From a virus, in the IMG/VR virus record IMGVR_UViG_2922727739_000003, positions 89,210 to 153,209 of that record: 64,000 nucleotides of DNA; one strand, written 5' to 3'. This document shows, one piece after another, positions 1 through 64,000 of the stretch. Under the pieces are notes generated by a model that saw only the letters and a program-made list of their open reading frames with translations, did not search any database and was not told the DNA's origin. Within the stretch, counting starts at the first letter, position 1; each line of letters starts with the position of its first letter. Position numbers and translations under genes: made by a program.

Positions 1-211
1 TAACATTATTACAAAAGTCGTTCTTACACTTATGCAAAATCATGTTGTAATCGCCTCAGTCTGATTTCGTTCTGTTTTTAGTATGGTATCTCAGACGTAA
101 GATGTTGGTCAAATTAATCTTTTATCTAAATTTTTATGTCTTGTTTCATTATAACTATTCAACAATCCAATCTTATCATTATCGTATAGTTATATAAGTT
201 TAAATCAGCTT

Positions 212-1069
212 TTATGTAGTCCCGTTATCCTTCAAATCCATTACTGGTCTTATATTTAATCGTTCTAAAATACTATGTATAAACAATCTTCCTTTTTGAG
301 TCCACTTTGTACTCATTTTCGTTTTTTCTTTACCATCTTTATCTTTGTAACGAAATGTATTCGATTTTGTATAGGCTTTGTGAAAATGATCTTTATATAG
401 CAGCCATTGTCCCCCCTGTTTGTACTGCACTTTTTCAGAATGCAAAATCTTATTTAGCTCTTGAGCAGTAAGTCCGTAATCAGCAGCAATTTGTTTAATA
501 AGTACTGTGTTTTTAGCATTCAATATTGTATCATAGTAGGTTACTTTTGGTTTATTTTCTGCAACAACTTGTTCAAGCATTGTTTTTTCAGTATGTAATT
601 TCTCATTAGCTTCCACCTGTTCAACTAAAGCCAATAACGCTTCCTTGTATGTAGTCGGCAAAACTGGATATTGTTGAACTGATTTATGTACAAACGCTTC
701 AGCTAAAACATCTTTAGCTTTCAATTGATACTGAATTAACTTACTTGCTACTTCTGGTTGATTCTTTTGCATGTTTGGCGTTATTGTGATTTTGGCAAGC
801 CATAACGGTAAGAAATCAATATCTAGTGTCAATATATCCTGTTGTCCACCTTTAGTGGGGAGGACGAAATTTCGTCCCCCTTGATTCAATACTATATCTT
901 CTTTGATTTTTTTTCGTTCTGCCTTTACTTGACCATCTGATAATCCAACTCCTTCACATACCCAGCGAACACCAGCATAAATCTTACCGTCATTCGCTTT
1001 TACCCCTAACAACTCAGATCCGTTAAACTCTACCAATTTTTGTTCTACTACTTGAATATTATTCTCCAA
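212..1069 (-). CDS. Phage antirepressor (N-terminal ANT/P22AR-like domain + C-terminal KilAC domain)
   Basis: FLPLWLAKI N-domain, PTTYKEALLAL linker, KPKVTYYD...TKWTQKGRLFI C-domain. Confidence 0.9.
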   Translation of the reverse strand: MENNIQVVEQKLVEFNGSELLGVKANDGKIYAGVRWVCEGVGLSDGQVKAERKKIKEDIVLNQGGRNFVLPTKGGQQDILTLDIDFLPLWLAKITITPNMQKNQPEVASKLIQYQLKAKDVLAEAFVHKSVQQYPVLPTTYKEALLALVEQVEANEKLHTEKTMLEQVVAENKPKVTYYDTILNAKNTVLIKQIAADYGLTAQELNKILHSEKVQYKQGGQWLLYKDHFHKAYTKSNTFRYKDKDGKEKTKMSTKWTQKGRLFIHSILERLNIRPVMDLKDNGTT

Positions 1070-1137
1070 TTATGCATATCTCCTTTATTTTTCGTCAGGC
1101 AATCTCACCCTGCTAACTCCCTCCCTGTCATAAAATG

Positions 1138-1407
1138 TTATTTAATAGACTTTTCATTCTTCATTGTTCTGGTACTAAGATACAAATTCAATACAAGTAC
1201 ACTACATACTGCTGCTAGTCCAAGTATAATAGTCAGCATCTTAACAGCCACACTCAAACACGATAGCGCTATTCCAATTGACAGAATCGCATAGATCACT
1301 ATGCTTATAGTAATGATCCTTTTTACAAACCACTGCCTATTCATTGGCACTGGCTCCTTCATTCTCATCTTCAGCAACAATTTCTGCACATAGTCCAATG
1401 CATTCAT
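1138..1407 (-). CDS. Small membrane protein (start probably ~1344, MNRQWF)
   Basis: Two hydrophobic helices; ATG overlaps the stop of the upstream gene. Confidence 0.55.
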   Translation of the reverse strand: MNALDYVQKLLLKMRMKEPVPMNRQWFVKRIITISIVIYAILSIGIALSCLSVAVKMLTIILGLAAVCSVLVLNLYLSTRTMKNEKSIK

Positions 1408-1576
1408 TGCAAATACAGGCGTTCTTTGCTGTTACCATTTTATCTACTTCAGATTGACTCTTGCCACAAAATGAGCAACGCAACTCATAATCTCTTTCTG
1501 GAAAAGGGATTAATTCATCGTACTTCCTTGCCTTTTCCATCAACATCATAGCTTCTTGCATAGCACGTGGGTTCAT
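1337..1576 (-). CDS. Stand-alone ClpX C4-type zinc-finger protein
   Basis: CSFCGKSQSEVDKMV...ICNECIGLC matches the ClpX N-terminal zinc-binding domain; GGAG RBS. Confidence 0.85.
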   Translation of the reverse strand: MNPRAMQEAMMLMEKARKYDELIPFPERDYELRCSFCGKSQSEVDKMVTAKNACICNECIGLCAEIVAEDENEGASANE

Positions 1577-1675
1577 AAACCTACCACTCCTTATGTATTT
1601 TTACATTGTAAAATTCAACTTTTATCTTGAGGCGCAACCAAATATTTAGTGGTCACGCCCTCAAATTCAACCCAG

Positions 1676-3697
1676 TCAAAACCTTGGTGTTACTTTTTCT
1701 CTTACAAATTGCTCCACCAACTCAATGTCTTCCGTATGTTTTTTAAATGGCAAAGAACTAAGTACAGCCTCTCTATATGACTTTTTGTGACTTTCACTTA
1801 TCCGAGAATCCAAAATACTAATAATACCTGTATCTACCTCTGATCTAATAAGCCTCCCCGTACCTTGACGTAACTTTATCAGCATCTCAGGAAGTAAAAT
1901 TTCATTCATATGATCTTTTGAATTGTTTATCTTATATTCGGTAATTGGATCATTGGGGACGGGAAAAGGAAGTCTTACTATTATTACTTGGGATAAATCA
2001 GGACCAGAAATGTTTATTCCTTCCCAAAAAATACCCGTTCCAAACAGTACACCTTTACTTTCTTTAAACTCACTTAATACTGATTCTTGCGAAGATCCTT
2101 CTTTTTGTATAAGGATATTCCAATTAACGTCCATTGAAGATAAATTGTCAGTTACATATCTAAGATCCTCTTTTGCAGAGAATAAAACCAGCGTTCTTCC
2201 CTTAGTTAAATCACAAAGATATACGATTTTATCTAAAGCAGCTTTTAGGAAGTTGCTCCTGTTGTCCTCTCCTTTAATTCTATACAAGGGCATATCATTA
2301 GCGATATACATCAAAGCATTATCATGATAATTATAAGGAGAGAACTGTTGCTCACCAAATACCCCCATATACCCCAATGCTTTTGAAATGTAATCGTACT
2401 TTTCTTCAAGTAACTCTCCCGACTGACACATTGTAGCCGATGTTAAGATAACTGAATTTCTACCTGCAAACAGTCTATCGCTCAAAACATCTTTTATATT
2501 TTTCGGGCAGTAACTAATTTCTACCTTGTTTTTATTTGATTTTTGAGACCATATTAGATGATCTGTCTTAAGATGTCCTAAGACTTCAAATAGAGTATGG
2601 AAATTTCTTAGATCTTGCAACAAATCATCAATTTGTCTTTCTTTTTTGCCTGTATCGTCGAGCAAAGATGTAGAGGTAATTAATTCTTTCGTAATTTCAG
2701 CTAACTTCTTAAAATCGATTGTAGTGAGTGGTGATATAGCATACCTTTCAGACTCTGTTACTCCAAAATCCGAAATTTGTTTTTCAATTAATTCGAATAA
2801 ATTATCCACATCCTTTAAAAGGAGGGCTATATTCTTCATGTGAGTATAAACACCTCTAGAATCAAGTAATCTCGAAACATTCCCTATAGACCACTTTACT
2901 TCTGATAAATTGAATGTAAGAGTTAATGCACTTCTAACCTTCTCTTCGAAATTATGAGCTTCATCAATTACTGTCAATGCGCTATTGCTTGTTATAAATC
3001 CTCTTCCTGTTTCATACTTTCGAATTAGATCTCTAATTAACAAATCTTGATTTACTACAATAAAATCAATTTGCCAAGAATCAGACTTTATTAAATTTCT
3101 CATCTCATAGAATTCACATGTATTTCTATAAGTGCAATTTTCATAGGTGCATTTTTGTACAGCAACCCTATTCCAATCTTTATCTTGTATACTAAAAGAT
3201 AAATCACTTCTTTGTTTTACCTTTCCAGAAGAAATTGCAGAAACTAAAGTTTCAAATAATTGATCTTCATTTTTCAATAAACCCATTTCAATTATCTTTT
3301 CCGTTCTCTCTTGGCATGGATAATTCCCCATCCCCTTGCCGATAACTGCTTTAATGTTATCAAAACCCAATTTTTGAGAGATATCATTTATGTCTTCAAA
3401 AATTTGCTCAGACAACTGGATTGAGGAAGTTGCTATAACGATAGGTCTACCGATCATTTTGTTGATAAACAGCGAGGGAATCAAATACGCGTATGACTTT
3501 CCAATTCCAACACCTGCTTCAATTATCAAGTTATTATCGTTGATAAATGCTTCTGCTATGTCCAATGACATATTTTCTTGACCTTCCCTAGGATGCATAC
3601 CATACTCTTCGATATTCCCATATATTTCGAAAATCTGATTTATAAGAATAGGTTCTAATCTTTTCTTAGATTGATGTCGATTAAATAACCAAGAAAT
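1676..3697 (-). CDS. dinG: DinG/YoaA-family ATP-dependent helicase (ATG at 3598; frame open to ATT at 3697 behind a GGGGGAG RBS)
   Basis: Walker A EAGVGIGKS, DEAH, Fe-S cysteines, TSAT, FWEGI, RLPFPVP, QGTGRLIR motifs. Confidence 0.88.
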   Translation of the reverse strand: MSWLFNRHQSKKRLEPILINQIFEIYGNIEEYGMHPREGQENMSLDIAEAFINDNNLIIEAGVGIGKSYAYLIPSLFINKMIGRPIVIATSSIQLSEQIFEDINDISQKLGFDNIKAVIGKGMGNYPCQERTEKIIEMGLLKNEDQLFETLVSAISSGKVKQRSDLSFSIQDKDWNRVAVQKCTYENCTYRNTCEFYEMRNLIKSDSWQIDFIVVNQDLLIRDLIRKYETGRGFITSNSALTVIDEAHNFEEKVRSALTLTFNLSEVKWSIGNVSRLLDSRGVYTHMKNIALLLKDVDNLFELIEKQISDFGVTESERYAISPLTTIDFKKLAEITKELITSTSLLDDTGKKERQIDDLLQDLRNFHTLFEVLGHLKTDHLIWSQKSNKNKVEISYCPKNIKDVLSDRLFAGRNSVILTSATMCQSGELLEEKYDYISKALGYMGVFGEQQFSPYNYHDNALMYIANDMPLYRIKGEDNRSNFLKAALDKIVYLCDLTKGRTLVLFSAKEDLRYVTDNLSSMDVNWNILIQKEGSSQESVLSEFKESKGVLFGTGIFWEGINISGPDLSQVIIVRLPFPVPNDPITEYKINNSKDHMNEILLPEMLIKLRQGTGRLIRSEVDTGIISILDSRISESHKKSYREAVLSSLPFKKHTEDIELVEQFVREKVTPRF

Positions 3698-3860
3698 ATA
3701 TATCTCCCCCTGTTATACGCAATTAGTTTATATTATATCATGTTACCCAATAGAGAGAGAACATATGTACGAGAAAAAATAAGGTAAAATAACTGTTTCA
3801 TTAGATTTCAATTTTTAAATGATTGAGTGGTATCCTTACTCTTTTCATATCCTCGTAACT

Positions 3861-4334
3861 TTACTTTATTTCTTTAAGTAATTGATTATTTTTAAGAAAT
3901 CCGCACTTATCATAAAACAATTTTAGTTCTTCATGTGTTATACCCCCACCTTCTCGCATGTATCCTGTTACTTTCGTTATTCTGTCGAATTTCACTTCAG
4001 TTGAATTCTTGTTATATTCCTCCACTTTAGCATTGTAGATATGGATAAGTTCTAATAAAAATTCTAGCATAATTCTGCCATGACCAATTCTTCTTATCCG
4101 TGAATGAATTTCTTCAATAATAAGTTCGTCTTGAAAATAAGTAAAATCTAAAAACGAAGGTTTTTTCCACTTACTATACTTTAATTCTATCTCTCCTGAG
4201 CTTCTAAATAATTCAAGTCGACCAAGGTCAAAAGTTACCTCTACTTCATTAGGGGGAATTGCCCTATCAAATTTTCTTAGATAATAAATATGTTTGCCAT
4301 TTATCTCTATTATTCTACTCATAAGTTCCTCCAT
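3861..4334 (-). CDS. Possible GNAT-fold acetyltransferase
   Basis: RRIGHGR acetyl-CoA-binding-like motif and FYDKCGF C-terminal motif. Confidence 0.55.
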   Translation of the reverse strand: MEELMSRIIEINGKHIYYLRKFDRAIPPNEVEVTFDLGRLELFRSSGEIELKYSKWKKPSFLDFTYFQDELIIEEIHSRIRRIGHGRIMLEFLLELIHIYNAKVEEYNKNSTEVKFDRITKVTGYMREGGGITHEELKLFYDKCGFLKNNQLLKEIK

Positions 4335-4408
4335 GCCTTCTGGTAAAGTTTGTATAGAATTCTTTCTATGATTTTTCTTTAAAATCCTGCTTTTACTGAA
4401 GCTTTCTT

Positions 4409-4672
4409 TTAATCTTCAGTTTCTTCCACCTCACCAAATATAACCTTTACTTTGCGGCGTTTAAGAGCCTCTTCCATCATCTGAGAAGTAACAAGAACCA
4501 TTTTTTCATCAGATGGAAATACAGGTCGTACATGCAAAGAAAGATTAGAAAAAAGCTCAATTAGGAACTCTACTTGTTCTTTTGGCTTCCAATCCCGACT
4601 GTAACGCTCCCGAAAAAACTCCGAGATAGCGCCATCCATTTTCATTTCTTCTGACATAGAGTATCCCTCCAA
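4409..4672 (-). CDS. Hypothetical protein
   Basis: ORF with RBS, co-oriented in the array. Confidence 0.65.
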   Translation of the reverse strand: MEGYSMSEEMKMDGAISEFFRERYSRDWKPKEQVEFLIELFSNLSLHVRPVFPSDEKMVLVTSQMMEEALKRRKVKVIFGEVEETED

Positions 4673-4723
4673 GTGATTAGCTTAATCTCCACTTTAGTAA
4701 AGAGAAGATTGCGCCCCCCTCAT

Positions 4724-4927
4724 TTAGTTTCGGGTATATTTTCGAAGTAATTTACTAACTTGATCTTCCTTACAAAGACCTTGAACCATCAGTCTTGTTC
4801 CTGTCCCAGCTTCAACTGACTTAATTTTTGTGATATACATTTTCTTTCCCTCGACATCGATCAAATCTCCAATAGATACCTTATCGGAGACCATAATATC
4901 GAAGCTTACTGATTTGTTATTTGTCAT
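4724..4927 (-). CDS. Hypothetical protein
   Basis: GAGGAG RBS, 67 aa. Confidence 0.7.
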   Translation of the reverse strand: MTNNKSVSFDIMVSDKVSIGDLIDVEGKKMYITKIKSVEAGTGTRLMVQGLCKEDQVSKLLRKYTRN

Positions 4928-4960
4928 CTATAAACTCCTCATGAAATACTGTTTATCAAC

Positions 4961-5155
4961 TTAATTTTCTACATTATAACTATCGATGAAATCCTTTGCT
5001 TCCTGAAAAGTACATGCTTCCCACTCATAAGAACGAATACCTTTGCCATAAGCCCATTCTTCTGCTGTATACACAACAAACAATGGCGATCCCATAGTAA
5101 TATCTTGCGTCTCGTGGATTTTAAAACCTTTATATTGTTTTACCTTTGTAGTCAT
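4961..5155 (-). CDS. Hypothetical protein
   Basis: GGAGG RBS, 64 aa. Confidence 0.7.
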   Translation of the reverse strand: MTTKVKQYKGFKIHETQDITMGSPLFVVYTAEEWAYGKGIRSYEWEACTFQEAKDFIDSYNVEN

Positions 5156-5179
5156 CTTGTTTTCCTCCCACCATGATAA

Positions 5180-5812
5180 TTATCTTTCTTTTAACCAATT
5201 TATAATGTAATTTACTTCGGTATGATTCAAACTTCTCTTCCCAGCCTCAAACTCATCTATAAATTGAATTAGGTTGTCTTTATCGCTTTGTGTCTTGGTT
5301 TGCTTTTTACTTATTAAAGATTTTATGTAGTTAATTTGTTTTTCGTTAGCCTGTTTCCCTTCAATTTGATTGTCCTTATTTTTCAATAATATCATAATTC
5401 GTACAACAAATTCCCAATCCATTCGCTTTATGGCATCTTGATATAAATCATTCAATAATTCTTCAGGTTGTTCAGGCTGTCTTATTTCCTCTTGTGAAAC
5501 TTGAGTCTTAGTTTTTGGTTGCTTTTTTGATTCAAGTTCATTTAAATATTTAGTCAGTTTGTCCTGTATTCCTTGAGACTCCACAATTTTAAGCAATTCA
5601 GATTCGTCTTTAATGATAACACCAGCTCCTCCACAGCCATAGCAAGTTGATCCATCTTTAAGGTTAAAGGAGTATCTTCCACTTCCTCCACAACGTTTGC
5701 AGGCTGGTGCTGCTCCAGTTGCTATTAAACGTTTAAATAGCCTCCCTTTGTTCATATCTTCAACTTTCATAGCCTCAAAAATTTGCTTCTGGATTGAGGA
5801 GAATGTTTTCAT
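5180..5812 (-). CDS. Protein with DnaJ-type CxxCxGxG zinc finger
   Basis: CKRCGGSG and CYGCGGAG; start set at ATG 5812 after GGAGG. Confidence 0.7.
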   Translation of the reverse strand: MKTFSSIQKQIFEAMKVEDMNKGRLFKRLIATGAAPACKRCGGSGRYSFNLKDGSTCYGCGGAGVIIKDESELLKIVESQGIQDKLTKYLNELESKKQPKTKTQVSQEEIRQPEQPEELLNDLYQDAIKRMDWEFVVRIMILLKNKDNQIEGKQANEKQINYIKSLISKKQTKTQSDKDNLIQFIDEFEAGKRSLNHTEVNYIINWLKER

Positions 5813-5859
5813 GTCGAACCTCCGTAATATCTTAATCAAATACTGTTTTCATAGATTAT

Positions 5860-6099
5860 TTACCGATATTGAGATAGACTTAAATACTCTATTTCCTCAA
5901 GTGCTTCAATGTTAGCTTTAATACAGTATATGGATGGAGAAGTTTTCTTGAATAATGGCTTATGATTGGCCATTGCCACAGCACATTTATGTGATGAGTT
6001 GTATAACTTAGCGTATTCTGGGCTTTCAGTATAAAAGATTTTACTTCTGTGGATGCTCTTTACATACCCTTGGTTTGTCTTTATAACATAAACATTCAT
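5860..6099 (-). CDS. Hypothetical protein
   Basis: GAGG RBS; lies between two 18-bp repeats. Confidence 0.65.
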   Translation of the reverse strand: MNVYVIKTNQGYVKSIHRSKIFYTESPEYAKLYNSSHKCAVAMANHKPLFKKTSPSIYCIKANIEALEEIEYLSLSQYR

Positions 6100-6244
6100 T
6101 CAAAGTCCTCTTTCTGAATAAAATCGTTGTTTTAATTGGTTACAATACAATGTTTCTATCTTCCGATACAGTGTTGCTTTCTTTGTTAAAACTATTATAT
6201 CATCACTTATTGTATTTATCAATATTCATTATATTTAATTATAT

Positions 6245-6277
6245 AAAAAACTGAGCCTGCCATTAGACTCAGTTTTT
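6245..6277. terminator. Intrinsic terminator
   Basis: aaaaactgag...ctcagttttt hairpin with A/T tracts on both sides. Confidence 0.7.
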
Positions 6278-6284
6278 AGTATTA

Positions 6285-7349
6285 CTATTTTAATTCCACT
6301 AATCCATTTTTGTCTTTCGTGTAAGTCCGTCCCAGTGCTTCTTTTTCTAAAACTGCACATTCTCCCGTATCATTTATATTGACGCCACTGAGAACTATTT
6401 TTCGAATTGCTTTAAGGTTTGATTCTAAAGCCATTTTACTTTTCTTTAGCTTGCTAATAGTTCTATCTTTCTTGCCGATCTCTACTGTTTTAGCTTCCAA
6501 TTCTAACTCTTTAAGTTCTAACTTATGCTTAATTTCTCTTGTTTCGAGTTTTAATTGACTAACTTTCAATTCTAGCTCTTTTATCGAATTCATATTTTCT
6601 AGAAATCTATTTATTTCAAAGTGAATTTGATTTAATTCAGTTTTGTTTTTTTCATTTGGATTTTCTAGTTCTGTTTGGTGAATTTCTTGAGATTGTTTAT
6701 TGAAATAAACTAAATTATTTGTCGTTATATAGTTCTCTAATGATCCATGCTTCTTGGTAACATTTCGATACTTCTGATAAACTGCTTGAGGATTCTTTTT
6801 AAGTGCCTTCGCTGCTATCCTAATTGATTCCATTTTACTATTCCCGTTTTTTCTTTCGTCATTAAATATGTTGTTTAAGGTGAGAACATCTTCATCTGTC
6901 CAGCCCCCAATTATAATCTTTTTTTGTTCATTGGTGGTGTCTTCCTCTATATTTAATAAATAATTTCTTACTTCCTTTGCTATATCGCTGTCACGTAACA
7001 ACATTCCAATCCTCAGCACAGATCTTCTTGTGAACACATTAATCATTTTTCTTGGAATAACCAATACTGAATTGTTTTCAGTATTAAAATCTACCGCATC
7101 TTTTCCTTTTAACATTAACATACCATCGCTTAAAAATTCGTCTCTTTGTTTCTTTATAATTTGTTCTATAACATTTTTATCTACTTCATAATATTCTGCT
7201 ATCATTTTTGCTGTTACATGTTTATTGTTTGGCAACATAGAAAGTACTTTTACTTTATCAAGCACTTCTATTCGATTTATGTATTTATTTCTGATGCTGC
7301 AATTCTCAGAAGTAGTAAAACTCTCATCATATAATTTCAGTATTCCCAT
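6285..7349 (-). CDS. Phage DNA-binding protein (KilA-N/ORF6N-like N-domain, coiled-coil C-terminus)
   Basis: TAKMIAEYYEV...FTRRSVLRIGMLLRDSDIAKEVRNYLL pattern; coiled coil. Confidence 0.65.
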   Translation of the reverse strand: MGILKLYDESFTTSENCSIRNKYINRIEVLDKVKVLSMLPNNKHVTAKMIAEYYEVDKNVIEQIIKKQRDEFLSDGMLMLKGKDAVDFNTENNSVLVIPRKMINVFTRRSVLRIGMLLRDSDIAKEVRNYLLNIEEDTTNEQKKIIIGGWTDEDVLTLNNIFNDERKNGNSKMESIRIAAKALKKNPQAVYQKYRNVTKKHGSLENYITTNNLVYFNKQSQEIHQTELENPNEKNKTELNQIHFEINRFLENMNSIKELELKVSQLKLETREIKHKLELKELELEAKTVEIGKKDRTISKLKKSKMALESNLKAIRKIVLSGVNINDTGECAVLEKEALGRTYTKDKNGLVELK

Positions 7350-7376
7350 GTTTATTCTCCTCCAAATTTCATTTAT

Positions 7377-7553
7377 TTATTTATAAGATTCTATCAATGC
7401 TTCAAGTTTCATTATTTCAGGCTTTTGTAGTGGCTGCTTATCGTTAATAAATAGCGAGAATAAAGAATTACTTATTGATAATTTAGTAGCAATAAATGAT
7501 TTCTTTATCCCTCTTTCGCTTATTAACATAAGAGTTCTTTCTCTTAGCGTCAT
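7377..7553 (-). CDS. Small XRE/Cro-like HTH protein (58 aa, not in ORF track)
   Basis: MTLRERTLMLISERGIKKSFIATKLSISNSLFSLFIND...; GGAGGTG RBS and TTGACT-17-TATAGT promoter. Confidence 0.75.
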   Translation of the reverse strand: MTLRERTLMLISERGIKKSFIATKLSISNSLFSLFINDKQPLQKPEIMKLEALIESYK

Positions 7554-7738
7554 GTGTTCACCTCCGTTAAAAAATATTTTAATTATCTCTTGAGATTACT
7601 ATATCATTCACAATTCTTTTAGTCAATATGTTTCATTATATTTATTTGTATAATTATTTTAGTTTTTCCCTCAACAAAAAAAACTAGACATTTCTGTCTA
7701 GTTCGTAAGTGGTAATAAAAGTAACAATTTATCAATTT

Positions 7739-8443
7739 CTATTCCGTGAATATTATCCAATCCTTAGTCACCCATTGAATAACCTTAGCAAATCTATTTT
7801 CATCGAAATGAATAAATTTTTTATTATACCATTCGGTTAATTCCTTATCGTGTTTACTGCTATTGCATTCTTTACAAGCTGGAACACAGTTGTCAATAAA
7901 ATTGCTGCCATCGTGAATAACATGATCTCTATGTAGTTGTTGTCCATTAACTGCGAAATGTATTTCTTGAGTCATATCGCAATAAGCGCATTTCCATTCA
8001 AAATACTCTAAACATCTACTCCACTCATCTTGGGTGATTTCATGAGACTTATTAAATCTTTTCTGTCTATAGAGTTTTAATTTATCCTTATTTTTTCTTT
8101 GCCAATCCCGCAATAGTCCATTTTCTCTTCTTTTTTTCTCAGACAGCCGCCTTTTTTCTTTATTCTGGGGCTTATCATTTCTTTGCTTTTGGAATGTTAG
8201 GGTCTTTTCATAATTTTCTTTATTCCATTTAGTTGAATTACTAATATTGCATTGTTTGCATTTTGGATTTAGGCCATCTTTTTTATTGCTCGGGTTTTTA
8301 TAGAAATATATTTCATTGCAAGGATACCACTGATTACAATTGGAACATAATTTTTGTTGTTCGCCTTCAAAAAATCTATGACTATCTTCAAAACTTATTC
8401 GCTTTCTATCTCGCAAAACAATTACTCTCGCTTTCTTAATCAA
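7739..8443 (-). CDS. HNH endonuclease
   Basis: CAYC...HRDHV...NCVPACKECNSSK; N-terminal CxxC pairs. Confidence 0.88.
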   Translation of the reverse strand: MIKKARVIVLRDRKRISFEDSHRFFEGEQQKLCSNCNQWYPCNEIYFYKNPSNKKDGLNPKCKQCNISNSTKWNKENYEKTLTFQKQRNDKPQNKEKRRLSEKKRRENGLLRDWQRKNKDKLKLYRQKRFNKSHEITQDEWSRCLEYFEWKCAYCDMTQEIHFAVNGQQLHRDHVIHDGSNFIDNCVPACKECNSSKHDKELTEWYNKKFIHFDENRFAKVIQWVTKDWIIFTE

Positions 8444-8444
8444 A

Positions 8445-8690
8445 TTAAAATTTTACATTATTGTTCTCAATCCCAAACCTACTTTTAAGCCAAAGTGGTC
8501 GCCCCTCAACCAATGCATCTGGACGTGGAAATGTACCTCTATACCCGTCTTTTAATGCGCTCCGCGCTGATTTCCCTACACTCTGCTTGGTTGTCCCAAG
8601 GTGGCGAGATAACCAAGCACCGTCAACATACTGGAGGGGCACTGTTACTTTTTTTCGACGTAGATAGTGTTGCCGTCTCCATCTTCCCAA
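8445..8690 (-). CDS. Small putative DNA-binding protein (true start likely downstream)
   Basis: Helix-turn-helix-like segment followed by FPRPDA...GRPLW. Confidence 0.5.
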   Translation of the reverse strand: MGRWRRQHYLRRKKVTVPLQYVDGAWLSRHLGTTKQSVGKSARSALKDGYRGTFPRPDALVEGRPLWLKSRFGIENNNVKF

Positions 8691-8887
8691 CCGTTCACAT
8701 CCTCGCCAGAATCAAGGTCTGTGATAATCTGTGCTTGGTTTTCTAAGTCTGCTGGTGTGATGGTGAATAGTGTTTCTCCGTCTTGCATAACCTCAAATTG
8801 GTGCAGATCGTGATCAAAATCAACTTCCACAACTTCGTAGCCTTCGCGCACCCATGTTTTCATTGTAATCCATCCTTTCGTCCGCAT
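8645..8887 (-). CDS. Hypothetical acidic protein (start likely MKTW)
   Basis: AAAGGA RBS; locally higher GC. Confidence 0.65.
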   Translation of the reverse strand: MRTKGWITMKTWVREGYEVVEVDFDHDLHQFEVMQDGETLFTITPADLENQAQIITDLDSGEDVNGWEDGDGNTIYVEKK

Positions 8888-9116
8888 CCGGTTTCTCCGG
8901 CTTATCGGTTATGTATGTTCGTCCCTTGCTGTGATTTAATAATAACATATAAGGTTTACTAAGTAAACCGAACATTATAAGAACATAATGTAACAATAAT
9001 ATGAATACGTTTCTGTGTTTTAAATTTATTATATAAAAATATTATATTGTTTAGAACTTTTGAATTTTTTGATCTAGTCTTTTTTTAATAAACAAAAAAC
9101 AGCCCTTAAAGGCTGC

Positions 9117-9305
9117 CTAATTGATTACTATATGTGATGCGTTTGCCACAGTTGCAATAGCTCCAATAAGTTTTTGCATAACAGCAAACGCCACATTGGC
9201 AACATGCTCCGAACTAGTGTCAGGATTTTGAAAAGAATAAATAGCGTACCCTAGAAATGAACTAGCTCCCAAAAGATCAAACCAGTTTCTTGTGTTCAGT
9301 CTCAT
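9117..9305 (-). CDS. Small membrane protein
   Basis: AGGTG RBS, hydrophobic, downstream terminator at 9094-9116. Confidence 0.55.
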   Translation of the reverse strand: MRLNTRNWFDLLGASSFLGYAIYSFQNPDTSSEHVANVAFAVMQKLIGAIATVANASHIVIN

Positions 9306-9445
9306 TTAATTCACCTATGCCTTTTTCCTAATTATAACATATGGTTCAATATGATGTACAATCTATGTAAAAGACTGATTTTATACACAACTCATTTTTC
9401 ATGATATTACTTTGACATGAACAAGGAGCGGGAAACCGCTCTTTG

Positions 9446-9676
9446 TTAACACTCCTCATCCTCTTCTTCAAGCTCTTCTTCTTCGTTTTCTTCTTCCTCA
9501 TCTTCGTTAGGGTGTATCAAATTATATATTTCTTCTTGCTGGCAACTGCGACAATATGTGCCAACGTCTCTCTTTAATTCGTTATCAAATACAGTTGTAC
9601 TTCTGTTTGATCCGCAGTCACCACATGAATCGTCGTCGTTATCTTCAAGTATGTATTTGCCGTATCTCTCAGTCAT
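9446..9676 (-). CDS. Small zinc-finger protein with acidic tail
   Basis: CGDC/CRSC pairs, poly-Glu C-terminus, AAGGAG RBS, terminator at 9424-9443. Confidence 0.65.
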   Translation of the reverse strand: MTERYGKYILEDNDDDSCGDCGSNRSTTVFDNELKRDVGTYCRSCQQEEIYNLIHPNEDEEEENEEEELEEEDEEC

Positions 9677-9898
9677 TTAAATGCTCCTTCTATGTTTTAT
9701 TTTATTGTAGCATGATTACGCCATATGGGTGGAGTGATATACCGCACAACTAATAGACTCTTTTATTATTGCAATAATGCCTTAATCAGAGGAATTATAA
9801 ATATACATTACTATGGATAAAATTATCATTAAATTCGTGTGATATAATTTTTATTTTGCATATTCATACATTTGTATCTATGTAAAACAAGAATTTTA

Positions 9899-10177
9899 TC
9901 AAAAATACATTTTATTTTTCCAGCGTTTAAACGTACAGAAACCATGTTTAATTGTTGGCAATTCATAATAATACTTGTATAAATCAGTTTCACTGTAATT
10001 ACTCTTTAAAACAGTTTCAAATGCTTGTTTACGTCGATAAAATTTCTCTTCTCCCATAATTTTCATAGTATCGTTCGGACGCAATAGAAAATTCTCAGCT
10101 ATCTTTATCATACTTTCTAAGCTTTTATTTCTGAAATAATTAATTAATTTACTATCTTCCTTAGTAATAGTTTGCAA
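9899..10177 (-). CDS. Hypothetical protein (TTG start 10177)
   Basis: GGGGG RBS before TTG; flanked by 18-bp repeats. Confidence 0.6.
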   Translation of the reverse strand: MQTITKEDSKLINYFRNKSLESMIKIAENFLLRPNDTMKIMGEEKFYRRKQAFETVLKSNYSETDLYKYYYELPTIKHGFCTFKRWKNKMYF

Positions 10178-10238
10178 GGTAAACCCCCCTTGTTTTTTCA
10201 GTAAAATCACTCTTTTATTCTGTTTCATTATCATCTAA

Positions 10239-10505
10239 TTAAATAGAGATACTATATCCGTCAAAATTCTTCATTAATTTATCAGTAATATATTTACAAT
10301 CATTAAAATCTTCATTAATCCAAACCGCCATCTCATAGCCACCCCCAACAGCGCTAATTACAGCAATGTCCGAATCAAATTCATTAATTATTTTCACACC
10401 CATAAATATAGTTTCACCTAATTCATTTTTCAAAGTGAATCTAAACATATCGTCTATCTGTGACTCTTGAATTATCAGTGCCAACTTTTTAAAATCCTCT
10501 TTCAA
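10239..10505 (-). CDS. Hypothetical protein
   Basis: Coupled to upstream ORF. Confidence 0.6.
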   Translation of the reverse strand: MKEDFKKLALIIQESQIDDMFRFTLKNELGETIFMGVKIINEFDSDIAVISAVGGGYEMAVWINEDFNDCKYITDKLMKNFDGYSISI

Positions 10506-10756
10506 AATTCACACCGCCTTTGCAACCTAGTTGTTTTATTCATTATTCTCCACCACGTTGTTTCAGATCGATTGCCTTTTTCATCTTCAAGAAGGAATTT
10601 TATTGTTTTACCTGAATCACTAATAGTAATACTGACAACTTTTCTAACATTCCTATCAGCAACTTCTATTAGGTCTCCTTTTTCAATGTCGCTCAAATAA
10701 ACTTCTTCCATTTCATTGTTTGATTCAGTTGATTTCATATTTACATTCCTCCTCAT
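10502..10756 (-). CDS. Hypothetical protein (start likely MKSTE)
   Basis: GAGGAGG RBS. Confidence 0.65.
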   Translation of the reverse strand: MRRNVNMKSTESNNEMEEVYLSDIEKGDLIEVADRNVRKVVSITISDSGKTIKFLLEDEKGNRSETTWWRIMNKTTRLQRRCEF

Positions 10757-10777
10757 AAAATGAGTATTTTAAATTAA

Positions 10778-10897
10778 CTACATACGAGACATTGCGACTT
10801 TTAATGATTGTTCATTGTCTAAATACAAGGATCCATTATTCAAGTCTACCTCAACATACTTTCTGTTGATGATTAATCTCTTCAGGAATTTCAGCAA
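10778..10897 (-). CDS. 39-aa hypothetical protein (not in ORF track)
   Basis: AGGAGG RBS, TTG start, TTGAAT-17-TATAAT promoter. Confidence 0.5.
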   Translation of the reverse strand: MLKFLKRLIINRKYVEVDLNNGSLYLDNEQSLKVAMSRM

Positions 10898-11017
10898 TGT
10901 CGTCGCCTCCTATGTATTCAACTTATATATTTATTATATAATATAATTTCATTATATTCAAGTGTTTGTTTATTTTTATATTTCAACTTTTTATTTAAAC
11001 CCAGTAAAATATCAGTT

Positions 11018-11221
11018 TTACAACCCTTTAGACTTAATGTATTGATAATACTCCTCAAACGACTTATATCCTCCACGCTGCTTATACTGTATGTATTGTT
11101 CCAATACAATTTGATTAAATTGCTTTGGAGTTAATTCAGCAGGATCTATAATACCCTGTAAATAGTTCCAATATAGCCGCGAGACGTTAACAGGCTTTTT
11201 CTGAGGCTTTTTCTTTCTCAT
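11018..11221 (-). CDS. Hypothetical basic protein
   Basis: GGTGA RBS; stop codon lies within an 18-bp repeat. Confidence 0.65.
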   Translation of the reverse strand: MRKKKPQKKPVNVSRLYWNYLQGIIDPAELTPKQFNQIVLEQYIQYKQRGGYKSFEEYYQYIKSKGL

Positions 11222-11257
11222 GTAATCACCAACTTCTCTTTCACTTGTACCTAATTG

Positions 11258-14200
11258 TTAATTTGCCCTTGCTGTTTCCCCTTCAAGCTTATCAATGACA
11301 ACTAATACTGTGCTGACCCCTGTTCCTGATTCCTTAAACGATCCATCTGGAAGCTTTTCATAATAACCCTTGTCATTTAGCCAGTTACGAAAATGAATAC
11401 TCTTGGCATCACTAGAAAATGTCCAATGTGGCGACATAATAGCAATTAGTTTGCCACCTTCCTTAAGGCAATCATAAGCCTTTAGCACATGATCAACGTC
11501 CTTACTTCTTTCGAAGGGTGGATTCATAATTATTTTTTCATACTTGGTAAATGGCATAAATTCTATAAAATCATTAGCAACTAGTTTGTATTGTTTTAAC
11601 TCAAGAATCTTACGTAGTGTAAGATTCCACTCAATACCGTGCAATTCTGCATTTAGGTTATTGTCTTGTATATACTCATTTACACCGTCTAAAATATTAC
11701 CGTTGCCTGCACTTGGTTCTAAAATGGTTTCACCATCTTGTAGGTCAGCCAAGTCAATCATACGTTGCACAATAGCTCTGGGTGTTGGAAAGTAGCCGTC
11801 AATTTTATATAACTTAACTTCGCTTTCCATTTTCTTAATTTCACGCTGGACTGGATTCACTGGTTTCTCAATGGCCTTTACAAGTTCAGCATATTTATCT
11901 ATTGCTTCATTATATTGCTCAGTATTATATATTCCTGCTTTGTTCAATCGTTTCTGCATTTTTGGTACTTCTTGATTCCACCAGCCATTAGTATCGACAT
12001 TAAGATTGACAACGGGATATTTAATTTCGGTATTATATTTGCTTCGCGAACTATGTTTAATTCTCATATCTTCCCTAAAGCTACCCACCAATAGAGCTAT
12101 GTCGTATTCGTCCATTGTACTACTAGTTGCTTTTTCTTTTAGATATTTCAGAATACTAATTTCTAAGTTCAAACTACCTTTTTTCTGTTCTCGGCTTGCT
12201 GCTTCTTGCTGGCGTTTCCATGTGTTAGTCTGATAGTCACCAGACAAGGCATTCAATTTCTTTTGTGCTGACTCGATTTGCTTATCTATCTTACTGGTAT
12301 ATTGTTGCTGATCGCTATTTTTACTTTTCGTTTCTTCTTGTAAAATTCGTCTTTTATCATTATTTTCATTCGTGATTAATAGTTCATCCTTGCTAATTAA
12401 ATATGCAACAAATCTTTTGGCCTCATCTAGTCGACTAGTGGTTTTTAGGTTTGTGTCTACTTCTTTCCCATCCTTAAAAATACGATACATTCCCCACGAC
12501 TTAGCAATCATATAACCCTTGTGAGTGTATACTCTTGTTGTCTCTGTATAGCCAGCTACGGTGATTTGCTTACGATCTATCTTAAATTCTGGTATTTCTA
12601 CAACTTCATTGACTTCTTTATCTAATCTTTCTTTTTCTAATTGGAAAATTCTTGTTTTGAATTTATCCATACGATTATCAAACTCTTTTTTCATATCCGA
12701 AAGCTGACTTAACATATTCCCATATCTGTCTTGCATTTTGTTATAACGTTGAACGTTTAATCCACCTCGACCAGTAACAGCCCATGAAGGGTTATTGGCG
12801 CGATGATTGAGTATTTTAATGTATTGTTTATAATAACGCTGCTTAAAGGATTGTAAGTACTTTTTAATTTGGTATTGAAGATATTCATTGTCTGTTTGCG
12901 ATAGTACATTTAGAGCGGTTTTTTGGAGTTCGTTAAATGTATTGAAACAATCCTTTTTATAGTCTACCTGAAACAGACTAGATGAATGTAAACGTGATTG
13001 TAATTCATCTGAGACAATGTACATGTGAAGGTCATCAATAGTAATGTCTTCATACGCTGAAATACTAGCAGCTCCATTGGATTCGGTATTGTTTTGTTTG
13101 TTATAGTCTGCTTGCAGTGAACTTGCTAATTGATCTGCTTTATCTGACTGTCTAGCATACCAAAACCCACGTTTAGACCATCTAAAACCATAAGCTTTAA
13201 GTTGTTCAATAATATTGCTTCCAGGTTTTGACGGGAAACGGATCTCAATACCTTGCTTCTCATTGTTGTATGATACTGCTACTTCAGCAGACACATTTAC
13301 AGCTTCATCGTTTTCCTTTGCCTCTTCTGTAGTTTCGATTGCTGGAACATTAGAAACAGTTTGTTTTCTTGCCGCCTTCTTGAATACTGTTTTTTCTTGG
13401 TATTCTGTAACCTCTTGCAAAGTGTGTACTTTAACAGTGCCTTCTTCCATACCTTTGTTTAATCTATCGAGTGTTTGATAATAGCGCTTAACACTCATAC
13501 CATTTAGTCGTTGATAGCCTCTCTTTTCACTACCCAAAAGTTCGTAGGTAACACAGGATTGTGCTTTTGAGTTTGTGTAAATGTCAGTTACTACCCAATA
13601 ATGCCCATGATAAGAAAAAGACAATACATCATTAACATTAATAGTTTTATTTTCTTTTTCAACCGGTTTAATAACTTTCTTTTCTACTTTGACAACTTCA
13701 GGTTTTAAAGCATCGACATCAGTTAAAACATTTTCGATTTTCTTAATAAATTTCGCGAGTTTCTCAGCTTTTTGCTGCTTCTCGGTCTTCTCTTTGTTCT
13801 CCCAATCATAGTCATTGACTGAGAATACCCCTTTACCCTTCGCAATAATCTGAGCATCTTTTTCAATGTGCCAGCTTGTCCCACGTGGATTCGCAAAAGA
13901 GAATATGGGGTACGTCTCTACGACTTTATACTTTTCGATTGCCCCAACCTTTTCCTTCTCTTTTTCAATCAATACAGCACAAGAAGCTTTCTCATTTTCT
14001 GACGACGCTGCATCATTCATCATAGCCTCAAGTTTTTTAATACGGTCGTTAGTTTTATATACAGCATTGCCACCTATGTATTCTTTTTGTTCATAGCCAC
14101 TGTAACGTGTATTATTTTGATCGATGCAAAGAACATAGCCGTTCTTTTCAGCAATACCATCCCAATCGGCAGGACTAAAGTAATCTACCATTGCGTCAGA

Positions 14201-14317
14201 TTCATCATCTTTCCAGCCATAAATCTTCCATCCCTTTTCAACTAAAGCCATTGCAATATTTACCTTTGCTTCTCTTTTGTCTCCATAGTACATATTTATT
14301 ACCACCTTTATTATCAT
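11258..14317 (-). CDS. Large multidomain protein with C-terminal N6-adenine DNA methyltransferase
   Basis: YFPTP, ILEPSAGNG (SAM binding) and IMNPPF catalytic motif; about 830 aa of N-terminal domains; start likely MYYGD. Confidence 0.85.
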   Translation of the reverse strand: MIIKVVINMYYGDKREAKVNIAMALVEKGWKIYGWKDDESDAMVDYFSPADWDGIAEKNGYVLCIDQNNTRYSGYEQKEYIGGNAVYKTNDRIKKLEAMMNDAASSENEKASCAVLIEKEKEKVGAIEKYKVVETYPIFSFANPRGTSWHIEKDAQIIAKGKGVFSVNDYDWENKEKTEKQQKAEKLAKFIKKIENVLTDVDALKPEVVKVEKKVIKPVEKENKTINVNDVLSFSYHGHYWVVTDIYTNSKAQSCVTYELLGSEKRGYQRLNGMSVKRYYQTLDRLNKGMEEGTVKVHTLQEVTEYQEKTVFKKAARKQTVSNVPAIETTEEAKENDEAVNVSAEVAVSYNNEKQGIEIRFPSKPGSNIIEQLKAYGFRWSKRGFWYARQSDKADQLASSLQADYNKQNNTESNGAASISAYEDITIDDLHMYIVSDELQSRLHSSSLFQVDYKKDCFNTFNELQKTALNVLSQTDNEYLQYQIKKYLQSFKQRYYKQYIKILNHRANNPSWAVTGRGGLNVQRYNKMQDRYGNMLSQLSDMKKEFDNRMDKFKTRIFQLEKERLDKEVNEVVEIPEFKIDRKQITVAGYTETTRVYTHKGYMIAKSWGMYRIFKDGKEVDTNLKTTSRLDEAKRFVAYLISKDELLITNENNDKRRILQEETKSKNSDQQQYTSKIDKQIESAQKKLNALSGDYQTNTWKRQQEAASREQKKGSLNLEISILKYLKEKATSSTMDEYDIALLVGSFREDMRIKHSSRSKYNTEIKYPVVNLNVDTNGWWNQEVPKMQKRLNKAGIYNTEQYNEAIDKYAELVKAIEKPVNPVQREIKKMESEVKLYKIDGYFPTPRAIVQRMIDLADLQDGETILEPSAGNGNILDGVNEYIQDNNLNAELHGIEWNLTLRKILELKQYKLVANDFIEFMPFTKYEKIIMNPPFERSKDVDHVLKAYDCLKEGGKLIAIMSPHWTFSSDAKSIHFRNWLNDKGYYEKLPDGSFKESGTGVSTVLVVIDKLEGETARAN

Positions 14318-14344
14318 TATTTTTATTTATATGTTTTATTCGAA

Positions 14345-14440
14345 TTATCTCAACACCAAGTGACCGTATACTGTTTGAGCCTTTAACGCTTGCTTGCGTT
14401 GCCACTGGCTCTTTAATACTGCTAATTTTGTTTGACTCAT
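14345..14440 (-). CDS. 31-aa basic peptide leading the methyltransferase operon
   Basis: GAGGTG RBS; TTGTAT-17-TATAAT promoter upstream. Confidence 0.45.
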   Translation of the reverse strand: MSQTKLAVLKSQWQRKQALKAQTVYGHLVLR

Positions 14441-14609
14441 TGTGTTTTCACCTCGTAACCTCTTGTTCTTTATATATTTATTATAGCACGATTCATTATT
14501 TAATACAATAGATTTCATTATATTTAATTGTTTAATACTAGTGAAATGCAAATAAACCACCTATCATTAGTATAGATGGTTAGAGCTTTATGATTTTAAT
14601 CGTTAAGTT

Positions 14610-15470
14610 TTAGCTTTCATCATTCTTAAGTTTATATTTATTTATCCATTCAGAAAGCAAAAGTTCCATTCTTTTAGATATTATGTATATTCTAATATTC
14701 TTATTTATGTCTGACACGTTAATGATCCATTTTACCAATATAGACAGGGCATAATCATCATCATCTATGAATAAGTCGGGATATTCTCTTTTTATAAATG
14801 AATTAGGAAAGCAATTTGCCGCAAAACACAAAACATTTCGTCTATCCTCTAAACTCATTTCCCCATTTATAGGAACAAATGATCTTTTGTATCCTTTAGT
14901 CTGCATACCACAATACTGTGTAAATGTTGTCCAAGCTGCCGTTCTATATGTTGACTTTTCAATATTTCGCAGATAATTATTCATATGTTTTCTAACTGTA
15001 TCAAATCCATTTTTACTATACCATGTCTTAGATAAATCATATTTACTATTACCAAAAAATTTCAATCCATTAGTTCTTTGATATATACTAATATTTTTTA
15101 TTAGTTTATCTCTAACATCTTCAGGTATTGTATGTATATAGTTTATATTTTCTTCAAATTCTTTTGTTATTGAAATCGATTTATAGCTGGTTGATCCAGC
15201 AACATTATATAGACTATCAAAATCATCTTCTCTGTCAATCCAATCTTGTTCTATATGTTTAAGCTTTCTTTTATCTTCGACCACTTGTAATATTGTAAAG
15301 CTAAAATCATTTAAATTGTGCTTCTTCCAATCATCTTGTAACTTGTATGAGTGATGCATACTATATTGAAGATTCCTTATGTGTTCTTTCCATCTTGAAA
15401 ATACATTATGACTACTCCCAATATATTTTCTACCATTAGTTTTATTTGTAATACAATATATCCCCATCAT
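14610..15470 (-). CDS. GIY-YIG nuclease
   Basis: GIYCITNKTNGRKYIGSS...RWKEH...E motif. Confidence 0.88.
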   Translation of the reverse strand: MMGIYCITNKTNGRKYIGSSHNVFSRWKEHIRNLQYSMHHSYKLQDDWKKHNLNDFSFTILQVVEDKRKLKHIEQDWIDREDDFDSLYNVAGSTSYKSISITKEFEENINYIHTIPEDVRDKLIKNISIYQRTNGLKFFGNSKYDLSKTWYSKNGFDTVRKHMNNYLRNIEKSTYRTAAWTTFTQYCGMQTKGYKRSFVPINGEMSLEDRRNVLCFAANCFPNSFIKREYPDLFIDDDDYALSILVKWIINVSDINKNIRIYIISKRMELLLSEWINKYKLKNDES

Positions 15471-15533
15471 TTAAACTTTATCACCTCCCTTGCGTTAAAT
15501 TAATTTCTAATAATTGAATCTACAACTTTAATC

Positions 15534-15695
15534 TTAGTTATCTTTATCAACCTTTCTTAGCTTAATTAGTCCTGTAGCAAGTGAGTATAACCCTACAAAT
15601 GAAACAATGCTTATTGACCACCAATTAGGCATGAATGACGCAAGCACAAACATGAGAATAGCAATAGATAGCCTTGTGGCTGCTTCAGCTTTCAT
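15534..15695 (-). CDS. 53-aa two-helix membrane protein (YoyJ-like position)
   Basis: MKAEAATRLSIAILMFVLASFMPNWWSISIVSFVGLYSLATGLIKLRKVDKDN; GGGAGG RBS. Confidence 0.6.
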   Translation of the reverse strand: MKAEAATRLSIAILMFVLASFMPNWWSISIVSFVGLYSLATGLIKLRKVDKDN

Positions 15696-15754
15696 AATTA
15701 TAATCCTCCCTTATATAAGTTGATTTTATTTAACTCCTATAATACAATTGTAAG

Positions 15755-15856
15755 GGAAAAGGGTAGGACGGTGTTAGTTTCCGTCCTAGCGTTGTCTTCA
15801 AGTTTAGCGACTTGGATTAGCGCTTACGTCTGTTGCGGGACGTAGGTGCTTTTTTC
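15755..15856 (+). ncRNA. Antisense antitoxin RNA (SR6-like)
   Basis: TTGATT-17-TACAAT promoter (15720-15748); hairpin taggacgg/ccgtccta; terminator agcgcttacgtc/gacgtaggtgct + U-tract overlapping the toxin 3' end. Confidence 0.7.
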
Positions 15857-15966
15857 TTTTTCCGCTCCTTCTTTCTTGATGCTATGTATTCGGTGATATC
15901 CTTATACACAAGTCGTAAGAAAGTTAGAATGGATATGATGACTGCTGTTTTCTGCCAGTTGTCCAA
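15817..15966 (-). CDS. YonT-like type I toxin (49 aa)
   Basis: MDNWQKTAVIISILTFLRLVYKDITEYIASRKKERKKKKAPTSRNRRKR: hydrophobic N-terminus, basic tail, GGAGGTG RBS. Confidence 0.72.
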   Translation of the reverse strand: MDNWQKTAVIISILTFLRLVYKDITEYIASRKKERKKKKAPTSRNRRKR

Positions 15967-16250
15967 GTGGTTTCACCTCCCTCCCTTACATATATAATTA
16001 TATCACACTTTATCTTATGTGTACATTATTTCATTATATCTATTTATTTGATTAGTATAAAATAAACCGCCTATTAGACGGTTTGGTTATGTATTGTAAT
16101 GTACAAATGATATTAAAACATTCTTGTTTCACGTGGAACATTTCATTATATTCATGTGTTAGTATTTAATCTTTATTATCACAATTAGCCAAAACAATAT
16201 GCTAGTTGCAATAGTTATTTTATCTTTAAGTCTCCATGAGTTCATTATAT

Positions 16251-16400
16251 TCATCCTTTCAGGTGAATGTATACATATTTCCCTTGGTAGTCTACTCTGT
16301 CCATTTGAAACGCTGTAGATAGCTCAAGAATATCCATATCAGTGCCTAGTGTATGTATGATAGTTGAACCGTTTTGTTTAACTACTCTTATGTGTTTCAT
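16251..16400 (-). CDS. 49-aa hypothetical protein
   Basis: AAGGGG RBS; MKHIRVVKQNGSTIIHTLG... Confidence 0.45.
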   Translation of the reverse strand: MKHIRVVKQNGSTIIHTLGTDMDILELSTAFQMDRVDYQGKYVYIHLKG

Positions 16401-16637
16401 TATTATTCCCCCTTTATTGATCTTGCAGTTGATAATAGATATATCCTGCTGGGTGTTTAATCTCTATTTGTTCCATTGTGGATTCGAGATACTTTTTATT
16501 TCTGTAAAGAAAGGTGAATCCAAATCAATATTTATGCCCCATAAATTGATGACGAATTGATTAATTGTTCTATAGCTTCCTAAAGATAATTGATTCTTTT
16601 CAGATGCTTTGAGGTTAATAGTAGTTTTCATATTATA

Positions 16638-17291
16638 TTAATCCATTTTATTATTTTTAATTAAAATCAATAACGATTCTTTACTTATATTCTTATTTGC
16701 ACTTTGATAGTTAACATATTCACCCATATCTTTTATTCCTGTATCAATCCATCCATCGTAAATTTCTAGTTCAGAATCTTTATCATAGGTATGCTTGTAT
16801 AATGTTCTTGAACGTTTCGGCTTATGGGTAACGATTAATTTATTATTTTCTTCTTTTACTTCATTGATAGTTGTCTGCATTTCATAAGGAATTCCCATAC
16901 TATTGAAAGCTGTGATCGTTGCTTTATTATTTTCTAATATCTTTGTCTTTTCTTTGCTTTGATTAATTATTTTTTTGTATGTCTCTCTTGAAATGTAATA
17001 AGTTATTTCTTTGTTGACATATTGTAATGTTAGTTCAATTAATACGTTGCTAGTGTTGTAGCAGTCTGTATTCACTACTTTTATCCAAAAAGATACACCT
17101 TCTGTAGATAAGTCTAATAAATCATTATAAGAAATTTCCCCTTTATCCTTAATAGATTGATACATTGACAAATGTTTGCTGACATCTCTTTGCCATTCAT
17201 TGTTTGACAACTCACCCTGTTGAGAATTAGTATTTATATAAATCATATGGTATCCATCACGGCTTATGCATTTATCGGTTATATTTATCAT
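16638..17291 (-). CDS. Hypothetical protein
   Basis: AAGGAG RBS; divergent from the XRE gene. Confidence 0.7.
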   Translation of the reverse strand: MINITDKCISRDGYHMIYINTNSQQGELSNNEWQRDVSKHLSMYQSIKDKGEISYNDLLDLSTEGVSFWIKVVNTDCYNTSNVLIELTLQYVNKEITYYISRETYKKIINQSKEKTKILENNKATITAFNSMGIPYEMQTTINEVKEENNKLIVTHKPKRSRTLYKHTYDKDSELEIYDGWIDTGIKDMGEYVNYQSANKNISKESLLILIKNNKMD

Positions 17292-17422
17292 TATGTATTC
17301 GCTCCTTTTGTGTTCCTCTTTATATATTTATTATACAATATTGTATATTCAAATGTCAATAATATTTCAATAATTTATTCAATATTGTATAATATAATAA
17401 CCACGTTAAAGGAGATATTATA

Positions 17423-17641
17423 ATGTTCAAATACAAAGGCAAACTAAGAGAAATAATTAAAGAGAGAGACATAAAGCAATCACAATTAGCAGTAAATGCA
17501 GGAGTCCCACAGCCTTATATATCGCGGTTCGATAAGTCAGAGCAGCATAATATAAATAATTTGTTTGCAGTGGCTAATGCGTTGGGTGTGAGTGTAGAAG
17601 AATTGTTTACAGTTGAGGAATCGAATGAGGATGGCGAATAA
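17423..17641 (+). CDS. XRE-family HTH transcriptional regulator
   Basis: LREIIKERDIKQSQLAVNAGVPQPYISRF...ALGVSVEELF. Confidence 0.9.
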   Translation: MFKYKGKLREIIKERDIKQSQLAVNAGVPQPYISRFDKSEQHNINNLFAVANALGVSVEELFTVEESNEDGE

Positions 17642-17730
17642 GTGGATCGCTTAAACGATCCTAATATCAGTAAGCACAAAAAGAGCCTAGTCATAAATCA
17701 TCTAGGCTCGCATAAGTCTATTAATTTCTA

Positions 17731-17892
17731 TTACTTTCTGATTGAAGCTACAAAAGTGATTACACTTATAAAGATGAATACATAAGGAATAAAGCTAGGT
17801 AATGATGTATTGTTAATGCCTAATAAGACACATCCAATTATAAATACAATGACCGATAATGTACGTGTCAACATTGCTTTAGAGTTGGTCAT
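17731..17892 (-). CDS. 53-aa two-helix membrane protein
   Basis: MTNSKAMLTRTLSVIVFIIGCVLLGINNTSLPSFIPYVFIFISVITFVASIRK; AAAGGAG RBS; terminator at 17678-17709. Confidence 0.6.
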   Translation of the reverse strand: MTNSKAMLTRTLSVIVFIIGCVLLGINNTSLPSFIPYVFIFISVITFVASIRK

Positions 17893-18001
17893 GCATAAGT
17901 CTCCTTTCACACTTGATGCCGTATCATAACAAACTTAATGTTATTGTAGCCTAGAGATATGAAGGAGTCAATCGACCCCTTCAACCTAGACAGGATATGT
18001 A

Positions 18002-18202
18002 TTATGCCTGATTTTCTCGTTCTAACTTGTCGTTTTCTAGTTTAAGTCTTCTCGTCTCCTCCTTTATTTTTTCTGTTTCAGCTTTAACCTTTTCAGTATC
18101 AGCAATTTTTCTAGCCTTATCAGGGAAGAAATTCATTGCCAATATTGTTGTGGTTAATGCAGCACCAACCGTTGCAAGTATTTTGCTTATTGTTTCTATC
18201 AT
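18002..18202 (-). CDS. Putative type I toxin-like peptide (TM helix + charged coiled coil)
   Basis: AAGGAGGTG RBS; same layout as the 15.5-16 kb module. Confidence 0.6.
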   Translation of the reverse strand: MIETISKILATVGAALTTTILAMNFFPDKARKIADTEKVKAETEKIKEETRRLKLENDKLERENQA

Positions 18203-19372
18203 GTTATCACCTCCTTACATATATTATTATAACATATTTCATTATATTTGTGTATATAAATTTGATAAATGAAGGGGAAAATTTTGAGGAAATGTGGTAG
18301 GATGAGTTATAGATATAGGCTATGAGACAAGATGGATATATATATAGATAATATTAATAGATTAGAGTTGATTGATAGTTTGTATATATAAGTCTTATCT
18401 CAAGCTATTACCGTTATAGCTCGATTAAGTTACTGTATAGGTGTTTTCCTATGTTGACTTTAGAGTATGAAAATTCAAATTTAAAATCAAAATCCAAATG
18501 AATTTTGAAAATAATTACCATTTAATTCAATTGGTAGAGTATGGATATTGTTAGTAAATGCTTGATTAATGTATAAACCTAATTGCGCTACAACTATGGT
18601 TTTACCTCATTTAGAGTAGGGTAGTGGGGGGTAGTTTACATCCAGAAGGCACCTATTTTTTACAAATATACCCCTAGCACTTCACCTCCCACGCTCAAGT
18701 TATTTTTTCAACTAATCATTTTCATTAATTACATCTTTGTAACTATTACATCATATTTTCCCCTCATCTCAATCGTAACTTGAATCGTCTAACTCCTTAT
18801 CTCTTCTATGTTTTTTCTCTCATTACAATTCTGTAACTACACACTTTTTGATCATTTTTAACTTCCCTGTATCATATTATCCTTTTACTGTTTGTACTTT
18901 TACGATTCAATAGCCCATAAATTAATCCAATATACCCCATAAACCCTTATAACATCTACGTTCTTCATCCATTTACCCTCAATTTACGATTCAACTTTTT
19001 TTATCGCGATTGAGATCTCCCCGGGGGTAATTTAACATCAAACGACAGTAAGATCCAATCATCCATAGGACCATATATTTAATAGCACATACATTATCAA
19101 CTTTTACTTACACATACATACCTTATAAAACTGTTTGAATCTATTGTTTTTAATTTTCCAATGTTAACAGAGCACAAAAAAAAGACAGTCACAATCGACT
19201 GCCCTATAATTCAACTTATTTAATAAAATTATCGTCAAGCTAACCACAACAAAAAGACAACAACTGAGAGTTGGATACGCTTAGCGAAGACATACTCTAA
19301 ATACTGTATATACATATCTAATATCTATATATCTATTACTAACTTACTAGCCCCCAATTTCTCCAGGACGTT

Positions 19373-19446
19373 TTGGGAGTGGTTCTTGGATTATTTGGGA
19401 GTGGATGTTGGATAAATTGGGAGTGGTTCTTGGACAAATTGGGACT
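19373..19446. repeat. 22-bp iteron-like tandem repeats (about 3.3 copies), putative replication origin
   Basis: TTGGGAGTGGTTCTTGGATTAT / TTGGGAGTGGATGTTGGATAAA / TTGGGAGTGGTTCTTGGACAAA next to an AT-rich tract at 19300-19345. Confidence 0.75.
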
Positions 19447-19454
19447 AGGTGAGT

Positions 19455-20132
19455 TTATAAGGTTTCTAGCCTATCGTAATTCAAATAGTAATGGTTATTA
19501 TACTTATTGAATAATAGCTTGCCCTCATCATCATATTGGTAACTGGTATGTATTGCATTCTTTTCAATGCTAAGTATCCCTTTTTCCTCTAGTTGCTTTG
19601 TATACTTAGGAATTGTGTTCTTGCTCATATTCAATTCTCTAGTCATGGTTGTTTCAATCCCCGGATAACAATACATCTTCTTACTATTCGTATGATTTAT
19701 ATAACTTTTTAAATAATATAATATTCTTACTTCTTTTCTGTCTAACTTTCGATCTCTCATGGCATATAAAACATTTATGGGTAATTGAGTAAAGTATTCC
19801 GTCTCTTCTTTGCTGATAGAGGTCAAAAACTTATCCTTGTTCAAGGTAAGTAAGATGGGCTTATTTTGTTTTAACTCTTCAACTTCTTTCAGCAAATACC
19901 TCAGATTGTACAGTTCTTTGAATATAGCTTTTATCGTTTTATTATCTGAGATACAAAGATAATCTTTTACTTCTGTAGTAAATACTTCGAACTCGAACTT
20001 GCTCCCTGTCTTCCAATATAAATATTTCAGGTAAAATACAAATGCAAATCCATTTACGCTTAAGTTAGGATCTCTTACTACATCATTTCTAATGAGAATT
20101 GTCTGTTTAGTTGATTTTTTGTTATCATTCAT
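19455..20132 (-). CDS. Tandem winged-helix protein, putative replication initiator
   Basis: Two wHTH-like units (DPNLSVNG..., YFTQLP...CYPGIETTMTRELNMSKNTI...LEEKGIL); iterons just past the stop. Confidence 0.7.
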   Translation of the reverse strand: MNDNKKSTKQTILIRNDVVRDPNLSVNGFAFVFYLKYLYWKTGSKFEFEVFTTEVKDYLCISDNKTIKAIFKELYNLRYLLKEVEELKQNKPILLTLNKDKFLTSISKEETEYFTQLPINVLYAMRDRKLDRKEVRILYYLKSYINHTNSKKMYCYPGIETTMTRELNMSKNTIPKYTKQLEEKGILSIEKNAIHTSYQYDDEGKLLFNKYNNHYYLNYDRLETL

Positions 20133-20178
20133 ATTTGTCTTCCATTATTTACACAGATAAGCATTTAATCTTATCTGC

Positions 20179-21288
20179 CTACCTTTCCTCCTTTTTATTA
20201 ATTAATTTTTTAGCTTCTCTTTGCAGCATAATTTTAATGGATTCACTTTGCTTATTAATTATTTGCAGCAATTCTTCTTTGTTCAGTTTTTCTAAGATAT
20301 TTTCATCTATATCTTCTAACATTCGAATGCCTGCCATATTCGCATAATCTTTATCGTCAGACAAATAGTGTTTTAGTGATGCATAGTTTGAATGCCCAAG
20401 TTGACTTCTAATCTCCTCAATATCTCCACCAGTCTCTTTTATGTAGTTTGCTGCTACGTTTCTAAAACTGTGGAAAACTATGTTTCTATCCTCAGAGATA
20501 TTCATTTCAGCTCTTAAATTTTTCATCATCGCTAAGATTGTATTATCTGACAAATGGAATACATAGTTGTCATTATATTTTTTATAGTACGCCTGCTCCT
20601 TTATTTTTAACATCTCATTGTATAAGTCAGGAGATAGTGGACGAGAATGCTTTTTATTTCCCTTGCCAATAATCTTTACAATATAGTTTTGACTATTTGG
20701 ATCTATACTTATGTCTGACCATTTAATATGTAGCAAACTTGATTTTCTGAAGCTCGTTGTATACGCTACCCTTATTAGTGTTGCTTTTTCCTGCCCCTTT
20801 TTTTGTTTCATTGCCAATTTTGCCATTGTCTCAGCTTCTTTTACTGTTAGCTTTCCATAACTTTCTCCATCGTCAGGAAGTTTATCCAGACGAACATCTT
20901 CTGCTCTTACGTTATATCTGTTTCGAGACAAGTGCTCATACAATTTGACAATCGGAGCTACTAATGAATTTACGTAGTTATTCCCATAATCATAATCGTC
21001 CAACAAATGAGCCTGATATCTAATCATTCGCTCATTTAAGATATCTAGGTCTTTTACTTCTAAATCCTCTATACTTTTTTTTGCATGCCACATAAAGAAT
21101 CTGCGAATCGCAACTTCATAGTTATAACGTGTAGTTTTACTTTTTCTCTCAACCTTCATCAGATAGGCTGAAACACTTTCAAATACTCTGTTAGTATGTA
21201 ATCCAACTACATTATTAGTCGATGCTACGCTCATCTTGCGCAACCCCCTTTCATCTTTGTACATATTATACATCATACATCTATACAA
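20179..21288 (-). CDS. Tyrosine recombinase family protein, SPbeta YopP-like (start likely MSVAST)
   Basis: R (FRKSS), K (GKGNK), HSFR, LGH and HY catalytic pattern; C-terminus resembles YopP as recalled. Confidence 0.85.
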   Translation of the reverse strand: MYRCMMYNMYKDERGLRKMSVASTNNVVGLHTNRVFESVSAYLMKVERKSKTTRYNYEVAIRRFFMWHAKKSIEDLEVKDLDILNERMIRYQAHLLDDYDYGNNYVNSLVAPIVKLYEHLSRNRYNVRAEDVRLDKLPDDGESYGKLTVKEAETMAKLAMKQKKGQEKATLIRVAYTTSFRKSSLLHIKWSDISIDPNSQNYIVKIIGKGNKKHSRPLSPDLYNEMLKIKEQAYYKKYNDNYVFHLSDNTILAMMKNLRAEMNISEDRNIVFHSFRNVAANYIKETGGDIEEIRSQLGHSNYASLKHYLSDDKDYANMAGIRMLEDIDENILEKLNKEELLQIINKQSESIKIMLQREAKKLINKKEER

Positions 21289-21404
21289 GTAAATATAATG
21301 AAAATAATTATATTGTTGACGAATTTAAATCTGCCATGCTATATTATTACCACAGAGATTGATTGTCTCTAAAAAATAAAACTTGAGAGGAATAAAAATA
21401 CATA

Positions 21405-21662
21405 ATGCCAAAACAGAATAAAAATAAAGGAAATCATTCGATTATTACTTGGGAGGATTTATATTATGATGGATATGAAGTAGATGTGTTTGATCAGAGA
21501 GATGTATCAGATTGGATGTTGGAAGGCACAGAAGATTGTTATGAATACATAGAGAAGCACGATGATGAAATTATTTGGTTAAAGAATGAAGCTCAGAAAA
21601 AATATTATAGAGAACCAAACAAGACAACTCTTATTGCAGAGGAGAATAATTTATCAATTTGA
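21405..21662 (+). CDS. Hypothetical protein at the YonP position
   Basis: GAGG RBS; TTGACG-18-TATATT promoter; overlaps the RNAP start. Confidence 0.7.
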   Translation: MPKQNKNKGNHSIITWEDLYYDGYEVDVFDQRDVSDWMLEGTEDCYEYIEKHDDEIIWLKNEAQKKYYREPNKTTLIAEENNLSI

Positions 21663-24253
21663 ATAAACAAGTACATGTATTTAGTGTCGATACTAGCGCT
21701 TTCTATAATGAAGAAGAAATGAAAATACATAGAAGACAAAAAAGAAACTATAGATTCAGAGCCACCTTAAAAGAAATTAAAAGCAAATATTCAAATCATC
21801 CATTGTTATTAAACAAAGCTGACCTATACTTAAAGTACACCAATAAACGGATAAAGAAATCTAAAGACAAACTATATGCCCTATTCAGATCAAATGAAAC
21901 TATTAGATCTCTTCGCCCAAGCGAAGTTGATAAAGAAAATCTGAAGAATATTGTTTCTGTATTTGATTCAACTCTAACAAGAGTCCTTCAAGTCGAAGAA
22001 GGTAGTCTCTTTAGAGACATAATCATAGTACAGACATACTTTTTCGATGTTCTAAAAGATATCATTGTTAATGGGTTTCTTTATAACAACGAGAAGTATG
22101 TTTGCTTTACAGCAAGTGCTGGGCAAATTAGAACAAAGAAAACTGTATTCATTAAAGAATCAGTTTTCCATGTTTACCAGCGAACACTAATGTGTGGATT
22201 AACCATAGAAAAGATCAATGAGCTTGGTGGCGTAAACATTAACAAGTATCTGGCATACTTGGCTCTTTGTAATAGCGCAACGGAACAATGGTACGATTTT
22301 GATATTAAAAAATCTATTGTCGTTGATGATATGACAACAACTTTAGAAACTACCGTTGACTTTATATCGGATAAAACATATGAAATTGAACGTAAAGCTA
22401 TGGATGTTCCCATTGAACACACAGATGGTTGTGGAATGATTTTACCTCGTAAAAGTAAAAAGGCAATGATGATTCGCCTTCCTTGGGTCAAAGGGTTGCT
22501 AGTCCCCTTCCCTTTTGATAAATTTTTGAGAGAAAAAAACAAACAAGTGGGCTACAGTAAATATGGAGTCATCAAAGACATCTATGGTAAAGAACATGAT
22601 ATATTAAAAGAAGAAATAGAAGTCATTTTTACGAAGAGTCAGTTTAAAATGTGGAAATACTATAGTTCTTGGTCAGAATACATAAATAAATATCTAAAGT
22701 ATAATTGTCAGGCAGGAAAGTGTAATGAAGAAGAAGATGTAATTGGAAACGCTAAATTAAATTATCAAATGTTGCAAACTTTAACCGATATGACAAACGA
22801 GGAACTAAAAACAATCAGCTCTGAAACCGTAAAAGACATTCGTAGAATTGGGTCAGACAAAGACACAATGCTAAAAATTTTAGGTGTCACTAGTTACAAT
22901 AAAAACAAAAATCAATTCCAGAAAGCCTTGGAAGTTTATCCAGAGCTTCTTAACGACACTTATAGTAAAGAAACAATTAAGCAAGTGAAAAAAAGTTTAA
23001 TCAAACATGCCAAAGCTGGAAAAATCGATGTGGAAGGAAAGTATACATTTATAAGCCCTGATCTCTATGCGTTTTGTGAATATCTTTTCTTGGGAATTAA
23101 CCAACCTCAAGGTTTATTAAGAGATTCAGAAGTGTTTTGTGATTTATTTGATAATGCTGTTGAACTAGATTGTCTTAGAAGTCCTCATCTGTATAGGGAA
23201 CACGCTGTTAGAAAGAACTCCAAGAATAAAGAGATGAAGCGATGGTTTGTTACTAAGAGTTTATATACCAGCATTCATGATCCTATCAGTAAAATACTTA
23301 TGTTTGACAACGATGGGGACAAAGCCCTAGTCTGTTGCGACAAAACACTAGTCGATGTTGCAAAGAGGAACATGCAAGGTGTATACCCTCTTTATTACGA
23401 GATGGCTAAGGCAGGAGCGGAACTTGTTAATAGCAAGAGTATATTTAATGGGCTGAACGCTGCGTATACGGGGGGAAACATCGGAATCATTAGCAATGAT
23501 ATAACGAAGATTTGGAATAGTGACAATATCGATCTTAATGTTATCAAGATTTTATGCATGGAAAACAACTTTACAATCGACTATGCGAAAACACTCTACA
23601 AACCTGAACGTCCAGAGCATATTAAGAAAAACATACTAAAGCACACTAAATCAAAAGCGCCTTATTTTTTTATGTACGCAAAAGACAAAGACGAGAGAAA
23701 AGTTGAGATTTCCAATAATAGTGTAATGAATCGTCTGTCAAACCTCATCCCCAATCCTAGAATCAGTTTCAATAATATTGGCTTAGGTAAATTCAACTAT
23801 ACCCTTTTGCTAAGTGATCCAAAAAAAACTGTACCACTCGATGAGATCTTAATTGAAACTTACAAAAGATTAGACAAGAATAAGAAATTTATGTTCTCTA
23901 ATGATGGAAACACAACGTCAAATGATGAATTATTCCATTATACGTCCATTAGAGAAGATATATTTTCAAGTAGTAAAAAAAGTAGAAACGAAATTGTTGA
24001 TGTTTTAATTGAATACCTGTATAACAGCAAAAAAAGCAATTTTAAAACAACTTTATGGTCATCATTTGGTGATATTATTTTGGATAATTTATTAAGGAAT
24101 CTCAATAAATTAGGAACGTGCGAAAGATGTAGAGTTAAATATACTATAACAAAACAGCGTCAGATTTATTGTGACGACTGTTTCAAAATAGTACGAAAAG
24201 AAAAAGAGCGCGACAAAAAGAGAAAACAAAGAAGTATAAAATTGTCCCCTTGA
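21659..24253 (+). CDS. yonO: YonO-type single-subunit RNA polymerase
   Basis: Catalytic DNDGD, TDGCGM, IRLPWVKG and LRSPHL motifs; C-terminal Zn ribbon; synteny. Confidence 0.93.
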   Translation: MNKQVHVFSVDTSAFYNEEEMKIHRRQKRNYRFRATLKEIKSKYSNHPLLLNKADLYLKYTNKRIKKSKDKLYALFRSNETIRSLRPSEVDKENLKNIVSVFDSTLTRVLQVEEGSLFRDIIIVQTYFFDVLKDIIVNGFLYNNEKYVCFTASAGQIRTKKTVFIKESVFHVYQRTLMCGLTIEKINELGGVNINKYLAYLALCNSATEQWYDFDIKKSIVVDDMTTTLETTVDFISDKTYEIERKAMDVPIEHTDGCGMILPRKSKKAMMIRLPWVKGLLVPFPFDKFLREKNKQVGYSKYGVIKDIYGKEHDILKEEIEVIFTKSQFKMWKYYSSWSEYINKYLKYNCQAGKCNEEEDVIGNAKLNYQMLQTLTDMTNEELKTISSETVKDIRRIGSDKDTMLKILGVTSYNKNKNQFQKALEVYPELLNDTYSKETIKQVKKSLIKHAKAGKIDVEGKYTFISPDLYAFCEYLFLGINQPQGLLRDSEVFCDLFDNAVELDCLRSPHLYREHAVRKNSKNKEMKRWFVTKSLYTSIHDPISKILMFDNDGDKALVCCDKTLVDVAKRNMQGVYPLYYEMAKAGAELVNSKSIFNGLNAAYTGGNIGIISNDITKIWNSDNIDLNVIKILCMENNFTIDYAKTLYKPERPEHIKKNILKHTKSKAPYFFMYAKDKDERKVEISNNSVMNRLSNLIPNPRISFNNIGLGKFNYTLLLSDPKKTVPLDEILIETYKRLDKNKKFMFSNDGNTTSNDELFHYTSIREDIFSSSKKSRNEIVDVLIEYLYNSKKSNFKTTLWSSFGDIILDNLLRNLNKLGTCERCRVKYTITKQRQIYCDDCFKIVRKEKERDKKRKQRSIKLSP

Positions 24254-24429
24254 GACCTTAAAACAACAATATACATAAAACCTAATGTTTAAAAGGGTTT
24301 TTTAGACATTTACTCGATTTACTTAATAGTCTTTAAGGGGGACAAGTTTTGACTGATATACAAAGCGAAGAGATCTTTACATTCCCCCACAAATAACAAA
24401 TGATAAAATATTAAGGGAGATAATTAAAC

Positions 24430-24753
24430 ATGAATAAAACAGAATTGGTAAAAGCAATTGCAGAAGCAACAGGTTATACGAAAAAGGATGTAGAAGCTGT
24501 AGTTGAATCAACATTTGCAACTATTACAAGTGCATTGGCTAGAGGCGAAGAAGTTAAGATTGCTGGCTTTGGTACATTTGAGATTCGTGAAACTGCTGCG
24601 CGAAATGGTGTCAACCCTAAGCTACTCGCAGAGCTAAAAACGCAAGGTGTAGATGCTGAAACAGCAAAAGCACAAGCCACTATTGCAATTGCCGCATCCA
24701 AAAAACCTGCATTCAAAGCAGCAAAAGCACTTAAAGAGCAAGTAAAACAGTAA
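24430..24753 (+). CDS. hup: HU family DNA-binding protein (YonN position)
   Basis: MNKTELVKAIAE...GFGTFE...KKPAFKAAKALKE. Confidence 0.93.
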   Translation: MNKTELVKAIAEATGYTKKDVEAVVESTFATITSALARGEEVKIAGFGTFEIRETAARNGVNPKLLAELKTQGVDAETAKAQATIAIAASKKPAFKAAKALKEQVKQ

Positions 24754-24782
24754 TTTTATCTTAATTATACATAAACTAAAAC

Positions 24783-25105
24783 GTCTACTCACTTGGGGCA
24801 TGTGGGTAGATCAAAATATACAATATCAGAAAAATCGGTGTTTCACCACCATTGAAGAGTGAGTGGTAAAGTTGGCGCAAGCCTGATATAAAACAATGAG
24901 GTGGGAAAGGTTCCCCACGCGCTTGCTTAACAGCAAGTTACCAGAGATCAGGATACGCCGCCCTGCATTGACTCAATTTTTAACTAAGCCTTGAACAAAG
25001 GAACCTGCAAGATGAAACATGGTAGACTAGACTAACGACTGAAGAAGATAAACCCTGAATATTGAGGGGGTTAATTTCCCCTTCATCTTACCCAAATGAG
25101 ATAAG
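24783..25105 (+). ncRNA. Candidate structured non-coding RNA
   Basis: No ORF; series of hairpins (tctactcac/gtgggtaga, atatcag/ctgatat, gtggg/cccac, cttgct/agcaag, cagg/cctg, atctta/tgagat). Confidence 0.5.
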
Positions 25106-25163
25106 CTATAAAAAACAGATCGTTTAGACTCAAAAAAATACATATTATAGGGAGTAAATATAT

Positions 25164-25334
25164 ATGGAATCAAATAAAGAGAAATTGGTTGGTTTGAATG
25201 GAATTCGGGAAGCAGCCTTTGGTCTATACCCTAATGCCTCCAAGATTACCATTACAATTGATGGTGAAAAAATCAAAGTTGCTCCGATTGAAGATTATGA
25301 AATTCCAGTTGGTCTAGAAATTGAAGAGGAGTAA
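25164..25334 (+). CDS. 56-aa protein at the YonK position (not in ORF track)
   Basis: GGGAG RBS; MESNKEKLVGLNG...DYEIPVGLEIEEE. Confidence 0.7.
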   Translation: MESNKEKLVGLNGIREAAFGLYPNASKITITIDGEKIKVAPIEDYEIPVGLEIEEE

Positions 25335-25338
25335 ATGA

Positions 25339-26526
25339 ATGACTCCTCTCAAATCACTAGATAACGAGACATACGAGGAATACCTTATACGGATTGGCTC
25401 CAGTAAAGACGAGTTGGGCTTATCTTGGAGTAAGATTGCTACGCTTATGAATGAATTTCTTAATGAAGATTTCACAGAGTCTAAATATCGAAAAGAGTTT
25501 CATCTACTTACTCGTGGCATCTCAATTGGCGTGAAAAAGTCGTCAACTGATGAGTACAGGCGCGAAATTGAAGATAAAACAGTTGAATTGCAAAAGCAAA
25601 AATATCAATTTCAAGATCAAAAACGCGAATTCAATAATAAAATCAAGATGATTGCTAAGTTTGAACACTTAAAAGATGAGATTTCAACTAGCATTAAGCA
25701 ACTTGAAAAAGTTAAGCCTCTCCCCTACTCTCCTGTTAAGGAAAGTCCCTCTTTTATTCGTGCAAACGTGCTTTTTTCAGACTTTCACTATGGTCAAGAA
25801 TCGGATAACTCTCTCAATAAATACAATCCACATGTATTTGATAAAAGGTTTAACCATCTTGTATCCAAAACGATTTATTATTGTCAGAAACATAATGTCG
25901 ATGAGTTAACGATAGCTTCTATTGGAGATCAAATTGCTGGCTTTATCCATCTAACTTCGAGAATTGAACAAAGCGAGGACGTAATTTCTCAAACTCAATA
26001 CATATCAGAGCGTTTGTCTGAAGCTGTCGCTGAGATATCTAAGTATGTACCCAAAGTAAAGGTTATCAATCTAATTGGGAATCACAGTCGAACTTTTCAA
26101 AGCAAAAATGAAGCTATATTAAAAGAAAATTTTGAAAATATCATTCCTTGGTATATGGAAAGTCGTTTGAGAAAATTCGATAACATTGAAGTTCTTAAGG
26201 GCGAGGACGGTTATTTTATCGATGATACATTTGAAAAGCCTCACATTTATGTTCACGGAGATATAGATCATGTTTCAAGCGCAGCTCGAACATTACCACA
26301 ATTCCTCGGTGTGATTCCTCAATATCTCTTTCAGGGCCACATTCATCACGACACGGTAAAAGATTTTGGTAGAACAACTGTGATTTCCAACGGCAGTCTT
26401 TGCGGCGCAGATTCTTATGCAATCAGTAAGCGTATGTATGCAGACGCAATGCAGAAAATGCACATCTTTAATGAAGATGGACGAATTGAGTACAAAATAG
26501 ATATCAATTTACAAGAAATAAAATAA
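25339..26526 (+). CDS. Calcineurin-like metallophosphoesterase (YonJ-like)
   Basis: SDFH, GD, GNH, HGD and GHIH motifs. Confidence 0.85.
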   Translation: MTPLKSLDNETYEEYLIRIGSSKDELGLSWSKIATLMNEFLNEDFTESKYRKEFHLLTRGISIGVKKSSTDEYRREIEDKTVELQKQKYQFQDQKREFNNKIKMIAKFEHLKDEISTSIKQLEKVKPLPYSPVKESPSFIRANVLFSDFHYGQESDNSLNKYNPHVFDKRFNHLVSKTIYYCQKHNVDELTIASIGDQIAGFIHLTSRIEQSEDVISQTQYISERLSEAVAEISKYVPKVKVINLIGNHSRTFQSKNEAILKENFENIIPWYMESRLRKFDNIEVLKGEDGYFIDDTFEKPHIYVHGDIDHVSSAARTLPQFLGVIPQYLFQGHIHHDTVKDFGRTTVISNGSLCGADSYAISKRMYADAMQKMHIFNEDGRIEYKIDINLQEIK

Positions 26527-26528
26527 AA

Positions 26529-26798
26529 ATGGAGGAAACAATGTACGCATATTTAGATAAATATCAAATTTTACATGTAGTTAATGAGAAAGAGCTAGCA
26601 GAAAAGTACGCTCTAAATAAGAAAATTGTTGAAGTAGATATTGAAGAAGAACACGGATACCCAGTGATCAATAAACAATCCGTAGTATATTATGCCGAAG
26701 ATGGAGCAGCATTTATTTATGGCAATCGAACTGACAAAAGAGCAAAACAAATTGTCACTCCTGAGGAAATTACGAAGATTGTGAATAAATTGAAATAA
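26529..26798 (+). CDS. Hypothetical protein
   Basis: GGAGG RBS; terminator at 26828-26853. Confidence 0.7.
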   Translation: MEETMYAYLDKYQILHVVNEKELAEKYALNKKIVEVDIEEEHGYPVINKQSVVYYAEDGAAFIYGNRTDKRAKQIVTPEEITKIVNKLK

Positions 26799-26969
26799 CC
26801 AAGAGTCTGAGGAATACATAAATCAAATGCCTGAGTCTTATCAGGCTTTTTATTATTTGTTTCTCATGGGGAGACTTCCGTCTTTAAACAGGCCGCTCCC
26901 TCCTGCCCCATGCTTTTTCACAATCAAATGGGAATTTTATTGTTTTTTCTATGTAAAGAAGGTGAAATA

Positions 26970-27767
26970 TTGGCTGATACAAAAAAAGAATTGCCATCTT
27001 CTAAAAAAATAACTTGTCTAACATGCCGAAAGACAAAAGTTGCAACATCTTATTATGTGAATTCTAATCCATTATTCATTACTGAAAAATTTGAAATATG
27101 TAAGTCATGTATGAATGAATACATAGGCGAAAAAGATGCTAACTACCTGAACAGAGTTATTAGTGTATTGGCGATGATGGATAAGCCTTTTATTAAAGAT
27201 CTATGGATCTCTCGTGGTGAAGAATGGTCGAGGTACATTCCACAACTCTCGTCTTTCCCCAAGTACAAAGATATGAAATTTTCTGACAGTGACAATTATT
27301 TTATCCAGAGTAATACTGATGCAAATGAAGCTGAATATATAGACGAAGAACGTCATTACAATAAGAAATGGATGGGAGAATATACCGCTTCCGACATTGA
27401 CTATCTTGAGGAATACTATACTGGATTAGATAGAGATTTTAAAATAGTTACAACTAATCATAAGGACTATGCCAAGAAGATATGTAAAGCAAGCTTGCAT
27501 ATGGATAAGTGCTTTCAGGATGTATTGAATGGTGTTTCTGGGGCCGACTCTAAATATAAATCAGCAAGAGAAACATTTGATACTTTATCAAAATCAGCGC
27601 AGTTTTCTGAATCGCAAAGAGGACAAAATGATGTAGGTTTGGGATGTTTTGGAGTAACATTCGATCAAGTTGAACAGAGAAAATGGGTGCCAAAACATAT
27701 CCCTATGGATAAAGACAGTATTGATAAGATGATAGATCAATTTGCATCTATCAAAGAATCGGTTTAG
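26970..27767 (+). CDS. Putative terminase small subunit (YonG-like)
   Basis: TTG start after GAAGGTG; CxxC pairs; directly upstream of the large terminase. Confidence 0.65.
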   Translation: MADTKKELPSSKKITCLTCRKTKVATSYYVNSNPLFITEKFEICKSCMNEYIGEKDANYLNRVISVLAMMDKPFIKDLWISRGEEWSRYIPQLSSFPKYKDMKFSDSDNYFIQSNTDANEAEYIDEERHYNKKWMGEYTASDIDYLEEYYTGLDRDFKIVTTNHKDYAKKICKASLHMDKCFQDVLNGVSGADSKYKSARETFDTLSKSAQFSESQRGQNDVGLGCFGVTFDQVEQRKWVPKHIPMDKDSIDKMIDQFASIKESV

Positions 27768-27776
27768 GTGAAATAA

Positions 27777-29519
27777 ATGGCATTCAAAAATTACAGTAAG
27801 AAAAGTAGAAATAAAAACGATGGAAACTCAGACAATTTTGAGAACTCAATGAGTTATGATCCAATAAAGAGAGAATCTATTGATTATGAGAATTGGGAAA
27901 CATACATAGCATATTATCGACATCATATAGATGAGTTTGCAGTAAATGTATTAGGTCTAAAACTCTATCCATTTCAAAGGTTAATACTTAGAGCAATGGC
28001 TAGATATCAATACTCTATGCTGATTTGTTGTCGCGGTATCGGTAAAAGTTGGTTAAGTGCTGTATTTTTTATATGTGCTGCCATTCTGTATCCGGGTATA
28101 AAACTAGGGATAGCTTCAGGTAAAGGACAGCAAGCTAGAAATGTAATAATTCAAAAAATCAAAGGTGAACTAGCAAAGCACGAAGATATTGCAAGAGAAA
28201 TCAACTTCCCGATTAAAACAGGTTCTGACGACTGCGTTGTTAATTTTAAAAATGGCAGTGAAATTCGAGCCATTGTTTTGGGTAATGGACAAAGCGGTGA
28301 TTCTGCTCGTTCATGGCGTTTTCATTATTTGCTTTGTGATGAAGCTAGAATTATCCCCGATGACATTATAGAAACAATTCTGATCCCGATGACTAAAACT
28401 AAACGACCTATCGCTATCACTCACAGTGAGTATGAAAAAGGTAAGGTTATCTTCATTTCATCTGCATATTTAAAAACGTCCAGTCTATACAAAAGATTTA
28501 TGCATCATTATAAAAAAATGGTCAGTGGAGATCCAAACTATTTTGTATGCACTCTCCCCTATCAGGTTGGTGTAGATGCAGGAATATTCGATGAAGATGA
28601 TATTCTTAGCGAACTAGAAAAACCAACGATGAATAAAGAAAAATTTGATTATGAATACAGGGGAGTTTTCGTTGGCTCAAGTGGCGAAAGTTATTATCCT
28701 TATGAATTAACACAAGAAGTAAGAACTTTAGAAAAATGCGAGCTTGAACAACCAAAGAAATCAAAAAGTGAATATATTATTGTCCATGACGTAGCCACAA
28801 GCACAGCATTAGATGCGGATCAGGCTGTAACAACAGTAATTAAACTTAAGCCAAAAGTTAATGGAACATTCACTAAAGAAGTTGTATATATGAAAGCTAA
28901 TAAGGGCCTGACACTACAAAAACAAAGAGATTTTTTAAGGTATTTAGTACATATTAGATTCCCAAACACTATTAAGTTGGTGATTGACTCTAGAGGTAAT
29001 GGTGAAAACTTGCCTCATTTGTTTTATGAAACTTGGGAGTATGTTGACGAAAAAAATGGACAAAGATTTGAGTTTCCCCCACTCATTAAAGATGACGATC
29101 AAGACGCTTTTACACTTAAGAACTCAAATCCTCTCATAAGAGCTGTTACAGCTACAAATCAATACAACAATATTATGTACCCATATATGAAGAGTTGCTT
29201 TGAAGATGGTACGTTGAGACTACTGGTTCCGTCTGAACAAATGGACATTTTGTTTAAAACCGATGCAATGACTGCTGAAGAATTTGCTGTATATATTGAA
29301 ACCGATTTATTGCTACAGGAATTGAGCAATATTAAACAAATGGAAAGTAACGCTAAAAATATTATTTATGAAAGAATCGTAAATACCACGAAAAGAGATA
29401 GAGTTACAAGCTTAGGATATGGACTTCACTTTATTTATGAAATGGAAATGGATAATAAACTTAGAGCAAACCAAAATGACGAGTTTAATTATTTAGATTA
29501 CCTATACATATCGCAATAA
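27777..29519 (+). CDS. Terminase large subunit (YonF-like)
   Basis: LYPFQ, CRGIGKS Walker A, LLCDEAR Walker B, ISSA, C-terminal nuclease HDVA...KRDR. Confidence 0.92.
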   Translation: MAFKNYSKKSRNKNDGNSDNFENSMSYDPIKRESIDYENWETYIAYYRHHIDEFAVNVLGLKLYPFQRLILRAMARYQYSMLICCRGIGKSWLSAVFFICAAILYPGIKLGIASGKGQQARNVIIQKIKGELAKHEDIAREINFPIKTGSDDCVVNFKNGSEIRAIVLGNGQSGDSARSWRFHYLLCDEARIIPDDIIETILIPMTKTKRPIAITHSEYEKGKVIFISSAYLKTSSLYKRFMHHYKKMVSGDPNYFVCTLPYQVGVDAGIFDEDDILSELEKPTMNKEKFDYEYRGVFVGSSGESYYPYELTQEVRTLEKCELEQPKKSKSEYIIVHDVATSTALDADQAVTTVIKLKPKVNGTFTKEVVYMKANKGLTLQKQRDFLRYLVHIRFPNTIKLVIDSRGNGENLPHLFYETWEYVDEKNGQRFEFPPLIKDDDQDAFTLKNSNPLIRAVTATNQYNNIMYPYMKSCFEDGTLRLLVPSEQMDILFKTDAMTAEEFAVYIETDLLLQELSNIKQMESNAKNIIYERIVNTTKRDRVTSLGYGLHFIYEMEMDNKLRANQNDEFNYLDYLYISQ

Positions 29520-29543
29520 ATCTATATAGAAAGGATGTGAACG

Positions 29544-31091
29544 ATGACCAGAAAAAACAACAAGGATACGCCTAATGTAAATACAACTCCACCCAAAATA
29601 GAAAATAGTGAAGACTATGCACTGCAATTTGCAAAAGCTCTCTCCAGTAGTTATCAAAGTGGTTCGCTATTTAGTCCACTATGGCAAAATGAATTGCTGA
29701 AATCCTTGAACATGTCACCTACTACATTTGACCGAAAAAAGATTGAAGAAATGATTAAAAACCCAAAAGCAAATGAAGATGCCTTGAAGGATTTAAGTCA
29801 GTATCTTTTTAATGTAGTAATGCAGTTTAATCGATTGGTTAACTACTATTCTACTATACCTACTTTTGACTCATTTATAGTTGCAACTAATGCCGACGAA
29901 GAAGATATGAAATCTACAGCTTTTAAAAAATCCAGACGTAAAGCAGTAGATATCGTAGAAAAACTATCACCCAAGTCAACCTTTCCAAATATTTTAAAAG
30001 GTGTGATCTTGGAAGATGCCAAATTCTATTATGTTCGTGAGTTTGGCGATTCAGTTGCTTTGCAAGAGATGCCATCAAAATACTGTAAGATCATCAATAA
30101 AACCGAATACGGATATCAATATGCTTTTAACATGTATTACTTTTTACAACCAGGAGCGAATATAAACGATTTCGCTCCTGAATTCAGTGAATATTATAGT
30201 GACTTTACTAATGCGAAGGGCAGTAAAGATCGTTATTTCTATTGGCAGCCCCTAGATCCTATAAAAGCTCCAGTGTTTAAATTTGATGAAACAAGAGCAG
30301 GACTAACCCCTCCTTTAATGGGGTTGTTTTTAGATAGTGCCGAAATAGAACATTACAAAAGTTTACTGAAAACAAAAACCGAGCTTGAAACTTGGAAGAT
30401 AATTGTTGGGCAAATTCCAATGAAGAGTGATACCAAAGGAGCTTCGGTAGCTAATAACTTTGCTATTGATCCTAACGTTGCAGGTCAGTATACTGCTATC
30501 CTCCAAGCTGGCGTTCCGAATGGAGTAAAAGTTGCCACAACCCCGTTTGAGTTAAAAACGGTAGATTTTAATCAATCACAAACTCAAAATAACATAGTTG
30601 GTTTTAGTCAGGATAATTTTTATCAAGCTGCTGGTTCTACTCCTATATTATTTGGTTCGGGGACTGTTAATGCTTCTGGTTTACAGGCATCAATCAAAGT
30701 AGATGAGGGCTACGTGGTACATATGTATCGTCAGTTTGAACGTTTTATCAACAGTTATCTAAAAAGCAAAACAGGAAAGTATCGTCATAAAGTTGTTTTC
30801 CCAGATATAACGGTGTTTAATTGGAACGAAAAGCTGGAGGCATATCTTAAAGCTGCACAATTTGGATACTCTAAAACATTAGTTTCAGTTGCAATGGGAA
30901 TCAACCCTGACGATATGCAGAGTCTATTAGCTTATGAAAACAGTATTAGCCTTGTTGAAAAATACCTCGTTCCCCTTTCCAGTTCCCATGTGCAGAACGG
31001 TAATAAGGATGGCGGTCGCCCAAAAGTATCTGATAAAGATCTTAGTGATGATGGTGCAAAGACAAGAGATTTAGATTTGAATAATCGTTAG
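29544..31091 (+). CDS. Portal protein (YonE-like)
   Basis: Position after terminase; C-terminal PLSSSH...GGRP. Confidence 0.82.
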   Translation: MTRKNNKDTPNVNTTPPKIENSEDYALQFAKALSSSYQSGSLFSPLWQNELLKSLNMSPTTFDRKKIEEMIKNPKANEDALKDLSQYLFNVVMQFNRLVNYYSTIPTFDSFIVATNADEEDMKSTAFKKSRRKAVDIVEKLSPKSTFPNILKGVILEDAKFYYVREFGDSVALQEMPSKYCKIINKTEYGYQYAFNMYYFLQPGANINDFAPEFSEYYSDFTNAKGSKDRYFYWQPLDPIKAPVFKFDETRAGLTPPLMGLFLDSAEIEHYKSLLKTKTELETWKIIVGQIPMKSDTKGASVANNFAIDPNVAGQYTAILQAGVPNGVKVATTPFELKTVDFNQSQTQNNIVGFSQDNFYQAAGSTPILFGSGTVNASGLQASIKVDEGYVVHMYRQFERFINSYLKSKTGKYRHKVVFPDITVFNWNEKLEAYLKAAQFGYSKTLVSVAMGINPDDMQSLLAYENSISLVEKYLVPLSSSHVQNGNKDGGRPKVSDKDLSDDGAKTRDLDLNNR

Positions 31092-31105
31092 ACTCTTTTG
31101 AGGAG

Positions 31106-32626
31106 GTGATAATTATAAAAAACAAGGATAAAAAAGCTACTCTTTTCGTCGAGAATTACGAAATCGAACCTCTTAACGATTCTAGATTTTCAAGACTTAG
31201 AATGTGGGTATCTCATGATGGTTTAAACAACAATAAAAGTAACATCGATTTTGATGTTCTAAAAAATGCTGAGTCATCTGTCGTTAATATTCCTATTTTA
31301 GCCCATATAGAAGGCGATGATTTTGGTGAGCATGAAATGGAATATGACGAAGATGAAGATAAAATTACTTATATTGAAAAGCCTATCGGTGTAATTTCTG
31401 CCGTTAATAACAACTATCATTATGAAGAAATTGATGGGAGAAATTATGCAGTTGTAGATGGATACATATGGAATGTCTATGCACAAGATGAGATGAATAT
31501 CATCAACAACCAAGAAGAAACTAAGCTGTCAATCGAAATTGTAATTGATGAATCTGAGTACAACAAAGAAACAAAAATATTGAATATCAAATCATTTAGG
31601 TATACTGGTGTTACTTTATTGGGCAATAAATACGGCACTGGTATGATTAATGCTCACGCAAAAATCGAGCATTTTTCCTTAGATGATGACTTTACCAAAA
31701 AAATGAAAGAGTTAGATTCATTTCTACATCATTTTACTGAAGCTAATACACAAACAAAGGACAGTAAGGAGGATAATGTTCAATTGCAAAAAAACAAAAA
31801 AGAAATTGCAGCCCTTTTCAAATTGACTACTAATCAATTGTACGAAGAGATTGATAACGCCCTTAGTAAACAAAAATACATAGGTACTAATTGGTATGGA
31901 GAGTCAGTAGAAAGATGCTCTTATTACCTTAGTGACTTTGATGAAAATTACATCTATCTTTGTGATGTCCAAGACGGATACAAGTATAAGAAAGCATCTT
32001 ACAGTATGCAAGGAGATAATGTTGTAATTGATTTCGACACACTAACGAGAATTAAATATTCTCCTGTAGATTGGGTAGATGGTGATGAAGCCGATGATGC
32101 GATCAACACTTTTAAATCCACTATTGATTCAATTAGCAACGAAGCAACAGAAGCCTTAAACAAGGAAAAAAACGTGAAAGAAACCCTGGTGGCTGAGTTT
32201 ACTGAAAAAATCGAGAGTAAAGATGAAGCCATTCTATCTTTGAATCAAACATTGACGGAAATCAAGGAGAAATTCACTGAATTTGAGTCTCAAATTACAA
32301 ATAAAGACGAGAAAATTACTGAACTTCAAGAAGAAATTTCAAAATTTAAAGAAGCTGAAGATGCAGAAAGAATGGATGAGCTATTTAATTCTTACCCTAC
32401 TCTTCTCACCGAAGATGAAAAAACTAAGTTTACGGAAAAGCGTTCTGCATTTGCTACTTTTTCCGAATTTGAAAAGGAAGTTAAATCTTACGTATGTGAT
32501 CGTATTATCGAAACTACCAAATCGAAGAACTTTAACTTTATTTCAATGGGTCTTCCAGATGAGAACGAAGGAAGTAAAGATACCCCTAAAACAGTATGGG
32601 ATAGACTTTCTCAACAAAACAATTAA
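31106..32626 (+). CDS. Prohead protease/scaffold (YonD-like)
   Basis: N-terminal HDGLN...NIPI...LSIEI protease-like domain; acidic coiled-coil C-terminus. Confidence 0.75.
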   Translation: MIIIKNKDKKATLFVENYEIEPLNDSRFSRLRMWVSHDGLNNNKSNIDFDVLKNAESSVVNIPILAHIEGDDFGEHEMEYDEDEDKITYIEKPIGVISAVNNNYHYEEIDGRNYAVVDGYIWNVYAQDEMNIINNQEETKLSIEIVIDESEYNKETKILNIKSFRYTGVTLLGNKYGTGMINAHAKIEHFSLDDDFTKKMKELDSFLHHFTEANTQTKDSKEDNVQLQKNKKEIAALFKLTTNQLYEEIDNALSKQKYIGTNWYGESVERCSYYLSDFDENYIYLCDVQDGYKYKKASYSMQGDNVVIDFDTLTRIKYSPVDWVDGDEADDAINTFKSTIDSISNEATEALNKEKNVKETLVAEFTEKIESKDEAILSLNQTLTEIKEKFTEFESQITNKDEKITELQEEISKFKEAEDAERMDELFNSYPTLLTEDEKTKFTEKRSAFATFSEFEKEVKSYVCDRIIETTKSKNFNFISMGLPDENEGSKDTPKTVWDRLSQQNN

Positions 32627-32644
32627 TAGGAGGAAATATATTTA

Positions 32645-33151
32645 ATGAGTACAATTGTAAATCTTAATCTGATGGCTGGTACTAAAGTAGACAGCTTTAT
32701 TCAGTCTGTTCAATTGCCTGAGGCGGTTGATAACGGTAGCTTTGTAGTTCTAAAAGGAGTGCTGGCTGGAAACCCAGAAGTTCGTATTGCTGCAACTCCA
32801 ACTGATGTAGCTGCTCAAGAAGTGCTGTTGGTTGCAAGCCCAGAGATTCCAGAGGTCAATGGCTTCCGAATTGACGTAAGTGACCCTGCTCTATTCACCA
32901 ATAAAGCTAATACCCCTGCTCGTGCATTTCGCCTTAAAAATGGTGACACATTCACTATCACGGATGACGGCATCGATGGCGCAACAGTTGTGGATCAATT
33001 CGTTATTCCACAGGATGGTAAATATAAAGGCATTGCTAGCGCAACCCTTGGAACAACTAAAGTAGCGCTGTTGGTTCTTGAAAAAACAACTATTTCCGTT
33101 GGGCGCTCTCGTGTTCCAGCAACTAAACTACAAGTAATTAAAGAAGCCTAA
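32645..33151 (+). CDS. Head decoration/structural protein (YonC-like)
   Basis: Position before the capsid gene; DNG...ARAFRL...GD. Confidence 0.65.
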   Translation: MSTIVNLNLMAGTKVDSFIQSVQLPEAVDNGSFVVLKGVLAGNPEVRIAATPTDVAAQEVLLVASPEIPEVNGFRIDVSDPALFTNKANTPARAFRLKNGDTFTITDDGIDGATVVDQFVIPQDGKYKGIASATLGTTKVALLVLEKTTISVGRSRVPATKLQVIKEA

Positions 33152-33180
33152 TACATAATAATCGGAGGAACTAATTTAGT

Positions 33181-34290
33181 ATGAAAAACTATGGTAGCCT
33201 TAAGTTTTTTAATATGTCGCAAAATGAAAAAGATGTTGTACAAGCTGGTGTAGAAGCTTGGTACCACTATTGTTATCAAAACCGCAACAAAGATGGTCGT
33301 TTTAATAAGTATGCTCAATATGCGAATGATGGCGTAACCCTTGATGCAAAACAAGAACTGTTCACCAAAGGCTTGAAAAAAGAAGCTTACCGTCTAGCAG
33401 GCATTCCGTCTGATACCAATTTTACTGAAGGTATGATGGCTTCTAACCCTAATATCCAGTGGGCAACATTTGCTCTGGTAGCTCAAACTTTGGATATCGT
33501 AATCCCTGAAACAGTTTTGGATAGTTTTTACCAGTTCGCAGAAGTTAAAAATGTAAACTGGGGCGATCAACTGGTGTTTCACGTAGATAGTCCAGACTTG
33601 TTTGTCGTGAGTACTAAAGCTAATGGTCAACGAGGTAATCAACGGCAACGTTTGTTCGGAAAAGACGTGACCCTCACCGCCCAACGCCGTACTGTAGAAA
33701 TTTATGAAGAGTTGTATCGTGTACTTGCAGGTAAAACAAATTGGGGCGCATGGGTTGCTCGTGTAGCACAAGCAATCGAAACAGATATTACTACTCGAAT
33801 TTACTCTGCTATTTACGATTCTTTTAATACTTTGGGCGCAAATTTCAAAGAAAACGCAGCATTTACTTCAACTGCCTTTAATAATCTAGTCCAACGTGTT
33901 TCCGCAGCAAATAATACGGATAAGAGTGTAGTCTTTGGCACTAAGACTGCCCTTGCCCGTATTCTACCTGAGAACCAATACCTTCAATTTGGTCTTGGAC
34001 AAGAGTTTAATAAAAATGGACATTTGGGTAATTTCCAAGGCACAGAGCTTTTTGAAATTGGGCAACGTTTGAAACCAAATAGTGATGATTTTGCTATTGA
34101 TGGTGATTTCGCTATTGTACTTTCTTCTGGTTCTGATAAGTTGGTCAAGATTGGATTCGAAGGAAACACAGTGATTACACAAACGAAACCAGAAGATAAT
34201 GCAGATCAAACTACAGGCTATTCTGTTTCACAACACTACGATGTTCAATTAATTACAGCAGCAGCTTACGGTTTGTATAAATTTGCATAA
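33181..34290 (+). CDS. Major capsid protein (YonB-like)
   Basis: Size, position, QFAEVKNVNWGD motif, following terminator. Confidence 0.8.
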   Translation: MKNYGSLKFFNMSQNEKDVVQAGVEAWYHYCYQNRNKDGRFNKYAQYANDGVTLDAKQELFTKGLKKEAYRLAGIPSDTNFTEGMMASNPNIQWATFALVAQTLDIVIPETVLDSFYQFAEVKNVNWGDQLVFHVDSPDLFVVSTKANGQRGNQRQRLFGKDVTLTAQRRTVEIYEELYRVLAGKTNWGAWVARVAQAIETDITTRIYSAIYDSFNTLGANFKENAAFTSTAFNNLVQRVSAANNTDKSVVFGTKTALARILPENQYLQFGLGQEFNKNGHLGNFQGTELFEIGQRLKPNSDDFAIDGDFAIVLSSGSDKLVKIGFEGNTVITQTKPEDNADQTTGYSVSQHYDVQLITAAAYGLYKFA

Positions 34291-34312
34291 TATTACTGGT
34301 CGGTAAGTGTTA
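34278..34312 (+). terminator. Intrinsic terminator after the capsid gene (approximate coordinates, ~34298-34331)
   Basis: ggtcggtaag/cttactgacc hairpin + T-tract just downstream of the capsid stop. Confidence 0.5.
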
Positions 34313-34358
34313 AGCTTACTGACCTTCTTTTAATTCAAACAATAGGGAGGTATAGAGA

Positions 34359-35057
34359 ATGGCGGCAACACGAAAAATGGAGTCAGCTAATAATACAGAT
34401 ACAATGGATAATCCTAGTAACGAACCTGTTCAAAAAACTGAAAAAGAAAAAGCGTTAGAAGATCAAGTTGCTGAACTCACAGCCCTAGTTAAAGGTTTGC
34501 TAGAGAAAAATAAAGAACTCGAAACCACTCATGAGGAGCTTAAAACAGAAACCAGAAAGGTAAATTCACTGTTTGAGTCTGTTGAAGATAAATTAGATAT
34601 TGATCCTCGCGAATACATCAGGGTGATTTCTTTAACTAATGGTGGACTGAATCTAACGGCTACTAATTCTACTATTAGATTTAATGATTTTGGAACATCG
34701 AAGCTGATTACCTTTGAAGATGTACGAGCAATTGTAGACAACCATACTAAGTTCGCTCATGAAGGAGCATTTCTCATCCAAAACGAGAAAGCAGTAAAAG
34801 CTCTATATCTAGAAGATGTGTATCAAAATTTTATCAGTCGTGAAGCAATCGACAATATTATCTCCTTGGACATCAACGAAATCACCGACACTTTAAATTC
34901 TGTCTCCTCCACTCTACGTGAGAACATAGTGGAGCGAATTGTAGTTGGTGTTGCAAGCAATGATAGAAAATTTCAGGATAGATATAAAATTGATGCAATT
35001 GGTAAGCTGGTAAATCAGGACTTGTATGAGTTAGCAAAAGTTAAAAATAACGTTTAA
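34359..35057 (+). CDS. YonA-like virion/assembly protein
   Basis: Synteny; coiled-coil N-terminus. Confidence 0.6.
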   Translation: MAATRKMESANNTDTMDNPSNEPVQKTEKEKALEDQVAELTALVKGLLEKNKELETTHEELKTETRKVNSLFESVEDKLDIDPREYIRVISLTNGGLNLTATNSTIRFNDFGTSKLITFEDVRAIVDNHTKFAHEGAFLIQNEKAVKALYLEDVYQNFISREAIDNIISLDINEITDTLNSVSSTLRENIVERIVVGVASNDRKFQDRYKIDAIGKLVNQDLYELAKVKNNV

Positions 35058-35062
35058 GGGGA

Positions 35063-35497
35063 TTGGTTTTTATGACCCCATATTCAAAAATTTTCGAGAG
35101 GTTTCAAAGTAAAATTCAGGATTATACAATCGATGAAATGTTTCTAAACTCGATTGAAGATTATGAATTTTATCTTACGGGATTTCTTAAATCAGGCTTG
35201 GTTAAGTTCAATTACTGTAAAAACGATCTGTCTGACAGAGACGAGGAAAACAGAAGCTTTACTGCCGATTTAACGGAGTTAGAACAAGAAATACTCTCAC
35301 AGCTAATGCTTGGCGAATGGTTTGAAAAAGAGGTAAATAATATTCTTGATATGAGATTGGCGATTTCTTCATCTGCCTGGAAAAGGTATAGCGAATCTCA
35401 GAACTTTAAAGAAAAAGCTGTATTACGTGATAAAGCTATTGAACGTGCTGATTCGTTAATGATGCAATACTATTTGAAAAATATGAGCGTGAATTAG
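35063..35497 (+). CDS. Head-tail adaptor (YomZ-like)
   Basis: MTPYSKIFERFQSKIQDY...LTELEQEILSQLM; synteny. Confidence 0.65.
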   Translation: MVFMTPYSKIFERFQSKIQDYTIDEMFLNSIEDYEFYLTGFLKSGLVKFNYCKNDLSDRDEENRSFTADLTELEQEILSQLMLGEWFEKEVNNILDMRLAISSSAWKRYSESQNFKEKAVLRDKAIERADSLMMQYYLKNMSVN

Positions 35498-35498
35498 T

Positions 35499-36695
35499 AT
35501 GAGTTACAAGGCATACAAGTCATATCTGTCTAACTGTAAAACAACTGTTAGAGACAGAAATATTGCCCACACAAAGCAAGTTATGAATTCAACTTTCTCG
35601 CAATCTCCTAGTTATTATCAAGTGAGTATCAATGGAGACGATAATCAAGAAGTTTGGATTACTGATGATGGAGATATTCGTGAACAAAAGAATATTGTTG
35701 CAATGAATCATCCGTTAAAAATGGGTGATTTGGTTGTATGGAAAGATAGGACTTGGCTATGTAATCATGTTGATGATATGGAATTATATCATCGTGGCGT
35801 GATTCTAATTTGTTACTCAACTCTTAAATGGTTAGACGATCAAGGAGAAATTAAAGAAGCTCCCTTCTCCTTTAAATCTGATACATCATCTAATTTTGGC
35901 ATCCAAGAAGGAAGAATCCTGATGATGCCTAATGAAAGACGACAAATAACAATCCAAAAGAATAATGAGACCGAAAGAATTAAGAAAAATAGGCGGTTTA
36001 TTATTGATGGACGTGCTTGGAAGACTGTGGGGATTAATCGTTTAATTGACGGCTTGATAAATTTTACATTAGAAGAGCAAGATTTGATCCCAGCTGACAA
36101 TTTAGAACTTGAGATTGCTGATTACAATGGTAACATCGCTGACTACCAACTAAAGGTTTTGAATGTTAAGGATATTGTGGCTATAGAAGAAAATCAGACT
36201 CTTCAGTTGAACATTGAGTTAACCAATAATTCAAAGGTAATAGAGGTTGATGATCAAATTACATATTCTGTGGCTGATGAAAATATCTTATCAGTCTCTC
36301 CTACTGGCTTAGTCACCCCTTTAAAAAAAGGAACAAGTAAAATAACCATTTCATTCAGAAATATTTCTCAAACTATTCAAGTTAATGTTACGTCCTCTAC
36401 TACAAATAATTACACTGCCCACATTACAGGCGACGAATTCATTAAATACAATATGACCAAATCCTTCACTTGTTCGTTTAAGGACAATGGAATTGATCGA
36501 CAAGAAAAGGCTCGTTTTTGGTTGACCGAGACTGATGGTTTAACACCCACCATTTTAGCCATCGTAGTCGAACAAGATGGACAAGTCTGTAAAATTAAAG
36601 CTAACAATAAGAAAGGAAGAGTCATTTTACATGTTGAAAACTCTACCAGCTTAGCTTATACAAAAAAAGAAATTGAAATTAGATCATTACTATAA
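35499..36695 (+). CDS. Head-closure-like protein with C-terminal Ig-like (Big_2) domain
   Basis: ITYSVADENILSVSPTGLVTPLKKGTSKITIS Ig-like motif. Confidence 0.65.
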   Translation: MSYKAYKSYLSNCKTTVRDRNIAHTKQVMNSTFSQSPSYYQVSINGDDNQEVWITDDGDIREQKNIVAMNHPLKMGDLVVWKDRTWLCNHVDDMELYHRGVILICYSTLKWLDDQGEIKEAPFSFKSDTSSNFGIQEGRILMMPNERRQITIQKNNETERIKKNRRFIIDGRAWKTVGINRLIDGLINFTLEEQDLIPADNLELEIADYNGNIADYQLKVLNVKDIVAIEENQTLQLNIELTNNSKVIEVDDQITYSVADENILSVSPTGLVTPLKKGTSKITISFRNISQTIQVNVTSSTTNNYTAHITGDEFIKYNMTKSFTCSFKDNGIDRQEKARFWLTETDGLTPTILAIVVEQDGQVCKIKANNKKGRVILHVENSTSLAYTKKEIEIRSLL

Positions 36696-36706
36696 GGAGT
36701 GTATCC

Positions 36707-37216
36707 ATGCAAGCCATCATCCGTTTTGGAGAACTTAAGCTTGAGCAATTTATTCAAGGAGCTACAAATAATTGGCTTATCTTCTCTCCCCTTCCCTACT
36801 CTATGCAGCACTCATCTGGGATTGATAACTCTGTAATTATTAGTGCTACACCTACAGTAGAAATTATTGATGCTGATCTAGACGTAGCTATTAGTCCACA
36901 ATATAAATATGCTTATTCAATTGCTACAGATAATAAACTTAAATTGGCATTCTCCAAGGAAACGCATTCAGACAAAGGATCTGCACTTGAAGCTCTAAAA
37001 TGCATTGCTCTTACATATGAACTTGGTAATCTACAACCTAATGGTAATTATTATAAGGTTAAGGTTCGTAATAGTCTTGGTGAGGAAATTCACCGAACTA
37101 CTCCACTTACTCTGGATCAGGTAGATAAGGTCGTCGCTACATTTGATGATACAAGGGATATGAACACTAGTGGTTTTCTGGAATATGTACTGACCAGAGA
37201 TTTTATTGTGAACTAA
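36707..37216 (+). CDS. Hypothetical structural protein
   Basis: AAGGAG RBS; within the neck module. Confidence 0.65.
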   Translation: MQAIIRFGELKLEQFIQGATNNWLIFSPLPYSMQHSSGIDNSVIISATPTVEIIDADLDVAISPQYKYAYSIATDNKLKLAFSKETHSDKGSALEALKCIALTYELGNLQPNGNYYKVKVRNSLGEEIHRTTPLTLDQVDKVVATFDDTRDMNTSGFLEYVLTRDFIVN

Positions 37217-37217
37217 C

Positions 37218-37691
37218 ATGTCTCGACTTGAGGAGTTAGGTAAAAATCGCATGATCGTACTGAACCATATATTGAGTTCTCAAAAACTTTGTAAGTCAGT
37301 TTGGTACGAACAAAGCAATTATTTAGATCAACCAGATATCGAAGATACCTCAGAGCTAATAAATAATAATATATTCCCTTTTAATCACGTTCCCAAATTG
37401 GCTGATACAGCTTCCTCTTATGTGACATTTTCTTTTAGAGATTACAAACCTGTTGGTTCTCAGTTCAAGTCGGGTTTGCTGCATTTTCAAGTTTTAGTGC
37501 ATAAGGATTTAATTCTTACTGAGTATGAGGTATTAAGATATGACCATATTTTAGCCTCCATTGATGAATTGTTTAATGAGAATACAAATCTTGGTATTGG
37601 AAAACTAGAGTTTTATCGCATGGATGAAATGTTTGTAAACGAAAAGTACATAGGATTTTATATACAGTACAAACTTTGGGATTTTAATTGA
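37218..37691 (+). CDS. Tail terminator-like protein (YomW-like)
   Basis: NIFPFNHVP...RYDHI...IDELFN...GIGKL; synteny. Confidence 0.6.
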   Translation: MSRLEELGKNRMIVLNHILSSQKLCKSVWYEQSNYLDQPDIEDTSELINNNIFPFNHVPKLADTASSYVTFSFRDYKPVGSQFKSGLLHFQVLVHKDLILTEYEVLRYDHILASIDELFNENTNLGIGKLEFYRMDEMFVNEKYIGFYIQYKLWDFN

Positions 37692-37700
37692 GGTGATTAT

Positions 37701-38426
37701 TTGGTTATTGATCGCCTACAAGCATTTCTGGGTTTACCCCATACAACAAAAGAGGGAATATCCCTATACTCTCCCACAGTTCGTGAAATCGGTGAAATCG
37801 GATATTTAAATTATTTAGTTAATTTAGCTTTGGTGGGGTTTGATAAAGAGAAAATTCTAGTGGGGTTATTTGGGTTAGATAATGACAGTTTTTCGAAAAT
37901 AAAGAATGAGTCTGATTATGATGTACTAATTGAAGTTCCGTCTATTAGAAATGAAGTATGTAAAGCTCTCTCCTTTTTTGTTAAAGGTCACATAAGCTTC
38001 AATATCGAAGCATCTTGTTTTCTTTTAGATGGGAAAGAGTTTATAAATAAAAACAATTATAGAGAAGTTGATTTAATTATAAAAGAATTAAATGTATCTT
38101 CAGACTCCCAAGACAAAATGGAAGCAGCAAATAGTACAGCAGAAGAGTTTTATAAAAAAATGCAAATGTTCGAAGCTCAAATAAACAACAATAACACGGA
38201 AAGTCAGCTAGAATTCAAAGATATTTTATCTATACTCTGCAATTTCGAAGGAAATGGAATCAATATTTTTAATGTTGGCTCACTCACGGTGTATCAAGTT
38301 TATGAGCATTTTGAAAGAGTGAATAAGAAAGAAAATTACAACAGACTCTTACCAGTATGGTCTAACGAAAAAATCCTACCTGAAGACAACACTATCCCTG
38401 AGTGGATGGAGAAAACAAAATTATAG
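37701..38426 (+). CDS. YomV-like protein
   Basis: SPTVREIGEIG, NIFNVGSLTVYQ; synteny. Confidence 0.6.
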   Translation: MVIDRLQAFLGLPHTTKEGISLYSPTVREIGEIGYLNYLVNLALVGFDKEKILVGLFGLDNDSFSKIKNESDYDVLIEVPSIRNEVCKALSFFVKGHISFNIEASCFLLDGKEFINKNNYREVDLIIKELNVSSDSQDKMEAANSTAEEFYKKMQMFEAQINNNNTESQLEFKDILSILCNFEGNGINIFNVGSLTVYQVYEHFERVNKKENYNRLLPVWSNEKILPEDNTIPEWMEKTKL

Positions 38427-38451
38427 TATAAATTAGGAGGAACTATCCTTT

Positions 38452-39228
38452 ATGGCAATACAACTAGGACGCTACGGCTCCCGAAATAATCTCAATCTTC
38501 AAATTTTTGATTTTGTAACAAGTACTCCACTTATGACTTTCGACTATGCCACAACCACCAGTAACGAATGGACATCTGAGACGGTGTTTGCTAGAGGCGG
38601 TGATGGTAATCCCAAACGGATTGCATGGTCTGGAGATAAAGATTCAACACTCAAAGTAGAGACTCAAATTTTTACCTTGCAACACCTCGCTATGCTTGCT
38701 GGAGAACCTATTGAACAAGGAGCACAAGATATTTATAAGTCTCAAATTTTGACTGTCATGAAGGATACTTCTGGAGCAAAACAAATTACTTTAGACAAAG
38801 CACCAATTGGCGATAAGACTAATGTGAAGGTATTTTCATACACAAACGGAATTATGGTTGAAGCACAACCCATCAAAGAAATTGCTGATAATGTAGTGAC
38901 GCTAGATACCTCCGCTACTATCGATGTTGGTAGCGATGTTGAGGTTTACTATCAATACAATACTCCAAATGCAGCAAAGCTTTCGTATACGACCAAAGGA
39001 TTCCCGGGCTATGTATTTCTTGCAGGAGACACTTTGTATGCCGATGAGAAAGCTGGTAAGATGGTCGGTTCTCAGCAAATTTACCGTAAGGCTAAACTCC
39101 AAGCGAACTACACAGTTAACTACTCTCCTTCTGGCGACCCAAGTTCCCTTAGTTTGACGTTTGACTTGTTCCCCGTAACAGTTAATGGAGTAGAAGTAAT
39201 GAAAGAAGAAATTATCTATGAAAAATAA
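38452..39228 (+). CDS. Major tail tube protein (YomU-like)
   Basis: FARGGDGNPKRIAW...GDPSSLSLTFD; terminator at 39246-39274. Confidence 0.75.
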   Translation: MAIQLGRYGSRNNLNLQIFDFVTSTPLMTFDYATTTSNEWTSETVFARGGDGNPKRIAWSGDKDSTLKVETQIFTLQHLAMLAGEPIEQGAQDIYKSQILTVMKDTSGAKQITLDKAPIGDKTNVKVFSYTNGIMVEAQPIKEIADNVVTLDTSATIDVGSDVEVYYQYNTPNAAKLSYTTKGFPGYVFLAGDTLYADEKAGKMVGSQQIYRKAKLQANYTVNYSPSGDPSSLSLTFDLFPVTVNGVEVMKEEIIYEK

Positions 39229-39294
39229 ATAAATGCATAAACAATAAGAGCCGTGGGTTATCCTTCGGCTCTTTAATTTTACAAGGGAGATTAT

Positions 39295-40077
39295 ATGAAT
39301 CGAACTGTTACCATTGCAATGCCTGTTCGTAATCGTGAGTGGATATTAGATGAATATTTAAAAAGCTTATTGAATTTGAATTATCCTACTAACTTGATTG
39401 AATTCATATTTGTGATCAATGATTCAACTGATAATTCTTTAAATATACTGAAAAAATTCAAAAAACAGAATAAAGATAAATACAGGAATATTAAAATTGA
39501 AGTATACAATCGAAATGCTCCAGTTGACAAAAGGGATTTAAACATTAGAAACAACTTCATATATACTCATTTGAGTAAATTACGGAATTATATCATGTCA
39601 AAAACTAAAACTGACTATCTGATGTTTATAGACACAGATATCCTCATTCAACCTGATATCATTAATAATCTACTCAAACATAATAAAGATATCGTATCGG
39701 GGTTGATATGGAATGGATACGTTGTACGTCCTGAGAAGCCGTATCTATATCCAAACATCATGAAGCTCAATAACAAAGGCTACTTTGAACATATTGTAAA
39801 CAATCAGGTGAAGAATGCTCCCCTTGTCTCCTCCCCCACTCTTATGGAAGTTGATTTAACGGGAGCAGTAATTTTGCTAAGTCGTAAAGTCTACAAGTCG
39901 GTAAAATACGGATTTCATCCGCAAGGCGAGGATGCATACTTTTGTAAAATGGCTCAGAACAAAGGGTTTGAGCTTTTTTGTGATTTAAGTGTGTTTTCGA
40001 ATCATATTATGAGTCCAGAATATTTAAGGGAGTTCTTAAATGAAACAAAAAATAATACTTTATCCACCCACCCTTAA
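39295..40077 (+). CDS. GT-A fold (family 2-like) glycosyltransferase
   Basis: IAMPVRNR, NDSTD, DTD (DxD) and GED motifs. Confidence 0.88.
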   Translation: MNRTVTIAMPVRNREWILDEYLKSLLNLNYPTNLIEFIFVINDSTDNSLNILKKFKKQNKDKYRNIKIEVYNRNAPVDKRDLNIRNNFIYTHLSKLRNYIMSKTKTDYLMFIDTDILIQPDIINNLLKHNKDIVSGLIWNGYVVRPEKPYLYPNIMKLNNKGYFEHIVNNQVKNAPLVSSPTLMEVDLTGAVILLSRKVYKSVKYGFHPQGEDAYFCKMAQNKGFELFCDLSVFSNHIMSPEYLREFLNETKNNTLSTHP

Positions 40078-41044
40078 CTGGGATTTCCTCACGCAACGTC
40101 CCCAACAGATTGTTAAGCAATTTGCTCGAAGAGGTTGGACAGTGATTTTTTGTAATAACACTCAATCAGACAAACAGACCGAAGAAGTTGAACCTAATTT
40201 ATTTGTCTATCACAATTTCGAAGAAGTACTTAAACTAATTAAGCATAGAAGCATTAAAGTAGATATATTTTATTACACTTGGGCAAAATCGGCTCAATAT
40301 GTCGAAGATATAAAAGCAAAGATTAATATTTATGATTCAGTTGATAGTTTTAGTGATTGGTATGAATATGAAGATGATGCCATTAAGAAAGCCGACATTG
40401 TGTTAACATCTAGTCAGTTTCTGTATGACCTTAGAAGCAAAAGCAGTGAAAGTACATACCTAGTCAGAAATGCTTGTCCAGAATCATATATAAATAAACC
40501 CTCACAAATTCCTGAAGAATATAAAACATTAAATGGCCCAATTGCCCTCTTTTCAGGTGCTATTGGCTCTTGGGTGGATACTCGTCTGATTCGTAAAGTT
40601 GCAGAGAAATATACTACTGTACTTGTGGGGCAAGAGTTTGGCAAGGAATGTCCATCAAACGTTATTAAATTGGGAACCAAGAATCATGACGACCTTTACA
40701 ACTATTATGCTCATGCCGATGTATGTCTCCTTCCCTTCAATACTAAATTGGAAATCACACAAGCAGCATGTGCTATTAAAATGTTCGAACATATGGCTGC
40801 GGGTAAAATCACAGTAGCTACCAAATGGATGGAAACAGAGATTTATGATGAAGCTGTTCTAGTTGCTGATAATGACGATGAATTTTTAGCTCAAGTCGAC
40901 AAAGCAATCCAACATGGAAAAATGGATACCTATAAGGATTTATGCCTTAAACACGCTAAAGAAAATACATGGGAGAAACGTTCTGAACAGATACTTAAAG
41001 CCATTAATGATTACTGTTTAAAGAGTGGTGTTATACTTGACTAA
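40040..41044 (+). CDS. GT-B fold glycosyltransferase (GT4/TuaH-like)
   Basis: QRPQQI, YDSVD, FSGAIGSWVD, ADVCLLPF...IKMFEHMAAGK, NTWEKR. Confidence 0.88.
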   Translation: MKQKIILYPPTLNWDFLTQRPQQIVKQFARRGWTVIFCNNTQSDKQTEEVEPNLFVYHNFEEVLKLIKHRSIKVDIFYYTWAKSAQYVEDIKAKINIYDSVDSFSDWYEYEDDAIKKADIVLTSSQFLYDLRSKSSESTYLVRNACPESYINKPSQIPEEYKTLNGPIALFSGAIGSWVDTRLIRKVAEKYTTVLVGQEFGKECPSNVIKLGTKNHDDLYNYYAHADVCLLPFNTKLEITQAACAIKMFEHMAAGKITVATKWMETEIYDEAVLVADNDDEFLAQVDKAIQHGKMDTYKDLCLKHAKENTWEKRSEQILKAINDYCLKSGVILD

Positions 41045-42008
41045 AAAATTAAAAGTGCTTTTCACAAATAATGCAGCGTTGATCAAGTATGGCATTGCGT
41101 CAGGCTTTAAGAACCTTGGATGTGACACTTATATTATGGATGGTAGATACCAACTGTGGGATAAGTCTAAGGAAGTTCAGAGTGAGTTATTCAAAGAGGT
41201 AGTTGAAAATTATAAACCCGACATTATTTTTTCAGAATGCTTCGCTAACTTTGCTGAAGATATATTTGAACACACTAAAGAAAAAGGCATTTTTCATGCT
41301 TATTGGGCAATCGAAGATACTCCTCATGATCACTGGATAGGTGACTACTGGTCAGACTATGCTGATCACATCTTTACTACCACCGCCGAATGTTTACCAA
41401 ATTACTGGAACAAAGGTAAAAAGGCAGAGTTGATGTTATTTGGGTGTAACCCCTCTTTCCACAAGACAGTAACAGCTAAGGCAAGTTATGATATTTCACT
41501 AGTAGCTAATAACTACGAACGAAGATCTAAACAAACGAAAGACTTTATTTTGCCCTTGGTTGAACAAGGATTTGATATATCTATATACGGTAATGATTGG
41601 TGGATGGATAGAAACCGTGAGATAAATTTGGTGAGTCATCCTCATGTATATAAGGGATATAAGGCATACGAAGACCTCCCTCTACTCTACTCTTCTTCAA
41701 AAATTATCATTGGACAAAACTTAGACGATCATTCTATCACACAAACTTCAATGAGACCCTTTGAAGCAGTAGCCATAGGTGGAGGGATATTTGTGTCCCC
41801 GTGGACTAAAGCTCAAGAGTACCTGTTTCATGATTTAATATATTTACCTAAGACAACTGACGATATGATTCATATGGTCAAAGAAGTTCTGACCATGACA
41901 GATAGACAGCGAAAAATCAAAGCAAAAAAAGCACAAAGATTTGTATATAAATATCACAATTACGACATTAGGGCATCACAAGTTGTTGATGCTTATTTTT
42001 GTCGTTAA
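41025..42008 (+). CDS. CgeB-like glycosyltransferase
   Basis: YWAIEDTP, FGCNPSFH, YSSSKIIIG...SMRPFEA...HNYDIRA. Confidence 0.85.
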   Translation: MVLYLTKKLKVLFTNNAALIKYGIASGFKNLGCDTYIMDGRYQLWDKSKEVQSELFKEVVENYKPDIIFSECFANFAEDIFEHTKEKGIFHAYWAIEDTPHDHWIGDYWSDYADHIFTTTAECLPNYWNKGKKAELMLFGCNPSFHKTVTAKASYDISLVANNYERRSKQTKDFILPLVEQGFDISIYGNDWWMDRNREINLVSHPHVYKGYKAYEDLPLLYSSSKIIIGQNLDDHSITQTSMRPFEAVAIGGGIFVSPWTKAQEYLFHDLIYLPKTTDDMIHMVKEVLTMTDRQRKIKAKKAQRFVYKYHNYDIRASQVVDAYFCR

Positions 42009-42022
42009 GGAGAGTGTAATTA

Positions 42023-42550
42023 TTGGCTAAGAAGTTAACAGCAACTGAACTCAATAAGTTAAAGACTAATCTAAATAAAAAGAAAAATGAGTACATCAAA
42101 ACTAATGATGGAGAAGAATACGAAGTTGCTGTATGCGTTGAATTTCGCGACTCTCTAATCGAGAACGTTGCTATGTCTTATATTGGATACCTTCAAGAGC
42201 TACGTGAAACATCAAAAAATGACCAGCTCGACAATGAATTGATTAAGGGTACATTGAAATTAGTTCCTGTCTTAGCTTTTAGAGAGTTTACCAATATTCC
42301 CGTTTCAAAAAAGGCAACACTGAAAGAAATCATTGGGCTATCTGAGCTGCTTGCAGATAAAGGTATTACCGATGCACTAGTGAGTAAGTTCCCCGAAGGC
42401 GAGTATCAAAAGATTGTCAATAAGATTGAACTGGCTGCGAAAAGTGCTAAGGCAACCGTAGGAGAAATTATGTTAGCTAATGCTTTAAATCAGGATGGTG
42501 ATGATAATGGATTTCAACAATCTGACGGATTTGATGAAACACTTGAATGA
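42023..42550 (+). CDS. Tail assembly chaperone-like protein (YomO-like)
   Basis: MAKKLT...FTNIP; synteny. Confidence 0.55.
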   Translation: MAKKLTATELNKLKTNLNKKKNEYIKTNDGEEYEVAVCVEFRDSLIENVAMSYIGYLQELRETSKNDQLDNELIKGTLKLVPVLAFREFTNIPVSKKATLKEIIGLSELLADKGITDALVSKFPEGEYQKIVNKIELAAKSAKATVGEIMLANALNQDGDDNGFQQSDGFDETLE

Positions 42551-42935
42551 ACAAGTTGCTGAGACACTAAAGGTTGAAGTAGGTAATACCGCAAAAGAAA
42601 CAATGAAAGATAAGATTCAGGAAGAAGTGTATTCCGTATATTCCCCTACTGTTTATCAGCGACAAGGCGAACATGGTGGATTAACCGATGACGAAAACAT
42701 CGAAGTAAGAATGATAGCTAAGGACACTGTATCTATCGAAAGTAAACGTATGGATGATGGTAGGAATGTGAGTGAAATTGTTGAGACGGGTCAAGGATAC
42801 CAATATTCGTTTCCTTACGCTGGAGTAGCAAGACCATTCACCGAAGCAACTAGAGAAGAATTGGAGAATAGCGGCGTAGTCGAAGCTGTTTTATATAAGG
42901 GATTACGTAAAAAAGGATTGGACGTACAGAAATAA
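42507..42935 (+). CDS. YomN-like tail completion protein
   Basis: EEVYSVYSPTVYQR...ARPFTE. Confidence 0.6.
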   Translation: MDFNNLTDLMKHLNEQVAETLKVEVGNTAKETMKDKIQEEVYSVYSPTVYQRQGEHGGLTDDENIEVRMIAKDTVSIESKRMDDGRNVSEIVETGQGYQYSFPYAGVARPFTEATREELENSGVVEAVLYKGLRKKGLDVQK

Positions 42936-42974
42936 AGTAAAACTAAAAAATATTAAACAATATAAGGAGAATAT

Positions 42975-43295
42975 ATGAAAATCAATAAACACATGATTGC
43001 ATTTTTTATTTATGGTTTAAACACATTAATTGATAATGGGGAAAACATAAACAAAACTGATATGCTAAAACTTATAGAATCAAAAGATATTATTTCATAC
43101 ATAAACAGAACTTTTAAATTAAAATATTGGGATTTTACAGCACTGATAAAATATGAAGACGACTTGTCTGATCGATTAATGGAATATTATCCTTACCTCA
43201 GTAACGATAGTTATAGTAAATTTGGTGTTGAAAACAATGGCTATATTATATTAAATTCTATTGCGACAGGTTTGCTATTGGATTTTAATGACTAA
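42975..43295 (+). CDS. Hypothetical low-GC protein
   Basis: AAGGAG RBS. Confidence 0.65.
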   Translation: MKINKHMIAFFIYGLNTLIDNGENINKTDMLKLIESKDIISYINRTFKLKYWDFTALIKYEDDLSDRLMEYYPYLSNDSYSKFGVENNGYIILNSIATGLLLDFND

Positions 43296-43431
43296 GAAAT
43301 TAGGCCATGAATATAAATTCTTGGTTGTGATGTAATTTATGATAATACATGGGAGTGTTTCTTAATGAATCCAAAACAACGTGATGAGTTCACCTAAATA
43401 CTCATTAATAATACATAAGGATTTGATGTGA

Positions 43432-44433
43432 ATGAGCAAAAAAGAAGTAAAAAAGAATACTTTGCGCGAACCAGCTAAAAAGCAAGCCGAAGTCACAGAT
43501 GATATGTGGCAGCAAGTCAATGAAGATTATAGATTTAATGCTGAAGAGTTTGTTTCTGTGCAGGATCTTTCCCCTCAATCTCGCAAACAATACACGAGTG
43601 TAATTAGGCAGTTTGGGTGGTACATGGTTAACTCTATGAACAACAAGCCATTTTACAAAATTACAAAGAGAGACTTTCTTCGTTACCTAAGCTATATACG
43701 CGACAATAGAAAAATGTCCTCGTCAGCAATCAGTTTTAGAAAGTCTGTCATTTCAAGTTTTTGTAATCATATAGAAAACATCATCGCAGAAGAAGATGAA
43801 AACTATAAGAGCTTCCGAAATTTCACTCGTGGCCTCCCTTCTATCGCCAAGAATCGCGTTTATGAAAAAATTAAGGTTACTAAAGATGAATATGACATGA
43901 TGATGAGCGTTTTAGAAGAAGACGAAAACTGGCTTGGAATGGCTTGGTTGGCTACCGCTTTTAGAGTTGGTGCGCGACGATCAGAGATCATTCAGTTTAA
44001 GACTGAAATATTGGATTATGAAGTGTCGGATGACAAAAATTATATTATGACCCACAACGTAAGAGGTAAAGGAAAATCAATCGACGGAAAGCCAATTCAA
44101 TATATGATTCCATTAGACGTTATTCCCCATCTGAGAAAATGGGTTGATTCTCGTGGCTATGATAGCGAATATATTTTTACTACTAAATACGGAAATGAAA
44201 TTAAAGCGATGTCTCCTGCTTGGGCAGATGACTTTTGTTCTAATACCCTCTCTGATATTTTAGAGCGTAGGGTTAATGTTCATATTTTCAAAAATTCATG
44301 TATCACATATCTCCTTGAAAGTGGGAAAGATATTAAGATAGTCTCCAAGTTTGTGGCGCATCATAATGATATTTCCACTACCTCTATTTATGACCTGCGT
44401 GATTTTGAAGATGAGAAAAATAAGATTTTTTAA
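43432..44433 (+). CDS. Tyrosine recombinase family protein (YomM-like)
   Basis: GARRSE (R), RGKGK (K), HIFK (HxxK in place of HxxR), AHH, TSIYD (Y). Confidence 0.88.
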   Translation: MSKKEVKKNTLREPAKKQAEVTDDMWQQVNEDYRFNAEEFVSVQDLSPQSRKQYTSVIRQFGWYMVNSMNNKPFYKITKRDFLRYLSYIRDNRKMSSSAISFRKSVISSFCNHIENIIAEEDENYKSFRNFTRGLPSIAKNRVYEKIKVTKDEYDMMMSVLEEDENWLGMAWLATAFRVGARRSEIIQFKTEILDYEVSDDKNYIMTHNVRGKGKSIDGKPIQYMIPLDVIPHLRKWVDSRGYDSEYIFTTKYGNEIKAMSPAWADDFCSNTLSDILERRVNVHIFKNSCITYLLESGKDIKIVSKFVAHHNDISTTSIYDLRDFEDEKNKIF

Positions 44434-44498
44434 TTAGCTTGACCCAGTAAAACTATCCTTTTATCACAATTACATATCTTAATTTAAAGGGAGTCAAA

Positions 44499-44921
44499 AT
44501 GAAACTATACAAATTTGAACTTGAAAATTTTATAGCTTATCTAGATAAATTAAAAACAGACCGAACCGACACTAGACATAGAGTTAAATTTAAAGGTTTA
44601 CTTACTGACCATTACACAGAACTTTTAAATGATGCAAATGATATCAACCTTGATTATGTGATTAAAGATAAAGAAGGAAATCCCATCGTTGAAAACGGAA
44701 AATATACCTTCGAGAATGATAATGAACGGCTCTCTGAGTTAAACAAGCTTTATAATGAAGAAGTTGTAATTGATGAAACAGAAGAACGAAAAGCTATGCT
44801 CCTATCTGTTAAAGAATCGGTGATCAATCGTGGCCCAACCGAATTTACTGGTATCGAAGGAGACTGGTATGTTCGTTTCTGTGAAATTGTAGAACAAATT
44901 AAATTTAAGGACGAACAGTAA
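44499..44921 (+). CDS. Hypothetical protein
   Basis: GGGAG RBS; terminator at 44920-44948. Confidence 0.7.
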   Translation: MKLYKFELENFIAYLDKLKTDRTDTRHRVKFKGLLTDHYTELLNDANDINLDYVIKDKEGNPIVENGKYTFENDNERLSELNKLYNEEVVIDETEERKAMLLSVKESVINRGPTEFTGIEGDWYVRFCEIVEQIKFKDEQ

Positions 44922-44988
44922 GAAGAGATATTAAGTCTCTTCTTTTTTCTATTTTTCTAAAGTAAAAAAAGGAAGTGACTTAAACGTA

Positions 44989-47900
44989 ATGGCAGATATG
45001 CGTATATTAATAAGTGCTGGCTTAAATGTAGGTAAATCAATTGGGGATGTAAATGCTTCAATTAAAGCGTTGAGCAAGCACCCTTCTCTTCAGAAGTTAG
45101 ATTTAAAAATTAATGTAGACCAAAGTTTTGTAAAATCGATTCAAGGATTTATTGATGCTACAAAGAAGCTTAATGTAGCAATGGAACAGCAAAATAGAGT
45201 TGTAAAAGAAACGCAAGATGTGTACAAAAACTTAGATGGTACTGTTAAACAGGTTACTCAGCAAGTATTAAAGAACGGCGAAGTAATCGAAAAATCCAAA
45301 ACAGTTCATGATGCCAATAAAAAGGCTGTAAATGATGAATCCAAATCTCTACAAGACCAAATCCGTACACTAAAACAGCTAGAAAAGGAACTTGAAGGCT
45401 ATACACTAGCTAAAACCAGAGCCAACAAGAATAAACTTGGTGAAACAAATAGCACAACTAATACATATAAGAATGATTCTGGACAACAGATATCCGTAAA
45501 GTTGGATCAGCAAGGTAACGTAAAAAACTATAGCGAGATTAATGAAATATTGAAGCAACAACAAGCAGCACTTAAGTCGGCTGAAACTATGGATAGAGCA
45601 CACTATGATGCATTAAAGTCCAATAAGCAACGCATTGAAGCTATGGATAAGTTGCACTATCAAGCGTTGCAAAGAAATAGAGAGATCGACAAACGTAATC
45701 AAGAGCAATCATTAAAAGCTGCTGAGTCATTAGATCGTGCTCACTATCAAGCTCTAAAGTCGAATAGTGAAAGACAAATTGCACAAGAAAAGCAACATGC
45801 CTTAGCTTTACAACAAAATGCTAAAAGAGATCAGCAATATGCTCAATCTGTGGCAAATACACAACAAAAGATTAATGATGCCAGAAGTAAATTTAGCGGC
45901 AACACTCAAGCTCAAAATAGTTTAGCTGAATTAGAAAATAGACTAAAAGGCATACGTAATATTGGTGATTTTAAGTCACCTCTAGGAAATTTAAATAACG
46001 ATTTAAAAAGAACAGTGCAAGGTTTTAATGAAGCGAGCAAAAGTTCTGAAACTTTCGGCAGTTCCATACAAGGCATACTTAAAAGTATGATCATGTGGTC
46101 GGCAGTCACCGCCGCAATCTATGCTCCAATTAATGCTTTTAAAGAAGGTATTCAACATATCTATGAGCTAGACAAAGCAATGACCAATCTCAAAAAAGTT
46201 ACAGATGAAACAAATGAAATGTACCAGCAAGTCATTTCGAACTCGTCTAAAACGGCAAATGAAATTGGCGGTTTGACTTTAGATGTAATCAACTCCACCA
46301 CTGAATGGGCAAGACTAGGTTACACAATTCAGCAATCGCAGCAACTTGCCAAACAAACTTTGGTTTATCAAAATGTTGGTGATATCACAAATGCCCAAGA
46401 AGCATCTAAGCAGCTTATTTCCTCAATTAAGGGATTTGGTATTGAGGTAGATAACGAAGGCAAGAACATCCAACATGTTGTAGATGTTTATAATGAGGTT
46501 GGTAATAAATTTGCTATCTCCACTGAAGGAATTGGTCAAGCGGTACAAAGATCGGCATCCTCCCTTTCCTCTGCTGGCAATACAATTGAACAGTCAGTCG
46601 CTTTGATAACAGCAGCAAATAGTACAGTGCAAGATCCAGCTAAAGTAGGTAATGCACTCAAAACACTTTCAATGCGTCTACGTGGTGTGGGAGAAGATGG
46701 AGAAGCAATCGATGGACTCGTTCCTAAGCTTGAGAAAAAGTTCCAATCACTTGGATTAACACTTAAAAAAGATGATAAAACTTTTAAAAGTACTTATGAA
46801 ATCTTCGATGACCTGTCTAAGATATGGAAGAACCTTAGTGATATTCAACAAGCCGACATCCTAGAATTAGTTGCTGGAAAAATGCAAGGTAATATTGCAG
46901 CCTCCATGATTAGTAACTGGAAAGATGCTCAAGCCTCTTTAGAGGCAGGTATTAATTCATTCGGTTCAGCATCTAAGGAAAATGAAACCTACCTTGCATC
47001 GTTAGAGGGAAGAATTCATACTTTTACTAATGCAGTTAGTGCGTTTTGGGAACATTCAATCAGTGCTAGCTTTCTAAAGGGTGTTGTTGATTTAGGAACT
47101 ACTCTTATTAACGTACTAGGTAAAGTATCTAGTACAATTGGATTTCTCCCTACAGTTGTAGGAGCTGTTACACTAGCATTTATGTTGTTTTCGAAAACTG
47201 GGCTTACTCCACTCTACACCATGTTGCTTTCGATTCCTGCTAAAATCAATTTAATGAAAGCAAGTTTACAGTCGCTTATTGCTACCAATGGTCTCGCCTC
47301 TGCTTCACTTAAAATACTCGGTACCTCTTTTGCTGCCTTGGGTAGAACTATTGCACCATTAGCCATTATTACTGGAGTTACTTGGGCTTTGACAGAACTG
47401 TTTTCTTGGATTTCAAAATCCAACGAAGCCGCCAGAGAAGCTAGGACGATTAACTATGACACTGTAAACTCGTATAGAGAGCAAAAGAAGTCTATAGAAG
47501 ATTTGTCTCAGGAAATGAGTACACTCCAAGAAGCTGAAAGCAATCAAACAATCAATACAGATCAGAAAAAGAGATTGCTAGAAATTCAAGTAATGCTGGT
47601 CGAGCAATACGGTGTTGCTGCTAACAAAATTAATGCCGAAGGAAAGGCTTATACTGATTCAGTTGAAGCAATTAATACTCGTACTGAAGCACTACAGAAG
47701 CAAATCGAAGCGGAAAATTCGCTTAATCGATCCAAATTGGCTGGTCAAGATAATGAAAGCACAACAAAAATAAAAGATAGTAAAGAAGAAGTTGAAGAGT
47801 ACCAAAAGAAAATAGATACAACTAAGAAACAAATCGAATTGCTTAAGAAAGATCTAGAATCAGGGAAGTTGTCTCCTGATACTAAAATTAATACATCGGA

Positions 47901-50900
47901 CATTCTTAAAAAGTATGGCGATTTGGCTACCTCTGATTCAATTTTTGGTAAGGATTTAGATCAACTACAGTACTCAGCAAAAGGATTGTTGGAGCAGTAC
48001 AATCGGACAGACGCAGAATTGCAAGGTAAAATGTCTGAGTCTAATGGAAAGTTATATGAAGCATTAAGTGGAAGAATAAAAGTTCTCCAAGATTCCACGA
48101 CTCAATATATATCTGAATTGACCGACAAAGGTAAAACAGTATCTGATTCACAGCGCGCTTTTGTACAAGAAATGGTTAAATCCATTGCTGGTAACTCTTC
48201 GAGTCTTAATGTACAAGAAAATCAAATTCACCAAGTAGTTGATAGTCTTAATAACAGTAATATTGAAGGCTTAATTCAAAAATATCAAAAACTAAGCGAT
48301 GCCTTTAAGCTTGACCCTTCAACTCAAAATAATAATGAGATATTGAAAGTCCGCAACGACATTTCTGCGCTATTGGAAACCGTAACTAATGGCGTTCCAA
48401 TGTTTGGAGATTACAAAGAATCTGTAATGGCAATGTTCCCAGCTTTTAGTATGGCAGACGTTGCCGCTCAACAATTTGCTAAAACATCGGGACAAATTGA
48501 GTCATTACAAAAATCTCTCCAATCTGCATATAAGGACACTACCTCGGAGATTAAAGATTTAAACAAGGTAATGGCAGACATTAGTAAAGGTAACGCCTTA
48601 AACGCTGATCAAGTAGCTGAGCTAATTGTTAAGTACCCTTCTCTTGCTGGACACATCAAAAAAGTTGCTGACGGTTGGACAATTGAAAAATCAGCAATTC
48701 AAGCTCTACAGAAAGCAAAGATTACTGAAACTAAATACACTCTAGAACAAGAGAAGACAAAGACTACTCAACTCCTTCAAGCCACATTAAATCGATTAAA
48801 GATTTATGATATCGAAGTCAATGCCTTAGATCAGATAGCAAATAAGCAGAAGGCTATAGATGAGCTGAATTCCAAAAAGATTCCAACATCTGATGGAATG
48901 AATGTTAAAGCTCCAAGTATTCTACCGGGTTTGAATCCCATTATGGATGGCTACCTACCCAAACTAGCCCAAGAACATAATAAACTTATCGATGAGACTA
49001 AGAGTCAAGTTGAAACAGTTTCTGATTTGTATAAGCAGTTAAATGATTTAGGAAAATTGTTTGATGATCCGAATTATGGTGTCAGCACAGAATCAAAAAA
49101 GAAAAATGATCAATACAATGATTCTATGTCGCAGACTAATGAAATCCTCACTGAAACACAGAAGAAGCTTAAAGCTGTTGAAGCTGCTCAAGATGCTTTG
49201 AATAGTAAAAAGAGTCGATTGAAAAAAGGTTCTGAGGAATACGGTAAAGCGCTTAAAGAGGAAATCAAACTTCTTGAAAAGCAAGCTGCATTGCTAACCG
49301 AAGGAATTAAAGATCCATCTAAACTAGTATCCACGAAAGTCACTACCACTACAAAAGGTGGAACTGGATTAGACTCGATGATCTCTGAGGCTCTTTCTTT
49401 GTCATCATCCAAAACGTTCAAATATAGTCAAGCAGCTAAATCTAATGTTAGCTATGATCAATTTACAGCCACTGCTGTATCCGATTGTTCCCTGTTCGTT
49501 CAACAGATGTTTAAAGAATTCCTTGATATCAAGCTTCCTCGAACTACACAGGAGCAAGTAAAACAAGGTCAAGCCGTGACCAATAAAAAGGATTTGCAAA
49601 AGGGCGATCTTGTATTCTTTAACACTGTTAAAGGTAAAGCCAATTCACATGTTGGCGTGTACATGGGTGACGGAAACTTTATGCAGATGGGTAATTCGGG
49701 ATTGAAGCAAGGCAATCTGAACGACAAGTATTGGGCAGATAAATACAGTGGCGCTAGACGTATTCCCGGTGCTAATGCTATTCCTGAAGTTCAACCTCCC
49801 TCCACTTCTACATCAACAAAAGTAACTGGTAAGAATGCTGACCTGATCAATAAATATGCTGGAGCCAACGGTGTAGATCCTGCACTAATCAAAGCTATCA
49901 TTCAACAAGAGTCAGGTAATGGCGCTAAAGGCATCAAAAATGTTATGCAGGTGAGCAGCCTTGGTAAAAACGCTAGTGTTGAAAGCAGTATTAAAACGGG
50001 AACCTCAATGTTTGCTAAGTATCTGAATCAAACTGGCAATGTTGAAGTTGCTCTTGCTATGTATAATATGGGGCCGGGTATCCTGGACTATTTTAATAAA
50101 AATGGCGGCTATTCTGTTGAGAATATGAAGAAATTCTCTGCTCTACAGAAACAGAAAACAGGAAGCAAGGTTTATGGAGATACCAATTATGTTAGCAATG
50201 TACTGAGATACTATGATGGTGATACCTCGTCTGTTTCAGGTGGCAAATCTAAAAACAAGTACACCCTCCCTTCTGCTTCTGACATGGATAAGGCTCAAGC
50301 CGATGCGCGTGAACAAAGAACAACTACATACGACAACATTTATAAAGCGCGAATTGATTACATTGATAACTATGTGACAATAGGTCAAAACAAGCTTGAT
50401 GCTTTGGATGCTGATATTGCTAAATCTCAAGGTAGACAGGCTAAGTATGATCAAGTATCAGCAAACTGGCGAAAAGAAGAATCTTCTCAAATTAAGTCAC
50501 TGACAGCGCAACAAAAGGAATTAGTCTCTCAGAATATCAATCTTGATAATCTAGTTAAGCAAAATAAGATTACATCTGGTGAGTTTGATAAGCAGAAATC
50601 TTCGAACAGTACAAAGTGGTGGGAACTAGAACAGCAGAAACAAGAAAAATACTATGCTATCATTGTCTCTAATCTTGATGAATATGAGAAGAAGATTAAT
50701 GCTGCTGCTGATAAGATAGCTCTATCCAAGGCTCGTATGGAATCGTTGGATGAAAACTCAAAGGCATATCAACAAGAGCTTATTACTCAGATTGGGTTGA
50801 TAAATGAGCAACGTGTAGCTACAGAGAAAGAGATTTTAGCTGTAGAGAGACAGTTGAAAAATGAAAAGTTGAATTTGCAAAATAAAGAAGAATTGTCTAA

Positions 50901-52338
50901 ACGGCTACAAGATCTAACGTTGAAGAACCTTGAGTATAACAACGCTATCTACTCCATTAAATCTGCTGCTGCTGATAAGATTATTGAAGCATACAAGAAA
51001 CAGATTGAGAAACAGAAGGATTTAGCTTTAAAGGCTATCGATAAACAAAAAGAAGCTGAAGATAAGCGGCATGAACAGGTTGTCGATAACTTAGATGACG
51101 AAGCAAAACGATTTGAAGATATGATAAATGCTCGTCTAAAGGCAATGAATCGGAATAATGAAGCCGAAGATTATGAAAAAGAACTCAAGAAAAAACTAGA
51201 TGAACGTCAGAAATTACAGGATAGATACAACAAAGAGCTTTTAGACAATTCATTTGAAGCTAAAGCAAGACGAAAAGAGTTACAAGAACAAATCGACGCT
51301 AAGAATGAAGAAATTGACAAATTTAAACTTGATCGTGAGCGAGAACTTCGTCAGGAAAATTTGCAGGATCAGCTTGAAGATCGAAAAAAATATTTGGATA
51401 AGGCAAAAGATGCTGAAGATAAAACGCACGACTCTATTACTGGCAACATTGATAAAGAAAAAGAGTTAACTGAACAGAAATACGATGACATCCTTGAAGA
51501 TGAGCAGCGCTTCTATAAGATGAAACAGGATCTTATGAGCGATGATAAAACAAAGGTTAAGTCTGTTATTGATGAATTGAAAGGTGAGTACTCGAAGTTC
51601 TTTACCTTACTTCAAGAGCAATCGTTAGAAACAAGCAAGCAAATGCAAAATATGCTGGACAGTCTTTCGATGGATCAGGGCAAACTTGACGACTTCTTGA
51701 ATTTAGATAGTGGAATCGGCAATAACACGGGCATTGGAGCTGGCGATGGAAACGGAAATGGTTCAGGTAACGGCAGCAACAAGGAAAAAGAAAAAGGAGA
51801 TTGGCAGAAATACCTTTCCAACAAGCAAAAGGCTGAAAATATTTCTAAGCAAGTCGTTCAATTACAACGTGAAAAGAAACCAGACACTAATAAAATTAAA
51901 AGTCTTCAAGCACAATTTCAGTCTCTTAAAGCTGAAAATGATGCAATGCGCTCAAGATGGGGGTTCCCAGACGGCTCCTATGATTATCTGATTAAACAGA
52001 AATTATTTAGTGCTGATACTGGCGGCATGACCCCTTCTTTCTCTGGTGGAAAGTTCTTGATGGCTCATGAAAAGGAACTAGTACTAAATAAAACAGATAC
52101 ATCAAATATGCTGAAGCTGGTTGATATTACACGAAGTATTGTTGATAAGATAAAAGGCGGTTTTGATTATGCTAAAAGCGTTGTTACTAATTCTAATACA
52201 GACAATAGTACTTCCTCTAAGATAATCAATTATCTTAATATTACTATGCCTTCAACTGGTAATAAGCGTGATGATAACAACAATACTAAATTGTTAATTG
52301 AGAATTTAGAACGTAATGGAGTTAAATTAAGATTTTAG
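44989..52338 (+). CDS. Tape measure protein with NlpC/P60 and lytic transglycosylase domains (YomI/CwlP-like)
   Basis: TP901-type core; DCSLFV...HVGVYMG (NlpC/P60); AIIQQESG...AMYNMG (SLT); long coiled coils. Confidence 0.92.
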   Translation: MADMRILISAGLNVGKSIGDVNASIKALSKHPSLQKLDLKINVDQSFVKSIQGFIDATKKLNVAMEQQNRVVKETQDVYKNLDGTVKQVTQQVLKNGEVIEKSKTVHDANKKAVNDESKSLQDQIRTLKQLEKELEGYTLAKTRANKNKLGETNSTTNTYKNDSGQQISVKLDQQGNVKNYSEINEILKQQQAALKSAETMDRAHYDALKSNKQRIEAMDKLHYQALQRNREIDKRNQEQSLKAAESLDRAHYQALKSNSERQIAQEKQHALALQQNAKRDQQYAQSVANTQQKINDARSKFSGNTQAQNSLAELENRLKGIRNIGDFKSPLGNLNNDLKRTVQGFNEASKSSETFGSSIQGILKSMIMWSAVTAAIYAPINAFKEGIQHIYELDKAMTNLKKVTDETNEMYQQVISNSSKTANEIGGLTLDVINSTTEWARLGYTIQQSQQLAKQTLVYQNVGDITNAQEASKQLISSIKGFGIEVDNEGKNIQHVVDVYNEVGNKFAISTEGIGQAVQRSASSLSSAGNTIEQSVALITAANSTVQDPAKVGNALKTLSMRLRGVGEDGEAIDGLVPKLEKKFQSLGLTLKKDDKTFKSTYEIFDDLSKIWKNLSDIQQADILELVAGKMQGNIAASMISNWKDAQASLEAGINSFGSASKENETYLASLEGRIHTFTNAVSAFWEHSISASFLKGVVDLGTTLINVLGKVSSTIGFLPTVVGAVTLAFMLFSKTGLTPLYTMLLSIPAKINLMKASLQSLIATNGLASASLKILGTSFAALGRTIAPLAIITGVTWALTELFSWISKSNEAAREARTINYDTVNSYREQKKSIEDLSQEMSTLQEAESNQTINTDQKKRLLEIQVMLVEQYGVAANKINAEGKAYTDSVEAINTRTEALQKQIEAENSLNRSKLAGQDNESTTKIKDSKEEVEEYQKKIDTTKKQIELLKKDLESGKLSPDTKINTSDILKKYGDLATSDSIFGKDLDQLQYSAKGLLEQYNRTDAELQGKMSESNGKLYEALSGRIKVLQDSTTQYISELTDKGKTVSDSQRAFVQEMVKSIAGNSSSLNVQENQIHQVVDSLNNSNIEGLIQKYQKLSDAFKLDPSTQNNNEILKVRNDISALLETVTNGVPMFGDYKESVMAMFPAFSMADVAAQQFAKTSGQIESLQKSLQSAYKDTTSEIKDLNKVMADISKGNALNADQVAELIVKYPSLAGHIKKVADGWTIEKSAIQALQKAKITETKYTLEQEKTKTTQLLQATLNRLKIYDIEVNALDQIANKQKAIDELNSKKIPTSDGMNVKAPSILPGLNPIMDGYLPKLAQEHNKLIDETKSQVETVSDLYKQLNDLGKLFDDPNYGVSTESKKKNDQYNDSMSQTNEILTETQKKLKAVEAAQDALNSKKSRLKKGSEEYGKALKEEIKLLEKQAALLTEGIKDPSKLVSTKVTTTTKGGTGLDSMISEALSLSSSKTFKYSQAAKSNVSYDQFTATAVSDCSLFVQQMFKEFLDIKLPRTTQEQVKQGQAVTNKKDLQKGDLVFFNTVKGKANSHVGVYMGDGNFMQMGNSGLKQGNLNDKYWADKYSGARRIPGANAIPEVQPPSTSTSTKVTGKNADLINKYAGANGVDPALIKAIIQQESGNGAKGIKNVMQVSSLGKNASVESSIKTGTSMFAKYLNQTGNVEVALAMYNMGPGILDYFNKNGGYSVENMKKFSALQKQKTGSKVYGDTNYVSNVLRYYDGDTSSVSGGKSKNKYTLPSASDMDKAQADAREQRTTTYDNIYKARIDYIDNYVTIGQNKLDALDADIAKSQGRQAKYDQVSANWRKEESSQIKSLTAQQKELVSQNINLDNLVKQNKITSGEFDKQKSSNSTKWWELEQQKQEKYYAIIVSNLDEYEKKINAAADKIALSKARMESLDENSKAYQQELITQIGLINEQRVATEKEILAVERQLKNEKLNLQNKEELSKRLQDLTLKNLEYNNAIYSIKSAAADKIIEAYKKQIEKQKDLALKAIDKQKEAEDKRHEQVVDNLDDEAKRFEDMINARLKAMNRNNEAEDYEKELKKKLDERQKLQDRYNKELLDNSFEAKARRKELQEQIDAKNEEIDKFKLDRERELRQENLQDQLEDRKKYLDKAKDAEDKTHDSITGNIDKEKELTEQKYDDILEDEQRFYKMKQDLMSDDKTKVKSVIDELKGEYSKFFTLLQEQSLETSKQMQNMLDSLSMDQGKLDDFLNLDSGIGNNTGIGAGDGNGNGSGNGSNKEKEKGDWQKYLSNKQKAENISKQVVQLQREKKPDTNKIKSLQAQFQSLKAENDAMRSRWGFPDGSYDYLIKQKLFSADTGGMTPSFSGGKFLMAHEKELVLNKTDTSNMLKLVDITRSIVDKIKGGFDYAKSVVTNSNTDNSTSSKIINYLNITMPSTGNKRDDNNNTKLLIENLERNGVKLRF

Positions 52339-52398
52339 CATACAAGAGGGTTGGGGTATCTCTCCCCTTCTCTTTTCTTTGTGAGAAAGGGTGATAGC

Positions 52399-55300
52399 TT
52401 GATTGGAGATATAGATTACACATTAAGGCCAATTCAACCACAGTACTTTTTATGTAAGCCGGACAGAGAAATTATAGGGAAAATTAGTGAAGCGTTCGAT
52501 GATAAAAAAACGTTGAAAATCAATGAGGTATCAACACTAGAACTGACGATACCTTTCTCACTGGATGTAAATCATAGATGGCTAAAGAATAAAAACATTG
52601 ATAATATTCTGGAAAGATATCTTATTAAAGTTGTGGAAGGTTACAAAATTGAATGGTTTATCATTAAAGAAGTTGTAGATCAATCAACAGAAGATAATGA
52701 CATAAAAACAGTAAAATGCAACTCTTTGAGCGAGGAATTGGCTGATAAATCCATAAAGACCTATGAAGCTGTTTCTTATCATGCCAAACAAGTTATGGAT
52801 GATATCCTCGCAAATACTATTTGGAATATTGGATCTATTGATGTAGATTTTCAACTTACATATAGAACTTTTAATTTTACCAGTACTACAGTGCTTGATG
52901 CGATCTACACTGTAGCAGAAACATATAATGCTATTGTTCGCTTTGATACCAATAAACGCACAGTTGATTTGATTAAACCTGAATTGTTTGGTAACAATCT
53001 GGGTCTAACATTTAGTTATAGTAAGTATTTAAAAGAAATGAACATTACTTCAGATGTAAAAAGTATCGTCACTAGATTAAAAGCATTTGGTCAGGACGAC
53101 ATGGGAATTCAAAATGTTAATCCTACAGGACAGAATTATATTGAAGATTTTTCATATTGGATTTATCCTTTTAAGCGAGACAAAAACAGAACTGTAATAC
53201 AGTCTAGCTATTATTTGAGCGATTCGCTTTGTCATGCCCTTCTCGATTATGCGGAATTACTGAAATCGAAAAAAGGTTTGTATGATAGCTATCTTAAGGA
53301 ACGTCAAGGTTATGAGAAAATACTAAACCAGCTAAACGTAGAATTGAATAAGTTGTTAAATGACAACTCTGTTTTAGGAGAACTACAAATAACTCAGCAG
53401 TTTGATGGGAAGATGTTCTTTGAAAAGTATCAACATAGTGGGAACAGTTCACGGACTTTTGAATTGAATGTAAAGCTTGGCTATGCAGTTATGATTAAAG
53501 TGGATAATGCCAATGGCGTAAATGTTAGCATCGATGGCTCAAATAAAACTATTCAATCAGGTAAATGGATTCTACTTGATAAATTTATGTCTAAGAGCAG
53601 TACAACTATTAGTGTTTCTGGCGGTACTGCACAGGTATTCATGCAAGTCGCTTTTATTTCTAAAGAGGAATTAGAAAGTTCAAACAATTCTGAAGCAATT
53701 ATTGATAAGTATAATTATGATAACAAAGAGAATCAAATTAGATTCAAGAAAGAAGAAATTCAGACTGTTGAGGACAAGATAGCCGATGTAAAAAAGAGAA
53801 TTAGTATACTTCAACACGAAACAAGTGAAAGTGTTAACTTCACAAATGAGCACCTAAAAGAGTTGAACCCATTTGTAATAGAACGTGAATTTTCAGATTC
53901 AAAATACATAGACGAAGAAGACTTACTAAAAGCGGCACAGGAAAAGTTTAAAGAATTACAAGTACCTCAATTAAATATGAGCATTAGTGTCGTAAACTTT
54001 CTAGAAATAATCGAGTCTCAGCATGACTGGGAGAAGTTGAATCTTGGAGACTTTGTTAATGTTAAGTATGAACCTATCGGTGTCAATGTTACGGCGCGTA
54101 TAACTGAAATTACATATGACTATAAAAATTCTGATATTAGTTTAGTTGTCGCCAATGTTAAAAAGGTTAGTGATGAAAATAAGAGATTAGAGCAATATTT
54201 GAAAAATGCTAATGCAACCTCTGTCATAGTAGACACGAAGAAGAACAAATGGGGTCAAGCCGTTGTAGACTCTAATGATATAATGAAACAATTTGAGGAT
54301 TTTAGAAATAAAATTACTAATGAGATTAATATAGCAAGTAATGAATACGTCGATCTTTCAAGGAAAGGGTTGACTATTACTGACCCAAACGATCCACTTA
54401 AGTTTTTACGGGCAACGCACGGTATACTAGCCATGACGGACAATGGCGGCTTGTCTTACCGTACAGCCATAACCCCGACGCATATCGTCGCCGACAATGT
54501 GTGGGGCAAGCTTTTTGTAGGTGAACGACTTACATTAGGTGATATTGATGGACTGCTAGAAATCACAGGTCCAAAATTTATGATATTTGACCGTTGCCAC
54601 AGAGAAGTTCAGCGCATTGGTTTGCTTAGTACTAATCCAGACAGATTTGGTATGACTATAAATCGATTTGAAGAGCCAAATGTATGTGGGAATGAGAAAA
54701 TATTAAATAAGTTTACATTTGATAATGTAGATGGTTTTAAGCTAGAGCGCAATCGTAATGGCACTTTTGAAAAGACACTGTATACTTCTCCCGATGGCGA
54801 TTTGTTTATGAAGGGTAACTTCCAAGCTGGAGAAGGAGAGCGAGTATTTAGGATTGATAAGGACGGTTTGGCATTAGGCTCCTCAAATTGGTCTTCAGCT
54901 CCGTTTCACGCAGATTACCTTGGTAATGTATGGATGAGTATGCTCCATGCCGTGAATGCCGATATTAGTGATTCAGTTGTTGTCGATAGTAAGTTTCAGG
55001 TTGGTAGTGGTAATAGTGTAGTAGTGATTGATAGACAGGGCCTCAGACTTGGGAATGAAAACATAGAATTGGCAAATGCTGCTATTTATATGGACGGTCG
55101 CGCTAGATTTAGGAACATTCTGCTTACTAAACCCGATGGGAGATTTCTGGCAGATACAAATAATGGCAAATTCGATCTCAATGGGTGGGATCTGATTGGT
55201 GCCGGGATGATTGATACCCAATTGCTGGCAGCTAATATAGTTACCGCCACAGAGGGCTTTGTAAGCTCGCTTGTAGCGGGTAAACTATCGACTTTAACAA

Positions 55301-55854
55301 ATGCTGCTCTTACTGATTGGTCGAACTACATTCGAATAGAAAGTAACGAAGCAAAATGGATCACTGGGAAAGTCAATGGTGCTGGCACACAAAAGAAATT
55401 GGCTGATGGCAGAGCTTTGTATTGGAAAAACTCAACTCAATCTGGAGAAATGACCGTAGATGAAACTGAATGGCCTGTCTTGGAATATAGTATGGAAGAA
55501 AAAGTAAAAGCTAAGTTTTCATTTGATGGTTCTGGCGATGCTGCAACTCCATATATCCAAATGGGTATTGGTGATGGAGCAACTGAGAAAAGCGGCAAAG
55601 GTTTTATAAATAAACCTAATGGTTCTTTTGATTTTTTGTATGGAGCAAGCAACACCGGAAAAGAAAGAAGTTTGAAGTTGACAGATGAAGGTATTCTTTT
55701 AAAATCTGACTCGGGGAAATTTAACGTTCTCAGCAAAGATGTAAACATCATCGGTGACCAAGGAGAAATCAAAATCTCCAACGGCAAAGCATCAATCGTC
55801 CTCTCTGCTGATGGCAAAATAACCTTCAACGGTACTCGCTACGACTTCATGTAA
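52399..55854 (+). CDS. Tail tip/baseplate hub-spike protein (YomG-like)
   Basis: TTG start after GGGTG; TRLKAFG, NPTGQNYIEDFSY, KLNLGDFV; beta-repeat C-terminus. Confidence 0.8.
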   Translation: MIGDIDYTLRPIQPQYFLCKPDREIIGKISEAFDDKKTLKINEVSTLELTIPFSLDVNHRWLKNKNIDNILERYLIKVVEGYKIEWFIIKEVVDQSTEDNDIKTVKCNSLSEELADKSIKTYEAVSYHAKQVMDDILANTIWNIGSIDVDFQLTYRTFNFTSTTVLDAIYTVAETYNAIVRFDTNKRTVDLIKPELFGNNLGLTFSYSKYLKEMNITSDVKSIVTRLKAFGQDDMGIQNVNPTGQNYIEDFSYWIYPFKRDKNRTVIQSSYYLSDSLCHALLDYAELLKSKKGLYDSYLKERQGYEKILNQLNVELNKLLNDNSVLGELQITQQFDGKMFFEKYQHSGNSSRTFELNVKLGYAVMIKVDNANGVNVSIDGSNKTIQSGKWILLDKFMSKSSTTISVSGGTAQVFMQVAFISKEELESSNNSEAIIDKYNYDNKENQIRFKKEEIQTVEDKIADVKKRISILQHETSESVNFTNEHLKELNPFVIEREFSDSKYIDEEDLLKAAQEKFKELQVPQLNMSISVVNFLEIIESQHDWEKLNLGDFVNVKYEPIGVNVTARITEITYDYKNSDISLVVANVKKVSDENKRLEQYLKNANATSVIVDTKKNKWGQAVVDSNDIMKQFEDFRNKITNEINIASNEYVDLSRKGLTITDPNDPLKFLRATHGILAMTDNGGLSYRTAITPTHIVADNVWGKLFVGERLTLGDIDGLLEITGPKFMIFDRCHREVQRIGLLSTNPDRFGMTINRFEEPNVCGNEKILNKFTFDNVDGFKLERNRNGTFEKTLYTSPDGDLFMKGNFQAGEGERVFRIDKDGLALGSSNWSSAPFHADYLGNVWMSMLHAVNADISDSVVVDSKFQVGSGNSVVVIDRQGLRLGNENIELANAAIYMDGRARFRNILLTKPDGRFLADTNNGKFDLNGWDLIGAGMIDTQLLAANIVTATEGFVSSLVAGKLSTLTNAALTDWSNYIRIESNEAKWITGKVNGAGTQKKLADGRALYWKNSTQSGEMTVDETEWPVLEYSMEEKVKAKFSFDGSGDAATPYIQMGIGDGATEKSGKGFINKPNGSFDFLYGASNTGKERSLKLTDEGILLKSDSGKFNVLSKDVNIIGDQGEIKISNGKASIVLSADGKITFNGTRYDFM

Positions 55855-55864
55855 CTTGTAGCTT

Positions 55865-55937
55865 CCGTGACACACCCTGACACACGCTGACTCATCGTGA
55901 CATATTCTGGATGGACGTGACACGTGCTACGTGATAC
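55865..55937. repeat. 10-bp periodic TGACAC-like repeats
   Basis: ccgtgacaca ccctgacaca cgctgactca tcgtgacata, then cgtgacacg and cgtgatac. Confidence 0.65.
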
Positions 55938-56065
55938 AATTAATGTACAATAAAAAAGGTTTTATATATTTATTGAACATATTTTCTTGTTTTCTATCAT
56001 ATAAATCTTCTATCTTAATCAACAGGAGATGATTTAATATGAACAAGAAAAAAGGAGGAAAAAAA

Positions 56066-56206
56066 ATGAATTCTACCTTGGATAGAGATATGTCACCTTC
56101 CGAATCTCTTAGACAGTCACTTAAAGAAATGAAACTTATAAGACAAGGTAAAATGCAAGCCAAATCTTGGAGAGAACTACGTAAAGAACTAAAAGACGAA
56201 AAGTAA
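56066..56206 (+). CDS. Putative antitoxin (46 aa, not in ORF track)
   Basis: MNSTLDRDMSPSESLRQSLKEMKLIRQGKMQAKSWRELRKELKDEK; GGAGG RBS; directly upstream of a RelE-like toxin. Confidence 0.7.
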   Translation: MNSTLDRDMSPSESLRQSLKEMKLIRQGKMQAKSWRELRKELKDEK

Positions 56207-56224
56207 TATGAAAGAGGTCTTCCA

Positions 56225-56581
56225 GTGTATGAGATAAAAGTGACGGATCGATTTGAAAAGGACATTAAGTATTATAAAAGAAAGAAAAAATACACAAACA
56301 TTGATGATGACTTGGACGAAATAATATCTGAACTAGAAAATGGCAATTTTGTTGGAGATGAAATACCTAATCTAAATATTCCGATCAACGAACATTCCTA
56401 TAAAGTCAGGGCAGTAAATTCAAACACCAAAGTAGGTAAGTCAAATGGATATAGACTTATTTATTATGTAATCAAAGACGACTTTACCATCTTTCTTTTG
56501 ACTGTGTACTATAAAAAAGACAAAGAGAATATTACGAATGAAGAAATCGAATCGCTAATTAAGGAATACGCAACTACATAA
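56225..56581 (+). CDS. RelE/ParE (HigB-like) type II toxin
   Basis: TDRFEKDIK...YKVRAVNS...GKSNGYRLIYY...LLTVYYKKDKENI. Confidence 0.85.
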   Translation: MYEIKVTDRFEKDIKYYKRKKKYTNIDDDLDEIISELENGNFVGDEIPNLNIPINEHSYKVRAVNSNTKVGKSNGYRLIYYVIKDDFTIFLLTVYYKKDKENITNEEIESLIKEYATT

Positions 56582-56707
56582 TCTGCTTTAGTCACTCTTC
56601 ACAGGGTGGCTTTTTATTTTTCCTATAAACTTCCACTCCCTCCTATCCGATATATATTGTAAGTATGTGTAAAATCATATGCTAATCGAATAACTGGAGG
56701 ATATACA

Positions 56708-57442
56708 ATGAAAAAACGGATTCCAACGTTCCTCGCTGGCGCAATATTTGGTGTTGCGGTAGCTGTTAGTGGCGTAGCAGGAGCAAGTACATATTTAAAA
56801 GCAACATTGACACCTACAAAGATTGTGGTCAATGGACAAGAAGCTAAGTTAAACGATAGTCCTGTCAATGTGAATGGTAAAGCATATTTACCTCTCAGAG
56901 ATACAGCAAGTGCAATGGGATATAATGTAGCAAGTGCTAGTGGCGGTAAGATTGAGTTGGTGAAAAGCAATGGAACAACATCTACCCCCTCCTCTGCCCT
57001 ATCAGCTACAACAACCACAAAAAGTGAGCCAGCAACAACAGCGGTTAAGCAAGGAGGTAAAACCTTTAACGTGGAGCAATACACAAAAGGAGATAAATTG
57101 GATAGTGAGAAGATTGCAGCAGCCATTGCTTCTGGTGAGTTGACGATTAATTCACAGGATGCAAACGGCGATTCAATTTTGCACTGGGTAATTCGTAAGA
57201 ATGATTATGCGACATACCTTGTGATCAAGAAAAATGCATTGAACGTGAATATTTTAAACAATAAAAAACAAAGTCCTTTGCACGAAACAATTATTGATAA
57301 AAACAATTTCTATCAAGGCGAATTAACAGGTTTGACTTATAAAGCAAACCCAAAACTAAAAGATGCTGATGGAAAAATGCCAATTGATTACGCCGCGCCG
57401 AATTCCACAGAGCGAGATTCATTGAAGATATACATGATGTAA
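56708..57442 (+). CDS. Secreted stalk-domain (copper amine oxidase N-terminal-like) + ankyrin-repeat protein
   Basis: Signal peptide; VNGKAYLPLRD; QDANGDSILHW, QSPLHE and DGKMPID ankyrin repeats. Confidence 0.75.
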   Translation: MKKRIPTFLAGAIFGVAVAVSGVAGASTYLKATLTPTKIVVNGQEAKLNDSPVNVNGKAYLPLRDTASAMGYNVASASGGKIELVKSNGTTSTPSSALSATTTTKSEPATTAVKQGGKTFNVEQYTKGDKLDSEKIAAAIASGELTINSQDANGDSILHWVIRKNDYATYLVIKKNALNVNILNNKKQSPLHETIIDKNNFYQGELTGLTYKANPKLKDADGKMPIDYAAPNSTERDSLKIYMM

Positions 57443-57514
57443 TTAAAGTGAATATGTAGGTAAATGAAAGAGCCTAATTATAGGCTCTTTTCTTATTTTT
57501 GCTTCAATATAAAA

Positions 57515-57679
57515 TTATTTCTCAGTATTTTTCTTTTCCAAACCTATTTCAATTAATTTTCTAATTGCCTCTGAACGGTTTTTTAATTTGTTTTCATGCC
57601 AGAATAGTTCAACTTCATCAAGTAAATCATTTGGAAAAGTCACAAGAACTTGAGTGTTCTTGTCTTTATCGATAGCCAC
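57515..57679 (-). CDS. Ribbon-helix-helix (CopG-like) regulator, 54 aa (not in ORF track)
   Basis: MAIDKDKNTQVLVTFPNDLLDEVELFWHENKLKNRSEAIRKLIEIGL; GGAGGTG RBS. Confidence 0.8.
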   Translation of the reverse strand: MAIDKDKNTQVLVTFPNDLLDEVELFWHENKLKNRSEAIRKLIEIGLEKKNTEK

Positions 57680-57795
57680 GTAAGCACACCTCCAACATAA
57701 GGATTATAAGTTATACATCTTATATTGACAACAAACAATATCATAGTTATATTAGTTATATAACCTATATAACTAATCAATAAGGATCTGATGAA

Positions 57796-59331
57796 ATGGC
57801 TAAAAAACTTAGCACTGAGGATGTTAAACAAAGAGTAAAAGAAGCAACTAATTCGGAATACAGTTTGGTTGGTGCATATACAGGAGCTTTTGATAAAGTT
57901 TCTGTTTTACATCATAAGTGTGGAAATATTCAACGGGTAAGATTAGGGCATTTTATTGACGGTAGGCGTTGCCCTATATGCAAAAAATCAAACAGAAAAA
58001 CAAATGAAACTTTCAAAAAAGAAGTATATGAACTAACAGGAAGGCATTATATCTTTCTTGAAGAGTATGTGACCAGTGAACATAAAATAAAAGTAAAACA
58101 TATGGATTGTGGTCACATTTATGTAGTGAAACCAGCAAACTTTTTGTCTGGTAAGAGATGCCCTAAGTGTGCCAAAAATATACCTCTTACTACAGACACT
58201 TTTAAAGAGCAGATATTCGATAAAGTAGGAAATGAATATGAATTAATGGATGATATTATTAATAGTCAAACAAAAGTCAAAATCAAACATAACACATGTG
58301 GAAATATAATCCACATAGCACCTACGGTGTTTAACTCTGGAACACGGTGTAGTCACTGCCATGGTGGTGTTAAATACCACACAACAGACACATTTAAAAA
58401 GTATGTTAGAGATAAGACTCACGGTGAATATGATGTTCTGGGGGACTACAAAAATGCTAGAACAAATATAAAGTTTATCCATAATGGATGCCATAAGGAA
58501 TACGTTACAGAACCTCAGAATTTTATAGCAGGGAAACGTTGTCCTCATTGCTTTGGTAAAATAAAAAAGACTACCAATGAATTTAAAAAAGAAGTATTTG
58601 CATTAGTTGAAAATGAGTATTCCGTACTAGGAGAATACTTAAATAATAATATTAAAGTAAAAATGAGACACAACACTTGCTTACATGAATATTCGGTAGC
58701 TCCTGCTAGCTTCCTTGGTACTAAAAATAGAAATGGGAGCCGATGTCCTAATTGTTTCAAGAATGAAAAGAAAACCACAGAAGAATTTAGAGAAGAGTTA
58801 TTTAATACTGTTGGGGATGACTATCAAGTTATAGGAGAATATCTCGGTGCAAATACTAAAATCGATGTACTTCATATTCCATGCGGAAGAACTTATAGAC
58901 CTACTCCTTCTAACTTAATTAGGGGCGATAGTAGATGTCCATGTATCAATGAAAAAAAAGGAGAAGCCAAAATAGCAGACTATCTTTCTTCTAGTACACT
59001 TAAATTCATTAGGCAGTATTCAAATCCTAATTGTAAGCACAAAATTGCTCTTCGCTTTGATTTTGCCATATTTGACGGTCACAATAAACCTATCTGTCTA
59101 ATAGAATTCGATGGTAAGCAACACTACGAACCCATAGAATACTTTGGTGGCATAAAAACATTCAAACTCCAACAAAAAAGAGATAAAATCAAAGACAACT
59201 ACTGCAAGTCACATAACATCCCGTTAATACGCATACCCTATTGGGATTATGACAACATAGAATCAATACTAAACGAAAAACTCACCCAACTAAATATCTT
59301 ACCTGTCCCTGTCTCCCCTGCTCTATCTTAA
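57796..59331 (+). CDS. Zinc-ribbon repeat protein with C-terminal PD-(D/E)xK/DUF2726-like endonuclease
   Basis: About six H-x2-CG...RCPxC repeats; LRFDF, IEFDGKQHY, IRIPYW. Confidence 0.82.
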   Translation: MAKKLSTEDVKQRVKEATNSEYSLVGAYTGAFDKVSVLHHKCGNIQRVRLGHFIDGRRCPICKKSNRKTNETFKKEVYELTGRHYIFLEEYVTSEHKIKVKHMDCGHIYVVKPANFLSGKRCPKCAKNIPLTTDTFKEQIFDKVGNEYELMDDIINSQTKVKIKHNTCGNIIHIAPTVFNSGTRCSHCHGGVKYHTTDTFKKYVRDKTHGEYDVLGDYKNARTNIKFIHNGCHKEYVTEPQNFIAGKRCPHCFGKIKKTTNEFKKEVFALVENEYSVLGEYLNNNIKVKMRHNTCLHEYSVAPASFLGTKNRNGSRCPNCFKNEKKTTEEFREELFNTVGDDYQVIGEYLGANTKIDVLHIPCGRTYRPTPSNLIRGDSRCPCINEKKGEAKIADYLSSSTLKFIRQYSNPNCKHKIALRFDFAIFDGHNKPICLIEFDGKQHYEPIEYFGGIKTFKLQQKRDKIKDNYCKSHNIPLIRIPYWDYDNIESILNEKLTQLNILPVPVSPALS

Positions 59332-59356
59332 TCCAAATATAAAGGAGAAGATACAT

Positions 59357-59791
59357 ATGTCAATCGTAAATGTTGTTGCTGTACAAACTCGGGAAGTTCC
59401 TTATCATCCTAACTTAACATTGGAACAGCTCTGCTACTTTCTCGATATCTCACCTAAAGCAACGATCATTATCGACTCAATGAAGTTTATGCTCAACACA
59501 GTCGCACGCCTTAATGAGTTTCTTGAACGTAAAACACCTGATATTAGCGAACTGTCCCTTCTCGCTCTAATGAGGAAAGAACGTATTGATTCACAGGGTT
59601 ACACTGACAATGCAACATTTGCTTATGATTATTATCGTGATAAGCAAACAGCTTTGGAGAAATTGTTTCAAGAGCCTATGGAGTCATTCAAACTCAATCG
59701 TTTCAAAACGGATGATCCCGAACTTATTTATGACACATATGTATCAAGAGGTAAATATTCAACATCGCTAGAGGTTGCTTTGTTTATTTAG
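59357..59791 (+). CDS. Hypothetical protein
   Basis: AAAGGAG RBS. Confidence 0.7.
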   Translation: MSIVNVVAVQTREVPYHPNLTLEQLCYFLDISPKATIIIDSMKFMLNTVARLNEFLERKTPDISELSLLALMRKERIDSQGYTDNATFAYDYYRDKQTALEKLFQEPMESFKLNRFKTDDPELIYDTYVSRGKYSTSLEVALFI

Positions 59792-59878
59792 TCCCACTTC
59801 TCATCTCTCTCATAATACTATAGACCTATTACCCAAGACATGGTAAACTATTGGTATAATTTGAGAGGTGGATTAAAA

Positions 59879-60154
59879 ATGAATAACAATCAGACAAGTA
59901 TTGTAATTAAGTGGATTGGATTGATTTGCACTATCATTTCGGTGCTATTGATTATCTTTAGCACATTAAAAGATGGAGTAACTTGGGATGTTAGTCTAAG
60001 TATGTATAGTGGTATGTTCTTTGGTGAACTGTCTCTAATGGGAATTTCAGAAATTATCAGATTAATTCAGAGCATTAAAGATAAATATGTTGGCTTAGAT
60101 GAGAATCATCCTGACTATAAGCAAAGCGCTGATTTGAATAACAAGCAAGTATAG
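59879..60154 (+). CDS. Small two-helix membrane protein
   Basis: GAGGTGG RBS; TGGTATAAT extended -10. Confidence 0.65.
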   Translation: MNNNQTSIVIKWIGLICTIISVLLIIFSTLKDGVTWDVSLSMYSGMFFGELSLMGISEIIRLIQSIKDKYVGLDENHPDYKQSADLNNKQV

Positions 60155-60261
60155 TTTGCATTGTTTCTTTCTCTCTATTGCAACAATATGGTATAATATC
60201 CCTAACAACAGAATGGCTTAGATGGGCGGTCGGCTAGTCTCCTGCAAAGGAGGTGATGCCT

Positions 60262-60375
60262 GTGGAGGTTAAAGATGCTCTAACATTAATGATGATGTTC
60301 GGTACGCTGATTGTAGCGTTGATCGGATTGATCGTCACAATTGTTATTGCATTGAACCAAAACAAACGAAAATAG
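60262..60375 (+). CDS. Holin-like type I toxin (37 aa)
   Basis: MEVKDALTLMMMFGTLIVALIGLIVTIVIALNQNKRK; AAAGGAGGTG RBS; terminator at 60456-60492. Confidence 0.85.
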   Translation: MEVKDALTLMMMFGTLIVALIGLIVTIVIALNQNKRK

Positions 60376-60505
60376 ACCGCCCTCGGACAAAGGTTAACGG
60401 TCATATTTTCGTATCGTCTTTGTAAGCAGCCACCGCCCTTATAAGCGGCTGTTGTAAAAGAGTTAGGATGTTAGCGCATCCTGCTCTTTTTTAGTATATA
60501 CTTCT
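60370..60505 (-). ncRNA. Probable antisense antitoxin RNA of the holin-like toxin
   Basis: Convergent TG-A-TAAAAT promoter at about 60513-60521; hairpins overlap the toxin 3' UTR. Confidence 0.5.
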
Positions 60506-60759
60506 TGACTATATTTTATCACACGAAAACTCAATTGCCAATGAGCCAAAGAAAGTACTGAATTAATACCAATAAAACTTCTCTGTCTCCGTTGTATAAA
60601 AATCACCAAAAAAAGTATCGAAAAACTCTCTATAAATTGTGTGAAAAATAGTGCCTTCAATCGTTACTGTTTTCTCTTCGTATTTCATGACTAAGTAAAA
60701 TTCCAATTTTATAAAGACTCTCCTCTATCAAAAGCCTTATATACAAAGGCTTTTTTATT

Positions 60760-61380
60760 ATGTCCAAATTTAATATGGAGGTGATCAAGATTACAATACG
60801 CGAATCCCTCTACTTTTCTTATGCTGGTATTCAATCCGATTTCTATGGAATCGTAAACGTTAATATGTCATCTGGTATGCAAGAAGAAGTATTTGCAGCC
60901 TCACGATCTATTAACGAAGTATCCATCAAAGGCAGAGATAAGCCCTACTTTCAAAGCACAAAAAAAGAGCCACTAAAGTTTAATGTATCCTTTGCTTTTG
61001 AGGATACTTGGGATGATGTAAAAATTAGAGAAGTTGCAAAATGGCTAACAGAACAATCATATTATCAACCCCTCTTCTTCTCCGATGATCCTGAAAAAAT
61101 ATATTATGCTCTTTGTGTGGACGATATAAATCTGGTTCATAATTGTGCTCGACAAGGATATGTCACACTTACTTTTAGATGTGATGCTCCCTACGCTTAC
61201 TCTTCTATTTATAATCCACCAGTATATAAATGGCGTTATCAACCTTTTGATGTGTTGGTTAACGATACAAGTGGAGATAAACACAAGGTTAACATTGAGA
61301 ATGGTAAGCTTACCTTGAATCCTAATAAGACAATGTGGACTGAATTTCGTGGGAAGAAGTGGTATGAAATTTCAAACTAA
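60760..61380 (+). CDS. Distal tail protein, N-terminal part (YomH-like)
   Basis: MIRESLYF-like start, KPYF...PLKF...WL...GYVTLTFRCDAPYAYS. Confidence 0.75.
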   Translation: MSKFNMEVIKITIRESLYFSYAGIQSDFYGIVNVNMSSGMQEEVFAASRSINEVSIKGRDKPYFQSTKKEPLKFNVSFAFEDTWDDVKIREVAKWLTEQSYYQPLFFSDDPEKIYYALCVDDINLVHNCARQGYVTLTFRCDAPYAYSSIYNPPVYKWRYQPFDVLVNDTSGDKHKVNIENGKLTLNPNKTMWTEFRGKKWYEISN

Positions 61381-61393
61381 ATAGGAAAGGAGA

Positions 61394-62038
61394 ATGTCCA
61401 TGTCAACAACGACAACAAAATTAGGACTTAAAAAACCTAACTTTGCTACAGACGATATCGAGAATACTTTAAACGAATTAGCTGACAATTTTCAAAAATT
61501 AGATGATGATAGCGATGATTATGTTGATTCCCTTCCCTTATCTGGGGGATATCCAATTGCAAAGCGATTCTACAAGAAAACACCTAAATCTGGCGACTAT
61601 ATCGGATGGGTAAATACTCGAACTGGTACTAGCGCCCCAACGTGGCAAAAACTCAAACAATATACCAATGGCGATCTAATTGTTCCTACTGTAGATAACG
61701 GGCATATTTATAAATGTATTCAAACAGGATACTCCGGCTTAACTGAACCAGTCTTTCCAGTGTCAGTAGGAATAGAATTTGGCGATGTTCGTGGTAGTAA
61801 TACTTGGCAAGCAACCACTCAATATAAAAAAGATGATATCGTTCTTCCTGTCATTGATAATGGTCGATTTTATGTGTGTCTCCAAGCTGGTGAATCAGGT
61901 GATGTTGAACCTACGTGGGGATTGGCTGATGGTCAAACAATATACGACAAGAATGCTTCATGGGTTAGTTATAAGATGCTGAAGTGGAAAGAGGCTGGTG
62001 CCGCATCTAACTTTAGACCCTATGGGAAGATTGAATAG
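61394..62038 (+). CDS. Virion protein with carbohydrate-binding-like repeats
   Basis: Two W...Y..GD..P..DNG..Y.C.Q.G.SG..EP repeats. Confidence 0.65.
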   Translation: MSMSTTTTKLGLKKPNFATDDIENTLNELADNFQKLDDDSDDYVDSLPLSGGYPIAKRFYKKTPKSGDYIGWVNTRTGTSAPTWQKLKQYTNGDLIVPTVDNGHIYKCIQTGYSGLTEPVFPVSVGIEFGDVRGSNTWQATTQYKKDDIVLPVIDNGRFYVCLQAGESGDVEPTWGLADGQTIYDKNASWVSYKMLKWKEAGAASNFRPYGKIE

Positions 62039-62040
62039 CT

Positions 62041-62679
62041 ATGGCTACTTGGAATTCACTCACAAATAAAAATGGTATCTATACATATCCTACCGTCACT
62101 ATACCTGTTGTTACAGACGGTGCCTTAAGCAAGATTAGTTGGAATCAAACCATGCCTGAAGGATCAATCATTGTTGTACAATCTCGAAAATCTGACGATG
62201 GATACAATTGGTCTGAATGGCGCAATTGCGTAAATGGTAGCGAGATACCAGAAATAAACGAAGATACTCCCCTCTACAATACGAAATTAAGTATTCGTGT
62301 AATCATTCAAACGACAGATTACAGTATTCGCCCCTTCTTTGATCCTAATATAACTCTACATTTTCAACCAGTGTTAGTGTTTCACAACAAGGGTGACCTC
62401 CCCTGCCAACCTGAAATATGGATTTCTAAAGTTGGTAGCGGAGATTTTACTATGACCAATACATCACATAATAACGAACAGTTTAAATTTATTGGGCTTG
62501 TCGATGGGGAAACCGTATATGTAAACAATGAGCGTCAAAATATCGAGACCACTCTTGCTGTCACTTATAGATATAAGGATTTTAACGACAACTATTTAAA
62601 TCTACCTGTTGGGAAAAGTGTATTCAAAGTTGATGGAGACGCAGATATTAAGTGGAGATATCAATATAAGCGAATTTAG
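62041..62679 (+). CDS. Distal tail protein, C-terminal part
   Basis: NKGDLPCQPEIWI...GETVYVNNE...FNDNYLNLPVG...YQYK, typical of a Dit C-domain. Confidence 0.7.
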   Translation: MATWNSLTNKNGIYTYPTVTIPVVTDGALSKISWNQTMPEGSIIVVQSRKSDDGYNWSEWRNCVNGSEIPEINEDTPLYNTKLSIRVIIQTTDYSIRPFFDPNITLHFQPVLVFHNKGDLPCQPEIWISKVGSGDFTMTNTSHNNEQFKFIGLVDGETVYVNNERQNIETTLAVTYRYKDFNDNYLNLPVGKSVFKVDGDADIKWRYQYKRI

Positions 62680-62690
62680 GAGTGTGACAT

Positions 62691-63143
62691 ATGGCTGGAG
62701 TAGCATTGAATGGTTCAACAATAAAATTATCTACCAAAAATGATTATGTAAAATTCTCCTATGAATGGAGTGAAAGACACAGCGATGGTGATGGCGGTAA
62801 AGAAACAAGGTGGTATACAGGTCATGGTTCAACCGATGCAGATGTCGAAGGCGTAGTTTCCTCTGACAATAAAATTTTTATAAATAATGTACCCATAGCT
62901 ACTGTTGGTGATAAAACATCTGAACATTGGGTTGCCAACCCTACTCCATCAGCTCCCAGAGGTAGCATTAAATCAGTTTCTCCCGGTAAAAGCGGCTCTG
63001 GTGAAGGTGAAGTTTCAGGAGGTAGCGCTAAGGTTTTCTATAATGGTAAAGCTGTTGCAATGATTGGCTCACCTGTAAAAACCATGTTGGATACAGATAC
63101 CACTATCGAAACAGGAAACGATAAGATAAATATTTCAAGTTAG
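62691..63143 (+). CDS. PAAR-like spike-tip protein
   Basis: IFINNVPIATVGD and GSAKVFYNGKAVAMIGS repeats. Confidence 0.65.
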   Translation: MAGVALNGSTIKLSTKNDYVKFSYEWSERHSDGDGGKETRWYTGHGSTDADVEGVVSSDNKIFINNVPIATVGDKTSEHWVANPTPSAPRGSIKSVSPGKSGSGEGEVSGGSAKVFYNGKAVAMIGSPVKTMLDTDTTIETGNDKINISS

Positions 63144-63154
63144 GAGGTGAAATA

Positions 63155-64000
63155 TTGCCAGAATTACATACTTATCTAGAATTAAATGATCCAGTTATTA
63201 TGATTACTCGTAAGGGTACACCTGAAGATCCGTATAAATCTCGTGCTGATTCGCTCGTAGTATTGAACGGTTTAATAACGCTACTTGAACTCCCCTCATC
63301 TGCTCACGGTGTAACAATTGCAGGAATGACAGAGATAAGTCAACAAGTATTTGAAAATCGACCCTATTTGAACGAAAATGAGTTTCTTGTCCAATATCAA
63401 ACTGGAGCAATCCAAGTCCATCCCTCGCTTGAAGGTACAACTAAACTTTGTCGCTATATGGGTAAAGGATTAGTTATGCAACCTGCATCACGTATTTATG
63501 CGATGGTGCAACGTCATCCTGATATCGTAAAAACTCTTCAAGATATAGTAGATGAAGCATATCAACGACTAAACGACACTCAATTAGCAATTGGCAGGCT
63601 TGAAGAGATTATTAGACAATCTCAAGTTGCTACAAGTACAGCAGAAAAAGCAGCAGACAATGCCAATCAAGCAGCAGACTTCGCTAATAATGCAGCTAAC
63701 AATGCAAATAGAACAGCAGAAACGACAAAAATAGCCCGTAAACCTTATGTTAGAGATATGCAGGAACTAGTTTCAATGTACCCACACCCTGAAGTTGGTT
63801 GGACAGTTCAGACAAGTAAAGATGGAATTGTACATAGATATGATGGTAATCGCTGGATTCCAGTTGAAAAAATAGGTGATAACCTTTTGCCTGTAAGCAA
63901 AGACAAAGATGGGCTGATGACTGTAGCTTTATTCGAGAAAGTAAATGATATTCCATTAGAAGTACAGGATAGAGTTATTCAAATTGGAAAACATTCTTAT
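63155..64000 (+). CDS. YomF-like tail protein (partial, runs off the window)
   Basis: TTG start after AGGAGGTG; NDPV...RKGTPEDPY...LNGLITLLELP; open to the window end. Confidence 0.7.
   Translation, partial: MPELHTYLELNDPVIMITRKGTPEDPYKSRADSLVVLNGLITLLELPSSAHGVTIAGMTEISQQVFENRPYLNENEFLVQYQTGAIQVHPSLEGTTKLCRYMGKGLVMQPASRIYAMVQRHPDIVKTLQDIVDEAYQRLNDTQLAIGRLEEIIRQSQVATSTAEKAADNANQAADFANNAANNANRTAETTKIARKPYVRDMQELVSMYPHPEVGWTVQTSKDGIVHRYDGNRWIPVEKIGDNLLPVSKDKDGLMTVALFEKVNDIPLEVQDRVIQIGKHSY

Follow-up and report, generated by a model that had tools for sequence, protein, structure and literature searches.

We show that a 165-kb SPβ-like prophage carries 92 copies genome-wide (45 perfect and 47 with one mismatch) of an 18-bp palindrome, RT[A/C/G]AAA-N6-TTT[T/G/C]AY, located chiefly in intergenic DNA, and that the contents of the slots between these sites are swapped among relatives between unchanged six-base cores. 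The window analysed in detail is a 64,000-nucleotide stretch of this prophage. We regard it as very likely that the sites are exchange points, have good confidence that the enzyme acting on them is a tyrosine recombinase, and name YomM as that enzyme tentatively. Taken together, the sequence comparisons lean towards a reading in which the sites are positional addresses, where a phage tyrosine recombinase, likeliest of the YomM type, would exchange DNA between two phage genomes whose cores match. We give an even chance to the broader proposal that SPβ-like and related large Bacillota phages share a genome-wide address book of 20-100 same-arm, different-core sites that would be read by YomM, with accessory genes, nip included, traded slot for slot without scrambling.

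Under this proposal, slots would follow one another along the phage arm in a fixed order, with the sites as their limits and a core unique in its genome at each boundary, the arms serving as protein-binding half-sites and the core as the overlap region. A single crossover at a shared address between co-resident phages, such as a prophage and a superinfecting phage, would exchange all DNA past that point, and a second crossover at another address would reduce the exchange to a single slot, much as a cointegrate forms and is then resolved. Deletion and inversion inside one genome would be blocked by the uniqueness and asymmetry of the cores, and slots would be gained or lost through rare joins of unlike neighbouring cores.

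Phages exchange unrelated genes with clean joints at gene borders, and how they do so has long been asked; the usual answer is illegitimate recombination followed by selection. In the family of SPβ, these borders bear a strict, individually labelled motif, which makes the question testable at the bench in Bacillus subtilis 168. If our reading is true, YomM, a core protein, gains a function, the movement of anti-defence genes such as nip among SPβ relatives is accounted for, and phage mosaicism has a dedicated allele-exchange machine, a form of multiplex cassette exchange that exists in nature and has escaped notice in a model phage. Engineering, too, would gain a useful tool in a recombinase that discriminates among dozens of 18-bp sites through their 6-bp cores.

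Sites in the window and across the prophage

The earlier note had listed 12 sites between 108 and 11021, all of which we recovered where it had placed them. Five fit RTAAAA-N6-TTTTAY perfectly (1608, 9367, 9882, 10201 and 11004), six have one mismatch and one (5835) has two. Across window positions 1-12500, 0.05 perfect matches were expected and 6 were found; when up to one mismatch was allowed, 1.14 were expected and 14 were found. Neither count was reached in any of 200 dinucleotide shuffles, and the enrichment, for which the note had proposed a check, lies far above chance. Only a spacer of six behaves in this manner, other spacers from 2 to 12 giving 0-1 perfect matches in the same region. 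The limits the note had set to the array do not hold, as the genome-wide count shows; the left arm of the genome holds 81 of the 95 scored sites. The sites combine inverted arms with a 6-bp core that is almost never palindromic, in keeping with tyrosine recombinase sites, whose asymmetric cores measure 6-8 bp. In the portions of the literature searched, including those of the SPβ review (PMC8270828), PMC10516654 and bioRxiv 2021.11.22.469490 and 2020.05.06.055103, we found no description of the motif, and blastn of window positions 1-8000 against GenBank phages returned three short matches only.

Conservation of the individual cores in nine relatives varies from site to site. TTAATC (108..125) and TAACTG (3784..3801) recur in all nine, TCGTTG (6118..6135), CAAGAA (9882..9899) and TCACTC (10201..10218) in eight, TGAGTA (10755..10772) in seven, TACTGT (5835..5852) and GTAACA (7715..7732) in six, and TTCAAC (1608..1625) and TATCAG (11004..11021) in five. 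TCCTGC (4379..4396) is found in three of the nine, with TCCTGT in G005, and GACTGA (9367..9384) has no identical counterpart in any of them, its one-mismatch form GACTGG occurring in two (G002 and G003). Beyond the 12, we noticed a site with core TTAAAA at 8439..8456 (3/9 relatives: G006, G007 and G009), a second match at 9898-9915 overlapping the site at 9882..9899, and perfect sites within a 1019-aa ORF (12340..12357, core in 2/9 relatives), 3' of an HU-like gene (24742..24759, CAGTAA, 5/9 relatives), 14 bp past the yomM stop (44447..44464, CTATCC) and ahead of tail genes (60695..60712, TTCCAA, with TCCCAA in relatives).

All 12 listed sites lie at gene junctions, given shorter starts led by a ribosome-binding site at 5835, 10201 and 10755. 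The reported overlaps with stop codons are also borne out: the stop at 11018 falls inside the site at 11004..11021, whose arm provides the TAA of ORF 11018-11221, and the stop at 9899 shares one base with its site. Placement between stop codon and ribosome-binding site might suggest a role at the RNA level, with the palindrome forming a small hairpin that serves processing, termination or translational coupling. We consider this extremely unlikely, since 84 of 268 perfect sites have A-C as their outer pair when read on the minus strand, which is the arm's coding strand, the arms vary independently and a loop would need no uniqueness within each genome.

Cores are unique, ordered and conserved

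No core is duplicated within any of the source prophage (G000) and its relatives G001-G005, against 3.8-5.9 duplicates expected per genome. Palindromic cores number one across 10 genomes, where about 20 are expected, and pairs of cores differing at one position are fewer than expected in 10/10 genomes. Comparisons of identical cores, made with no filter on flank or position, gave 68 shared cores between the source prophage and G001 (5.1 expected), 29 with the distant G006 (3.7 expected) and 28 between SPβ and phi3Ts (1.0 expected), and in each case every one was collinear (68/68, 29/29 and 28/28). The order of shared addresses is fixed in 15/15 genome pairs, with at most one exception each. 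Across genera, shared addresses do not exceed chance (source prophage and SPβ, 1 against 2.0 expected; source prophage and E3, 4 against 2.2).

The neighbourhood of an address is far less constant: among 147 addresses common to at least two of six genomes, 84 have both flanks unrelated in some genomes. In same-core pairs with neither flank homologous (n = 1000, 96 cores), identity at the degenerate arm bases, measured at four positions, was 0.54-0.62, against 0.48-0.58 for random pairs; these bases are thus near random, and identity is restricted to the core. Where one flank is homologous, the core is identical in 131/151 and 138/155 junction pairs, and junctions joining unlike cores are few, about five distinct cases. 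A strict four-gamete test was passed by 1 of the 147 addresses; its power is low, given only six genomes and a wide variety of flank types.

The earlier note had read the array as integron-like or Tn916-like, with single-gene cassettes that excise as circles, re-enter any site and tolerate unlike cores. An arm TAA that is the stop codon of the upstream gene (19 of 104 sites) and the handful of unlike-core joins would suit such an array. Its entry, exit and reordering of cassettes are contradicted by the fixed order of shared addresses, also in the unfiltered comparison, and by the lack of duplicated cores flanking a slot. An integron integrase is likewise absent: the two recombinases in the window score 32.5 and 33.6 bits against the TIGR02249 cut-off of 265, and the XerA, XerC and XerD models outscore TIGR02249 on both, all under their cut-offs. 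Core tolerance of the Tn916 kind fails as a rule, being confined to the unlike-core joins. The contig of the source run showed no slot circle, skip or joint, contigs being prone to drop rare forms. As the main route, an integron-like array is largely refuted, and we consider it very unlikely overall.

Slot contents are replaced at site edges

The slot between TTCAAC and TAACTG illustrates the replacement. In the source prophage it holds a DinG-like helicase gene (1676..3598, minus strand; Pfam Helicase_C_2 and DEAD), and the unit is replaced whole between the same two sites, with different genes in G001, G002, G003 and G005. In this respect, the claim that sites bracket whole units stands for DinG-type units; that these are single genes does not, as slots frequently carry several. 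The anti-defence gene nip is located in a slot, that between cores GATAGT and TATTTA, and no detected sites bracket the gene of Gad1 (phi3T_128, PDB 8U7I).

That gene content changes at the sites, as the note had supposed, is supported by where homology ends. At junctions that bear a site, 90 of 154 alignment ends fall no more than 12 bp from the site centre, where permutation gave 33 (and at most 55 in 2000 rounds), and near-identical tracts end at sites in 92 of 418 cases, against 6.4 under a uniform null. Contigs from two further runs (X4 and X5) depart from the reference at site edges: at 124 and 125 (X4 and X5), at 3802 (X5), 5849 (X4), 9384 (both), 9899 (X5) and 11022 (X5), with the DinG-like gene present in both runs as far as the site edge. 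An RNA run (X3) gave scattered contigs only. Breaks also occur elsewhere: 248 of 387 arm alignment ends lie away from any recognised site in both genomes, and a break is also present at 57 of the 104 site-less junctions. In one-sided pairs, far-arm identity was 0.65-0.80, against 0.48-0.71 for random pairs, which implies that some breaks fall outside the core.

The sites might instead bind a regulator or DNA-organising protein and be kept by selection, their neighbours being replaced via illegitimate or homologous recombination. Such proteins would account for dyad symmetry and intergenic position, and the many breaks at site-less junctions would then be unsurprising. Dyad-binding regulators usually leave the spacer free, whereas here the spacer is more conserved than the degenerate arm bases, and its uniqueness and non-palindromic sequence would go unexplained. 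Homology also drops to background (0.27) from the first base past the right arm, and a separate promoter-linked repeat in these phages fits a repressor. In favour of a regulator are MrpR/SroF, a recombinase fold serving as a mere repressor in SPβ-like phages (PMC10516654), and phi3T-SPβ laboratory hybrids, which cross over within ordinary homology (our comparison and bioRxiv 2020.05.06.055103). On balance, we judge a regulator site improbable. We had considered four such hybrids as direct proof of crossover at the sites; they are unsupportive, since of 19 switch intervals 11 are short, site-free stretches and the remaining eight are long identical tracts beyond resolution.

Candidate enzymes

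The source prophage has the hallmark genes of SPβ-like phages, namely YomM, YopP and YonF homologues and a serine integrase, the last serving integration. The best candidate for the exchange enzyme is the YomM-type tyrosine recombinase (43432..44433, plus strand; 57.5% to SPβ yomM), with the catalytic set R183-K213-H284-x-x-K287-H310/H311-Y320. R-K-H-K-H-Y is kept in 79 of 80 yomM loci; in the SPβ branch, Lys replaces the second catalytic Arg, a residue present in the homologues from Kirov, 949 and c-st. YomM ranks first in conservation among the proteins, or trails the first by no more than one point, in 7 of 8 comparisons, and a site adjoins the gene end in 41 of 78 loci, with 13 different cores. 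The yomM genes of G035 and G028, with 11 and 44 sites respectively, have frameshifts that may be sequencing errors. Among solved structures, YomM matched XerD and an archaeal XerC-like protein best, and XerH was not among the hits; the literature searched yielded no papers on YomM. A second candidate is the YopP-like Int1 (20179..21288, minus strand; Pfam PF00589; 28% to SPβ yopP), a protein of the tyrosine-recombinase fold that keeps R, K, H-S-F-R/K, H and Y (H-S-F-R in the source prophage), shows 44-93% identity among G001-G005 and is found in 31 of 32 YomM genomes.

The motif is also carried by SPβ, with 34 TAAAA-N6-TTTTA sites, and by phi3T, Kirov, Tsamsa and E3, and all 32 YomM genomes exceed their own control counts (11-84 sites against 1-9), with a TGAAA arm variant in G006-G009. 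The association between YomM and the motif is loose. Sundance has a recombinase in the YomM position, yet 0 sites, and a search of 50 kb of its genome for a co-varying dyad found none; Lactococcus phage 949 has 7 sites, G025 has 3 strict ones, and c-st has 31 with a distant YomM-like protein only. The LC76P1 stretch consists mostly of structural genes.

This imperfect tracking would suit a different mechanism, in which a phage nuclease cuts the interrupted palindrome to leave a six-base, site-unique overhang and a ligase or Sak4-like protein joins matching ends of two genomes. Cutting and annealing would explain unique, asymmetric, conserved cores equally well, and the source prophage encodes a Sak4-like protein, a Gam-like protein, RecJ, a Holliday junction resolvase and a ligase. 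However, of the proteins common to it and at least three of SPβ, phi3Ts, E3, the Staphylococcus phage and Kirov at our tblastn cut-off, none is a nuclease or annealing protein, whereas all three tyrosine-fold proteins are included. Some 90 cuts in its own genome would presumably also demand tight control, and we consider this mechanism unlikely.

Comparison with known systems

Heterospecific lox/FRT cassette exchange uses shared arms with different asymmetric spacers, recombines only matching spacers and avoids self-deletion; it is engineered and has 13-bp arms and 8-bp spacers. The phage sites would be a natural, genome-wide version. Integrons resemble the phage system in that small genes are bounded by short sites, and in attC the stop codon is often inside the site. 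They differ in that the phage system has no IntI, no reordering and no single entry site, and its 18-bp sites, with unrelated flanks between copies and no compensatory pairing, cannot form the attC type of fold.

In our best reading, the exchange would work like that of pdif modules in Acinetobacter plasmids. According to PMC13141974, the accessory genes of these modules are flanked by sites whose spacer measures 6 bp, crossover requires identical or nearly identical spacers, and single modules are replaced between unchanged spacers, a process modelled as cointegrate formation and resolution. Retention of the 6-bp spacer across module replacement, which marks pdif and dif modules, is likewise seen at the phage sites. 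The pdif sites differ by their distinct 11-bp XerC and XerD arms, alternating orientation, spacers that recur in one plasmid, the occurrence of excision and inversion, and reliance on enzymes of the host. The phage system has symmetric 6-bp arms, unlike those in Table 1 of that source, with about 90 sites, every core unique, order fixed and a phage as carrier.

The difH/XerH system of Helicobacter and Campylobacter (PMC3325230) has A-rich inverted arms at a unique 6-bp centre (TGAAAA-6-TTTTCA, near the TGAAA arm variant mentioned above) and a single recombinase. It differs in having one 40-bp site per chromosome for FtsK-dependent dimer resolution, without cassettes. PeSL elements of T4-like phages (PMC2839356) are repeated intergenic elements where non-essential genes shuffle; each is a promoter-terminator cassette, and their recombination inside one genome gives rise to mini-circles. 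The phage sites have 18 bp, probably too short for a promoter and a terminator, with unique cores and no within-genome rearrangement seen.

Finally, the SPβ operator SPBRE is likewise a repeated intergenic element of this phage family, and a protein with the recombinase fold binds it. It occurs at about ten promoters, with SroF binding a 24-bp operator as a monomer (PMC10516654 and bioRxiv 2025.11.27.690993). The separate promoter-linked repeat is a likelier candidate for the SPBRE counterpart than the 18-bp sites.

Distribution of the sites

The window corresponds to C1:89210-153209 of a complete provirus of 164,715 bp (G000) carrying SPβ-type genes; the closest named homologues of its tyrosine recombinase YomM originate from Paenibacillus. 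All twelve sites that an earlier note had placed at 108-11021 are present as written. Within window positions 1-12500, the 18-bp motif RTAAAA-N6-TTTTAY occurred 6 times perfectly and 14 times with at most one mismatch, against shuffle expectations of 0.05 and 1.14; none of 200 dinucleotide shuffles matched these counts, and spacers of 2-12 other than 6 gave background levels only. The whole genome holds 45 perfect and 47 one-mismatch sites, with 81 of the 95 scored sites located in the left arm. Under a relaxed definition (n = 104 arm sites), 85 sites lie at junctions and 19, mostly weak matches, within ORFs, and the TAA of the site arm forms the upstream stop codon in 19 of the 104. The half-site consensus is RT[A/C/G]AAA. 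One perfect site (12340-12357), shared with G004 and G005, lies inside a 1019-aa methyltransferase-like ORF, where domain exchange could be possible.

We compared nine prophage relatives, namely G001-G005 (83-88% mean identity) and G006-G009 (~70% over 21-30 kb). Each of G001-G005 carries 40-49 perfect sites, while G006-G009 have few perfect sites, 66-73 sites of the relaxed form and more common TGAAA arms. The shorter form TAAAA-N6-TTTTA occurs 34 times in SPβ (2.3 expected). It is also enriched in phi3Ts (30), E3 (30), Kirov (25) and an SPβ-like phage of Staphylococcus (17); enrichment in Lactococcus 949 is weak (7 sites). Compared with a spacer-7 control, it was found 23 vs 3 times in Tsamsa, 33 vs 9 in FADO, 28 vs 4 in phi36 and 31 vs 5 in c-st. 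In a wider survey of 32 further records of at least 110 kb, drawn from 80 YomM loci, every record exceeded its own reversed-pattern control (11-84 vs 1-9; weakest 11 vs 7). The site system is real, family-wide and far more ordered than first proposed.

The core as a probable address

Site pairs between genomes shared an identical 6-bp core in 131 of 151 cases when only the left flank was in common and in 138 of 155 when only the right flank was, compared to 151 of 166 with both flanks in common; for ambiguous pairs the figure was 50 of 59. With flanks and positions left unfiltered, all identical cores were collinear between G000 and G001 (68/68; 5.1 expected), G000 and G006 (29/29; 3.7 expected) and SPβ and phi3Ts (28/28; 1.0 expected), and identical-core sharing across genera was at chance level. 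Duplicate cores were absent from each of G000-G005, which are not independent genomes, against 3.8-5.9 expected per genome; ten genomes together contained a single palindromic core (~20 expected), and one-mismatch core pairs were rarer than expected in all ten. Eleven of the twelve originally noted cores recur exactly in 3-9 of the nine relatives, and the other, GACTGA, recurs as GACTGG.

Core order is constant, and the genes between neighbouring cores (slots) differ. For instance, the DinG-like helicase gene (1676-3598, minus strand) filling slot TTCAAC-TAACTG is present only in G000 among six genomes, and also in contigs from two further runs (X4 and X5), where it reaches the same site edge. 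When two sites had the same core but neither flank was related (1000 pairs), identity at the four degenerate arm positions was 0.56, 0.54, 0.62 and 0.56, near the values for random pairs (0.48, 0.49, 0.58 and 0.49), compared to 0.93-0.99 when both flanks were homologous. Exchange therefore preserves the six core bases and not all 18. Given how tyrosine recombinases behave, such core-only preservation would fit an overlap region rather than a regulator spacer or generic microhomology. That the sites would serve addressed exchange is well supported by comparison; its chemistry and enzyme we infer.

Breakpoints and joins between unlike cores

The arm contained 387 alignment ends. Of these, 105 were no more than 15 bp from the centre of a G000 site, where a uniform distribution would put 3.2%, and 139 were close to a site in one genome or the other; starts clustered at the left site edge and ends at the right. 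At site-bearing junctions, 90 of 154 ends lay within 12 bp of the centre (33 by permutation). Of 418 near-identical tract ends, 92 coincided with sites (6.4 expected under a uniform null that ignores junction preference), and the X4 and X5 contigs diverge from the reference at 124/125, 3802, 5849, 9384, 9899 and 11022. Three results count against the site model. Where no site was recognised, 57 of 104 junctions also had breaks; the far arm in one-sided pairs was more alike than chance, which speaks against a break always inside the core; and all four flank combinations were found at only 1 of 147 addresses, with a 4% position filter on pairs without flank homology.

The earlier note held that unlike cores are tolerated, which stands only as a rare event: 23 unlike-core one-sided pairs contained about five distinct real joins. 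Three link neighbouring addresses (CCACTA/CTTGTA, GCATTA/CCACTA and TGAAGA/TTGAAC), two are less clear (CATGCC/AATGTT and ACTATA/CCTACA), and the remaining pairs are at the flank threshold and chance-like. Mismatch joins therefore happen, and slots could be gained or lost that way.

Four phi3T-SPβ laboratory hybrids give the site model no support, as their 19 parent switches lie in short site-free intervals (11) or long identical tracts (8); the hybrid authors report 15 of 16 recombination sites as homologous (bioRxiv 2020.05.06.055103). The natural SPβ-phi3T comparison supports the model on alignment evidence, several near-identical tracts starting or ending at sites (5 of 52 tract ends vs 0.57 expected). 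In SPβ, slot GATAGT-TATTTA contains only yoqT; in phi3T it contains yoqT, nip (phi3T_120 in PMC11984713) and phi3T_121. Identity is 98.5% before, 72.8% within and 93.5% after the slot. Gad1 (phi3T_128, PDB 8U7I, L280:11270-12157) starts where SPβ carries site ACGATA, and phi3T lacks an intact site there. Only 9 of 57 slot genes near the window had a Pfam match.

Relation to known systems

The system is not an integron, contrary to the integron-like array originally envisaged. Closest in working is pdif module exchange, in which the 6-bp spacers must match for a crossover and cointegrates mediate the replacement of single modules (PMC13141974); here, too, the core is kept across gene replacement. 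In anatomy the 18-bp sites resemble difH (PMC3325230). They belong to neither, nor to the PeSL system as described in PMC2839356, and we found no description of them in the literature. We consider them a variant of site-specific module exchange, with the odds evenly balanced on a distinct, dedicated system.

Candidate enzymes

Because G000 encodes a serine integrase, integration presumably does not require any of its three tyrosine-fold proteins. Int3 (C1:75791-76765 = L004:15791-16765), outside the window, lacks the H-x-x-R motif, occupies what we take to be the position of mrpR/yopR, and is probably an MrpR/SroF-type repressor. A second AT-rich repeat (TTTCATTATATTTATTTGT-like), possibly the operator of Int3, lies upstream of operons (26 loose matches in G000, of which ~15 are good copies), at window positions 6224, 7631, 10947, 14513, 16029, 18237 and 21280 and elsewhere. 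The YopP-like Int1 (20179-21288, minus strand) keeps its catalytic set, varies at 44-93% identity among G001-G005 with the motif unchanged, and has no match in c-st.

YomM (43432-44433, plus strand) is the strongest candidate enzyme. Its identity is 88% in G006, 78% in G008, 57% in SPβ and phi3Ts, 59% in E3, 55% in the Staphylococcus phage, 33% in Kirov and 34% in 949, the highest or at most one point below in 7 of 8 comparisons, where terminase reaches 25-35%. Residues R-K-H-K-H-Y occur in 79 of 80 loci, the remaining one being truncated, and c-st encodes a full-length protein distantly similar to YomM (hhalign 96%). TR-TP2, EF5 and CB473P1 showed background site counts and no match to either recombinase query. 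Of 78 yomM loci, 41 have a site after the gene, and these sites show 13 different cores; many of the loci are closely related, however, and many other genes also have a site behind them. Against YomM stand the Lys replacing its second catalytic Arg, the few sites in 949 and G025, and Brevibacillus phage Sundance, with a c-st-type recombinase at the YomM position and 0 sites; co-occurrence of Int1 and YomM in 31 of 32 genomes also counts against singling it out. G000 further encodes Sak4-like, Gam-like, RecJ, resolvase and ligase genes. Frameshifted yomM in G035 (L241; 11 sites) and G028 (L221; 44 sites) may reflect sequencing errors.

Other observations

In Sundance (L277, 70-120 kb), the TAAAA dyad was not found; ~8 of 49 listed gene junctions carry an invariant direct repeat (GCCAAATAAA core), a junction element of another kind in this related phage. 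The terminase (27777-29519) shares 63% identity with its counterpart in Clostridium phage c-st and only 25-35% with those of SPβ, G006 and G008, which suggests an exchanged head module. Three glycosyltransferase genes (39295-42008) within the structural operon immediately precede yomM, and 16638-17291 has a weak APOBEC4-like deaminase match (E 3e-4, below cut-off). The tail region contains a RelE/ParE-like gene (56225-56581) and a PAAR-motif gene (62691-63143).
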